Assembly (NCBI GenBank): GCA_958009085.1
Contig: OY253684.1
Coordinates: 744,001 to 808,000, forward strand
Origin: Protoeuglena noctilucae
Taxonomy: Eukaryota
Length of the DNA: 64,000 nucleotides
Reading direction: 5' to 3'
The notes under the pieces were generated by a model. The model saw only the letters and a program-made list of their open reading frames with translations. It was not told where the DNA came from and did not search any database. Within the stretch, counting starts at the first letter, position 1; each line of letters begins with the position of its first letter. Shown in pieces: positions 1 to 64,000 of the stretch. The translations under genes and the position numbers were made by a program.

Positions 1-3000
1 CCGACGTGCTCGGTGCAGCAGGTGGCAGCGCGAGCAGGCCCAACTCGTCACGGACGCGTTGGCACCGGGCCAAGGCCGCCAGCAGCCCTGCGAGGTCCTC
101 CGGGACCAGCGCCGCCACCTGCCGCGCCGAGAGCGTCACGGGCGCGGAGTACCACTCCGAGAGGTCGGCCAGCAGACCACGCAGGTCGCGACCCTCTGGG
201 GCGGTCACCGCATCCGGCGCCGCATCCAAAGCAGTGATCCCTGCGCCACTCGGCCCCGCGCCTTGCACCGCTGCCGCGATGGCGCGACGGGTCGCGTCGC
301 TGACGGCGGGGAAGCGGCTTGCCAGGAAGGTCCGCGACTCCCGTCCCGCCCCGTCGCTCTCTCCACCCGCCACTACCCTCCCCTCCACCTCCGCCCACCG
401 CAGCACAGCCCGCAAGTCGTCCGTCGACTCTCCCAGAGCTGCGCCGGAGGGCTGTCGGCCTCCCAAGCTGCCTCGCGCGCCGTTTGCGAGGGCGAGTGTG
501 GCTGCCACCACCGCCTCCGCCACCAGCGGGGCGGCTCGCTGGAAGGCCAGCTGCAGGAGCTCGGGCGGCGCCGGTGCGCCCCACAGCGCGGGATCGCGCC
601 ACCAGCCCCGCTCGGCCGCGGCCCGGTAGGGGAGGGGCACGTCGAGGAGGTCACGAAGGGCGGTAGGGCCCCGCGCTGATCTCATCCGCCTCCCCCTCGC
701 GGCCAGCACGGTGCCGCGTTTGTCGAACCACGGCGCGGCGCACGCGTTGACGACGGCCACGCCCTCCTGCGACACCCGGGCCAGCGCGGCCGCTGCGTCC
801 GTGTCCGCCCTTGCGGCGGCAAAGACGGAGCGATAGGCGCTGAAGACGTCGGCGCGCTGGTCGCGGGTCAGGGAGCCGAGTCGGCCGATGAGGGACTCGA
901 CCGCGGCCACGAGCGTCGAGGCGTCGAGGGCTCCGGAGGCATGGAGCGTGCGGACGAGCCCGGTGATCACCCTGCAAGGAGGCACAACATGCGAGGGAGT
1001 CCCATCGTTGCGCGATTCATAAGCATGATGACTACCAAGGACCTGCTAGCTGTAAACGTACAGCAATAAGCGACGCGACTCACCGGGGGGGCGCGTCCGG
1101 CACGACCCAATCACTGGCAGATGCTTGCAAGTCCCGAAGCTCGTCCCTCGTAAAGGGGTGCCCCGAGGCAGGAGCGGAGGCGAGGAGCGAGACGAGGCTG
1201 TCGGGCCGCAACGTGTCGAGATCCCGCAGCGCCGTGCGAACCAGAGCGTCGACGGCGGACCGTGGCGCGGGGCTGCCAGACGCCGCTGCCGCCGCCCCCA
1301 CCCGCACCAGCCGCGCCGCCATGTCACCGTCCATGCACCCGTCCATGGCCAGACCCTCCGCGGCGTCCCACAGCCGCGCCACCCAGTCCGCGCCCCAGTC
1401 CACCGCCGCACCACCTGCCCCGTGCCCCTCGCCTGCCTCGTCACTCCCGCGCCTGTCCGCCGGGCTCCCCTCGCCCTGCGACCCCCTCTGGAGGTCCTCC
1501 AGGGCCACCATCGCCCCGCGCACCGCGACGGCCACCTCGCTGCCGTTTGGCTCCACCATGGACTGCAGCACTGCCTCCATCGCCTCCCGCACCTGCGCCC
1601 CGGACCGTGCCGTCGCCAGCGCCCGCAGCCCCTCCTCGCGACCCGGCGAGGCCGCTCCCGCGACGCCCTCGCTCCGCTGGTCGGCCCCTCTCTCCGCCAT
1701 CAGCCGGCACCGGGACAGCAGCCGCGCCGCCAAGGGCGAGAGCTCTGGGGTAGACCCAGACGCCTCCCCAGCTGCCGCCCACCGCCGCCAGAGCCCCGCA
1801 GCGACGGGGTTCGGGAGCTGATGGCCCACGAAGCGCAGAGACTCGAGGGCCGCGGCGATGGACGTCGGGCGGGGCGCAGGGCACGCGACGAGCGCGGCTG
1901 TTAGGGGTGCCACCGCACGACTCGACCGGCGCCTAGTGCCCGCCCCAGCGCCGCCCTCGCCCTCCTGTCGCCCGGCTGCGGTGTTGTCGTCCATGTAAGC
2001 TTCCCGCTTGTCCTGCGCCACGCGGGCCAGCATGGAGCACGCCGCGCTTTCGACAGCGTCCCACAGACCCGGAGTGTGGGGCCCGAGGCACCCGGTCCAG
2101 TGAGCCGAGTCGACGGCCTCCAGCAGCGCCAGTCGCTCGGCATCGCTGACTGTAGATTGAGGCCCCAGGAGCTCCCCGGCAGCGGCGGCCACCTGGGCCA
2201 CGACATCGTCCGGCAGCGGGGTCGTCTGGGCAAGGGCCAACAGCGCCTGCACCGTCGCAGAGGGACCGACGACCCCGGCGTCTGCCCTGCCGTCGGACGG
2301 CTGCCCGAGGACCCCACGGCCAAGCAGGGTCGGCGCGTCAGAGCCCACACCGTCGCCGTCCTGTACATCCGCCCCGCCCCGCGCCTCTCCCAGCGTCGCA
2401 AGGGCGGCACGCGCCACGGTCGCCGCCGCAGCCTCCGCGACGTCAGGGGCGCTCGCTTGCGAGGCTTGCAGCTTCACGAGCCGCCTCAGAGCCGCCGTGG
2501 TCACACGGAGTCGAGACTCGACGCTGTCTGTGGGAATGGGCACATGCTAGTGGATAAGGAGAGCCAATCTGACCAAACCGTATCTGGTGCGGCATCGAGA
2601 TGCTCAAAAGTTGTCCATGCACGCATGAGCACAGTCGGAGCAGCATTGATAACGTCCCTCCACTGTGCGAGGTCCCCACCGTATGGCGCAGCTGGCCCAC
2701 CTGGTCTCGCCTCCTCGACCGCCTCCACGACCTCCGCGATCGAAGACCCCGTCTTGGCACGCTTGTACGGCATCGTTCGCGGCTTGCTGCTGTACCCGCG
2801 TGCGTCCAGGGAGGCGTCGGGGAGGTCGGAAAACAGAGCGCGGAGGTCGGCGGCGAGCCGGGGCGACATGGACTGTCCCTCCGACAACGCGCCGACCGCT
2901 GCGGGGCGGAGAGAGCGACACTGGCATTTATACTCATGAATGAAACAATGGCATCACCTGACAGGGTGTTCAGAGGGCGTGCATTATTAAGCTTGAGTCA

Positions 3001-6000
3001 GGGGGTGCAGCTGTGGTCACCCTCCTCTGCCAGGCGCGCCCCGTCGGTGACGCAGAGCGTGCTGGTGGTGGCATCGACCGCCGCGCGAAGCACGACGGGC
3101 GCAGTGAGCGCTCCCTCTCCTGCCACCCACCACCGGTCCAACCCCGCCTGTGGGCACGGACGCAATGACATCCCAATTCGTGCATGGACCGCAGATATCT
3201 AAAATATATCCCCTATATCTGTATCACGCGAGAGAGCTGTCGGGCAGTCGACAGACCTGGGCCGAGCCTCACGAAGGCAGATGTGTTAGGTGACGATGTG
3301 TGTCGAGTGTCAGCAGCGTGGTTTGCGAGTGCTCGCCTGGATGGCGTGCAGGAGCATGTCGTGCGCGTATGGCTCGTCCCTCCGCGCTCCGCAGTCGGAC
3401 TTGACCTTCTCCACCAGGAGCCGCAGCATCTTGAGCAGCGTGTGGGGCGTGAGAGACCCGACTGAAGACAGCGCCTGCAGAGAGAGTCGGGAAACATTTG
3501 AGGGCTTTGGTTCATGTGATGAGTGCAGTTGTCTGAGGTGGCGCAGGCACTCGCATGTTGGCTGTGAGGCAGAGCTGCCTAGGGATGCTGAGGCACGATG
3601 AAAGATGTGCTCCCACTTCGCATGATGCGTGTGAGGTGCGCGTAGTCTCCATCTCACGTGCGTGCGCGTGCACTCACCTGCATGGTCCGGACAAGGCCCG
3701 GGAGGGACATGCGCTCGGCAGCGATGGCGGCGTTGTGCGCCAACACGTGTGTGTCTTCCCACCCCGTCGGGGGCTGCAGGCGCACGGACGCTTGGATCGC
3801 GCGCACCACGACGCGGGGGTCATGGATCTGGCCCATCTGTCGGAAGAAGAGGCGGACCTGTCGGGCACAAGGGCGGTCTCGGTGATCAGAGCGGCGGTCA
3901 CAGCACAGGGTGCTGTGGTGCTAGCCTGGCATGCCGCTCACAGCTGCCGATGTGCGTTGCGACCGCTCACCAGGTCTCCCGGCTGGCAGGCGTCCCGGGT
4001 GGCAGCGACGTCGCGGGTGATGGTCGACAGGGAGGCGAGCGCCAGGGCCGCCTGGCGCGGGTGCACCCCGGAGGACATTTGGGACACGGCGGCGACGAGG
4101 GAGGTGAGGAATCGCGATTCCCTGTAAGTCAGGGGCGCCCTCCCTTTGTCCTGAGGAAACGGGGAGGCGAGGGTTCATATGGGCCATGCGCGTGTGGGGA
4201 AGGAGAGCTGGCGTCATCTGAAAGACCCCATCCGCCCTGAGTATTGACGAGCGTCGCCACGCTGCACACCACCAGCCTCGCCACAGCATCGAAGCGGCAC
4301 TCGCCCGCAGGAGGTTGGCGCATCGCACGACGGCGTGGAAGGTCGCGACGGAGGTGGGCCGGGGGCCCCCCGCTGCCTCAAGCACGGTCGCCACGTCTTG
4401 TATCGACTTCGCACCTCCCAAACGCTCTTGCACCGACAGCGCCAACCCCGCAGCGTCCACCCCAGCCATGGCCTCGCTCACCACCGCCATGGCGCTGGCA
4501 GAGAGGCCCTGCAAGTGGCGATCAAAGGCCTGGGTTTCCTCTGATCACAATTGCCTGTCACTGCCGGCAGCAATGTGAGAGCATGCGAACGGGCCCACTG
4601 GCCGCAAAGCGTGTCACGCATGAGCGCACCGCAGTCACCTGGAGGGCCGATGGGCTTTCTCGGCGCAGGATGTCCACTGCTTCCCGCACCCGCGCGGCGC
4701 CCTTCTCCATCCCGCTCCCCAGCGCGGCCAAGGGCCCGACGGCCTCAGCCACGGCAGACAGAGCCCGAGCATCGTCCACGCCCACCGCAGCCGTGCACCG
4801 CAAGACCTGCGAGCGGCGAAGCCCTTATGCGTGCACACACATCGCCCGCACCTAGTAGCTACGAGCTAGGTGCAGGTGCAAGAGATTAACCTGCCAGGTT
4901 GCTGCGGGACGGGGCTTGGCGAGTGACTTGCGCCGCACCGCACCTGCGCTGCCAGTCCGTGGCCCAGGGTCGGTGCCACTGCGGCGATCCTGGAGGACAG
5001 GGAGGCGGCCTGAGGAGAAGAGGGCTCCAGGCGGAGGCCGAGGGACACGAGGAGGCGCAGGGCGCTCGCGAAGTCGGCGCCAGACACGCACTGCAGGCTT
5101 GCGAGGCCGAGCTGGCACGCGCGCTCCCGCAACGCTGTGAAGGTAGGCGGCCACCTGGGGATGCGGACATCTCACGTATCGTCAGGATACGACGGGCATG
5201 TGGTAGGACAGGCGATGTTGCAACGGCCTTGCGCCCCGCAGCCCCTCACGTGGCGAGGGTCTGCTGTGTCAGGACGAGGCTGTCCGCTCCCGTGGCCGGG
5301 TCATGATAGCAGAGGCGCAGGTACGCCAGAGCCGCGCTGGAGGCGCGCAGGACGACCAGGCATGCCTGCAAATGAGGGTGGAGAGGACCGTGTGCAGACT
5401 TGGTTGAGTGCTTCGCCAAGAGGCCATGACTCATGCAAGCGGCCTCATGCATCACTCTTGCACGAAATGTTATCCGGCGTCCTGTGCTAGCGAGACCGCG
5501 CACCCGGGTGTCCGTGGGAGATGCGGCATCGGCCGTCGCTTGCACAGTCCCCGCCATCCATGCCACGTCGTCGTCGGTGGGCGCGGCTCGCCCGGCCAGC
5601 ATTTGGCCCCGGGACTCCGCGGCTAGGCGTCGCCTGCGCAAAGAAGCAGGGCAGGGCAGTCAGAGCCTGCGCTGGGCGCAAAGGTCACGACCTGGGGCCC
5701 GGCTCTCGCCACTGCGGTGGCCACCTGAGGTACGCGGTGCCGATGGAGAGCCCGAGAAGGGCGTCCTCGAATCCGACGGAGCTCTCGGCGTCCTCCAAGC
5801 AGCGCCGAACGTCAGCAAGGGTCCGGCATTCGCCAAGCCGCGCCTGGGTCGTATCTGCCGGCTCTCTCAGCGCCGGGGCGGCAGCGGCATGCAAGCTGTA
5901 AGGGCGCCCCGAATGGAGAAACAAGGAAGGACTGCGTAGAGTGGTAAAGGCATGCCGTTCGCGAATCATCAACCGCAGAAAATCGCTGGTAGCTCCAGCA

Positions 6001-6030
6001 GTGCTCACCTGCGCCACCCGGACCTCATGA
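1..6030 (-). CDS. Large multi-exon gene of unknown function, Ala/Leu-rich and probably alpha-helical repeat type; runs off the window edge; 5' end uncertain and may be more than one gene
   Basis: Long minus-strand open stretches (1080-2543, 1-975, 2680-2899 and several between 3300 and 5950) are bounded by GT/AG sites, e.g. TAC G|gtgggg...ttcccacag|AC AGC. No family motif recognised. Confidence 0.45.
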
Positions 6031-7134
6031 CGTCCAGCGTGGGGGCTTCGGCAGCATTAAATGGGCAATGAAGCGCTCGCTGCACGCCGGATGTACGAAA
6101 TCGGGCCCCCAAGCACGCCTGATGCGATGCGACACTCAGCCACCCTCTGTGGTCCCTCCAGGACGCCCGCGCAAACGATTCCGACTCCCACGACCATCTT
6201 GCACCACGTGGCTTTGTTCGGACAGCTGTGCGTTCCTCAACAGGCCAAGGGGTCAGTCCGTGGGGCCGTCCTTGGCACAGCACGGGCAAGGGGCGCCGAG
6301 GGAGCCCGCGATCGCAGGTCTCGGGCCCCGCCGCTCCACTCCTTGCATCCCTCAGATTGGCGAACACCTGCACGATGAGCGTACGGGGTCAAAAGATGGA
6401 ATGCGACGGTAGGGGCCCCGCGGCCGCCATCGGGCCCATTTGCACTGCCCACGCACCCGACCCCAACGATGGATGCCCTCCCGCGGAGCCGGAGCCGCAT
6501 ATTGACTAGCGACCAAAAGAGATGGGTCGGCAGGAGGGAAAGTTGCCTCCCTCTCCTGCTCCATCGGAAGCGCTCCACGACGTCCTCCTAACAGTGCGCG
6601 TCTCCAAGCCTCTCTACTGCATGACACATCGTTTGGCGTGAGATTTGGTGCTAACACCAAAGTGGAGGACCAGAAGTAGCCAGGCCAGTGTTGTGGTCTC
6701 TGGCAGCCCTCGGGTGTTGCCCACTGGCACCCACTGGCACGGTTTAACCTGCTGGGAGTGCGGCAAGGTGTGAAGTGGTGGCACTGGGCCCATCCTTCTC
6801 GAGCTGCATCTCATCCGACAAGTGAGTTTTGTGACGCAGCAAGCTCTTGACCGACACGTCACCTCAAGTGTGCGGTGTGCGGATCAGCTGCGCACAGAAC
6901 ATGCCAGCGCGCAACTGGAGGGCCACAGCTGCACCGTTGGCATCCGCTGCAACTGCTTGCCAGCCTCCTGGGCCAGGAGCTGTGCAGGCAGCCGCGTGTT
7001 ACAGCCTAGCGGCTGCGGCCGCCGAGTTTCGCAGTGGCATGTCGCCACCGCCAGACGAGGCTAAGTGTGCTGCCAAAGTACGAAAGTCACTCTTAAATCG
7101 TGCAGCGGAGCGAAGCAACCATGCAGCCTAAAAT

Positions 7135-9342
7135 TTACCAGGCCTTGCAGCTGTTGAGCATGCCCGTGCTCGAGTCCATGAGCAGGCTCAGCACCGTGTC
7201 GAGCATCGCGCCCTCATCGTAGCGGTTGATGACCTGGGTCTTGGCCAGCGTGTGCGCCGTCGAGTTGAGGGTCTTGAGCGAGGCCGACCACGTGGAGGCG
7301 TAGTTGGCCGACGTCTGGAGGGACGTGTTCTTGCTCACGGACGTCGCGAAGCTCTCGGCGAAGGTCTCGAGCTTGGTCTGGTAGTAGTTGCGGTCGCGGA
7401 TGCCGAACGCGCCGGGCGCGAAGTAGCCCATGGAGAAGAAGAGCGACGAGACGAGGCCGGCGAAGATGAGCGTCAGCACCCAGCCGGCAATGATCTTGGG
7501 GAGCACCCAGTAGTTGACGCCGCCGCTGCGCTCGGTCAGGCCGATGCCCACCACCGACCCCGTAATGCAGTGCGTCGTCGACAGCGGCAGGCCCAGCTTG
7601 GACCCAATCACGATGATGAAGGCCGCGCCCAGCTCCGCCGCGAACCCACGCGTCGCCGTCATCTTGGCGATCTTGACGCCAAGCATTCGCATGATGATGT
7701 AGCCCATCGTCGAGAGACCGACGCAGATGCCGGCGCCGCCCATGAAGAGGATCCAGTAGAGGTTGTTCTTGGTCGAAGCGTCCGTCTTCTTGGTCAGCTT
7801 GCGGGTCTTGTACACGTACCAGATCCCGGCCATGGGGCCCACCGAGTTGGCGATGTCGTTGGCGCCGTGGGCAAAGGACATGGACATGGCCGTGAAGACC
7901 TGGAGGTACTTGAACGCCTCCTCCGTGCGCGCATCGAACACCTCGGCGGCGGAGTGGATGGCACCCACGTGCACGTCCGTCTCAATCACGGCGTGCACGT
8001 CCGAGTCGAGGCCCTTGAACACCGTCTTGAAGATGGACTTGCCCTGGCCCTCCTCGAGCGCGGCCTTGCGCTCCTTGGCCTGGGTCTCAAGCTCCCGGAT
8101 GCGGGCCGTGTCGCAGACATACCAGTCGGGGTTCTCGGGGTCCTGCGTGCGTACGCGGGGTTCACGGGGGTGAGCGGATGGTAGAAAAGGAGAGGCGGGG
8201 GTAGCGGGGAGACAGTGCCTGTGCATGCGCAGGCCTGTTGGCATAAGTTGCAGGCAAGCGCTCATCCACCGCGCCGCCACTTCAACCCCCCCCCTCACCA
8301 CGACGATCTCGCCACGCTCCATGCGAGCGCGGAACATGGCCTCAGCCTTGGGCATGAAGACGACCTTGGTGATGGCCCCAATGATGACGGCGACACCGGC
8401 ACCCGTGCCGAGGCCGATGGCAATGCACTGGTTGTTGGTCAGGTAGGACGTGCGGGACTGCATGCAAAGGGATGGCTGTGGGTCAGCGGCAGCAGGGCAA
8501 GCGGCAAGGCAAGTGCACCCCCAATGCAGCACCAAGCCAAGAGCACGCAGCCCCGCAGCCCTCGCGCTTCCGTGCACACCTTGGCGCCGGAGAGCACCAT
8601 GAAGAGCACGTCGATGGACACGGTGAGGAACACCCAGATCGGCAGGGAGATCCACGACCGGATGTACGAGTTCCGGTGGCGCAGCACGAAGGTGCGCGCG
8701 CAGAGGAAGAAGATGGATGCGAGGATGCCGGAGCACACGGGCGAGAACACCCACGAGATGACGATGCCGGCGACGCCAGTGATGGGGAAGTTGGGGGCCT
8801 TGGCAATGCCGTACCACTGGATGGCGTTACGGCCGTGCGAGACGAGGCCGAACCCGATGACGGCGCCGACGATGGAGTGGGTCGTGGACACGGGCAGCTC
8901 GAGCAGCGTGGCAGCGATGAGGAAGATGCCGGCAGCGGCCAGCGAGCACATCATGCCGAACATCATGACCTCGGGAGCATCGGTGAAGTACTTGTAGCTG
9001 AGAATGCCCTGCAGCGCAGTTGGCCAGGTAAGGATCAGCCAAGCTGACGCTCGCCTGCCAACGGCAGGTAGGCTGCCGTCGGTGCGCCTCGCCATGGCGC
9101 GGCGTTCAGCGCAGCAGACTCACTCCGCGGATGGTGTCCGTCACATTGGCGCCGAGGCCGAGGGCACCCGACATCTCGCACACGGCCGCGACGATGAGCG
9201 CCTGACGGATCGTCAGGGCGCGCGAGCCCACGCTCGTACCGAAGGAGTTGGCGATATCATTCGCACCGATGCCGTAAGCCATGAAGAGGCACAGGATGCC
9301 TCCCACGGCCACGATCCACAGGTAGTCGTTGAAGTGCTGCAT
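7135..9342 (-). CDS. PiT/PHO4-family (PTB-type) inorganic phosphate transporter, copy 1, spliced
   Basis: Both PiT signatures are present (GIGANDIANSFGTSVGS and FAHGANDIANSVGP), as are PVSTTHSIVG and PLSTTHCITG. ATG at 9342, TAA at 7135, three introns. Confidence 0.95.
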
Positions 9343-10155
9343 TGCGCCTGCGGACAGCAAAAGTAGCGGGAGCGGTTAAAGGCACGTGCGCATCGACTTG
9401 CGAGATGGCGCAGCGGCATCGCGGCCGGCCGCTGGGCTCTGCTCCATGTCCAGGGCAGGTGCGGCACCAGGCAGCGCAAGGGCGCGCGCTGCACCTCCTG
9501 GAGCGCGCGCAAGCAACATTCGTTGCAAAATTCAAAGGCCTCCGGGGGCGCTGGGCCCCGGAAACCCCACAGCCGCCGGGCGGGTCCCGGCCATGCCAAC
9601 AGCAGGTAGTTAGCGAATATCGCGTGCGGAAGAGAATCACGCCCGCGCAACCACACATTTGCGGAGGAAACTTGCAATGATGTGGCGCGGCGGGCGCGCG
9701 CACCGCAGATTCGCTGGCGGGAGAGCAGCGGAGGCCGCCGCATCCCTCCGCCCGCCGCGCTACCCGTCTCCTCCCCGGGAGGCGGCCGCGCGCCCGGACC
9801 GGCCCCCGCAGCGAGGATATTGTCGGAAACGGATAAAAGAAAGCGCGCGGGGGCCGCAAGGTTGTCAAGGGGGAACGGGACCAGCGTGTAGAGCCGCCCG
9901 CCGCCTCCAGCAAAACCACCGCATCCCCGGCCCGGGAGCATGTCCATTGTTCATGATAAAACCGCATCGCTTCCACTTACGAGGACTGCCGCCCGGAGGC
10001 GGCGCAACTGTCGACTCCCTGGCTTCTGCGGTGGGCGCCCTCCTGCTCACCTGTCGCTCTCTGATGCCTCCCCTTCTTCCGGGACGCTTGTGGCGACGAA
10101 GAGAAATGGTTGGGAGGCGGGGGGCGCGCGGCTTTTTGAGCTCTGCGCTCAGGGA

Positions 10156-10163
10156 GAATATTC
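10156..10163. promoter_or_regulatory. P1BS-like motif GAATATTC upstream of PiT copy 1
   Basis: Exact match to GNATATNC, the plant PHR1 site, about 800 bp upstream of a phosphate transporter ATG. A single 8-mer could be chance. Confidence 0.3.
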
Positions 10164-11051
10164 CTGGCCCTGACGCTGCCCGAGACGTCTCGGGACATCT
10201 CACCCCCTGTCAGTCCATACTTCGCCCAAATCCAGAGGCCGTGCGGTGCCCCACACGGTGTCTGCAATGCTGCATATGGAGGGAAATCTCGGCTCTGTCG
10301 CCCTCGGTGCACCGGGGCCTGCGTGGGCCACTCGCACGCCCCTGGCTGTGCTGCATCGCAGTTGCTGCATCCTGGGGGAGCCGGATGAGAGTGTTGCAAG
10401 AACTGCACATGATCATTCCAAGCTCGCGGCGTCGCTCGGACGCCTCAAAGCGCGCAGTGCTTGAGAGGCTGGGCATGCATGCCCGAGCCCAGCCTCGCCG
10501 CCCTCACCGCGTGCTGGAGCGCCACATGGGCGTTCCAAGAGGGGATCTCACACATCCGGATGATGTGATCCAGGTGACGTGCCGACCTTGGGATGGCGCA
10601 CTCTTCTGCATCTGCATGGACGGCGCGCACGCAGATGTTTGCCGCTTACAGCACGAGGGTCTCTGGGCCCGCTGAACTCTTACGGCGTCTTCATGTTGTG
10701 AGACACAGGGCACAGGGCACAAGGCGCCGCGCTTGTGGGCACTCGCCTTGTGAACGGTCCCGCCGCCGTGCGTCGTTCTCCTTCTGTGCCACGGCGAGGC
10801 CCCCTGCATGCAGTTGGAAACCTCTCCACCCCCGTCGCGCGGCGCAGCTCCGCACTGCAGCCGTGCGTGAGCCAGCACAACGCGGTCCCCGGCAGCTGCA
10901 GCTGCTGCACAAGCTCTCGCGCCTACCTGTAAGCTCGGCCGAGGGGCGTTGTCTCGCGCGCGCAAGCCACTGCCAGGTCGTAACCATCACGCTATTCAAC
11001 GTCGCATACCGAAAGCACAAGCATAGTAGCACGAGCACAACAGCCAGCCCC

Positions 11052-13430
11052 CTACCACGAGTTGCAGCTGTTGAAGACGCCCGTCTTGGAGTCGGTCAGC
11101 AGGCTCAGCACGTTGTCCAGCAGCGCGCCCTCGTCGTAGCGGTTGATGACCTGGGTCTTGGCCAGGCTGTGCGCCGTCGAGTTGAGGCTGGTGGCCACGG
11201 CCGACCACGTGGAGGCATAGTTGGGCGACGTCTGCAGGGACGCGTTGCTCGTGACGGCCGACGCGATGCTCTCGGCGAAGCTCTGGACCTTGGTCTGGTA
11301 GAAGTTGCGGTCGCGGATGCCGTACGCCCCGGGGGAGAAGTACGAGATGGAGAAGAAGAGCGCGCACACGAAGCCGCAGAAGATGAGGGTGATGATCCAG
11401 CCGAAGATGATCTTGGGGAGGATGAAGTAGTTGACGCCGCGGCTGCGCTCCAGCAGCCTGCAGAGGTGACGTGGGAGGGGTGAGAGGGTCATCCAAGACA
11501 CGGTGCGTGAGCAGACCGCCTGCCTCGTGAGCACACTGCCTGAAACTGCCCTCGCGCTGGGGAGGGGACGAGCAACGCCGCGAGAAACTCACCCGATGCC
11601 CACCACCGACCCCGTGATGCAGTGCGTCGTCGACAGCGGCAGGCCCAGCTTGGACCCAATCACGATGATGAAGGCCGCGCCCAGCTCCGCCGCGAACCCG
11701 CGCGTGGGGGTCATCTTGGCCACCTTGACGCCGAGCGTGCGCATGATGATGTAGCCGAGCGTCGAGAGGCCGAGGCAGATGCCCAGCGCGCCGAGCGCCA
11801 GCAGCCAGTACATGTCGTTGACGGTCGCGCTGTCCGTCTTCTTGGTCAGCTTGGAGGTCTTGTACACGTACCAGATGCCGGCCATGGGGCCCACCGAGTT
11901 GGCGATGTCGTTGGCGCCGTGGGCAAAGGACATGGACATGGCCGTGAAGACCTGGAGGTACTTGAACGCCTCCTCCGTGCGCGCATCGAACACCTCGGCG
12001 GAGGTGTGGACGGCGTTCACGCGCGCGTTGGTGTCGATCACGGCGTGGACGTCGTTGTCGAGCCCCTGGAAGACGGTCTTGATGATGGACTTGCCCTCGC
12101 CCTCCGCGAGGTCCAGCTTCTTCTGCCTGCGCTCGGCCTCCAGCTCACGCACGCGAGCCATGTCGTAGACGTACCAGTCGGGGTTCTCGGGGTCCTGCGG
12201 GCGTGTCAAAGCGAGCAGCCCACGTCAGTGCCAAAGGGGTGGGGCAGCGCGTGCGCCACCGTGGGAACACAAGTGCCACGCAGATGCGTATGCAGGTGCA
12301 GGGGTCCTGTCCCCGCCCCCCAGGGACTCACCGCCACGATCTCGCCCTTCTCCATCCGCTCGCGGAACATCGCCTCCGCCTTGGGCATGAACACGTGCCT
12401 GATGAGGAAGGCAACGATGATGGCGACGCCCGCGCCGGACGCGAGACCGATCCCCACCTGAACGCCCACGTTGTTCTTCACCGCGGGGGCCTCCTTATTC
12501 TGGAGCGGACAACGGAGGACAGCCGTGAATCGCCGCTGGGCACCCGCTGGACGCTGCGGCAGTAGATCAGCGCGAGACGAGCACATGTCGAGCGCAGCAC
12601 AGCTGAACAAAAGCAAGGGGCAGGCTGGTGCCTGCGCGGGCCCTCGCCTTGGCGCCAGCGAGCGTCATGAAGAGCACATCGATGGAGATGCTGATGAACA
12701 CCCAGATCGGCAGGGAGATCCAGCCGCGGATGTAGGAGTTCTTGTAGCGCAGCACGAACGTCCTGGCGGACCAGAAGATCATCGCGGCAAGGATACCCGA
12801 GCAGACCGGCGAGAAGACCCACGAGATGACGATGCCGGCGACGCCAGTGATGGGGAAGTTGGGGGCCGCGGCAATTCCGTACCACTTGACAGCGCTCGAG
12901 CCATGCGAGACCAGGCCAAACCCGATGATAGCGCCGACGATAGAGTGCGTGGTGGAGACGGGCATCTCCCACAAGGTGGCGAGGACCATGAAGATGCCGG
13001 CCGCGCCCAGGGAGCACATCATGCCCAACATCATGACCTCGGGAGCATCGGTGTACACCTTGTAGTTAAGAATCCCCTGCGCAGCGACGGCGGCATCGTT
13101 GTTGAGGTCTCGTAGACAAAGCGTTGCGGGCGCCAAGCTCGATTGCCGACGCCGGTGTTCAAGACAAAAAGTGCAAAGAAGGCACAGCACGCTGGCGCAG
13201 CTCACCCCACGGATGGTATCCGTCACGCTGAAGCCGAGACCCATGGCGCCGGCACTCTCGCAGAAAGCCGCCACGATGAGCGCCTGGCGAATGGTGAGGG
13301 CGCGCGAGCCGACGCTCGTGCCGAACGAGTTGGCCGTGTCATTGGCCCCAATTCCGTAGGCCATGAAGATGCCGAGGACGCATCCCACTCCCACGATCCA
13401 CGTGTAGTCCGTGAAGTGATTGTAGTGCAT
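11052..13430 (-). CDS. PiT/PHO4-family phosphate transporter, copy 2, spliced
   Basis: GANDTANSFGTSVGS and HGANDIANSVGP motifs; four introns, one with a GC donor; ends CNSW-TAG. Confidence 0.95.
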
Positions 13431-14204
13431 CTTGGCCGCCGAGAGCTGCCGCGACGCGTGTCACTGCAGCACAGAGGGTGCATGTGGTTGGGTTGTCACA
13501 CAAGACAGCGAAGAAAGAGGCACCTTGAGCAAGGCGGCAAACGAATACAACGACCAACCGCATCCGAAAACAGCCGCCTTCCCCTCCCCAGCGGGCGCGA
13601 GCTGGCGGGAGGCCCGGCCAGCTGCGGCGGCTGGCCATGTCCTGGGGCCGGCCGGGCACCGAAAAGGCTCTGCGCTTCCCCGTCCGCGAGCAACAGCTCG
13701 TCATCAGGAAGTGTTGCGGCGCGGAAAAGCTCCAAGAGGGCGGCCAAAGGTGACGCGGGGGGCCCGAGATGCCTCCCCACCCCAGGCCCCGTCTACGCGC
13801 GCCGCCCGCGAGCACATCGCCCAGAAGGCCGGCACAACGCAAAGGAAAAGGTTAAAAAAGCGCGCATCCGGGGCCTTGGGAGGCGCGTGCGGCGCGGCGG
13901 CGGGCATCTCGGGGGCCCCATGCGGTGGCGGGCGCCGGCGCCCAGCGACCCCGCCACCGCGTTCGGCAGGCAGAAATAAAGCTCAAGAGGCGCTATTTGT
14001 AAGCGGACAGGGCCATGACCCACCCAACGGTCACCATCGGTCACCCAGGTGCGTCGCCATACGGCAGCCCACTCACCGCGATGGAGGTCCGCAAGCGCCG
14101 TCCGGGCCTTGGGATGTCGGTTGATGAGGGCGGATGGCGCAGGAACGGCGCAGGAGCGACGGAAAAGGCCGGACCGACGGGGAATCTCCCTGACGTCAGG
14201 AGTT

Positions 14205-14404
14205 NNNNNNNNNNNNNNNNNNNNNNNNNNNNNNNNNNNNNNNNNNNNNNNNNNNNNNNNNNNNNNNNNNNNNNNNNNNNNNNNNNNNNNNNNNNNNNNN
14301 NNNNNNNNNNNNNNNNNNNNNNNNNNNNNNNNNNNNNNNNNNNNNNNNNNNNNNNNNNNNNNNNNNNNNNNNNNNNNNNNNNNNNNNNNNNNNNNNNNNN
14401 NNNN
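14205..14404. other. Assembly gap (200 N) at the centre of the inverted repeat
   Basis: Run of N. Confidence 1.
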
Positions 14405-15026
14405 GCACCTGGGTGACCGATGGTGACCGTTGGGTGGGTCATGGCCCTGTCCGCTTACAAATAGCGCCTCTTGAGCTTTATTTCTGCCTGCCGAACGCGG
14501 TGGCGGGGTCGCTGGGCGCCGGCGCCCGCCACCGCATGGGGCCCCCGAGATGCCCGCCGCCGCGCCGCACGCGCCTCCCAAGGCCCCGGATGCGCGCTTT
14601 TTTAACCTTTTCCTTTGCGTTGTGCCGGCCTTCTGGGCGATGTGCTCGCGGGCGGCGCGCGTAGACGGGGCCTGGGGTGGGGAGGCATCTCGGGCCCCCC
14701 GCGTCACCTTTGGCCGCCCTCTTGGAGCTTTTCCGCGCCGCAACACTTCCTGATGACGAGCTGTTGCTCGCGGACGGGGAAGCGCAGAGCCTTTTCGGTG
14801 CCCGGCCGGCCCCAGGACATGGCCAGCCGCCGCAGCTGGCCGGGCCTCCCGCCAGCTCGCGCCCGCTGGGGAGGGGAAGGCGGCTGTTTTCGGATGCGGT
14901 TGGTCGTTGTATTCGTTTGCCGCCTTGCTCAAGGTGCCTCTTTCTTCGCTGTCTTGTGTGACAACCCAACCACATGCACCCTCTGTGCTGCAGTGACACG
15001 CGTCGCGGCAGCTCTCGGCGGCCAAG

Positions 15027-17405
15027 ATGCACTACAATCACTTCACGGACTACACGTGGATCGTGGGAGTGGGATGCGTCCTCGGCATCTTCATGGCCTA
15101 CGGCATTGGGGGCAATGACACGGCCAACTCGTTCGGCACGAGCGTCGGCTCGCGCGCCCTCACCATTCGCCAGGCGCTCATCGTGGCGGCTTTCTGCGAG
15201 AGTGCCGGCGCCATGGGTCTCGGCTTCAGCGTGACGGATACCATCCGTGGGGTGAGCTGCGCCAGCGTGCTGTGCCTTCTTTGCACTTTTTGTCTTGAAC
15301 ACCGGCGTCGGCAATCGAGCTTGGCGCCCGCAACGCTTTGTCTACGAGACCTCAACAACGATGCCGCCGTCGCTGCGCAGGGGATTCTTAACTACAAGGT
15401 GTACACCGATGCTCCCGAGGTCATGATGTTGGGCATGATGTGCTCCCTGGGCGCGGCCGGCATCTTCATGGTCCTCGCCACCTTGTGGGAGATGCCCGTC
15501 TCCACCACGCACTCTATCGTCGGCGCTATCATCGGGTTTGGCCTGGTCTCGCATGGCTCGAGCGCTGTCAAGTGGTACGGAATTGCCGCGGCCCCCAACT
15601 TCCCCATCACTGGCGTCGCCGGCATCGTCATCTCGTGGGTCTTCTCGCCGGTCTGCTCGGGTATCCTTGCCGCGATGATCTTCTGGTCCGCCAGGACGTT
15701 CGTGCTGCGCTACAAGAACTCCTACATCCGCGGCTGGATCTCCCTGCCGATCTGGGTGTTCATCAGCATCTCCATCGATGTGCTCTTCATGACGCTCGCT
15801 GGCGCCAAGGCGAGGGCCCGCGCAGGCACCAGCCTGCCCCTTGCTTTTGTTCAGCTGTGCTGCGCTCGACATGTGCTCGTCTCGCGCTGATCTACTGCCG
15901 CAGCGTCCAGCGGGTGCCCAGCGGCGATTCACGGCTGTCCTCCGTTGTCCGCTCCAGAATAAGGAGGCCCCCGCGGTGAAGAACAACGTGGGCGTTCAGG
16001 TGGGGATCGGTCTCGCGTCCGGCGCGGGCGTCGCCATCATCGTTGCCTTCCTCATCAGGCACGTGTTCATGCCCAAGGCGGAGGCGATGTTCCGCGAGCG
16101 GATGGAGAAGGGCGAGATCGTGGCGGTGAGTCCCTGGGGGGCGGGGACAGGACCCCTGCACCTGCATACGCATCTGCGTGGCACTTGTGTTCCCACGGTG
16201 GCGCACGCGCTGCCCCACCCCTTTGGCACTGACGTGGGCTGCTCGCTTTGACACGCCCGCAGGACCCCGAGAACCCCGACTGGTACGTCTACGACATGGC
16301 TCGCGTGCGTGAGCTGGAGGCCGAGCGCAGGCAGAAGAAGCTGGACCTCGCGGAGGGCGAGGGCAAGTCCATCATCAAGACCGTCTTCCAGGGGCTCGAC
16401 AACGACGTCCACGCCGTGATCGACACCAACGCGCGCGTGAACGCCGTCCACACCTCCGCCGAGGTGTTCGATGCGCGCACGGAGGAGGCGTTCAAGTACC
16501 TCCAGGTCTTCACGGCCATGTCCATGTCCTTTGCCCACGGCGCCAACGACATCGCCAACTCGGTGGGCCCCATGGCCGGCATCTGGTACGTGTACAAGAC
16601 CTCCAAGCTGACCAAGAAGACGGACAGCGCGACCGTCAACGACATGTACTGGCTGCTGGCGCTCGGCGCGCTGGGCATCTGCCTCGGCCTCTCGACGCTC
16701 GGCTACATCATCATGCGCACGCTCGGCGTCAAGGTGGCCAAGATGACCCCCACGCGCGGGTTCGCGGCGGAGCTGGGCGCGGCCTTCATCATCGTGATTG
16801 GGTCCAAGCTGGGCCTGCCGCTGTCGACGACGCACTGCATCACGGGGTCGGTGGTGGGCATCGGGTGAGTTTCTCGCGGCGTTGCTCGTCCCCTCCCCAG
16901 CGCGAGGGCAGTTTCAGGCAGTGTGCTCACGAGGCAGGCGGTCTGCTCACGCACCGTGTCTTGGATGACCCTCTCACCCCTCCCACGTCACCTCTGCAGG
17001 CTGCTGGAGCGCAGCCGCGGCGTCAACTACTTCATCCTCCCCAAGATCATCTTCGGCTGGATCATCACCCTCATCTTCTGCGGCTTCGTGTGCGCGCTCT
17101 TCTTCTCCATCTCGTACTTCTCCCCCGGGGCGTACGGCATCCGCGACCGCAACTACTACCAGACCAAGGTCCAGAGCTTCGCCGAGAGCATCGCGTCGGC
17201 CGTCACGAGCAACGCGTCCCTGCAGACGTCGCCCAACTATGCCTCCACGTGGTCGGCCGTGGCCACCAGCCTCAACTCGACGGCGCACAGCCTGGCCAAG
17301 ACCCAGGTCATCAACCGCTACGACGAGGGCGCGCTGCTGGACAACGTGCTGAGCCTGCTGACCGACTCCAAGACGGGCGTCTTCAACAGCTGCAACTCGT
17401 GGTAG
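15027..17405 (+). CDS. PiT/PHO4-family phosphate transporter, copy 3, spliced
   Basis: Inverted copy of copy 2. The first signature reads GGNDTAN instead of GANDTAN. Confidence 0.93.
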
Positions 17406-17535
17406 TTGAAATGGCTTGTGTATGTCATGGCGATATCTTAGCTTCTTTGAAAACGAATCGTGTATATCGGACAGTGACGTTTAGGATAAGAAATCTGAGC
17501 CACATGAAGAGACTAGTCTATCCCTACTCATCATC

Positions 17536-18921
17536 TCACTCCTGCTCTGCGGCCCTTTTCTTGGCATCCTTTGCGGCAGCCCTGCGCACCAAGGGTGGAG
17601 GGTTCGGCCAGGTTCGGACCAGCCATGTAGCGACCAGAAGCCTGGTCTTGAGGACTCTTGGAACCTCAAACACTACGCCATCCCGCAGGACATCAGCTGC
17701 ACCTACCATCGCATCGCAGCCACCCCCACCCCATGCCACGCCATGTTCACAGCCATGCACTGGCAGCCACTGCAATGATGCAGTTCATCAATACGCAATC
17801 CGTAATCCACTCGCCTCTTCCGGCTCTTCTCAAGGTCCTTGTGTTTGACGCGGCACTCCACGCCCCGGCGCGTGCCCACCGCATGGCTCACGGCAACCCA
17901 GTCCACCCGGCCCTGCTGCGTCCGGGGAGGGTCCACGAGGGCCCTCTCCAGCGCCGCCACCTCCTCCTTCGTCCACGGCTCGCGCTTCCGCGAGTACTTG
18001 TCCCTCCAGTGGTCCTTGCATTGCACGGCCGTACGCGTCCGCACCACGCCCGCCACCACGTCCCAAGACTTCTTCTGCGGGGGTCACGAGGGTCAACAGT
18101 TCGTTACTCAAGCAAGTCTTTTGCAGGAGGTCAAGGGAGACACAATCATTGCCATCGTATATGCATCGCATTCCATCGGTCGCGGTCGGTGACCCGATCC
18201 TCAGCGTCCGCCTCCTAGGCCCCAGCTGCACCGGCACGCAGCGCCAGGGCCCAACTCAATCCGTGCCCATGCCCAAGGCATCCACGCCCAACCTCAATCT
18301 CAAAGGCAACAGTCATCTCCCGATGTCAATGGCGATGCTGTCTGCCCCGCCCCTAACCGTGTCATCATCGAAGCCCCGGGTCGCCACTTCATATCTCTCG
18401 TCCTCCGATGCCGTCCAGGGACCTTGCCTCAGCTCAGGCACCGCACCCCCCGCCTCCGCCGCTCCCTGCGCCCTCAGCACGGCCCTCAGCCTCTGCGGGG
18501 GGTGGCAGCGTCACAGCATGAAGGCGCAAGCGGGGGTCCGCTGCAGCAGTGCCCATTCAGACGCTGCTCGACAGGCAGGAGAACGCACCCCGCATGACTC
18601 TCCATACACCCACACCCACATCCACACTGTCAGTGCCCCACGCTTAGCACCCCATGCCACAGCAACGTCTCCTCACCTGCCACCGGGTGCGGCACCGGGT
18701 GTTGTCCTTGTTGCCCCCCACGAAATCCGCCACGCGCATCCAATTGCCCTCCCCGTACATGTCCAGGGCCGTCAGCAGGCGCCGCTCCTCCCCTTCTGTC
18801 CACTCCGCGACCTGCTTGCTCGCGGCCTTGGTCGTGGCAGTGCAGTAGGCCTCTGCGTGGGTGAGCAGAGCCGCAACGTCGGTGACCATGAGACCGAGCG
18901 ACACAAAGAGAGAGAGATACA

Positions 18922-18956
<35 letters not shown>

Positions 18957-21085
18957 GAACACCACCAACGCCACCGGCCTACTTGTGCCCATAGGAACGG
19001 CGCACGATACTCTGACAGAGGCGTGTGGGAGCCCACGAGCGCAGGGCCTAGGGATGGCACATGTGGCGAGATCCATGCATGTGCACGAGGAGCGTGACGA
19101 GTACCGGTTCTTCACTCACCCAGTACCTGCCATGGCCGGGTGCCGTCGCCCATCTCCCTCGCCACGTCCTCCAGCATCTGAGACCGCAGGGCAGCGTTGG
19201 TAGTGTCCGGCAACAGATGTACTGGACTAGCTGCCATCATAGGCGCAGCAGAGCTCCCCAGTCAGTCACACCGTGGATGGCGCAGATACTTTGCAGCGAC
19301 GGTGGGCAACCAGCCCACGCACACCGCGGCTCGCAAGGGGCAGCCTGCCTACGCACACCGCGGCTCGCAGGTTAAGACACCCCAGCTCTTGTGTTGAGCT
19401 GCGAACCAAGCAACCATGGCTCGCCTGTCCGTCCAGCGCCTGTTGCGCCTTCCCGTCCGCTGGGTCGAGCGACACCCCACGCTCCTCCAGCAGCGCTTGC
19501 ACTCGGTGCAGTTGTTCCTGCGACAGGCGACCGGCCCCGTGGCTGGCGTCTGCCGGCGCCTCCTCACCGTCCGCTTCCCTCGCCCGCCCAGCCCGCCGGC
19601 GTCTGAACCTGCGAGTGCGAGCGCGACGAGCGCTACATGAGAGATGGCACAGGCACGCTCCAGTGGGAAGCCATTTCCCTGCTGAAATGGCCTTATGATA
19701 AGTGATAAGAACAGATGGTCTCCCACTGTGTCGCTCCCACCCATGTACCCATACACACCCACTCTGCTCCCTTCCCAAAAACCCTTCCCACCTGAAGGGC
19801 GCCGCTGCTGTGCCCGCCGGCGCAGACGCCGCCCTTTCGCCGTCTCCGTCGTCGCCAGCAGACGGCCTCGCGATGCTATCGTAGACGTTGTGCCACCGCG
19901 TGATGCATTCGTGGGCAGCACGACCCCCCATCTGAGAGGACAAAATCACAAGATCAGTTACTGTGTCTATGAATCAAAGGGTGGACATCGAAATTGAAGG
20001 AGCGACTGCCAAAACCAATGGAGATGAGGGCAGTTTGCACGCCACCCTCTCCCACCCCTCCCCAGCCACCCCAGTCACCTGGTCTGCCACCCTCTCCCAC
20101 CCCTCCCCAGCCACCCCAGTCACCTGGTCTGCCACCCTCTCCCACCCCTCCCCAGCCAACTCCTCCCGCACGGCCACCTCCAGTGCCCGCCCCTGCAACC
20201 CCGCCAGGTGGGCCTGCGCCACCTTCGATGCCTCAAACAGAGCCACCGCCTCGTCATTTCGCCCCGCATTCATCGCGTCACAAGCGACTTGCACGAGCCG
20301 CTTCCCCCGCGCGTGCCCCGCCTGCTCCCGCACCACTTGCACCAGCGACGCGTCCTCCTCGCGAGACCAGTGCTGCTGCGTGGACGGACAGGTCATCAGC
20401 AGTGAGGCCTCGCCCCCATCATCATCCGACATCTGCACCCACGAACACTGCTCGTGCAGAGACTAGGCAACGCTGCGTGTTGAGCCTGCGGAGCTTGCGC
20501 GATGCTGACCTCGCGCCCCACGTCGTGGAGGTACCGCAGGTACTCCCGCACCCTCAAAGCCTCGGCGTTAGGCTCCGGCCCAGCGCCGGACTGCAGACGC
20601 CAATGTCGGCTCTGCGCGGGGTCACGCACGGGGCCCGGGAAGGAGCCCTCCGCCACGGAGCCGGGGTCGTGGAGTGCAAGGAGCTGCTTCAGCTCTACTT
20701 GCAGCGAACCCCGAAGCTTGTTCATCATCGCTTGGCTCTGCAAGCGCCTGCACAGGCAAAGGAAACGGTTGCCATCAACTCAGCCGCTCGCTGCCGGCCA
20801 TCCGGCGCGCTTTCTGCGAGAGGGATGCAACGTGTGCACGCACCGCTTTTTCAAGACCGCGAGCCAGCTCTGAAGAGCGAGCTGGGCCTCCCGGTTGGCC
20901 TCGAGAGCTTTCCCCACGGTCTCCAGTCGCTTCTCGGTCGTGATTTCGCGCTCCGCGAATTCTTCGCACACATAGTCCGCGGCGTATCCATCTCGCACGC
21001 CACCATCGCTGCTTGGACGCACAGGGGAGCCTTCCTGCAGGGAGGCACCGCTTTCAAGGGTATGCAGCCAATTTCCTGGGGACAT
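17536..21085 (-). CDS. Multi-repeat Myb/SANT protein, possibly SNAPC4/MYB4R1-like; ends approximate
   Basis: Myb repeat fragments in successive exons: HWSREED, ECITRWHN, EWTEGEERRLLTALDMYGEGNWMRVADFVGGNKDNTRCRTRW, PWTASEDE, PWTKEEVAALERAL...VGTRRGVECR. Confidence 0.75.
18925..18953. repeat. (AG)n microsatellite in a Myb gene intron
   Basis: Uninterrupted AG dinucleotide run. Confidence 0.95.
20041..20158. repeat. 45-bp tandem repeat (~2.6 copies) spanning a probable exon end and GT donor of the Myb gene
   Basis: Unit gccaccctctcccacccctccccagccaccccagtcacctggtct; on the minus strand it reads ...GCA GAC CAG|GTGACT. Confidence 0.85.
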
Positions 21086-21629
21086 TGCAGCGTCGACAGG
21101 CTCATCGTGTAGATGTACACTTAAACATGTCTCAGCCTACCTGGGCCAGAGCTATCGCGCCCTCCACGTCGCGCTGCATGGTGCTCCGTCCACCCGAGCA
21201 GGGGCCTCCACTCAGCCCATCATTCTCCTCAGGCACTCGCGTGCAGCGTGTTTGTCTCACTCCCGCCACGCCAACGGGCCGAGGTCTGAGCGACGCGTGA
21301 GCTGCTGGGGCTGAAACTCCAGCGCACTTTGCCAGACGGTGACGGTGGGTCGCTGTGTCAGCCAGGAATCGCACGCGGAGGAGTTTTCTAAGCCAGTTGC
21401 TTCATGCCGCTGCGAGCCTACGCAACACGACGCCGTCTAGGCCAGCGTATCCTGTGCCCCAGTCTCTGGGCGTGTGTGTAGCGACTCTCGCGGAGCTACC
21501 CCGTATCCAAGTCATTTTTTGTCGCATCTCATACGCTCTGCTGCTCTTTGCTTAGGACATAGGCCTGCCACGCGCGAGTGGTGGCTCAGGGGGCCACGAG
21601 GGCCGGCACCGGAGTAGGGCAAGCGCTGG

Positions 21630-23366
21630 ATGGCAAACCTCGCCGCCGGACGCCATGACTCGCGTGAGTGTAACACGACGCATCCACTGGGATCGCGTGT
21701 CACTCGATCGCGTCCACGTTCGCGTCCTGGGGGTCTCGCAACGCTCGCACTGGGCGCCCTTCCGCGCTCCCCGCAGTCCCGGCGCCGGTCCGCGGTATTC
21801 TCGGAAGTAGAGAGCGCCATCATCAAAGCGAGGGGGGAGCTGCGTCCACCGCGCCCATCCACCGCTCCCCACTAACGTGGCAAGTGCAGCTCGCCGCTAT
21901 GGTCGCGGGAGGCACGGCCGGCGCCGTCGGCAAGACGGTTACAGGCAAGCACGTGGATGTAATTGACGCGGTGGAGAATCGCGGTGCTCTTTCCGGGCTC
22001 CTCGAGGCGTCTAGCATGACTTGTGGCTCAGCAGTTGCTGTACTCTCGTCGCAGCGCCCATGGCACGACTAACGATCCTGTATCAAGTCCATGGGGTGGG
22101 AGGGCACTACCACGGGGTGAACGTGCGCGCCCACTCCCTGTGGGACGCGCTGAGACACATCACGCGGTCCGAGGGCCTCCTTTCCTTGGTGAGCGCAACT
22201 GGAGCTGTGGATAAAATGGCCCATTAGCTAGAGCCTTTCCGCTGCGAACAGGCTGATATCATCCGTTGAATGTGTGCCTCACCTCCCCATGCTTTGGCCT
22301 TCTCGACTCCCCCGCACTACTGCCCCACAGTGGCGGGGCAACGGCGTGACCATCCTGCACCGGGTCCCTTACTCGGCGGTCAACTTCTGGGCGTACGAGT
22401 GGCTCACGCACGCGTTTTTGGAGGCGCGGGCCCGCGCACCCGGATCCCCCGGCGAGGGCAAGGGCAGGCACGGAGCGGGGGTGTTGGTGGCAGAGGACTT
22501 TTCACGTCGCCTGGCCATTGGGGCGCTCTCCGGAGGCGCGGCGTGCGCGGCCGCGTATCCGCTGGACCTCGCGCGCACGCGTCTCAGCGTGCAGCTGGCC
22601 ACGGGGCGCCAGCCGCCGCGAATGGGGGCGCTGCTGATGGGCGTCGTGCGGAGCGAGGGCGTGCGGGGGCTCTACCGGGGTCTCGGTGAGGACTGTTACC
22701 GCCGAGCATGCTTCTTGTTGCTGCCCGCGCCCTCCGCCGCTGACGCCCGCTGCTACTTGTCCCCTCAGCGCCCACGGTGGCGTCGACCGGGCCCACGATT
22801 GCCCTCAACTATGCCGTGTACGAGAGCCTCCGTGATTGGTACCTGCATCGTGACGGGCACAAGCGCGCGCAGCCCCCGACCTCCGTAGCACTCGCGTTCG
22901 GCTCCACGGCCGGCCTCCTTTCCTCTCTCGTCATGTACCCGCTCGACTTGGTTCGGCGGCGCATCCAGGCGAGCGCTGGCCGCGCTGCGCCGCCCGCGCG
23001 TCGCCGCGAGCTGCGGGGGGCAGCTGGGAAGCGCAGCGCAAACGGGCGAGGGCTGCCGTGCCGCTGATATCTGCAGATCCAAGGGCAGGACCGTCCGGGT
23101 GCACGGGAGACGACCTGGCACGCCGCAGTCGCCATCGCGCGCAAGGAGGGCGTCCGCGGTTTTTATCACGGCTTCCAAGCGGAGGCCGTCAAGGTGCGTC
23201 GTGCTGCTGGCCGCGAGGACAGCGCCCGGCACGTGTCTGCATGCCGGGTCGCCACTGGCAATCGCGACATTCCCTCCAGGTCGCCCCCGGCATGGCCATC
23301 GCGTTCTGCGTCTACGAGGGCATGAAATACGCCCTCGGCATCCAGGACTCGACGAGCCTTCGCTGA
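21630..23366 (+). CDS. Mitochondrial carrier family (SLC25) protein, spliced
   Basis: Carrier repeats: AGGTAGAVGKTVT|APMARLTILYQ, WRGNGVTILHRVPYSAVNF, AYPLDLARTRL, EGVRGLYRG, YPLDLVRRRIQ, KVAPGMAIAFCVYE. Confidence 0.9.
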
Positions 23367-23729
23367 CTGGCACCTGTGCCGAGTGCGCCAGCCGCACGAC
23401 CACAGCCCGCGTTGCAGGGAAGGTAGCCACGCCTTCGAGGGCGTAGCGCCCTTAGCTTTCATGCGACGCCTGGGCGTTGCACTTGTTCATTGGTGTCTAT
23501 GGCACTGCCTCGGGCGACCTGGAGTTGCCAGCCAATAGCCATCACAGCGCCGAACTCTTGGCATTGCCAGCGCTGCTGGCGTAGGCCCCACGTTTTTCAA
23601 AGTCGCCCATCATGTCACGACCCATTCACTGCTCTCGTAGTGATTCATGAGTCGCCCCAACGCTGCCTGTGGTGTGTCGCAGGCTGTGTGTCGACACATC
23701 CTCGCCCAGATGCGTCGCCCAGATGCGCT

Positions 23730-25441
23730 TCATCGCATGGCGCCCGCCTTGAGCACGTCAATCATGTTGTACACCTTCTTCTCCGCCTTCTCCTGGACCA
23801 TCTTGTGCAGGAACTGCGGAACGCCAAGTCAAATCGAACCGTCAGCACCCGAGCGTGGCACGCCCCTATTAGACAGGGTCATTTCTAGCACGTTGCATCA
23901 GCTGCAAAGGTGCACGTGTTGTGCCGCGCACCAGCACGGCGTCGACGGTCCCCTCGGCGTAGACGACGCGCCCGCAGACGTTGTGCTGGAACTCCATGTT
24001 CACCGAACCGTCTGGCGACGTCAGGTGGTAGGTGTGGTAGGCGTGGCCTGCGAAGTTGACAGCGACGATGGCATGGGTCTCGGCAACGCACCGAGGCAAG
24101 CCACGGTAAGCTGGCTCCTCGCAAGCCTTGCATTGCTTTGGCCCCTGCGCCCCGCACGCACCTGCCAAGTGCTCGGCCGGCACGCCCATCGCCCGCTGCC
24201 CCGCATCGTCCCGCACTTTGGCGATGTCCGAGACGCTGAAGTCGAGCCCCATCTTCTGGAAAGACTTCACCACTGCCTTGGCCGTCCCCGACGTGTCCAC
24301 CTTGCTGCTCTGGTGGCTCTCCGTCACCGTCAGCTTGTACCCGCTGAAGCACCCGGGAAAACTCGTCGCCATGTACTCTGCGCGGCGATGCGGACAGCAG
24401 CTCGGCCACGATCCTAGCCATCATCCCGGCGTCGCATCCATGACCATCCCGTCTGCACCATCCATCCATCCATCCAAAGTGCATCCTGCGCTGCGTGCGG
24501 CTTCCCGAGCAATGCCTCACCCATCATGGCCTGGAACGCGACGATCTGCTTGCCCATCTGCGGAGCGATCACGGCGTAATTGCCCGAGGCGTGGACGTCG
24601 CGGTACAGCTTGTCCCGGTCGCCTCCCGTGGTGCCCATCACGAAGGGGATCATGTTGCGTGAGTAGAAGAGCGCGTTGTCGTTCACGGCGCTGCGCACGC
24701 AAGGCGTCGCGGGGTGTCGCGGGCTGCCCGCGCAAGCAGACCGTCCGACCAGCCGAGCATGCGCGGCAGACATGGCGGCGCTCAGGTCACCTTGGCAGCG
24801 TGAAGTCGATGATAATCAGGTTGGGATACTGTCGCCGGATGTCCTCCATCGCGTCTTGCCGCACATCATGGCCCACCACCTCCACGGGAATCCCCGCCAC
24901 CGCCTGGTTCTCCACGGCGATGCCCCGGCTGGCCCCAGTCAGCGTGTAGGGAACAAGCGTATAACCCCCCCGGACCACGGCCTCCGCCGCGGCAAGCCCC
25001 ATCTGCAAGGGCAGGGGGCGTTTCCGCATGCACGAGCTGGCCCCGGCCACGACGGGCCGACTGCGCGGATGCCGCGTGCTGCGCCGCGTAGCCATTGAAT
25101 CCGCTGCTCCGGCGCATTCATGAATGAGCTAATCCCGTCGGCTTCCGCGCACCGCGAAGCTATCCCGGCCGCAGCAGAGAGAAAGAGGCGTCAGCGCGCT
25201 CCCTGACCCGCCATACGACGCCGCGAGAATCGCGATGCCATGAACGTTTCCACCACACAGCAACAGCGATGCCTGGCGTTGCAATAGACGGCTCGCTCAC
25301 CTTCCCCGTACACGAGTTCACCATGATGGCCACGTCCCCCTTGGCCGTCGCGCGTAGCACCACGACGCGGTTCGGAGCAGCAACATGGGACACCAAGCCC
25401 GCCTTCTGGGCCCCCAGGCCAAAGCGGCCGGCGGCGAGCAT
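23730..25441 (-). CDS. dapB: 4-hydroxy-tetrahydrodipicolinate reductase, plant plastid type, with probable transit peptide
   Basis: IMVNSCTGK|MG, IDFTLP, PFVMGTTGGDR, ESHQSSKVDTSGTAKAV, GHAYHTY, EFQHNVCGR, VYNMIDVL. Confidence 0.92.
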
Positions 25442-25703
25442 GGTGCTGAGTCGAAGCGAGAGACGCGGGTGATGGGCTTGCGGCGCCGGCGGCGCTCCCT
25501 CAGCCAGTTCTTGGCTAAGACTGCCGACGGGGCCGTAAAGCTAGCAGTGCCGCTCGCGAGCCGGGCCATCGGCGATTCAGTTACACGCTTCCGACATCTG
25601 CCAGTCTCGGCGGAGATCTGCGGCCCAGCCGCCCATTTTCCAGCACTAATCTTTCCAAGACGGACTTCCTGCGTTTCAACCTACATTGGATTCGCGGGCA
25701 ACC

Positions 25704-27512
25704 ATGTCTGCTGGATCCGGCTCCCCCGAGGCATGGGTGGCCGCGGGCGCGCTCGCGCTGGTCGACGGGGACGCGGCAGCGGCCGCGGAGATGCTTTCCA
25801 AGGTGCGATAGATTTCCCGCATCTGTGCTTCTCAGTAAACGACTCGTTTGAGATCGCTGGCGGGACATATTTCGCACCATCTGGAAGCAGCCAGCGTGTT
25901 GGCCCCACCGCGGACACGAGGCCGCTTCCCCGGGCTCCGGGGCGTCTCGACGATGACGTTGCTTGAATGCCTTCCTCCTCAGGCAATCGCGGTGGACTCA
26001 GGCAACGCCTCGGTGTGGAGTGCGCTTGCACAGGCACACCTTCAGACGGGGGACTATTTGGAGGCGCTCGAGGCTGGCGTGAAGGCCACATCTCTCGATG
26101 GGAACAGGTGAAACCTCGTTATGTCAATGGGATTGGATTAGCCAACGGCGGAGGACGGGGCTCATCGCACCACAGGTCTTCCTTTTTGCAGCGTCATGGC
26201 GTGGCTGCGGCTAGGCCAGGCTTACTTCCGCCAGGCGGAGTTCGAGACGGCGATGGACGCGTTCGAGAAAGCGAAGGCGTTGGCGACGCTGCCAGGTGCG
26301 GGAGCTTCCTATTCATGAGCCAGGGGGGGTTACAAGACACTGATTAGACACGAGCACAGGAGAATTGCACAGGATGGAATAGGCTCACTGCCCCACCTCG
26401 TCCTCCGCGCAGCGCACGTCTCTCAGGTGCAGGCATGGGTGCGGAAGACGGAAGCGGAGCTGGCAGAGGTTCAGGCGACGGTGGACGACGCTCGTGAGGG
26501 TCCCGCGGCAGACGAGCAGCCCTCCACGTCAGCTGCTGGCGACGCGGAACAGCTCACAGAGCCTATGCTGGGCAAGTACCGGTACCAGTGGTACCAGGCT
26601 GGGCCCAAGGTGAGGGCGGGGCAGCTGCCGTGAGCATGAGGGCAGGAGCGGGTGGGGTGGCGTGGGACTCAGAGCGCCACGGTCCGCAGCGCCTCGTGCG
26701 ACCGGGGTCTGCCATGGTTCCGCAGGTGGTGGTGGACGTGATGGCAAAGAATGTGGCGAGGGACCGTGTGCGCGTCAAGTGCACGGAGCGAACCCTTGAG
26801 GTGGTGCTGCTGGACGAGGCGGGGCAGGTCGAGTTCGCGCTGCCCGTGCGGCTCTGGGGACGCGTGCAGCCGGGGCAGGTGCGGGTGGAGGTCCTGAGGC
26901 CCAAGGTGGAGGTGGCCATGCGCAAGGCGGACATGGCCGACTGGAAGCAACTCGAGGCAGCGGGTGAGGGCGAGCGAGCTTCCGAATGGCGAAGCTGGGA
27001 GCGCAGCGGCGGAGGGGCGCTGCGGCGAGTCAGGTACGCTTTGCTTTGTGTGGCAGATGTCCAGACAATCTCTGGCAAGCAGACGTTGCCCTGGCGCCGT
27101 CAGAAGTGCCCAGGCGCGCCTTGGCATCTGCTGGATGCTTCGTCTCAAAGAGGCTGAAGCTGAGCACTGTTGAGCTTGGCTTTACTCCTCTCTCGCCCCC
27201 CCAGAAGCGGCTCCCGCGCCCCCGCCTGCGGCCCCCAAGCCCTACGCCTCAAAGAAGGACATCGATTGGGACCGCCTCGAGGTGGAGCTGAAGGAAGCGG
27301 AGAAGAACGAGAAGCTGGAGGGGGAGGCGGCGCTGCAGAAACTCTTTAAGGACATTTACGCCAACGCGGACGAGGACACCCGGCGGGCGATGATCAAGTC
27401 GTACGTGGAGAGCAACGGCACGGCGCTGTCCACCAACTGGAAAGAGGTCGGGACGAAGAAGATCGAGACGCTGCCGCCGTCGGGAATGGAGGCGAAGCCG
27501 TTTGCAGAATAA
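25704..27512 (+). CDS. SGT1: SGT1 co-chaperone (TPR-CS-SGS)
   Basis: N-terminal TPR exons; CS domain KYRYQWYQ...KVEVAMRKA..WKQLE; SGS domain GEAALQKLFKDIYANADEDTRRAMIKSYVESNGTALSTNWKEVG. Confidence 0.95.
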
Positions 27513-27938
27513 TCGCCTGTGCCATGCCGTGGGCCCTGCGAAATGATTGGTTGAAGAGTGTGCGGCGGTGGCGGGGACCCCGGATGATTTCACCAGTCTC
27601 GTATCGTGCTGGACCCGAAATTGCGGACCTGGGAAGTGCCGGCACTAGAAAAACGGCCTTCCCTTGCATCTCGTCTGGCAGGCAGTGCGCGGCCTTCTCA
27701 GGGAAAGCGCTTGTTGCTCAAAAAAGCTTGTCCTTGATGTGACGGAGGCCAGTGCTCCGGGGGCCATGTTGATGCTGGCCGCGCGCTAACATTCCGCACC
27801 TGGCTCACCGTCCGTGGCCGGGACCGTGACATCCGCCCTTAATCTTAGAGACGTAGCTCAGATCCATTGCGGTTCGCTTGGAGGCACCGCGCAGGCGCAG
27901 GTCTCGGCGCTGGCGGAACGCCGGCCTGGGCGGGGAGG

Positions 27939-30900
27939 ATGACGACGACCACCGAGAGGACCCAGGCGCCTGTCGCCGTGCGGGGGGGCGACCGTCCTGC
28001 GGAGGATGACCTGGAGTACCTCAACTCCGCAACGCTCATGCGAAGGCAAGCGCCCCGCCCCGACCCGCCCAGCATCGCCCGGCAATCCTCGTCGCATGAA
28101 CGGAGCTATTGTAGCTTGTCTCTGGGCCCAACGCCGGCCGCGTCGCCCTGGCCCGGCGCGGCGCCGATTCAAAGGTCGCCCCCCCGCCGCATCCCGTTGG
28201 TTGACCGCCGCGGACTCGCTCACCGGGATCGCGAGCCGGTGGCCTCTGCGCGCCCCTGACGAAAGAGAGCGTGTCCTGATGACCCTGTCCCGCCCCATCC
28301 CGTTCCGCCCGCGCGGCGACGGCTGGCTCTCGTGCGTCGCGCGCAGGAAGGACTTCCTGGACAAGGAGGCCGAGGCCCGTCAAAACCCCAGTCGCATGAT
28401 GTACTACAGGAGGAATGCTGACTATGATCGTCTCGTGGAAGTCTGCTCGCGCAAGCTTCGCGGCAACCCCAACAACCTCCGCGCCCTCCTCATTCGCGCC
28501 TCGAGCTACATGAAGGTCCGGGGCAGAGGCGGTCGCGGCGAATGCACGAGACTTCGACTGACTCTTGCGGGCCCCGCCGGCCCCGGCGCCCACTCACCGC
28601 GGCGCACGGGCTCTGTGACAACGAATGTTCACGACACACCCCCGGCCGCCCGTCCCCGCAGAAGGAGATGTACCAGGAGGCTTTGGAAGACTACAACGCG
28701 GTCATTCGGCTGGACAAGGGGCACGTGGACGCTCACTTCCACAGGCGACTGGCCGCGCAGGCACGGCCCCGCGATCCCCAGCCCCAGGCGGCGCGTCGCC
28801 TGATCCCTAGCCCCTGCCCCTCGCGCTCAGAGGCACAATTTTCCAGAAATTCGACGATCCCAAGTCGGCGATCCGGGACTTCACGCGGGTGCTGGAGCTC
28901 GACTCGCTGAACGTCAAGGCCCTGTACGCGCGCGCGGCGTGCCACAACCTGATGCAGGAGTACGCGCTGGCGATCGACGACTACAACCGAGCGTTGGAAC
29001 TCGACAAGGAGCTGTCCGACCGCCGCACGTGGGTCCGCTCGGCGCGGAGGAAACTCCCGCCGGCGCCGACAGGTGCGCTTTGGCTCGCCTCGTGCTGCCG
29101 GCCTTGCTGCCCGCCCACGCCGCTCCCGTGTCTGGCGCTGAGGGCCTCTGGTTGTGACTGCAGGTGGTGCCGTGCCGGTGCCCGAGGGGGCGTACTCGGA
29201 GGCAAGCGGCGGGGGCATCGGCGGTGGCGGAGAGGACGGGGCGGGGGCGGGGACGGACGGGGGCGAGGTGGCCAGCCGGCCCAAGGCGCAGCCCCCGGTC
29301 AACAACGCCCCCATGTACGACGACCTCGCCGTCATGGCGTCGGGCGCGGAGGGCATGGACGACGCGCTGGAGCAGCCACCCAGGCGAGGCCATGCGTGTG
29401 CTCACCACCCACGCTTGTACGGATGTGCAGCTGCCGTCCAGGCGAGCGGGGGTTGTGCATGGCTTGGAAGTTGCCATGGATGAGCCAATTAAAAGGAGGG
29501 GCTGGGCTGCGTGCTTGTCCCTACTCCACTAGGTCCCTGCTGTGAGCAGTGGCGCTCTGAGTCTCTCTGAGCCGACGCCCGCTCTGCTCCCCCGCAGCGC
29601 GATGCCGAGCGCGCCCGGGTCGACGCTGGGGGAGAACCCACCGGCGCTGTCGTCGCTGGCGGGCATGGTGCCGCTGTCGAAGGGCTCGCAGGGCCCCAGG
29701 GAGTCGTGGACGGACGGGAGGGGTGACAGGCACGGGCGGGGTGCGGACGCGGAGCCGCCGCGGCCCAAGGTGGAGGCGGCGCGGGACGGCGACTCCCGGC
29801 CCAGCACGCCGGGGGCGGGCCCGGCGGGAAGCGACGCGGCGCTGGAGCGGTCCCCGCGCGGCCCCGGGGGCTCGGGGTCCGTGTCGATGAAGGTCTCGGG
29901 TGCCGCGAAGGGGTCGGCGCAGGTGCAGGCGGACTACCACCACTCGAGAGGGTACGCGTTCCGAAAGCAGAACAACTTCCGCGCGGCTGTGGAGGAGTAC
30001 ACGCGTGCGCTGCAGGCCAACCCGCGGCACTTCAAGGCGCTCTTCAACCGGGCGTTCAGCTACGACAAGCTCGCCGAGTACCAGCGCGCGGTGAGCGGGG
30101 GGGTTGGGGACGGGGACAGCCATCGCATGCCAGCATGGCCGTGGCCGTGAGAAGCATCGGAGAGAACGGGCGCGCCTGCTCTGCTTGGGACGCAGATCGA
30201 GGACTACACGGCGGCGCTGGAGGTGGAGCCGCGCAACTCGTTCGCGCTCTACAACCGCGGCATCACGTGGGACCGGCTCGAGCAGTACAAGCGGGCGATC
30301 GAGGACTTCACGCGGGCCATCGAGATCGACCCCAACAACGCCGACTTTTACCACAACCGGGGCTTCTCCCTGCGCAAGGACGGCAACTTCGAGGCCGCGA
30401 TCAGCGACTACACCACGGCCATCAAGCTCAACCCCCGGCACTGCAGGGCCTACTACAACCGCGCCTTCTCCTTTGACAGGTGACACCCACGCGCCGCGGC
30501 ACTCTCTGCGCATCCCGCACCTCCTCCTTCCTCCCGTGTGCGTGTCACTTTCTCCCGCTTATCTTATCCAGCAGTTTTAATCTGACCCCCTTTCGCGTGC
30601 CCCGCAGGCTCAAGCGCTACGCGGAGGCCGTCAAGGACTACACGCACGCGCTCGAAATCGAGCCCAACAACTCGACGGCCTACCACAACCGCGGGTCGCT
30701 GCTGGAGCGCCTGGGCAACCTGAAGAACGCCCTGGCTGATTTCAACAAGGCGATTGAGCTCGACCCCAAGAGCGCCCTCTCGTACAACGCCCGGGGGCTG
30801 CTCCTTGAGCGCATCTCGACCAACGAGGCCGAGCTCGAGAAGAGCATCCAGGACTTCAACCGGGCCGTCGCCCTGGAGCCCAACAACCCCGTCTTCCTGC

Positions 30901-31893
30901 GGTGAGCGCTTGCTGGGGTCACGCGAGCGACGATCGGGTCAACCGGCGTTGCTAGATTCGGATGCGACGCGGCCGCACGGATGCTCGTCGCCCCACTGTT
31001 CCATTCCTTGCCGCTCCCCTCTGCAGGAACCGTGGCCTGTGCCTGCGGACCAAGAACGACTTCAAGGGCGCCATTGCGGACTTCACGCGCGTCATCCAGC
31101 TCAGCCCGAACGACGTGACGGCGCTGTCCAACCGGGGCTACGCGCACCGCAAGCTGGGGAACTTCGAGGCCGCGGCCGCGGACTACACGGCGGCGCTGGA
31201 CCTGCAGCCCCGCACGGTGCGCCTGCACAACAACCGGGGGTACTGCCTGGCCAAGCTCGCCAAGTACAAGGAGGCCATTGCCGACTACGAGGTCGTCATC
31301 GAGGTGCGCGGGGGCAGGGCTGTCACCAACCACGCTGCCCTTGTCCGGATGCGCTTGGTACCGACGCATGGGGCGACACTCGCTTGTCGCTGCTCGGTCC
31401 CAGGAGCGACCTGCCCTGGCCTCGGGCCGCTCCTGTGCAACCGCAATGTGCGACTGCCCTGCCCGCAGCTGGACCCGAGGAACACGCACGCGTACCACAA
31501 CCGCGGCATCAGCTACGACAAGCTGGGGATGTACGAGGAGGCCATCCGCGACTTCACGCGCGTCATCCAACTCGAACCCAACAACGTCAACGCCTACTTC
31601 AACCGCGGGTCCGCCTACGACTCGATCGGCAACTACGAGGCCGCCGTGGCGGACTACAGGCGAGGGGGCGACGGGGCGCACGAAGGCAGCCACAGGGGAC
31701 TGGGGGCGCGCGATCCAGCGGCACTCCTGGCGACGCTCCTGCCTGCCCTGCCCGCAGCCGCGCCCTGGACCTGGACGCGACCAACAGCAACACGCCGCGG
31801 CTGTCGCCCCGGGGCGGCACGCCCACGACGCTCACGCCCTCGCTCACGCCGATCGAGACGCCTCGCGGCAGCGTGATCCACTCCATGCGATAG
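27939..31893 (+). CDS. Multi-TPR repeat protein
   Basis: More than a dozen TPR units such as ALFNRAFSYDKL, FYHNRGFSLRK, AYHNRGSLLERLG, AYFNRGSAYDSIG across about 10 exons; ends TAG at 31893. Confidence 0.9.
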
Positions 31894-32246
31894 CGAGCAA
31901 GCGCAGCGCTGCGCGGTCTTTGCCTTAGCGCGCCGTGGTGCATGAGCGCCCGGCCTGGTGATAGCACGCAGACGGCGGCACCCAGGGCGTCCCCTGCCGC
32001 TTCAGAGTTTCCTTCCACTCCATTGCTCTTCAACAAAATGGCCAGTATTTGCTTCAGCAGCTTGCTGGCGCTGGGGTTCCCCCCGTCTGCGCCTCGGTAC
32101 CTTGCATCGACCCCCTGACCGGCAGGCAATCGAGCGTCCTTCTGCGATCCCATCAACAGTGCATCCGCGCAGCTCCCGGCTCTAGCCCAGGCGCACCCGG
32201 CAACCCTTAGGCCGCCGAGGCCCGGCAGGAGCTCTCGCGGGGCGCG

Positions 32247-34130
32247 ATGTCGCGGAAGAACATTTTCGCCGCGCTCCAGGAGCCCAAGAAGTCGAAGAAG
32301 AGCTCACAGGTGCAGGTGAGCGACGAAGCCGACGAAGCGGGGCACCGACCCGGCGTCCGCGTCCCTATCTGGTCGCTGGATTGACTTTGGAATAGGTCGC
32401 GGTGCTCCTGCCCGCACCCCGCGGTCTCGCCTCGTCTCCCCGCCCGGTCGTGACGCCCCCGCCTTTTTCACCGGCCCTACGAGGTCCATGCCGCCGACGC
32501 CAATCCCCCTTGCCACTTTACCCTTGTCCGTCCGCTCGGGTCGCCCTGTCTGAGGGAATGAGCGCATGGCCACGACTGGGAGACCCCCGCCGTAACCGGG
32601 AGTCGAAAGCCGCCCTTACTTGCGCGTGGGAGGCCTGTCTCGCGTCGGATTGCGGCTCGAGGTGTTCATTTGGATCGATTCTCGCGATCGCCAAGTTTGC
32701 TCGCCATACACCGCCCCCGCTTTCCGCGCCGGGCGCCCCGTCACCCCTGCACACGTTCCGGGAGGCGCCTCTTGCCCCAATCTGCGCGGTCTTCGCATCA
32801 CGTTCTCCTCTCAGCGCACTGCTGTCGCCAGGAACGCCGTGCGCGGCGCTTCCCGGCAGCAGCAGCTGCGCGCGCACATCGATGAGGTCGGACCTCGCTC
32901 CACGCGACGTCCGCCGCCCGCAGGAGGAGGCGGCTCCGTCCACGCATGACCTCGAGGCGGCGATGTTCGGGGGCAACGGCTTCGGGGGCGCGGCGGACTG
33001 GAGCGAGATGGTCGAGCACCACGAGCAGGAGCAGGCGTTCGGGGGTTTGCAGGCGCCGGGCATCGCCGACGCGGGGGTTTCCGAATCGGAGGAGGAATCC
33101 GATTCTGAGTCCGAGTCTGAGGGGTCCGACTCGGGCTGGCAGGCGCATGCGGAGCCGCCGAGCACGAGTTCGGGGCAGGGGCAGGATGACGGGAAGGCCA
33201 AGCGCGCTCCGGTGCCGGTGCAGCAGCTGAGCAAGAAGGAGCGGAAGGCCAAGGAACTGGAGGACTTGGAGCAGACGCTGGCGGAGCTGGGGATCGAGTT
33301 AAAGAGCGGGGACGCCAGCGGGGCGGGGGCAGGGGCGGGGGCGGGGGCGGGGGAGAAGAAGAAAAAGAAGAAGAAGGTGAGCGGATGGGCGTGCGGAGGG
33401 ATAGAGGGGCGAGGTAGATGACGGAGCGGTTGGGTTGGTGGACGGGGGGGTGACGGAAGGGGGGTGGAGGGGTCTCGCTCGCCGGCGGACGGAATGCTGC
33501 ACAAGGGGGCTGGGAGGCATGACAGGCTGCTGCAACACGGATTACCGGTGCGTGGACATGCGTAAAAGTCGGGCGCGGCTTGAGCAGGAAGTGTTTTAGT
33601 TCGCAGAAGGGCGACTCTCGTGGGGCGAGCGCACAGGAGGCGCCACCTGCGGCAGAACCGGAGCCAGCCGCGACGACCGGCACCGCCGATGAGAACGGGC
33701 ACATTGAAGTGGACCCTGAGGCCGCCAAGAAGGCGCTGGCTGCCAAGGTGAGCGCCAGAGAGGACATCGTGTGGGGTGGGGTGGAGCCCTGCTTGACTGT
33801 GTCTGCTTGGCAGACCTGCTGGAGGATGAGACCCTTGTTGACAATTTCACGACGGTCATCCGACGCACGCGGTTGACGACATGTCTCAAGCATCCGCACG
33901 TATTACCTGACAGCAGCCCCTGGCCTGCGAATGGCCGCCACGCCTCCCGCGTCCCTCATCGTGACGGCCGCGCGCTGTCCCTGTCGCCGCAGGCATCCAA
34001 GAAGGGCGGACTGACGAAGAAGGAGGCTAACAACGCGATCGCTGCGGCGGCTGCCAAGGCGAAGGCCGCCAAGGCCAGCAAGGGCAAGGTGCCAGACAAG
34101 AAGACGATTTCCCAAGCTCCCAAGTTCTGA
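32247..34130 (+). CDS. Lys/Glu-rich protein of unknown function
   Basis: Exons MSRKNIFAALQEPKKSKKSSQ| ... QLSKKERKAKELEDLEQTLAELGI ... |ASKKGG...QAPKF-TGA, joined by GT-AG sites. Confidence 0.75.
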
Positions 34131-34526
34131 CCCCGAGGGAGTCTGACCCGGAGGGACTCGAGACCTGCGGATGAGTCGCGCGCGAGACAAGGGGCGGGCT
34201 GGGTGCCACGTGTCACCCCTGTGGATCGAGGTGTCACCCTTGCGCGCCAGCGCTGCTGGCTGCTCGACTCGCGATGGGCCCCTGGGTTTTTGTCCGGATG
34301 GGGTTGCTCACGGAACCGTAAAGCGAAAGCTTGGCCGTTGAAAGTGTCGTCTAGTCGTGGACAAGCGGCATCAATCTGCACGGCAGTCTCGCTGCAGGGG
34401 CCGGGGCCAACCCGGGAAAACGCAGTGTCACACCCCGGGGCCCAAATACTCGGCTACGGCGCTTGAAAAGAGGCACGCCGCAGGCGCTGCGCCGCAGGGG
34501 CCACGCCTGGCCCCGTGGCTTGCTGC

Positions 34527-37373
34527 TCACTGCCCGGCGTCTGCGTGGCCGTTGCCGTTCGCACCGGCCTCCTCCTCCGGCAGGGCCTTCTCCCTCTTGC
34601 TGAAGACGTAGACGACCTTCATGTTGTCCTGGTCGACCATGAACCCGTTGAAGGCCACGGCCCCCGCGAGGGTGTAGGCACCGAACTTGAAGAAGAGGAT
34701 CCAGTCGCCGATGTTCATCTCCGGGAGCATCATGCCCTCGACGACCTTGTCGGCGCCGTCGCACGTGGGCCCGTAGAGCGTGGACGGGTACGTCTTGCGC
34801 ACGCGCATCTCCTCGGCGTGGCGCATGATGCCGGTCGAGGGCGACACGATGATGTCGTTCACGGGGTCCTTGATGGCCCGCGGCTTGATCTCCATCTTGT
34901 CGTAGAGCTTGCAGTTCATCGAGCCGTAGATGCCGTCGCTGATCCAGTAGTCGATGGCCGTGGTGCCCTCGTTCGTGGTCTTGACACGCTTGCCAAACAC
35001 GTTCGTGACGATCGTGAAGGGCGCCTCCGCGAAGAAGCGGCCCGGCTCGGCGATGAACTTGACGCCCATCGAAGGCGGGAAGAACTCGTCCAGGGCCTCG
35101 CGGATCTCCGCCGCGAAGTCCATGTCGATCTCGCCGTCGTCCATGAAGCGCGCCTGGAAGCCGCCGCCGATGTCGATCTGCGGGCCGGACGAAACCAAAG
35201 TAAGCAAATGGTCACCAAACGAAGCGCACGCGGAGGGCGCAGCGCGCGCGGTGCGAGAGGGAGGCGCAGACAGCCCATGCAGTCGAAGTGCGCCCCTTGC
35301 AGGCGATGCGTTGGCTGCAGCTGCCCCCGCAGCTCACCAGCTTCATCTTGTGCCCAATCTCCGTGGCCATGTCGAAGGCGTCGCGGGCCGTGGAGATGGC
35401 GTTGCGGTAGGCGCCGTGGCCGGAGGACATGGACCCGACGTGGAAGGACACGCCCACGACCTGGAGGCCGAGGGTCTTGGCCGTCGTCAGGACCTGGTGC
35501 CACGTGTTGCGCTCGGCGCCGTACTTGGCCCCGAAGATCATCTTGGCATTCGGGTCGTCGGCGCGGATGCGCAGCACGAGCCGCGCGGACTTGTTGGCGT
35601 TGGCGATCTTCTGGACCTCGCCCACTGCGCGGGGACCGAAGCGGGGCGGCTGAGCCGAGGAACGAAGGCGGAAAATGCCTGGCCGGGGCCAGACCTGGCG
35701 ATGAAAGGCACGGCACGCATGGCGGCCCGCAGTGTCCCCCGCCCCACACAAAGCCACCGTCCCAGCGCCGCGTCGCAGAGCGCGCTCGCTTGCTCCCTGC
35801 GCCCCTCACCCGTGTCGAACGTGGTGAGGTTGGCGCCCAGCTGCGCGGCCTTGGTGATCTCGCGCGGCATCTTTTGCGGGTGGGCGAAGATGATGCGGTT
35901 GACGTCCGCGCCGACCGAGATGGCCAGCTCGATCTCGTGAGTGGTGGCGCAGTCGAACCCGGCGCCGAGCGCGCACAGGGTCTTGAGCAGGCCTTTGTCG
36001 GGCATGCACTTGACTGCGGGGGCAGCGTGGCGGCTCCGTCGCACGCACGCACACTGGCTGGGTGCTGCGTGTCCTCAGCACCCAGTCGGGCAGCGAACGC
36101 AGGACGAACGAGCAGGCGAGGATGCCAGCGATGCTGGACACTGCCCGGGCGGCTCGCCTGCGTAGAAGGGCCGCACGCGGGGCAGCGCGCGGCGCCAGGC
36201 GGAGTAGAGCCTCATGACCACGCCGAGGTCGCAGATGTAGAAGTTGAAATCGAGGACGTCCCGAGCGATCAAGTGAGCAGCGACCTCACTGATCGTGGAC
36301 TCTTCGCCCTGCTCGATCACTGCGGGCACGACGGGACAGAGAGCGGTCGGTCCTCCGACGAGCCCTGCAATGCTCGCGCGCCAGGCGGCGAGCAAAGCGA
36401 GAAGTGGGGCAATTGCACAAAGCCACGCGGGCTGCGGGCGGCGCACGAGGGCTTAGGAGAGGCGACGCTGCGCAGGTGCCTCACCGGTGGCATCAAGCCC
36501 ATTGCAAACCTCCACCATCTTCGCTTCAAGCTCTTCAGGGATAAACTCCATCTCGGTGACGAGCTCCCGGAGGTCCGCGGCCTCATCGACGCACTGCGGG
36601 GCATGGAAGGCATGGCAAGTGTCGCGCCCTGGATGCCCCGCGCCGCGGGAGTGCGGGGGTACGCCGGCGTTCGGCACGGTTGGAGAGCTGGGAGGATACG
36701 GAGATGTGGGCGCGTCGCTGAGATCGCGGGGAAGCGCGGCGCGCGGCGCGCGGGCGGCTGACGTGGCGCCGCCTCCGTGGGCGATCCACCCGCTCGCTGG
36801 CCTCTTACTGCCCTCCTCACGCGTGCCAGAGAACGGGTGCCCCACAAGAAGCGCACCTCCGGCGCCTCGGAGGCGAGGTCCTTGAACAAGTTCGGGACAT
36901 CTGCGGGCCTGATGATCTTGAGGGCCGGCTCCTCGACGGCTTCCACGTTCGACTCTTCCCTCTCCTGCAGGCCGGAGGAGTCGGAGTGTCGTCGTCGAGA
37001 GCGCGCGGGGCGGGAGAACGCCGCGGAGGCGCCCGACGGGGCGGGTCGCGGCAGGCAGGTAAACGCGCGTGGCGGGGGGTGCTTGACCGCCTCGCCGGCC
37101 GCACAGGGCCACGGCGGGCGCGCAGGGGACGTCCCTGGCCACAGCTGGGGAAAACACCTCGCGCAGGCGACCCGCGGGCACGCAGAAGGCGCCACCGCGG
37201 GGACCCCAGCCGTACTAAGGGCCCCCGGCAGTGCCCCGTGGGCGTGCGCCCGCGTCCTCGCCGCGCACCTCTTCCTTGACGACTACCGTGTAGCTCTCAA
37301 CGACGTCGTCATCCGGCTCGTACACCACCTCGACTTGAAGGGGCTGATTGGCGGGGGGTATGGCCACCTCCAT
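34527..37373 (-). CDS. ODC: Ornithine decarboxylase (group IV PLP enzyme) with acidic N-terminal extension
   Basis: PFYA|VKC (PLP lysine), GFDCAT, GVSFHVGS, IDIGGGF, IAEPGRF, DGIYGSMNCKLYD, GPTCDGAD, FGAYT. Confidence 0.93.
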
Positions 37374-37736
37374 CACGCTGTCGCTCACACACGGCGAGAC
37401 GAGCACGGCACTCGACAGGAGCGCTTAAACCACCCCGTAGCGGAGACGGGGGGCGCTCGACGACGCCGGAGCGCCGAGCGTACGCGGGACAGGCGGCCGA
37501 GGTCGAGCGAGACCGAGACAGCCAGGGTCGGACGTGCTCGCGAGATCCCGCATGTGGCGCGTGGGCGGGGAGGACGGCGCTTGGCCTCCGCGAGAGTCAG
37601 TCGTTGTTTCCGGCAGCAAGGGCCTATGCCGCGTGCGCCCTGGTGAAGATCGACGGCCCCCGGCGCTCAGCATTTGAATTCGGGCGATGCCGTCACGGCT
37701 GTGCGGTCGCAGGTGCCCTCGCGCTTCAAAGGCCGC

Positions 37737-38659
37737 CTAACTCCCAGCCCCATGTGCCCGCTCCGGTCCTGGCGAGGCTGGCCTCGCGCGCAGGAGTGCG
37801 GACACCGTCTCCGCGTCCGCGATCAAGCCGGCGACCAGAGACTCCCCCCGCGCGCCTCGGCGGGAGGATACGGCGGGCGCCCCGCAGCGGCAACCTTGCG
37901 GGCGTCCCGGGACATCGCCGGGGCCGTCCATCGCGTCCCCTGCGCCCCGAGAGCTCGAATCCGTAACCAAGGAACCAGCAGCGGCTAAAACGTCCGCCTG
38001 ATTCGTCCCGGTCAGGCGCAGGAGCACGTCCCCCAGGTCGCCTCCCTCAGCCACCGGCCCCGGCCCGTCCCCCGCGCGCAACCCCGCGAAAGCGCGATCC
38101 AGCTCGTCCTCTCCGCGAGCTTCCACAGGCCTCTGGGCGGAGATGAGCCGGCACGCGGCGGCGGCGCAGTCCCGGCAAGGTTGCGGGGGCAGAGCCGCCG
38201 GTGCAGGCCACCCGCCCAGCGCCCTGTCGCGCAGCGCGTCTGCCGTGGCGAGGGAGCCGCGCAAGAAGCCCCAGGCAGCGCCGAGATTGGCGCCCTCCCC
38301 GAACTGCGCGCAGAACGCGGGCACGTTGCTCTGGGCCGGGCCTCTCCGCCCGCCGCGGCGTGCTCGCACTGCCCCTTCCCCCTCACCCCGATGTTGAACC
38401 CCGTCTGGACCGTTTGCTGCATGCCTTGCTCGGATCCTTCCCTGCGAGCCGCGGTGCTCCGTCGTGGGGCCACCGCACGCAGACTATCAAGCATGGGCGA
38501 CGTTATAGAGCCATGGAAGCGCCGCCCTTACCTGATATGGACAGCTTGTGACTCGAACATCACATCTTCCACTCACCGGAAACCCTCCTGCCACAGCGAC
38601 ACCCCGGGGCCCTCCCTCACGTCCTCGTCGCCCCATACGTCCTCGTCCCCGCCTCTCAT
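37737..38659 (-). CDS. YAE1: Yae1-domain protein (three exons)
   Basis: Spliced product MRGGDEDVWGDEDV...LWQEGFR|EGSEQGMQQTVQTGFNIG|FGEGANLGAAWGFLRG matches the Gly-periodic Yae1_N motif; donors gtgagt and gtgagg, acceptors gcag. Confidence 0.8.
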
Positions 38660-38767
38660 CTCGCACGCAGTGCTCTGGAGGTTACGAACTGCGTGACAAT
38701 GCATGGGAAGCTGGCAAATCATCATCCCATCGGCCGGTTGGCCCCAAGCAAGCAACACTGGCGGTGA

Positions 38768-42540
<3,773 letters not shown>

Positions 42541-42543
<3 letters not shown>

Positions 42544-42589
42544 GCCCGCTGCGGTGTTTTGGCCAATGGCCACCCCTGCAGCGGGCTTG
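42541..42589 (+). promoter_or_regulatory. Strong stem-loop directly 3' of the Sec UGA (SRE-like)
   Basis: aagcccgctgc (42542-42552) pairs perfectly with gcagcgggctt (42578-42588); inner stem tggcc/ggcca. Confidence 0.6.
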
Positions 42590-42863
42590 GGAAAGGCGGC
42601 TGGCAAGAGCTTGCCACGCCTCCGCCTGCCTTCATTTTCAATTTTCTGCTGGTGAGCGCGATCGCGACAGGGGCTGAGTGGTAACGGGCCATTGCTCATT
42701 TGTTAGGGGGGCAATGCGCTGACTCATGCCGGGCGCCGTTTCATGCGCCCGCAGGAAACGTGGGCGGGAGACCCCGGGTCGACGACCCTCCGACGATGAG
42801 AATCTTGTTTTTGACACTTAGATTCTCAACGTCAAGGGAATCTTCGCCAGGGAACCTCCCTCG

Positions 42864-42907
42864 ATGATGGCGCTGCGGGAATCGCACCGCGGCCGCAGCG
42901 CCGGATG
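42864..42907 (+). promoter_or_regulatory. Eukaryotic SECIS element core (form 2) in the TrxR 3' UTR
   Basis: AUGA at 42864; 10-bp helix II GGCGCUGCGG/CCGCAGCGCC (42869-42878 with 42893-42902); unpaired AA at 42880-42881; apical mini-stem CGC-acc-GCG; GA at 42904-42905 completes the G.A/A.G quartet. Confidence 0.9.
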
Positions 42908-43384
42908 CCTCCGCCCACGTTGTCACCCAGCGCCTGCCATGTTTGGCGTAGATAGCAGATTGCTGTTAGATTGCAAGCGTCGCGGTTCTTTTGGTAGTGG
43001 TTTTGTTTCCGAGGAGCACCAGCGGAGCCCGATGGATGCGAGAGAGTTTGCAAGGGACATTGAGCGACTGCACCTGCACCCACCATTTGCATGGGGCGGG
43101 CATGCCCACACATCACAAACCGCCATTCTTCTCTAGCTTAGCGATGCATGGATTCGATTCAAGCACGCCCGTATCTCAGCCGCGCCCCATCCGATGCTCG
43201 CCATGGCTCCCTCGGCCCACACCTATGCGCGGCCGCAACGTCGCAAGGAGTCGACCTCAACACCGCAGCACCGTTACTCTCACTCCCCTCCACGCTGTCA
43301 CCCACTCACTGCCCATCACTGCCCCTCCCCATCGCTCACTCCCCCTCCCTCCCCACTCACTCCACCACCCCCTCCCATTCTCCC

Positions 43385-46300
43385 TCACTCCCCCCCCTCT
43401 TCCATCTCCGCGTCCTGGATGGCCAACTGCTCCAGCAACTCCTCCAGCGGCACCTCAGGCACCTCGTCGTCTGCAGATGTAAGCATACACGCATTCTGAC
43501 TTCATCGATGATAGTGATGCTGTAGCTGGTGAAAATCATAGCATGATGATCAAGCAGTTCCTACAAAAACACCCTCCCACACCTACCCTTGCCCCAACCA
43601 ACCACTACCACCATGCACCCCCACCCACGCATCCTCACTCCCCCCCCCTCACCGGACTCGCCCCCACCCGCCCCCGCCCCCTTTGCCGCCCCCGTCCCCC
43701 CCTCTGCATCCCGGTACAGGTTGACGTGTTTGCGCAGCTCTGGGTCCTCCTCCAGTTCCTCCAGGAAGCGCTCCCGGTCGCGCTCCCTCTGCTCCGCCAG
43801 CTCCTGCGGAAGGGTGGCGGTGTAGGGGGCGGTGGTATGGGTAGCAGGGAGGGTGGCAGTGGGGGAGGTGATATGGGTGGCAATGGGGGTGGTGAAATGA
43901 ATGGCAGTGAGGGTGGGAATGACGATAGCAGTGAGGTCATCAGCAAGGGTAGCAGCAACCACACCCTGCCCTTCTACCACCATCCCCTCTACCACCACCA
44001 CCACCACCCCCACCACTCCCTCTCACCTTGGCCTGCCTGGCAGACACCCCCTCCTCCCCCTCCTCCATCGCCAGCTGCCGCAGCTTCCACGCCCGCCGGT
44101 GCCCCGCCTCCCTCCTCTTCCTGCGCTTCTCCTGGTAACTCTTGCGCACCAGCACGATGTCCGGCAGGGACGTCCCCGCGTGTGCGTATTCCTCGAAATC
44201 GCCGTCGTTGACCATGTGGGCCAGGTCGTAACCCAGCACTGCGGGTGAATGAAGGGGGGGTTGAGGGTGCTTACTCTGTCATTCATTCACTCCCTCCCTC
44301 CCTCACTCACTCGCTCACTCACTCACTCACTCTCACTCATTTCCCTCCCATTCACTGCCTCTTTCACTCTCTAACTCACTCACACACCCCCTCCCCCACT
44401 CACCCGTGTCCCCCGCCTTCAGTATGTTGCCCAAGTGACTCCCGACTACATCCATATCACGTACAAACCCACTCACCCGTGTCCCCCGCCTTCAGTATGT
44501 TGCCCAAGTGACTCCTGACCACATCCATATCACGTACACACCCACTCACCCGTGTCCCCCGCCTTCAGTATGTTGCCCAAGTGACTCCTGACCACATACG
44601 TGTCGTTGTTCTGCCCCAAATCCGCCGCCCTCGCCACCTCCACATCCACCAGCTCATGCTTGCCCGCCCTCACCCCCGTCCCCTCCACATCCAAAACCAC
44701 GAACTCTGACAGCTGACGGGAGGTCATGAGGGGGCGGAAACCCCAACGCCTGTTAGGGTGGGGGCGAGGGTGGTGGTGAGTGGTGGCTGTTGAGGTAAGG
44801 GTTGTGAGGGGTGAGGGCAGCGGGATGGGTGCCGTGTTAACACAAAGCCAGTACTAACACATACGTGCTTTAACACATCAACATGCTCTGCGTGTCTCAG
44901 CCCTCACCAACACTGCTCTGCATCTCTCATCTCCCCTGCATATATCCCATCCCTCACCAGTACTGCTCCGCGTTGAGCTGCGTGGCCTGCAGCGTGGCGG
45001 GGCACAGCAGCGTCAGCACGTTCGTGACCCGCGTGCACAGCACGATCGGCCCCACGCCCCCCGACGCCTGGAAGAGCTTCCTGGGCAGGCAGATGAGGTC
45101 GTCCTTGCAGATGGGGACCATCTCCACGCTAAACGTGTACTGCGGGGGCGTTGGGGGATTGGGAAGAGTGAATAGGGATGTGATTATGATGACGTGTACC
45201 GTGCTTGTTGGAGCGTCATGGCAACAGGGATCCTGGTGGATGCATGGGCCGGGGGCGTGCAGTGCCATGGATGTCGTCATGCCACGCACTGCACTATTGC
45301 CACTGAAACTCGCATGCAATCGCATCCCCCATCCTCGCCTTGTAGTTGTGGGTGCTCTCGTGGATGTTGTGCGACATATATACAGCATCAGCATCAACAA
45401 CAGCAAATAACGATAGCACCCCCCATCCTCGCCTTGTAGTTGTAGGTGCTCTCGTGGATGTTGTGCGACACCAACTGCTTGTCGTGGCGGAAGCGCACGG
45501 GCACCACGTTCTGAAGGAAGTCGATGAGCTTGACGGCGTGGGAGCGATTGGAGAAGTAGAAATCCAAACCCTCGTGCTTGCTCTTGATGCTGCAGTGGTG
45601 GGGAGGGGGGTGTGGGATGCTATGTGATGTGGGTTGACATTCTGCCCTCTTGCTTGCTCTTGATGCTGCGGTGGTGGGGAGGGGGGTGTGGGACATAGGT
45701 CATGTGGGGTAGCATTCTGCCCTCGTGCTTGCTCTTGATTCTGCGGATTAACGCGGGAGTGGGGCGGAGTGCAATGTGAGACATGAGTGGGATGTAAGGT
45801 ATTCATCATCAGCGGTCCACGCCACACACGGCCCCATGCGTGTTTACCCACGCGACTCTCGTCACTACTGACTACTGATGAATGCTAACGATAACTAGTC
45901 ATCCATAGCCATTCTCGCCTGATGCAGTTCTCGTCTGCGTTGTGCTTGAGGATGAGCTGCTCCAGGTAGAAGAAGGTGCGCTTGTGCTCCACGTGCTGCC
46001 TGCGATGCGAGATGGGATGCGGGATACGGGTGAAGGCATGTATGGGGGATGTGGAGCAAGCGGGGCAGGCGTATTGATAAGCATGGCTGTCCCTCAGCTG
46101 CACAGACTACATGCCCATCATTGCCCCTCACCTCAGCTGCACTGACTGTTCCCTCGCTGTAATGTCCATAGTCACCCCTCAATCGCCCCTCACCTGAGCT
46201 GCACGGACGCCTTCCACGCCTCCCGGTTGGTGTTGGCGCGGTTGCAGTCCCCGCACATGTTGCTCTCGACCACGAACTCGGTCACGAACTGCTGCTGGAG

Positions 46301-47341
46301 GATCGCCCCGTTGAACACCTGCTGCTGCACTGTGCACTTGACCTTGATGCGGCGGCTGTGGGGCTGCGGGCGGACGGAGAGGCGAGGCGAAGTAAGTGAT
46401 GCTGTAACGAAGTCTACGGTCATTGTCTCACGTTACTTGTTCACCAGCACTCTTAGTCTATCGCCACTGTCACAGCGTCACCCCCTTTCATTTCAGCACT
46501 CTTATATCGCACTCCCACCCATCATCGCTCACCTCCGTCCACACGAACCCCGCGTCCGTCAGCTGCACGTTCTTCATCTTGGGCTTCAGCTTGCTCAGAC
46601 ACAGCTGCAGCAGCTCCTTGCTCTCCAACCCCGCCGTCACCTGCGTTGCCAAGGGGGGACGCGAGTCGGTGATCGCAAACTGTGGCAAGTGACTAGTGGG
46701 CGAGGGGCCATGCAGCAATGCCATCGGAACGGTGCAACTTGGACAGCGATTCCATCAGTAATGCGTGAATGCAGCCACAGTGTATCGGCAGAGGGCGCGT
46801 GCCTAACACGTGCACACGAGGGCCCTCACCCAGTGCTTGGGGGGCTGGAGGTAGCGCCCGCACTGCTGGCACCAGATGATGCTGGCGTTGCGCGGGATGC
46901 CGTCCGTGATGTCCACTTGAGAGCGGATGCAGTTGACGCACATGTTGGACGGGTTGGGCTGCATTGGCACGCCGCACAGGCAGCACAGGCTGCAGGAGGA
47001 AGGGAGCGCGTGGCTCGAGGGGAATCCGCGGCGTGGCCATCGGATGTGATGGCACATGCGATAATCTACGTCGCGGTGGCACGCGAGGCGCCCGGAAGAG
47101 CGCGGCGCGGCGCGGCGCGGGCGCAGAGGGCCGGCGCGTCTCAACCGCTCGAGAAGCCGACACGCGAGGGCGGCGGCAGGCGTCGCGCACGTGTCGATGA
47201 GTACATTGGACGCAAACGGCCACGAGGGTAGGCACCGCGGTCCTCGGCGCGCGGGGCCGCCACTCACACAGTGGCCATCGTCTGCTGCGGGACGAACGTC
47301 CCCGGCGCCGCGCCCGGGACGCCGTGAAAGGCGCCCTCCAT
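43385..47341 (-). CDS. NMD3: 60S ribosomal export adaptor NMD3, multi-exon
   Basis: FVPQQTMATV|LCCLCGVPMQPNPSNMCVNCIRSQVDIT, AGFVWTE|PHSRRIKVK, QHVEHKRTFFYLEQLILKH, YNYK|YTFSVEMVPICKDDL, FLEELEEDPELR, VPLEELLE. Confidence 0.95.
44395..44600. repeat. 73-bp tandem repeat (three copies) of an NMD3 exon end plus donor site
   Basis: cccactcacccgtgtcccccgccttcagtatgttgcccaagtgactc recurs near 44395, 44468 and 44541. Confidence 0.9.
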
Positions 47342-48229
47342 GACTGTATCCCCCTGCGCGTGTACTGGGGTGATAAACCCCCCTCCGCGGCCCCTGTGCG
47401 GCCCGGCGCTTTGCGTGCCGGCTCGCGAACCCTAACGGGCCTCTCGCGCGCCACGTCGATGAACCTGGGCCCCGTGCAAACGCCCGCCAGACCCTCGGAT
47501 GAATCCAGCGGCGGTGTTCTATGCTTTCGGTCGCAAAAGGACCGAGATAGTCTCAGGCGAGGAAGGTGTCGAAACTAAGAGGCGGGGACGAACGCCAAGT
47601 TCTACCGGGAGCCCAATCTTGCGAAGCGTTCGTGCCGGAAGCGCGGAGGACGCGCGCCAGGTGACCCAGGTTTAGTGCGTCAGAAACTTCTCGCTCTCCA
47701 CGGGCAGTTTTCGCGCTCGTGAAGTCGCGGCTAGGCGCATATGCGATGTCGCTTGCGTCAGAGCGCTCGTCTTTGGGCCCCAGCCCATCTTGTGCCTCCC
47801 AGCCCGGTGCGCCGTACCGGGGCGCGCGATTGACCTCCCAGGCGAGTTCCATGGCAGGTTTGAGTTTCTGAAAAACGTGAGGATCCTCGCCGATGGTCAG
47901 AACCCCCGGCGGAGGACGCTATGGGCGGGGGCGCAGCGCAAATAACAACGGGGTTTCCTTTGGCCTCTCCGAAGCGACCGCTCGTCTTCCTGGCCGTTCG
48001 CCATCCAGTATTGCATCTGAGTATGAAAGACTCCTTGTCGCGAAGGGCTGGGCCGACGCGGCTGCGCCATATCACACCAAAGGCCACCGCAGCGTCTCGC
48101 ATGCGCCGATTGATGCATAGTCTCCCGCCCCTCGTCCGCCACCGCAGGCAGACTCCCTGACTGAGGAGGCATTGCATCACTTAGCCCATTGGGGCCGGTC
48201 GAGCTCTCGAGGAGCGTGCACGATTCGCC

Positions 48230-51200
48230 ATGCCCACCCCCGGCTCGCCGAGGCCAGCCCTCGGGCCCCTTTCTCTCAACGCCGATGCCGACGCCGGGGC
48301 GCTGAGGTACATTTCGCTGCTATCCTGCTTCCGCCGCGAAACTCCGCTCACCCTCACTTCCAATCACGCGCTTGAACCAACCGCCCGCTGCGCCCCCGCA
48401 GCCCATCGCCCCGCAAGTCCCCGACGCGCCGCGCGGACGGCATCTTCGACCGCGTCGCGGAAGGCGGCGAGAACAGCCCGCACCTCCGCCTGGGCACCCC
48501 CGCGTCGCCCGCCCAGTCCGTGTCGCTGGCCCCACCTGATGTCGACTCGCCATCGCTCCTGCTCCAAGGCCCCTCAACCCGCAAGGACGCCCCCCCGACG
48601 CCGACGCTCTTCGGCCCCGCCTTCACCGCCCGCCGCGCCCCGCCCTGCCCCCCTTCCCGGAGCCCTGCCTTTGATGCGTCAGAGCGCGCGTTTCGGGCGG
48701 CCAAGGCAGCGGCAGAGGCGGCCCTGGAGCCCAGCAGCGGGTCATCGGCCCGCAGCCGCTCCTGGGGCCGCAGGGCCGCTTGGGACAACGACGGCGGGGC
48801 CTCTCCCTCCGGTGAGATGACCAGAGCACCATGCCTGTTGCTCACATCACCCCTTACTGCGGCACTGAGTCACCTATCCACGACCCCACCTGTGTGCCCC
48901 CCGCTGCACCCGGTACCACCCAACGCATCCTGTGCCCCTCTCTCCACCCCGCAGTTTCTTTTGGCAGCGTAGTGGCCCCTGCCCGAGGATCCCCCACCGC
49001 GCAAGAGACCGACACGGCCACCTCTGCCCCCTACGCCCAAGCCCAGGCCCAGGCATCCGCACCGACCCTGCGATTGTCGCCGCTGACCCTCGTCCGTTCC
49101 CTCCAACAGGCGTGCTCGCCGCGACCGGGCCTCGCCAAGTGAGCACTGCTGCTGCTGTGCAACTCGTATGCACCACAGAGCTCGTATGCAACACCACCCA
49201 GCCCCCTCGCCACTGCCTCGCCATTTCTGCGATTCCTCTGTGTGGCTCATACGGTCCCAGCAACCCTCAACCTCCCCCGCTTGGCCGCAGTGCCTCCACG
49301 GTTGCCCCCCCAATGGCGGCCCCCCCCGCCGGCCCTTACGACATCCACCAGGACGCCGCCACCCCTGGCCCCTCCCGCCTGGGGACCCAGCCGGCGTCCG
49401 TGTCGAGCCCCGCGAGCCCAGCGGTCGTCATCCCTGCCCTGAGGCGAGTGCACAGTGGTCGCACGGCCTCAACGTAAGCCCCTCCCTCCTCTGCGCAACA
49501 GCACATTCTGTACAATTGTCATAAACATATGTGCGCCATCCCTTCATAGCCTCGCTCTTCCCACCACTGTACCGTCCGCAGCCCCGCCCTGGCCCTCGTC
49601 ACCGCCGCCACCGGGCCCAGGCACGGCCCCCCCCGGACGCCCGCCTCCATCCAGCGCGGCAACAGCGGGGCCAGTCCCTTCGCGGAGCCCGCCATCCGCG
49701 TCAGGACGCCAGCCCAGGCGCGGCAGGTGAGGACTGGGAGGGATGGCGACTGTGACATGAGATGGGCTGAGATGGGCTGCTGTGGAATACACAAACACTG
49801 GGATTGATGTGTACGTGTGGATATGAGAGAACAATCAGCCAGAGAGCTGGCTGACTGCCCTGCCACGGGCCCATGACACGGCAAGTGGCAAGGAAGATAA
49901 GGGGCTTGCAACAAGACACCCCACCCGCCCCCTCCGCAGGCGAAGCTGCCACCCAACCTGGCCAACCTGGCCCCCGCCCTGCGCTTCCTGGCCCACTACG
50001 ACTCCCCGGGCGGCGCGCCGCGCCCCGCCCCCGGCGCCCCAGCGCACACCAACAGGCGGTCGTCACGCAAGGAGCGCCACGGCCGCACCCGGCACCGCAC
50101 CTCTGCTCAGAAAGCACCGACAACTGCAACGGAGACGCTGACTGACGACAACAAACAACCCAAGCGCAGCTCGCCCACTGGGGACCAGGCCAGGCACCCG
50201 GCCACCTCGCCGGTGGCCCCCACGCCCCCCGCGACGTTCGCTGCGGCGGCGGTGGCGGCGGTGCCAGAAGCACCTGCACCCCGGCGCTCGGTGTTCAAAG
50301 AACGATCTCCGACCGGATCCGCGGGGTCCCAGGGCACCAAGTCTCAGGACTCTGGGGCTGCGTGCGGTGATGCGGCACATGACACGGCCACGAGCACGCC
50401 CCGGGTGCACCCTACCCAGGGCTACGCCGGCCTGCTGGTGCGGGGAGAGGTCAGCCCCACGTCCGGGGCGGTGGGGCTTTCGTGGCCGCAGCTGGGTGCG
50501 GGGTGCGAGGAGGGGGGCTCGGGTGCAGGGACGCGGTCTTTGCTGTCTTCGGCATCGGCGGGCCGGTCGGATCGCACGGGCAGCGTCGCTGGCACTCCCA
50601 GGGTGAGGATGGAATGTGGCTGGGGAAGGGTGGGATGTGGGGAGAGGCAGCGGGAGTGACACTAACCAGGATAGTGGTACTGTCACCTCTGTTTCTCTGT
50701 ATTCGCAACCACATGCGTCATGGCCACCTCTCTCCCATTCACAGCTATGCTCAATTGCCTGCCCTCGCAGTTGGGCCCGGTCAATGTCGACATTGGCAGC
50801 GCGTCCCGGTTCGGGTGCGACAGCTCTTCGGACGCCGGGCCGGACGGGGAGCCCGACACTCTGCTCCACGATGCCGAGCCCCTGCGGTGCGTCCTGAGCT
50901 ACATCAATGTATCACATCGCGTGCCAAGTCACTGATAAGCAGACCATGCCACCCTCACGTCGCACGCTCGCTCCACGCTCTGCAGGCTGGGTCTGGAGGA
51001 CTTTGGCAGCAGCAGCCCCGCCACGCCTCGGGCTAAGGGTGGCGAGGGGCGTGAGGGTGCGCCCGCCCCGCCCCGCACCCCGGCTCTGGCGGTGCTGCGC
51101 GTGGAGGGAGGGCCCACGGTAAGATGCATGGGTTGACTGTTGTCATCGTGTTTTCAGAAACTGCGTTCAGTCCTTGCAACCCCATCAATCTAGCTGCTGC

Positions 51201-52852
51201 CAATTTGGCTGTGTACAGGAGATGCCCTTTCATCGGCGTCACATGCCCCTCAACCCCAACTGCCCCTGTCGTGCCCGCAGGCCGCGGCAGATGCGGACGC
51301 GGGGGCAGGCGGTGTGTTTGGCACAGCGGCGGCGATGGCACCCGCGTTCGGTCACGCCAGGGCTGCCCCCGCTGCTGCCGAGGGCTCAGCGCACACCCAG
51401 GGCGGCCAGGGCGACGCGGCTGAGGACGCCGCTGACGCTGACTCTGACGCCGACTCTGACGCGGGTTCTGACATCGTCACAGACGTCTCGTCTGTCGGCG
51501 ACAGCACCCCGGGCGACGATGTGGTCGACGATCTGACCCATGATCTGGGCGACGAGGCCCATACCCCCACGCAACGCCACGACCAGCCGGCCACCATCAC
51601 TGGCCCGGCCACAAGCGGTGGCCCCGGCTGTGCCTGGGCCCCGTCGCCCACCGCCGTCGTCACCACCATCAACCCCCTCTTCCGCCCCGACTCCCTCTCT
51701 GGGTCACCGTCCGACTCCGCCCAGCCGACATCGCCGTCCCTCACATGCACGGCCACGGGCCCTCACCACCGCCCCGCGTCGCCCAGCTCCCCTCTGCGCC
51801 CCGCCAGCCCCGGCGTTTCTGACGCTACCACAGACGCCCCCGCTGCCACCCTCACCTACCCCGCACCGGGCCTCGCGCCCCCGCGCTCCCCCGGCCCCTC
51901 CCTCGCGGCCTTCTCCGCCTCCAAAGCCACCCGCGTGCCCAGCGCCGCTCCCGCGCCGCACCCGCGGCTGGCCAGGGAGGCGATGGAATGCGAGGCGGCA
52001 GCGGAGGCGGCGTTCGGGGCTGGGGCGGTGCGCGACGGTGGCTCTGTGGTGGCCCTGTCGCCCGTACGCGCACCCCGGGGGTTGCTACTGCCCGGCGAGG
52101 ACGGTGCCGATGCAGCGGGCGTCGATGGCAACGGTGCCGACGTGACATGCGTCGATGCTACGTGTGCCGAAGTCACAGACGGGTCTCCAGTGCAATGCCC
52201 GCCGCCAGCGCGCACCCCTCGCCGCGCGCCACGCAGCGACGTGGTGTCTCCCGTGCGCCGCACGGCGAGGCGCACCCCCTCGCGTCCGACGGTGGGCGAC
52301 GCTCACGAGGCCCTGCAGGGTTGCGGGTACGCATACCTGCCCAACCGGGCGCTGTTTGGCACCGAAGAGGGTGCAGAGGGGCGCATGGAGGACCTGGCTA
52401 AGGACCAGGAGGGGCCTGGGATGGCAGAGGGCGTGACGGTGGATGCGGCGGGCGCCGACGGCGGTGGTGCGGACGCCGAGGCTGTGCCCGCGGCTCACGA
52501 GGAGGGTGCCGCGGGGAGCAAGCAGTCCCAGCGCAAGCGGTCGCAGCGCTCGCGGCGGCAGCGGCGGGCCAAGGGAGGCACGGAGGCCCAGGGTGGTGCG
52601 GCATGCACAGCTGAGGGGGGCAATGAGGGTGGCGCTGCGGAGGGAGTGGAATCGCCAATGGTGGCTGGGCCGGGGAGCGGCGCGGGGGCGGTGGACGCGG
52701 GGAGCAGTCCGAGCCCGGACCAGCTGGTGGTGGGGAAGAAGGCAAAGCGTGGCGGGGAGGGCAGCGACAAGGCGGGTGCGGGCGGGGAGGGGCGCGGGGC
52801 TGTGAGGAGGTCGCAGCGGCTGCGGGAGAAGGCCCAGCGGGACGGGCAGTGA
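48230..52852 (+). CDS. Low-complexity Pro/Ser/Ala-rich multi-exon protein of unknown function
   Basis: Long terminal open frame (about 51281-52852) ending AVRRSQRLREK; upstream open segments are flanked by GT/AG sites. No domain recognised. Confidence 0.5.
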
Positions 52853-53301
52853 GGTGGATGGGGCTTTTATTGGGGAAGAGAAAGAGGGGTGGTGAGATGG
52901 AGATGGGTGGAGGAGAGTGCGCGATAGGACATGGCATGGGGAGGTGGAGGGTTGTGGCTTGTGCCCTTTTCATTGGTAATCGCTTAGCAGACCTCGCTTG
53001 GGGCTCGTGGGGCCCGCTCCTGGACGCGCTAGGGTGGCATCAAGCACATAGCGCGGCGTAACAAGCGGGCTCTCAGTTCTTTCCAAACGATGTGAACCGT
53101 GTCGATATTTCAAACTCTGCCTCGCTGCTTCTGACTGGTACCAACATGTGCCAAGTGCCTGTTTGCATGTGATACACGGTCAGATTCGGATGTCGATGCC
53201 CGGTGCCTCCGTACGCATTACAAGAGGTAGAACCACCAGTCATAAATTGCAACCAGACTAACAAGGACCAAAACCCATCGATCCTGGGATCTCTGCCTGC
53301 G

Positions 53302-54863
53302 TCATCCGGGTATCCACAGGTCCATGTCTGCCACGGGCGTGTTGATGATGTGCGCGTCAATGTCCTCAAATGGGACGAAGCAGAACGCTGAGGTCTTCTG
53401 CAGGGATGACGGGCATGGGGTGAGGGTGAGGGTGAGGGTGAGGGGGAGGGGGAGGGGGAGGGTGGAGGGGAGCGTTGCGAATATGAGAGAGGAAACAAGG
53501 TCGCCTAACCAACCAGCATGTCATCCCTCACCCGCTATGCAAAGGTTGACATGCAGTCACAGTCACACTCACTCAGCCACCCCTCACCTGCGCCACCGGC
53601 TCCCCGCTCGCCCCCCCCTCCCCGTCCGGGTCCAACGACAGCGTGTCGGCCATCTCCGTCCCCGTGGCCGTCCTCTTGTCAAACGTCACAATCGACTCCA
53701 TGTCCAGGCGATTCATGGCGCCGGGGCACGTCGATCGCAGGCGAAGGGACCACCGCACCTCTGTGGTTGGTTGGGTCAATCACGACATCGCAATCAGCGG
53801 GGGTGGTATCAGCCACCTCATAACGTCGGGGCCAGTTGATACAACAGCGAATGGGCCCTGCTCGCCTGTCTCTGAGCACCCGTAATCGAGCTTGACGGCC
53901 ACGCGACCCCCCGACATGCGCCACTGCCCGCAGACCACCTCCCCGTGTGCGGCACTCGCCCCGTCGGCCTTCCGCAGCGTCCGCCAGATGCGGTCGGGCG
54001 CGGATGCGGTCGTCTGCGCGAAGAGGAACGATAACCGTGCTTTCCGCACGCTCAGAGCCAAGCGCATCGCGCCGCAGGTCCTCAATTCGCGGCCAAGTAG
54101 CAGTCATTACTTGCTCTCACCCGGGTGAGGCACGAGCCGTCCGGGTAGAAGCGCACGACTCGGAAGTAGCACGCGAGAACGACCTCCCGCCCGCCGCGGT
54201 GGTTGATGACGCCGGGGCGCAGGTAGTGGTTGCGAGAGACGTAGAGACCCTCGTAGCGAAGACGCAGACGCTCCAGGAACATCAAACGCCTGCGAGCGCG
54301 TCGCGAAATGAAGCTCATGCAATGAACCTTTATTGCGAACGAGAACAGCGCGGGAGTCGCGTCGCGCGCGTCACCAGTTGCCCCGGTACTGGCCCAGGAT
54401 CTTCAGCGTGGTCGACATGGGTTCGCGGCTTGCCCAAGTCTCCAGGCATTGGCTGCGCCACACGTCCGGCGACTTGCTCAGCTCGCGCAGGTGCTTGCAC
54501 GTGCACGCGGCCCGTGCCACGGCGTGCGCGGGGAGCTGCGGCCGAGGTTCGTCGGGTGTGCGCGGCGGTCGCGCGTTGTTTTAGTCACGCCGCCACGCGG
54601 CAAGCAGCGACATGAGCGTTTACAGCCACTCGCCCGGCTGAGGACGAGCCGGATGATCTCATTCGGCAGCGCGAGCAGCGCGCAGTCCGCGTTCACGTCC
54701 TCGCCCTCCTCCTGCGACCCTGGGCGCCGCAACCGGACGCCCAACAACGCATACCATGGCCTGCGAAACGGCGAACGCGTCCCGGCGTCCGGAGCGCCGC
54801 TGAGAGTGGCGAGCGAAAGTGCAGCGCAGCGGAGCACGGCCTCACCTCCACGACGGCAGCCAT
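53302..54863 (-). CDS. F-box protein, FBXO9 / plant FBP7-like
   Basis: F-box LLALPNEIIRLVL; MFLERLRLRYEGLYVSRNHYLRPG...CYFRVVRFYPDG; LRLRSTCPGAMNRLDM; C-terminus FCFVPFEDIDAHIINTPVADMDLWIPG-TGA. Confidence 0.85.
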
Positions 54864-55067
54864 AGCTCCGTCGTCGTCGCGCCCGACGATTGCATTCGTC
54901 TCCGAAACCGACGGCGAGTCTCGCGAAGGCGCGGCAGAGCTCGCGAGGACTAGAAGAGCGCTTTAAGCGTGGCTTGCGGTGCCGCTGGCGGTGTCGGGCC
55001 CTGTCCGCTTCAACCCTTGAGACTCTATGCTTTAAGGATTAATCCATGAGCTTTGCTTATATTTCGC

Positions 55068-58000
55068 CTACGCGTGCTCTTGGATGTCGGCCAGACACGT
55101 GCGCAGCGCGGTGTTGTACGTGTGCGTGCTATGGTCGTGCATCATCGATGGCGCAATCAAGACGCCGTCCGCGCAGAGCTCCGCGGCGTCGGCCCACACC
55201 GCCTGGAAGCTCGCGCGGGCCTGCAGGGGGAGGGGATATCAATTATTTGTAGCTTCCCATACCATGCCATGCCCCATATAGCCAGACGATACCTCACAAC
55301 ACATTACACGCTTCCCTCACCCAGTCTCGCCTCGCCGCCCGCACCGCCGCCGCCCGCCACTGCCGCGCACTCCGCACCACCAAATCCGCTGCGCCCGGCG
55401 CCACGCCACCGCAGCCCGGCCCAGTCCCAGGCACACCCTCGCCACCACCGTTGACCCCACCCCTGCCACCACCATCATCCCCACCCTCTCCACCACCCCT
55501 CCCCCCACCCTCTCCACCACCATTGCCCGCACCCTCGCCACCACCACTGCCCGTACCCTCTCCACCACCATTCCTCCCCGAAGACTTCCCTGCATGGTTA
55601 TTCACAAACTGTCCCACATCTCCCCCCACATGCCCCGCATCCAAGCCCCCTTTCACAGCCCCGCTCTCTTGCCCCGCAACCCCAGCCGGCACATCCCGTG
55701 CCCCACCCACGCCTACCCCACCCTTGTCCCCCACACCACCCTCAGCTGACCCATCTCGCCCCTCCTCTCCCCTCTCTTCATCCCCACCACCCCCACCCCC
55801 ACCCCCACCCCTCCGTCGTTTGCCCGACAGAGCGGGCAGCGTGATGTTCCACTGCACCTTGCTCAGCCACTGCCGCATCGACTGGGCAGCGCGGGTGGGC
55901 CCCGATGCTTGCTTGGGGCACTTGACGGGGCGTACGAGGATGACTTTGCCGGGTATGTGCATCTCTGGGACGTGGATGCGCTCTGCGCGGGAGCGGAAGC
56001 GGTCCAAGAAAGCACGGGCCTCCTGGGTAGGGGGGGGGGGGGGGGGGGTGAAGGGTGGTGGTGGTGGCGGTGGTGGGTGAGGGGTGGGTGAAGGGTGGTG
56101 TTGAGGAGGGGTGGTGGTGGTGGGTACCATCATTTTAATCATAACCCCTATTCATCTCTCTCCCCCCCACACACCTGCGGCACTTCCTCCATCGGCATGG
56201 GCATGAAAGCACCATTCACTCTACTCATATCAACAAATTCCCATCTATCTGTCACCTCTGGTACTTCCTCCATGGGCATGAACGCCCTCTCCGGGTCGAG
56301 CAGGTATCCCCGCATGTAAGCCAGAAAAACGCCGGTCTTGCCCAGCCTCGACCTCGCCAGCAGCTCCACCATCCGCGACTGCATCTGTTCCAGTGACCAC
56401 AGCGACATGCGGGGAACGAGGTCCTTGCCCACCACGACTGTGGTGACGAATAACGACCATGACGCGGCAGTGGCGGGGTCGGCTGTGCCACCAGGAGGGG
56501 CCACCGCCCAGCACCGCAGGGATGGGTAGCGCGGGCGCAGGGCGGCGGCGAGGAGCGCTGCGACGGCGCCGCCCAGGGAGTGGCCCGTGAGCACCAGCCG
56601 CCAGCCGTGGGACTCTGACACGCCCCTCTGGCGCAGCCATCGCGTGACGGGGCAGGTGCACTGGCCGCTCAGGACGCGCCTGGGGGGGTGGGGGGTTGAG
56701 TGTAAGGGTGAGGGGTGGTAGTGGTTGACGGGGGGCGTTGATGGGGTGATGGCTGGCAGAGAGTGACTGAGGTGGGTGGCGAGGGATGAAGGGTATCCTA
56801 GTCTCACCTGTCTATCCCCATCACTCGCCTCAGCATGATCTCTTTATCCATCACTTTCGCACCTGAGTATCCCCTTCTCATCGATGTCCCTCAGCGTCGC
56901 CACGGCACTGAGCACGAATCCCCCGTGGGCCAACCGATCCCAACCCGAGCCATCCCTGGAATGGAGAACAGACGGCAATGATAATGAGTATTATTACAAT
57001 GATAACTATCATGATCCATTATCGAGATAGTTATAGTAATAAATGGATAGTGCACCTCCCCCCACTCTCATCAGCACAGCACACAGCACACCCCCCCCCC
57101 TACACCCCCACTCACCCCCCTCTCCTCCTCTCCCCCACTTTTGTCAGCGAGCACAGCCGAATGCGCGGCGGCTCAGGCGACCCCTGCGGCTGCCCCGCAT
57201 CCGCCGCCTCCGCCCTCCGCCAACTGACCTCCGCAAACGCCTCCAAATCCGACATGGGGGCCACGTCGCCAAACACGTCTGGTTTGATGAGAAGGGGGGG
57301 GAGTAGAATGTTGGGGAAACTCTATTTGAGGTGATAAGTGGCTGGTTATTATCTGATACTAGTTATTATCTGATACTTATAGAAAGCACTGTTTACATTG
57401 TCACCACCTGCATATGACCAGGGCAGCAAAGCACCATTACTCTGCTACTGTTAACACCAACTCTCTCGGCCATGCAATGACCATATCCCCACCTCACCTG
57501 TGACGATGTCCTCGACCGATGCTGTGCCCCGCAGCGCCAGCACCACCGCCTTGTGGCCCGGGCTCAGAGCGATGATGTAGGGGAGCTTGGACTGTGTGGA
57601 CGGTAAGAGAGGAAATTGGCGGTCATGTGTGGATGTAGGGGAGCCTTGCATAGTAACATGGTTACTGTTGTCCACCAGGTGCGAGTGTACACGTCAGCAG
57701 CACTACCAGGCAAAGACGCATGCATCTCTACATCTCATATTCACTTCAAGTAGCTTACCAGAAACGAATCCTCGAAACTCGCATAGACGAGGTCGTCGAA
57801 TCCGATCTTCGCCTTCATAGCCACCGCCTCCACGTCCGCACGGCGGAGACGCGTGAAGCGCCGGCGGGAATCGAAGCCGGGACCCCAGTCCAATTCCGAA
57901 ACGCCCTCCTCTGCGGTTATGATGATGGAGTATCGATGCTAGTTACTCTCCCCCAACCCCTCACCTGTCCAACGCCCTCATCAACACCCCCGTCACTTCC

Positions 58001-61000
58001 CATCCATCCTAGTGTGAGAGGGCCCTCTCACCCCCCCCCTTCCCTCACCTCCCTCAGCCCCCCTGTCGCCCTCGGTGCCTCTCCGTGACTTGAAGTATCG
58101 CCTCTCCCACTCCTCCCACGTCTGTATCGACTGCCCCTCAGATCGACCGTCCACCGTGCGCGTGTCGCCGCCTGCAACGATGCCACGATGTTATATATAT
58201 ACTGCTGATGTTATATATACACTGTAATATTGAATAAGTAACTTAAAGTTTCTCACACCTTACACCTGATTGTTAACATGCAGCATGTGAGCAGTCGACG
58301 CAAACACACAAGCGAGTGGCAGTGCACGCCCCCATCCCCCTTCCCCACCACCCGCATCCCAGCCCATCCCACCCCCAGCTGCCACCCCCTCACTCTCGCG
58401 GTGTTGGCGCTTGGCCGCCCTGCCACGCACAGCCCTGGCGATGGCTGGGATGAGCGTCCCTGCCGCCACCGAGTGCGCGCAGTCGTGCATGGCGTCACGC
58501 AACCACACGTGTGCCAGAGTGCCCAGCCCCACTCCCGACGCCGAATAGACGGCGTCCGCAAATGCGACAAAGTGACACGCCTCCTCCACCACGCTGTCCG
58601 GCACTCGCCGCAACGCCAGACTGAGCCCACGCACGCTCGCGTCGGCTCCCACGGGGTGGGCCTGGCAGCCGCCACCGGGGGGGTCCGAGCTTAGCCGACC
58701 GAGCACCTCTGGCCCGCTGCGCACCACCACAGCGCCCTTGTTGCCACCGCCACCGTCGCTGCCACTGCTCTCTTGGCCACCCCCTCCGCTACCCTTGCCC
58801 GCCATCTCTGCACTCCCGTCGGAACCACCCTCACGCTCGCTCACCCCGTGATACCCATTCCCCTCTTCTCCCCTCTCACTTAATGCCGCTGCTTGCGCGC
58901 CCATCAACTCCGCACCTCCCCCGTCGCCCACCTCCCGCTCCCCACGCCCTCCCCCCGCAATGCGTGCCATGACGTGACCCCTCGGCGCTTCCAAATACGC
59001 ACTTTGATCAAAGTCACCGCGCTTTTGACTCTCAAACCATCCCTTCCCACCACCACCCATCCCTCTCTCCGCTTGCCCTGCCCCCACTAAACCACCACCA
59101 CTCTCCTGCCCATCTCCAGCCCCCCTCGCTCCCACCACGCGCTCTCGCCCCTCACTCCTCTCACTGCCCTTCTCTCTCATACCCCCCATGTATCCTTTTC
59201 CTCTCCCATCCCCCTCCTTTACCCTCCGTTCCCCTCGCCCCTCCCTCTCACCCTCGCCTTGACCCATCCACCTCACCCCCGCAGATCGGGACGCCTTAGG
59301 CAGCCCCTCCTCCACATGTGCATGCTTTGCGGGTGTCGTCACCATTCCCATCCCCTCATTTCCTGATCCCTCACTCCCTGAGGCCTCGGTCACTGGACAG
59401 CCCACGTTGGTCTCTGCCGCCGCACCGCCCCTCGTCGCACCCTCCGTCAACCCAACGCTCCCTGCGCTTCCAGATTCACCCCCACTGCCTCCTCTACCAC
59501 CACCCTCTCTCTCCCGCTCCCTTCTCCGCACCTCCAGAGCCCCCTCAGCCGCCCCCGCGGTCTCCGGAACCTGCGACCCGAACCCAGCCGTTGGGTCCAA
59601 ACGCGCCTCGCCCTCCGGCTTCCGCTCCCGCTGCCTCTGCGACAGCCACTGCGTCCCGGCGGCATCGACGTCGGCTTGCGGGGGCTGCGCGTGCAGGTTG
59701 GGGAGGTAGAGGTCGCGGTTGATCTCGAGGCGGGCCGTCTGCTGCCAGGAGCTCAGGAGCAGCATCGCCACCGCCACGTCAGACTGCAAGGGGAGGACGA
59801 AAGAGAACAGTTGCAGCGTGAGCTTGCACAGGGTTATAATGAGTATTACCAGCGATGAGCGCAAACGCAGCGATAGAAACAAGCCCTTTCAGCCGCCCGC
59901 CGGCAGCTGCACCCATCCAATCCCGCTCACAACCTCTTGTGTTAGCTTGTAATTACATCTCACCCCGCCGCGGCGGCCTCTCACCAGCGTCAAGTCGAGC
60001 TTCCCCAGCGCCTGCCATGCGATGACCGTCAGCCGCTCCACCACCGAGCGCGAGCCCCACGGCTGCTCGTCAGCGCTCTCTGCGCGAAAAAAAGAGAATG
60101 CATGACTCCAGAGAGCGGCCAGCGATCCGCGGCGTGGTGCAGGATATGATTTCTTTCTCGCGTTGTCGCCTTTCTGCTCCTCCCCCGGACGCATCGCCCC
60201 TTGTCCGCCGCCTGCCGAACCCATGGCCGACTTTGCTGATGTCAGCTGCGCTCCCATCGGGCGGCCGACCACCTCCTGGATGTCCTGGCGCACGGTCCGG
60301 GGGCAGCAACAGAGCACAGAGAGGACGCGCATCCGCCGGCGCCATACGCGGGGAGCCCCTGCGGAGGACGTCGAGTAGAAAGCATACAAGCTTGCATGGT
60401 CGTCTCAGCTTGTCCCTGTGGCCTACAACACAAGCGCGTGACTGGGAGCAGTGGCATTCCTCGTCGTAAAGGTGCAGGTGGCCGCGCGCATGTCACCGGC
60501 GCCGGGAAGCGATCCGAAAAGCACGCTGATAGCGAGTATGAAAAGGCCTAGAATGACCCAGGCCGATATGATGAGGGCTGAGATCCCGACGGTGGGGCGG
60601 TGGCAGTGCGGAGGCCTTGTCCGAGTTGCGATGGCGTGGTAAGCCGTTGCGGCCGATGTCAGGACCGCAGAAGCGACATGGCAGCCAAAAACCATCCCAA
60701 GGAGCAGCTGCGTGAACCGGCGCTTCCTCGCCTGCGGAGTAACGGCCTTTGCAATGCCAACTCGAGGACAATTGACCCCCGCGACGTCACAGAGCATCGG
60801 AACATACATGTTGGTATCATGGTATAATGGTTACGTTTGTCGGGTAGAGCGAGAGGCGAGCGACGGGGGATTCGCGAGTTTGGGCGCACGGCGTCTGCTG
60901 CGTCACCTCCAGCACCGTGCCGCGCGCGCAGTAGAGGACGATTGCGAAATCCGTGATGACGAGCGCTCCGTAGACGCAGCAAAGCGCGATGAGCGTGCCG

Positions 61001-61200
61001 TTGAGGGCCCGGGAATGTGACGCGTAGCTTCCGTGGCGGCAGGCGGGCGAGAGGCGCGTGAAGGCGCGGGACGGGAGGACTACAACCAAAGCGATGGCCC
61101 AGCAGAGATGGAATATGCCACCGAGGAACATGGGGAGCGGGAGGTCGTCGGTGGCGAGGTGCCACTTGATCCCCCCTGGCCACGTCCGCATGTGCGGCAT
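55068..61200 (-). CDS. Class 3 lipase, sn1-diacylglycerol lipase-like, with N-terminal transmembrane segments and Gly-rich insertions
   Basis: N-terminus MPHMRTWPGGIKWHLATDDLP; SDVAVAMLLL; LPYIIAL...VVLALRGTASVEDIVT; AHGGF; LVLTGHSLGGAVA; VVVGKDLVPRMS; IAPSMMHDH. Confidence 0.88.
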
Positions 61201-61616
61201 GATGCAGCAATGCTGATGCTGCAACTAGCGCTTGAAAGTCGCCATTATACTGCCGGGTGGTCTCCGTACACCTTTGGTGGCTGCCAAGACTTCAAAGGGT
61301 TGCGCGCAGGAACCCGTGAATGGGGTCAAAGGAACGCGTAAGGTGCCGTGTCAGTATTTGCAAGGTTCCTGTGTCGGGCACCGCTTGGGAACAGCGATCA
61401 GCCCTCGAGACAACATCAACACCGGCTACGTAGATAGAACGCTGGATGGGCCCATCGCCACGCGGGCGCTGGTGGCCGCTGGTGGTAAGCCCTTGCACGC
61501 ACACCCTGTCCCGTCCCGCCCATGCGAAATCGATCGGAGCGAGGGTGCGGCGCAGAGCTGGGCGGCATGAGAGATGAGGGTTAGGGAGCTTGGCCTTAAA
61601 AGCGGCGGCGCGTGGG

Positions 61617-64000
61617 TCAGCGGGCGCTCGGGATGCGCACCCCGCTGGGCTGGCTGGGCTGCGGGGGGCCCCCGAGGGTGGCTTCGAGGACGGGGAGGGG
61701 CACGGGCTGGTTGAGGCAGGGGGGGCAATACCAGGCGCCGCTGGGGATGTGGTCCAACCTCGCACTGCGGGGGTGAGAAGTGCTGGTGTTGATGAGCGCC
61801 TACTACTAGTAAGTGCTTATGGACACCAGCGGTGGCAGTGACGCTACCAGATTGGACAGATGAAATAGCATAGCTGCTGGCATCGATGAGTGTCGGTCAA
61901 GTAATGGTGCCACTGCGCACCGCCCATCGGCCATGCATGGGCCACCGCACGGCCGCGCATCACACGACGTCCGTGCTTCATCCCATGCCCCTCACCATTG
62001 CATGCAGAGGCAGTTGGGGCATGGCCCCTGAGGCCCGGTGCCCTCGCACAGCAGCAGGTCGCCGCCCAGCCCGCACGAGATGCAGTGGTACGCCCAGTGA
62101 CCCGCGTCCGCATCCGCCTCCGCAGCCGGCGGGGGCGGCGGTGCGGCGCTGGCTGCGCGCTTGCTGCCCGGCGTTGGCGCCTGCACCTCCGCAGCGCGTT
62201 TGGCGGCGCCCCGGGTCGCGTGGGGGTCCGCAGCGCTTTTGGCCATGAGCCCGTTGCGCTCCAGGTAAGCGAAGAGGATGGCGGAGCGGTCGCGGAGTAC
62301 GGCGGCGGAGTAGGTGGCGAGCTCGAGGGACCCGCGGGTGATGGCTGCCGCGACGTCCCCCTGCCATATGCGTCTCTCGTTGAGGTTGTGCCACAGCTTG
62401 CCCGGGTGCTTGGGGTCGTCGTCGTCGATCTCCTGGGCCACCAGGGGCACCACGCGCGTCATGCGCACTGCAATTGAGGGGGGGAGATGGGAGAGGTGAG
62501 ATGAGAGGTGGGGTGAGAGAGGTGCTTGGTGGGTGCAGCAGTCATGCGCACTGGGGGGGTGGGTGGGGTCGCGTCACATGCACCCTGCATTTGGGGGGGG
62601 GGAGATGAGAGGGGTGGGGTGGGAGAGGGGGTCGTTATGTGCAACAGCCATGCGCACCGCGGGGTGGGTGGGGTCGTGTCATGCACATTGCCCCAGTCCG
62701 TCCCACTGCCCCCATCCATCACACCGCCCCACAACGCACTTGACACCCTCATGTCACCAGTCACTCACCCGCCACCCTGTCTTCTTCATCCTCCGGCCGC
62801 CTCTTCCTCCTCCCCCGCTTGCGCTTCTCCTCCATGGCAGCAGCGCCGCGGGGGGCACTGTCGCCGCGGCCACGGCTGGCGTAGCGGGGGGCGGACTGCG
62901 AGGGGTGGGAAGGGGTGGGGGACTATGGGGTGGGGATGGAGGCGCGGCTGTTATGCGAGACAAGCGCCGAGTTGTCAATGACTGGCGACCAGTTCCTGTG
63001 CTGTATCGCTTCCTGTATTGCACACACAGTCCCCTCACAGTCCCTTATCGCTTCCACCAGTCCCGTCTCTCCCATCCCACCCCTCACCTCCTCCCCCTGC
63101 AAGTCCTGCATGGATCCGTCCCACTCCATCCCCACGTCCGGACTCGCCGCACGCGCCAACTCTTGCGCACCACCACTGCCGCCACCACCGCTGCCACCGC
63201 CACTCGCACCGCCACTCGCACCCCGCCCGCCACCGCCACTCGCACCACCACCACCCGCGCCACGACCTTGTGCGTCCGCTCCTGGCCCTCCCTGCACCTC
63301 GTTCCACTCTGGGCTGAGCCTCTCGGCGTCCACCGGGTGCATGTCCTTGACCCTGTCTGACAGGGCAATCCCCGTCAGATTGTCGATGGGGTCGGGGGCG
63401 GCGCCAGTGACGGCCGTGGCGCGGTTGTCCAGGCGAGTGATGGCCATCTCAATGACCGTCTGCGGGGTGGCAGTTGTGTTATGGACACGGGTGATGTTAA
63501 TTAAAGAGAGAGTTGCAGGGCAGAGGGGGCATACCATGACCGTCATGCGCACGGGCTGCCCCTCACCATGCACTCGCACAAACTGCGCACGTCCTGGATC
63601 GCCTGCACCCGCGACTGGAAATCCGAGAGGGACAGGTCCCCCAGGTCACCCCCCGCGCGCCAGACCTGCGTGTCAGGAAACGATCCTCGATGTTCACATT
63701 GATAATCAGATCTGCAGCTAATCCATGCTCGTCCATGTCTCGACTCCAACTCACAGACCCAGCAACCCCACCGCCATCCCCCCCCGCCCCGCTCGCCACC
63801 ACTCCCTGCCCACCCCCCACCACCACCTCTCTGCTACCCTCTGCCCCTCACCTGCTGCGCCATCTGGTCCAGCAACAGACCCATGGCGTTCGCCCACCCC
63901 GCCTGCACCTGCGCCGTCGCCTGTGCCCGCTCCTCCTGCCCCACCGCACGCATCGACCCGACCAGCCCCAGCGAACCCTGCTCTCGCCCCACGCCGTCCT
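61617..64000 (-). CDS. 3' part of a probable chromatin protein with a C-terminal PHD finger
   Basis: HCISCGLGGDLLLCEG...CPNCLCMQ|CARLDHIPSGAWYCPPC, preceded by a LWHNLNERRIWQGDV segment. The gene continues beyond the window. Confidence 0.7.

Follow-up and report, generated by a model that had tools for sequence, protein, structure and literature searches.

Duplicated splice junctions within the introns of NMD3 and a convergent reductase-like gene in a marine protist

In a 64-kb window, the whole stretch of DNA analysed and the source of all counts given here, we found nine splice junctions that have been copied one or more times into the intron they border. All nine are in two neighbouring, convergent genes. 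When a 26-nt query stood for each junction and the threshold was set at 18 or more matching positions within the cognate intron, copies were returned for 9 of the 44 junctions in three genes. Of 924 non-cognate control comparisons, 3 reached that score, and the highest had 19 matches. By gene, a copy was found for 5 of 20 junctions in NMD3, 4 of 14 in the reductase-like gene and 0 of 10 in an F-box gene. We consider it likely that the copies arose by local duplication, which is tolerated across exon-intron borders, with the authentic site kept in use and the copies decaying independently. A sequence-only reading of the window had presented such duplication as undescribed at this density. The density is indeed new here, as are the acceptor-side cases, the GC donors and the host, but the same phenomenon at single junctions is known from human genes.

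The NMD3 gene has an intact spliced reading frame, and its product, counted from the first in-frame ATG, is 526 aa. Pfam matches, each contained within a single exon, were to PF04981 (51.6 and 52.4 bits), PF21193 (65.8 bits) and PF21192 (71.4 bits), and the N-terminal, SH3 and OB-fold profiles (Pfam NMD3, NMD_SH3 and NMD3_OB) all score above their curated cut-offs, which places the protein in the NMD3 family. The host is a GC-rich marine protist, with introns that are short enough for recognition as units. For a PHO4-type transporter ORF, the named relatives that ranked first were Bryopsis (47%) and Pylaiella (50%), and the top match outside named organisms was at 96%; no named genome matched closely, and an affiliation with Emiliania is not supported. 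Pelagophytes, with fewer than one intron per gene (bioRxiv 10.1101/2024.10.30.620910), are a poor fit to the 10 introns of NMD3. Introns of NMD3 are designated N and those of the reductase-like gene T; arrays a, b, c and d are those of N7, N5, N4 and N3, respectively, and a fifth is that of N6. The features of the NMD3 gene are as follows.

43385..47341, minus strand: coding region of NMD3 (60S export adaptor), 11 exons and 10 introns of 169-329 nt
46085..46212, minus strand: N3 donor (array d), exon-3 end plus GTGAGGGG, three copies; query match 21/26, RNA joint
45569..45768, minus strand: N4 acceptor (array c), three ~76-nt units; repeat comparison, RNA joint
45319..45470, minus strand: N5 donor (array b), 45413-45470 copied at 45319-45376, 94 nt downstream; 95% identity
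44870..44971, minus strand: N6 donor (fifth array), exon-6 end plus donor; query match 19/26, identity, RNA joint
44395..44613, minus strand: N7 donor (array a), three 73-nt units; repeat comparison, RNA joint, depth in DNA run X4
43851..43936, minus strand: 24-nt repeat internal to NMD3 intron 8, ~3.5 units, away from exon sequence

Splicing of NMD3 was assessed using contigs assembled from three metatranscriptome runs, and such assembly drops rare isoforms. Joints were found for 8 of the 10 introns, while the introns at 43804-44026 and 43471-43652 come from the model only. Seven of the listed joints are present in all three runs, and the joint of the intron at 44750-44957 is present in one of the three. 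The joints define exactly the authentic introns 44239-44549, 44750-44957, 45140-45432, 45590-45918 and 46000-46193. All of the listed joints are at authentic exon-proximal sites, including two GC donors, and use of a copied site was not seen among them, though rare isoforms may be missing from the contigs. As the authentic site is still used, the mRNA is unchanged, and the earlier view of recurrent local direct duplications that carry a splice site yet leave the message intact is borne out.

The four duplicated NMD3 junctions that the sequence-only reading had reported are all present, on the minus strand, at or a few bases from where it had placed them. In array a, the unit consists of approximately 46 nt of the end of exon 7, the donor GTGAGTGGG and approximately 27 nt of intron, and every unit bears ...AGDT(G)/GTGAGTGGG, where the slash marks the exon-intron border. 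Whole-unit identities are 96% and 81%, and across a 57-nt core the exon copy is 100% identical to its neighbour and 96% identical to the third copy. The authentic donor lies after base 44550, and the RNA joint between 44238 and 44550 was found in three of three runs. The duplicate in array b includes the end of exon 5 and the GC donor AAG/GCGAGG, which the junction query matched at 25 of 26 positions. A 36-nt microsatellite-like spacer separates the two copies, and the RNA joint between 45139 and 45433, with ends CT..GC, is present in three of three runs. The unit of array c, which is on the acceptor side, is made up of a pyrimidine tract, CAG and the first 21 nt of exon 5. Relative to the authentic unit, identity is 96% for the copy at 45645-45693 and 69% for that at 45720-45768, and the AG is kept in both of these upstream copies. 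The authentic acceptor, before base 45589, is the one found in the RNA joint between 45589 and 45919 (GC donor) in all three runs.

In array d, the segment at 46186-46212 has a copy 62 nt downstream, at 46124-46150, in which the donor is intact (GAG/GTGAGGGG), and a farther copy, another 39 nt on at 46085-46111, in which the GT has been lost. The core of this array, 46193-46209, recurs at 46131-46147 (94% identity) and 46092-46108, and the joint of the intron 46000-46193 was found in three of three RNA runs. Beyond the four junctions reported earlier, we found a fifth at the exon-6 donor, where 44945-44971 has a copy with an intact donor 50 nt downstream, at 44895-44921 (81% identity), and an additional decayed copy is present at 44870-44896 (the identities reported for the array are 81% and 82%). 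If used, all seven of the intact NMD3 copy sites would yield a premature stop within 0-40 codons, and the added lengths (50, 62, 73, 76, 94, 146 and 151 nt) include no multiple of three. Given these stops, and with no use of a copied site seen, the supply of alternative splice sites that the sequence-only reading had proposed is only a possibility.

The neighbouring gene encodes a thioredoxin-reductase-like protein, and pieces of its open reading frame match Pfam Pyr_redox_2 and Pyr_redox_dim. Its introns, T5 and T6 included, were modelled on reading frame and splice consensus, and the listed RNA joints all lie outside this gene. The spliced model is an intact open reading frame that ends ...Gly-Cys-TGA-Gly-TAA. 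When positions 42400-43400, downstream of this TGA-containing gene, were searched for a SECIS element, no Rfam match was returned with E up to 1. The features of the gene are as follows.

39047..42543, plus strand: thioredoxin-reductase-like gene (selenocysteine-type), 8 exons and 7 introns, convergent with NMD3
39972..40115, plus strand: T2 acceptor plus ~34 nt of exon-3 start, authentic at 40072-40115, copy 100 nt upstream; query match 22/26
40352..40486, plus strand: T3 acceptor, three 47-nt units of CACCTCGCAG plus ATGGTTC of exon 4; query match 18/26
41175..41293, plus strand: T5 donor, three copies of exon-5 end ...GAGTATGACGAG/GTGAG, every donor intact; query match 24/26
41691..41893, plus strand: T6 donor, four copies of exon-6 end ...ATCACGGACTTGAG/GTGAGGGGGCAGT; query match 23/26
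42290..42412, plus strand: 74-nt repeat in the last intron, counted as internal

The middle copy of T3 lacks the AG and the last copy of T6 lacks the GT. Units of the 74-nt repeat in the last intron end with the acceptor-like TGCATGCAC, and this repeat may be a decayed acceptor copy. Comparison of the units revealed that the copies diverge from the exon copy in a star-like manner. At T6, the copies are 80-83% identical to the exon copy and 68-79% identical to one another, and at T3 the corresponding values are 90-91% and 76%. Across the arrays, it is the more distal, older copies that are without GT or AG.

Together, the copies account for 978 of the 2554 nt (38%) in the nine affected introns, and for 24-52% of each, in keeping with the earlier suggestion that introns grow by this route. 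With the copies removed, the affected introns average 170 nt, which is below the mean of 218 nt for those introns of these two genes that are unaffected, and the copies therefore explain all of the extra length of the affected introns. This is a measured instance of intron growth through local duplication.

In the explanation that we favour, two adjacent, convergent genes that are rich in introns would repeatedly undergo direct local duplications of 35-100 nt, both within their introns and close to them, with slippage or unequal exchange as the most likely source. A duplication that is wholly exonic would usually be purged by selection, and one that is wholly intronic would be harmless. A duplication that spans the border would also be tolerated, as the spliceosome would stay with the site beside the real exon, namely the donor farthest upstream or the acceptor farthest downstream, and the extra copy would become part of the intron. 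The copies would then decay separately while selection on the protein fixes the exon copy, and the outcome would be longer introns and silent decoy splice sites. The mutational mechanism, the neutrality of the copies and the dispensability of a junction-specific process are what we infer from these patterns. Border-spanning duplications should, if anything, be slightly harmful, and this is a point against the explanation, given the nominal excess of arrays at junctions described below.

We see next to no chance that the repeats were created in the assembly of a contig derived from a metagenome, even though the window is probably from a metagenome sample and contains an N gap with a flanking mirror-image duplication. 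DNA run X4 is from organism A but from a different sample and study to the window's likely source. Its contigs, which span 37001-44272 and 44568-53407, match the window without a single differing letter, and in this comparison with one other run X4 is identical to the window across arrays b, c and d and all of the reductase-gene arrays. For the 73-nt array, a 57-nt unit contig in X4 has a depth of 368.9, compared with 136-140 in the flanks, or approximately 2.7-fold, which fits the 2.6-fold depth for 31-mers that three copies of the unit predict by hand calculation. In addition, 61-98% of the words sampled from the stretch were found in three other organism-A runs and in three further metagenome runs, the likely source not counted. 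As an independent DNA run reproduces the repeats, we conclude that they are real and not the artefacts that the sequence-only reading had allowed for. It is also very improbable that the affected introns were born when exon sequence was duplicated in tandem (the Rogers model) and that the copies are remnants of that event. By eye, two introns begin in the manner of the exon that follows them: in NMD3 intron 1, GTGAGGGCC resembles GTGACGGCG, and in reductase-like intron 3, ATG/GTGCGC resembles ATGGTTCGG. However, the 5' and 3' junctions of one intron are no more alike than junctions taken from different introns (16 cognate against 240 non-cognate pairs, Mann-Whitney p=0.30), and just one of the 16 cognate pairs (F4) has a local alignment score above the 95th percentile. 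Intron birth is disfavoured because the by-eye similarities failed this cognate test. The copies are beside one junction rather than at both ends of the intron, and the position of N3 (after residue 145.7 of a partial protein) coincides with an alignment break in a distant, intron-rich NMD3 relative, L013, which suggests that N3 is an old intron. The other intron positions in L013 differ, in a comparison made with distant relatives only. Tandem duplication of whole exons was rejected, as the exon part of a copy is only 7-50 nt long and is accompanied by a single splice site, and the intact NMD3 sites lead to stops in seven of seven cases. It is improbable, though less so than intron birth, that the copies are functional, either as decoys or enhancers that aid the authentic site, weak GC donors included, or as switches that tune expression by sending transcripts into nonsense-mediated decay. 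The GT, GC or AG is intact in seven NMD3 copies and in most of the reductase-like copies, and the premature stop that follows each intact NMD3 site is what regulation by unproductive splicing needs. In human F7, according to PMC1557585, repeated pseudo-sites work when they are unmasked. Against a function, no listed joint in the RNA contigs uses a copied site, the copies have diverged independently and lost GT or AG with age, as neutral sequence would, and no theme is common to the affected genes or junction types. Moreover, 0 arrays were found in the NMD3 gene of L013 with the identical detector. A metagenome scan returned at least 18 loci, all of them distant NMD3 relatives, with no more than 56% identity on exon 7 among the matches listed.

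The placement of the arrays bears on whether mutation tied to splice junctions or to transcription, for example where G-rich intron starts provoke breaks or stall forks, or where R-loops form between genes that converge, makes border duplications preferentially, which we regard as unlikely. Under a uniform placement model, 5.73 of 13 arrays were expected to lie across a junction and 9 were observed (P=0.046), and for arrays with units of at least 35 nt the count was 9 of 11 (P=0.026). The excess over random intronic positions, on which the sequence-only reading had staked its proposal, is thus present but marginal, and it is inflated because the exon copy is kept constant by selection and decays more slowly. 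A junction-linked process would also suit the strong clustering of arrays in two convergent genes, the latest events in arrays a (100%) and c (96%), which again involved the authentic junction copy, and the coding-strand G-quadruplex-type motifs at 41154-41173 and 44387-44414, which adjoin two arrays. However, only two of the nine arrays adjoin such a motif, and the G-quadruplex association was dropped for this reason. Donor and acceptor sides have both been hit, with six donor arrays (N3, N5, N6, N7, T5 and T6) and three acceptor arrays (N4, T2 and T3; p=0.51), and the F-box gene has no copies though its donors are similar. Repeats away from junctions are also present in the region. NMD3 has the 24-nt array in intron 8 and a 27-28-nt array in its 3' UTR, and the reductase-like gene has a 44-nt pair in intron 2 and the 74-nt array in its last intron. 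Among inverted local copies, four weak pairs were found in 39000-47600 and none is at a junction; only direct repeats touch junctions. Since the placement excess is marginal and the copies diverge separately from a constrained exon copy, junction targeting is unneeded, and local duplication tolerated across borders is the reading that we prefer.

The repeats are concentrated: the window has 23 repeat clusters, and 11 of them fall within 39.9-46.2 kb. Junction copies are present at 9 of the 34 junctions in the two genes and at 1 of 36 elsewhere in the 64-kb window (Fisher p=0.006). The 36 junctions are made up of 10 that are RNA-verified and 26 that are roughly predicted, and the sole match among them is in a TPR coding repeat. 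This hot region runs counter to a uniform genome-wide process, which predicts none. We are doubtful, somewhat less so than about a junction-linked origin of these arrays, that border duplication is an ongoing genome-wide mode, possibly linked to junctions or transcription, that serves as a main route of intron lengthening and continually seeds decoy donors and acceptors. If it were, copies would make up approximately a quarter of intron sequence in the genes concerned, and hundreds of natural replicates of splice-site choice would be available.

Minisatellites that straddle an exon-intron border have been described in human genes, including the 37-bp VNTR in F7 intron 7, IFI6 (6-16) intron 2, CBS intron 13, LMNB2 and PDGF (Borensztajn et al. 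2006, PMC1557585). The F7 type is like the donor arrays reported here in that the unit is an exon end plus donor and identical or near-identical pseudo-donors trail the authentic one. The first unit spans the border at our six donor junctions, and the three acceptor junctions are mirror cases. As in F7, LMNB2 and PDGF, the most upstream donor alone is seen in the mRNA, in our case in NMD3 contigs for N3, N5 and N7 (three of three RNA runs) and N6 (one of three), with rare isoforms possible. The known minisatellites have 5-25 homogeneous units, whereas here there are 2-4 decaying copies. Further differences from the F7 type are that one gene has five affected junctions and the adjacent gene four, that three of the arrays sit at acceptors, that GC takes the place of GT in one copied donor and that the host is a marine protist.

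Intron gain via tandem duplication of an exon segment bearing AGGT (Rogers 1989; Hellsten et al. 2011; Gao and Lynch 2009; reviewed in PMC3443670) also involves a short intragenic duplication of which the extra copy is spliced away and coding is kept. In that model, an exonic duplication gives rise to a new intron with copied ends, but here one junction of an existing intron is spanned and the intron is lengthened. Introner elements, introns generated by transposons in algae and other protists (Gozashti et al. 2022, PMC9860276), likewise place repeated sequence inside introns, as here in a marine alga-like genome. However, introners are dispersed near-identical introns, and the copies here are local only. 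When 15 introns were used to query the 64-kb window with BLAST, matches were to their own locus or to low-complexity sequence only, and introners were rejected. In full-text literature searches we found no description of dense junction-spanning duplications for an alga or on a genome-wide scale, though the supplements of Gao and Lynch 2009 may hold comparable cases.

Border minisatellites such as that of F7 intron 7 are natural experiments on the choice among identical donors, and one 8-kb stretch here provides nine cases of varied ages, on donor and acceptor sides and with one GC donor. If genome-wide, the process would be relevant to differences between lineages in intron length and in cryptic-site load. 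The copies are also a hazard for annotation, as gene finders may settle on a donor or acceptor copy that is not the right one, and assemblies of short reads are interrupted where the arrays are youngest.

Copies of exon ends and their splice sites lie within the adjoining introns of two convergent genes, NMD3 and a reductase-like gene. The single exons of the minus-strand gene match the Pfam NMD3, NMD3 SH3 and NMD3 OB-fold profiles in a window of approximately 65% G+C. The NMD3 model, built on reading frames and splice consensus with one upstream intron added from RNA, occupies 43385-47341 (minus strand) and has 11 exons separated by 10 introns (169-329 nt), and its 526-residue ORF is intact. 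Contigs assembled from three metatranscriptome runs, placed on 37001-57000, agree to the base with eight of the 10 introns; the two 3'-most introns are modelled and absent among the RNA joints listed.

NMD3 introns with RNA joints from metatranscriptome contigs
44239-44549, minus strand
44750-44957, minus strand
45140-45432, minus strand
45590-45918, minus strand
46000-46193, minus strand
46364-46532, minus strand
46641-46829, minus strand
46990-47267, minus strand

All four NMD3 junctions that the sequence-only reading had described as duplicated into the adjoining intron were found in the sequence, here arrays (a) to (d), and a fifth that it lacked was identified at the exon-6 donor.

Junction copies in NMD3
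44395-44613, minus strand: array (a), exon-7 donor, three 73-nt units
45319-45376, minus strand: array (b), copy of 45413-45470, exon-5 end and GC donor, 95% identity
45569-45768, minus strand: array (c), exon-5 acceptor, three units of about 76 nt
44945-44971, minus strand: fifth junction, exon-6 end and donor, copied 50 nt downstream (81%)

The unit of array (a) combines the donor GTGAGTGGG with about 46 nt from the end of exon 7 and about 27 nt of intron; over a 57-nt core the exon copy matches its neighbour exactly, and the third copy has 2/57 differences. The copy in array (b) includes 41 nt of the exon-5 end and lies 94 nt downstream of the original, while every unit of array (c) has a pyrimidine tract, CAG and 21 nt of the exon-5 start. 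Array (d) has copies of the exon-3 end plus GTGAGGGG at 62 and 101 nt downstream, the farther of which has lost its GT. An additional decayed copy lies beyond the 81% copy at the exon-6 donor. Other repeats in the gene include, in intron 7, a (GTGA)n/(GAGT)n microsatellite (about 32 units; 44279-44403, minus strand), which forms a run of donor-like GTGAGT motifs, and, in the presumed 3' UTR directly past the stop codon, 2.6 units of a 27-28-nt repeat with about 80% matches (43323-43409, minus strand).

By Pfam, the reductase-like gene (39047-42543, plus strand) encodes a thioredoxin-reductase-type pyridine-nucleotide disulphide oxidoreductase. Its model has eight exons with modelled introns and an intact ORF ending Gly-Cys-TGA-Gly-stop, and junction copies are present at four of its 14 junctions.

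Junction copies in the reductase-like gene
39972-40115, plus strand: acceptor and exon start, copied 100 nt upstream
40352-40486, plus strand: acceptor array, three 47-nt units
41175-41293, plus strand: donor array, three units
41691-41893, plus strand: donor array, four units

A 74-nt repeat in its last intron may be a decayed acceptor copy. Elsewhere, two arrays with a donor-like site, both in frame, may be further junction copies or coding repeats. At 20037-20163 (minus strand) a 45-nt unit present 2.6 times at 100% identity contains CCAG/GTGACT, in frame in a minus-strand ORF for which no Pfam match was found; the array is a very recent duplication across a donor, or else a coding repeat. 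At 56165-56290 (minus strand), a class-3 lipase gene has two in-frame occurrences, 81 nt apart, of FMPMEEVP(E/Q) with a GT donor-like site after it.

Chance matching was assessed with 26-nt queries (18 exon and 8 intron bases) at the 44 junctions of 22 introns: 10 in NMD3, seven modelled in the reductase-like gene and five, RNA-verified, in an F-box gene (53.1-54.7 kb). At 9/44 junctions the query matched its own intron at 18-26 of 26 positions in the best ungapped comparison, whereas the same queries reached at least 18 in only 3/924 comparisons with other introns (maximum 19). The X4 DNA contigs, from a labelled cultured organism whose sample and study are independent of the window's probable source metagenome, have no differing letters across 37001-44272 and 44568-53407. 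Array (a), the youngest, interrupts the 31-mer assembly of X4; its 57-nt unit contig has a depth of 368.9 versus 136-140 alongside; a hand calculation for three copies gives an expected ratio of 2.6-fold. The repeats thus do not result from misassembly.

With copy identities between 100% and about 70%, the events are of different ages and local duplication is a recurrent process, as had been proposed. Copies farther from the exon show more divergence, and many no longer have their GT or AG. In the reductase-like gene's older arrays, each copy resembles the exon copy more than it does its sisters: identities are 90-91% versus 76% in the intron 3 array and 80-83% versus 68-79% in the intron 6 array. 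On these comparisons, such star-like divergence agrees with the prediction of neutral, independent decay away from an exon copy frozen by selection, and speaks against the copies being homogenised or conserved. Copies make up 24-52% of each affected intron (978/2554 nt in total) and 23% of the two genes' total intron DNA; the suggested intron growth by this route is thus directly visible. The mean length of affected introns is 170 nt with copies removed, compared with 218 nt for unaffected introns of both genes and 117 nt for F-box introns.

Every NMD3 RNA joint listed uses the authentic, exon-adjoining site, although assembled contigs may miss rare use of others. Where donors are repeated (introns 3, 5, 6 and 7) the authentic site is the most upstream copy, and where acceptors are repeated (intron 4) it is the most downstream. 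Use of any of the seven intact copied NMD3 sites was computed to add 50-151 nt and to run into a stop within 0-40 codons. No alternative protein can be encoded by the copies, and transcripts from any copied-site use would be decay-prone.

One detector, applied to the 22 introns, found 13 arrays, nine spanning a junction and four internal. When a unit of the observed length was placed uniformly on the intron at its pre-duplication length plus borders, with spanning defined as at least 6 nt of exon, 5.73/13 spanning arrays were expected (P=0.046); among units of at least 35 nt, 9/11 span a junction (P=0.026). Donor and acceptor sides are represented 6:3 (p=0.51). As intron cores are 93-226 nt and units 35-100 nt, about half of tolerated duplications must span a junction, and junction arrays stay recognisable longer because one copy does not decay. 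The proposal that duplications are commoner at junctions than at random positions is thus not cleanly refuted, but the nominal excess is one that we regard as unproven, and it does not require a junction-directed mechanism. Affected junctions are concentrated in the two genes (9/34) versus 1/36 elsewhere in the window (Fisher p=0.006), where the comparison set was 10 RNA-verified F-box junctions (0/10) and 26 at 13 roughly predicted introns (1/26, the lone match sitting in a TPR coding repeat). Across the window, a relaxed scan found 23 local-repeat clusters versus 1-5 in ten block shuffles, with 11/23 within 39.9-46.2 kb. This regional concentration is unexplained by the simple placement model.

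Intron birth by tandem duplication would leave an intron's own ends alike, but the scores of 16 cognate pairs did not exceed those of 240 non-cognate pairs (p=0.30). Dispersed copies, expected of transposon-like introners, were not found within the window; snap-back or templated repair also predicts inverted copies, which were absent from the junctions. G-quadruplex motifs adjoin 2/9 arrays. In a distant, intron-rich NMD3 relative from another eukaryote (52% G+C), the same detector found no array in the gene. One alignment break there falls at the NMD3 intron-3 position, so at least this intron is probably old.

The mechanism first suggested, in which local duplicates straddling a splice site survive because the extra copy is spliced out, was essentially right, and the junction copies belong to a known kind. 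One report (PMC1557585) describes human genes in which the first minisatellite unit spans the border (F7 intron 7, IFI6, CBS, LMNB2 and PDGF); there, the first donor alone is used in F7, LMNB2 and PDGF, as in the NMD3 joints listed here, and the choice is put down to 5'-to-3' oriented scanning. Intron gain by tandem genomic duplication is treated as an accepted route in section 8 and Table 1 of PMC3443670, but that model, as set out there, has exonic duplications creating introns, unlike the junction copies here. No account of such density, of natural arrays on the acceptor side or of the pattern in algae turned up in our literature search. What stands out is the density (nine junctions in about 8 kb), the acceptor-side and GC-donor cases, and the clear measured contribution of copies to intron length.

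GC donors occur in 5/22 introns and 4/13 RNA joints listed, including NMD3 introns 4 and 5 (plus-strand ends CT..GC), and all have the form G/GCGAG (45432, 45918, 53865, 54633 and 42172). Such frequent GC-AG introns have parallels in figures of 56-64% for Emiliania (PMC4028052) and 14-17% for pelagophytes (bioRxiv 10.1101/2024.10.30.620910).

Several further features were observed. The reductase-like gene ends TGC TGA GGA TAA (42532-42543, plus strand), a putative Gly-Cys-Sec-Gly terminus of the kind characteristic of large selenoprotein thioredoxin reductases; no Rfam match to a SECIS element was found in 42400-43400 at E up to 1. X4 includes long joints from 50265 to 56030 and from 52806 to 56055, with several loose ends by a poly-G run at about 56030; these joints are probably repeat-induced, their supporting sides being only 20-22 nt, and a structural variant is possible. 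Within 11055-17402, ORFs of equal length are mirrored around a 200-N gap (14205-14404).

Mirrored ORFs
11055-11588, 11592-12224 and 12570-13460, minus strand: left of the gap
16869-17402, 16233-16865 and 14997-15887, plus strand: right of the gap

The mirrored layout reflects a genuine inverted duplication or else an artefact of scaffolding. On each side the two larger ORFs, four of the six in all, match the PHO4 phosphate-transporter profile.
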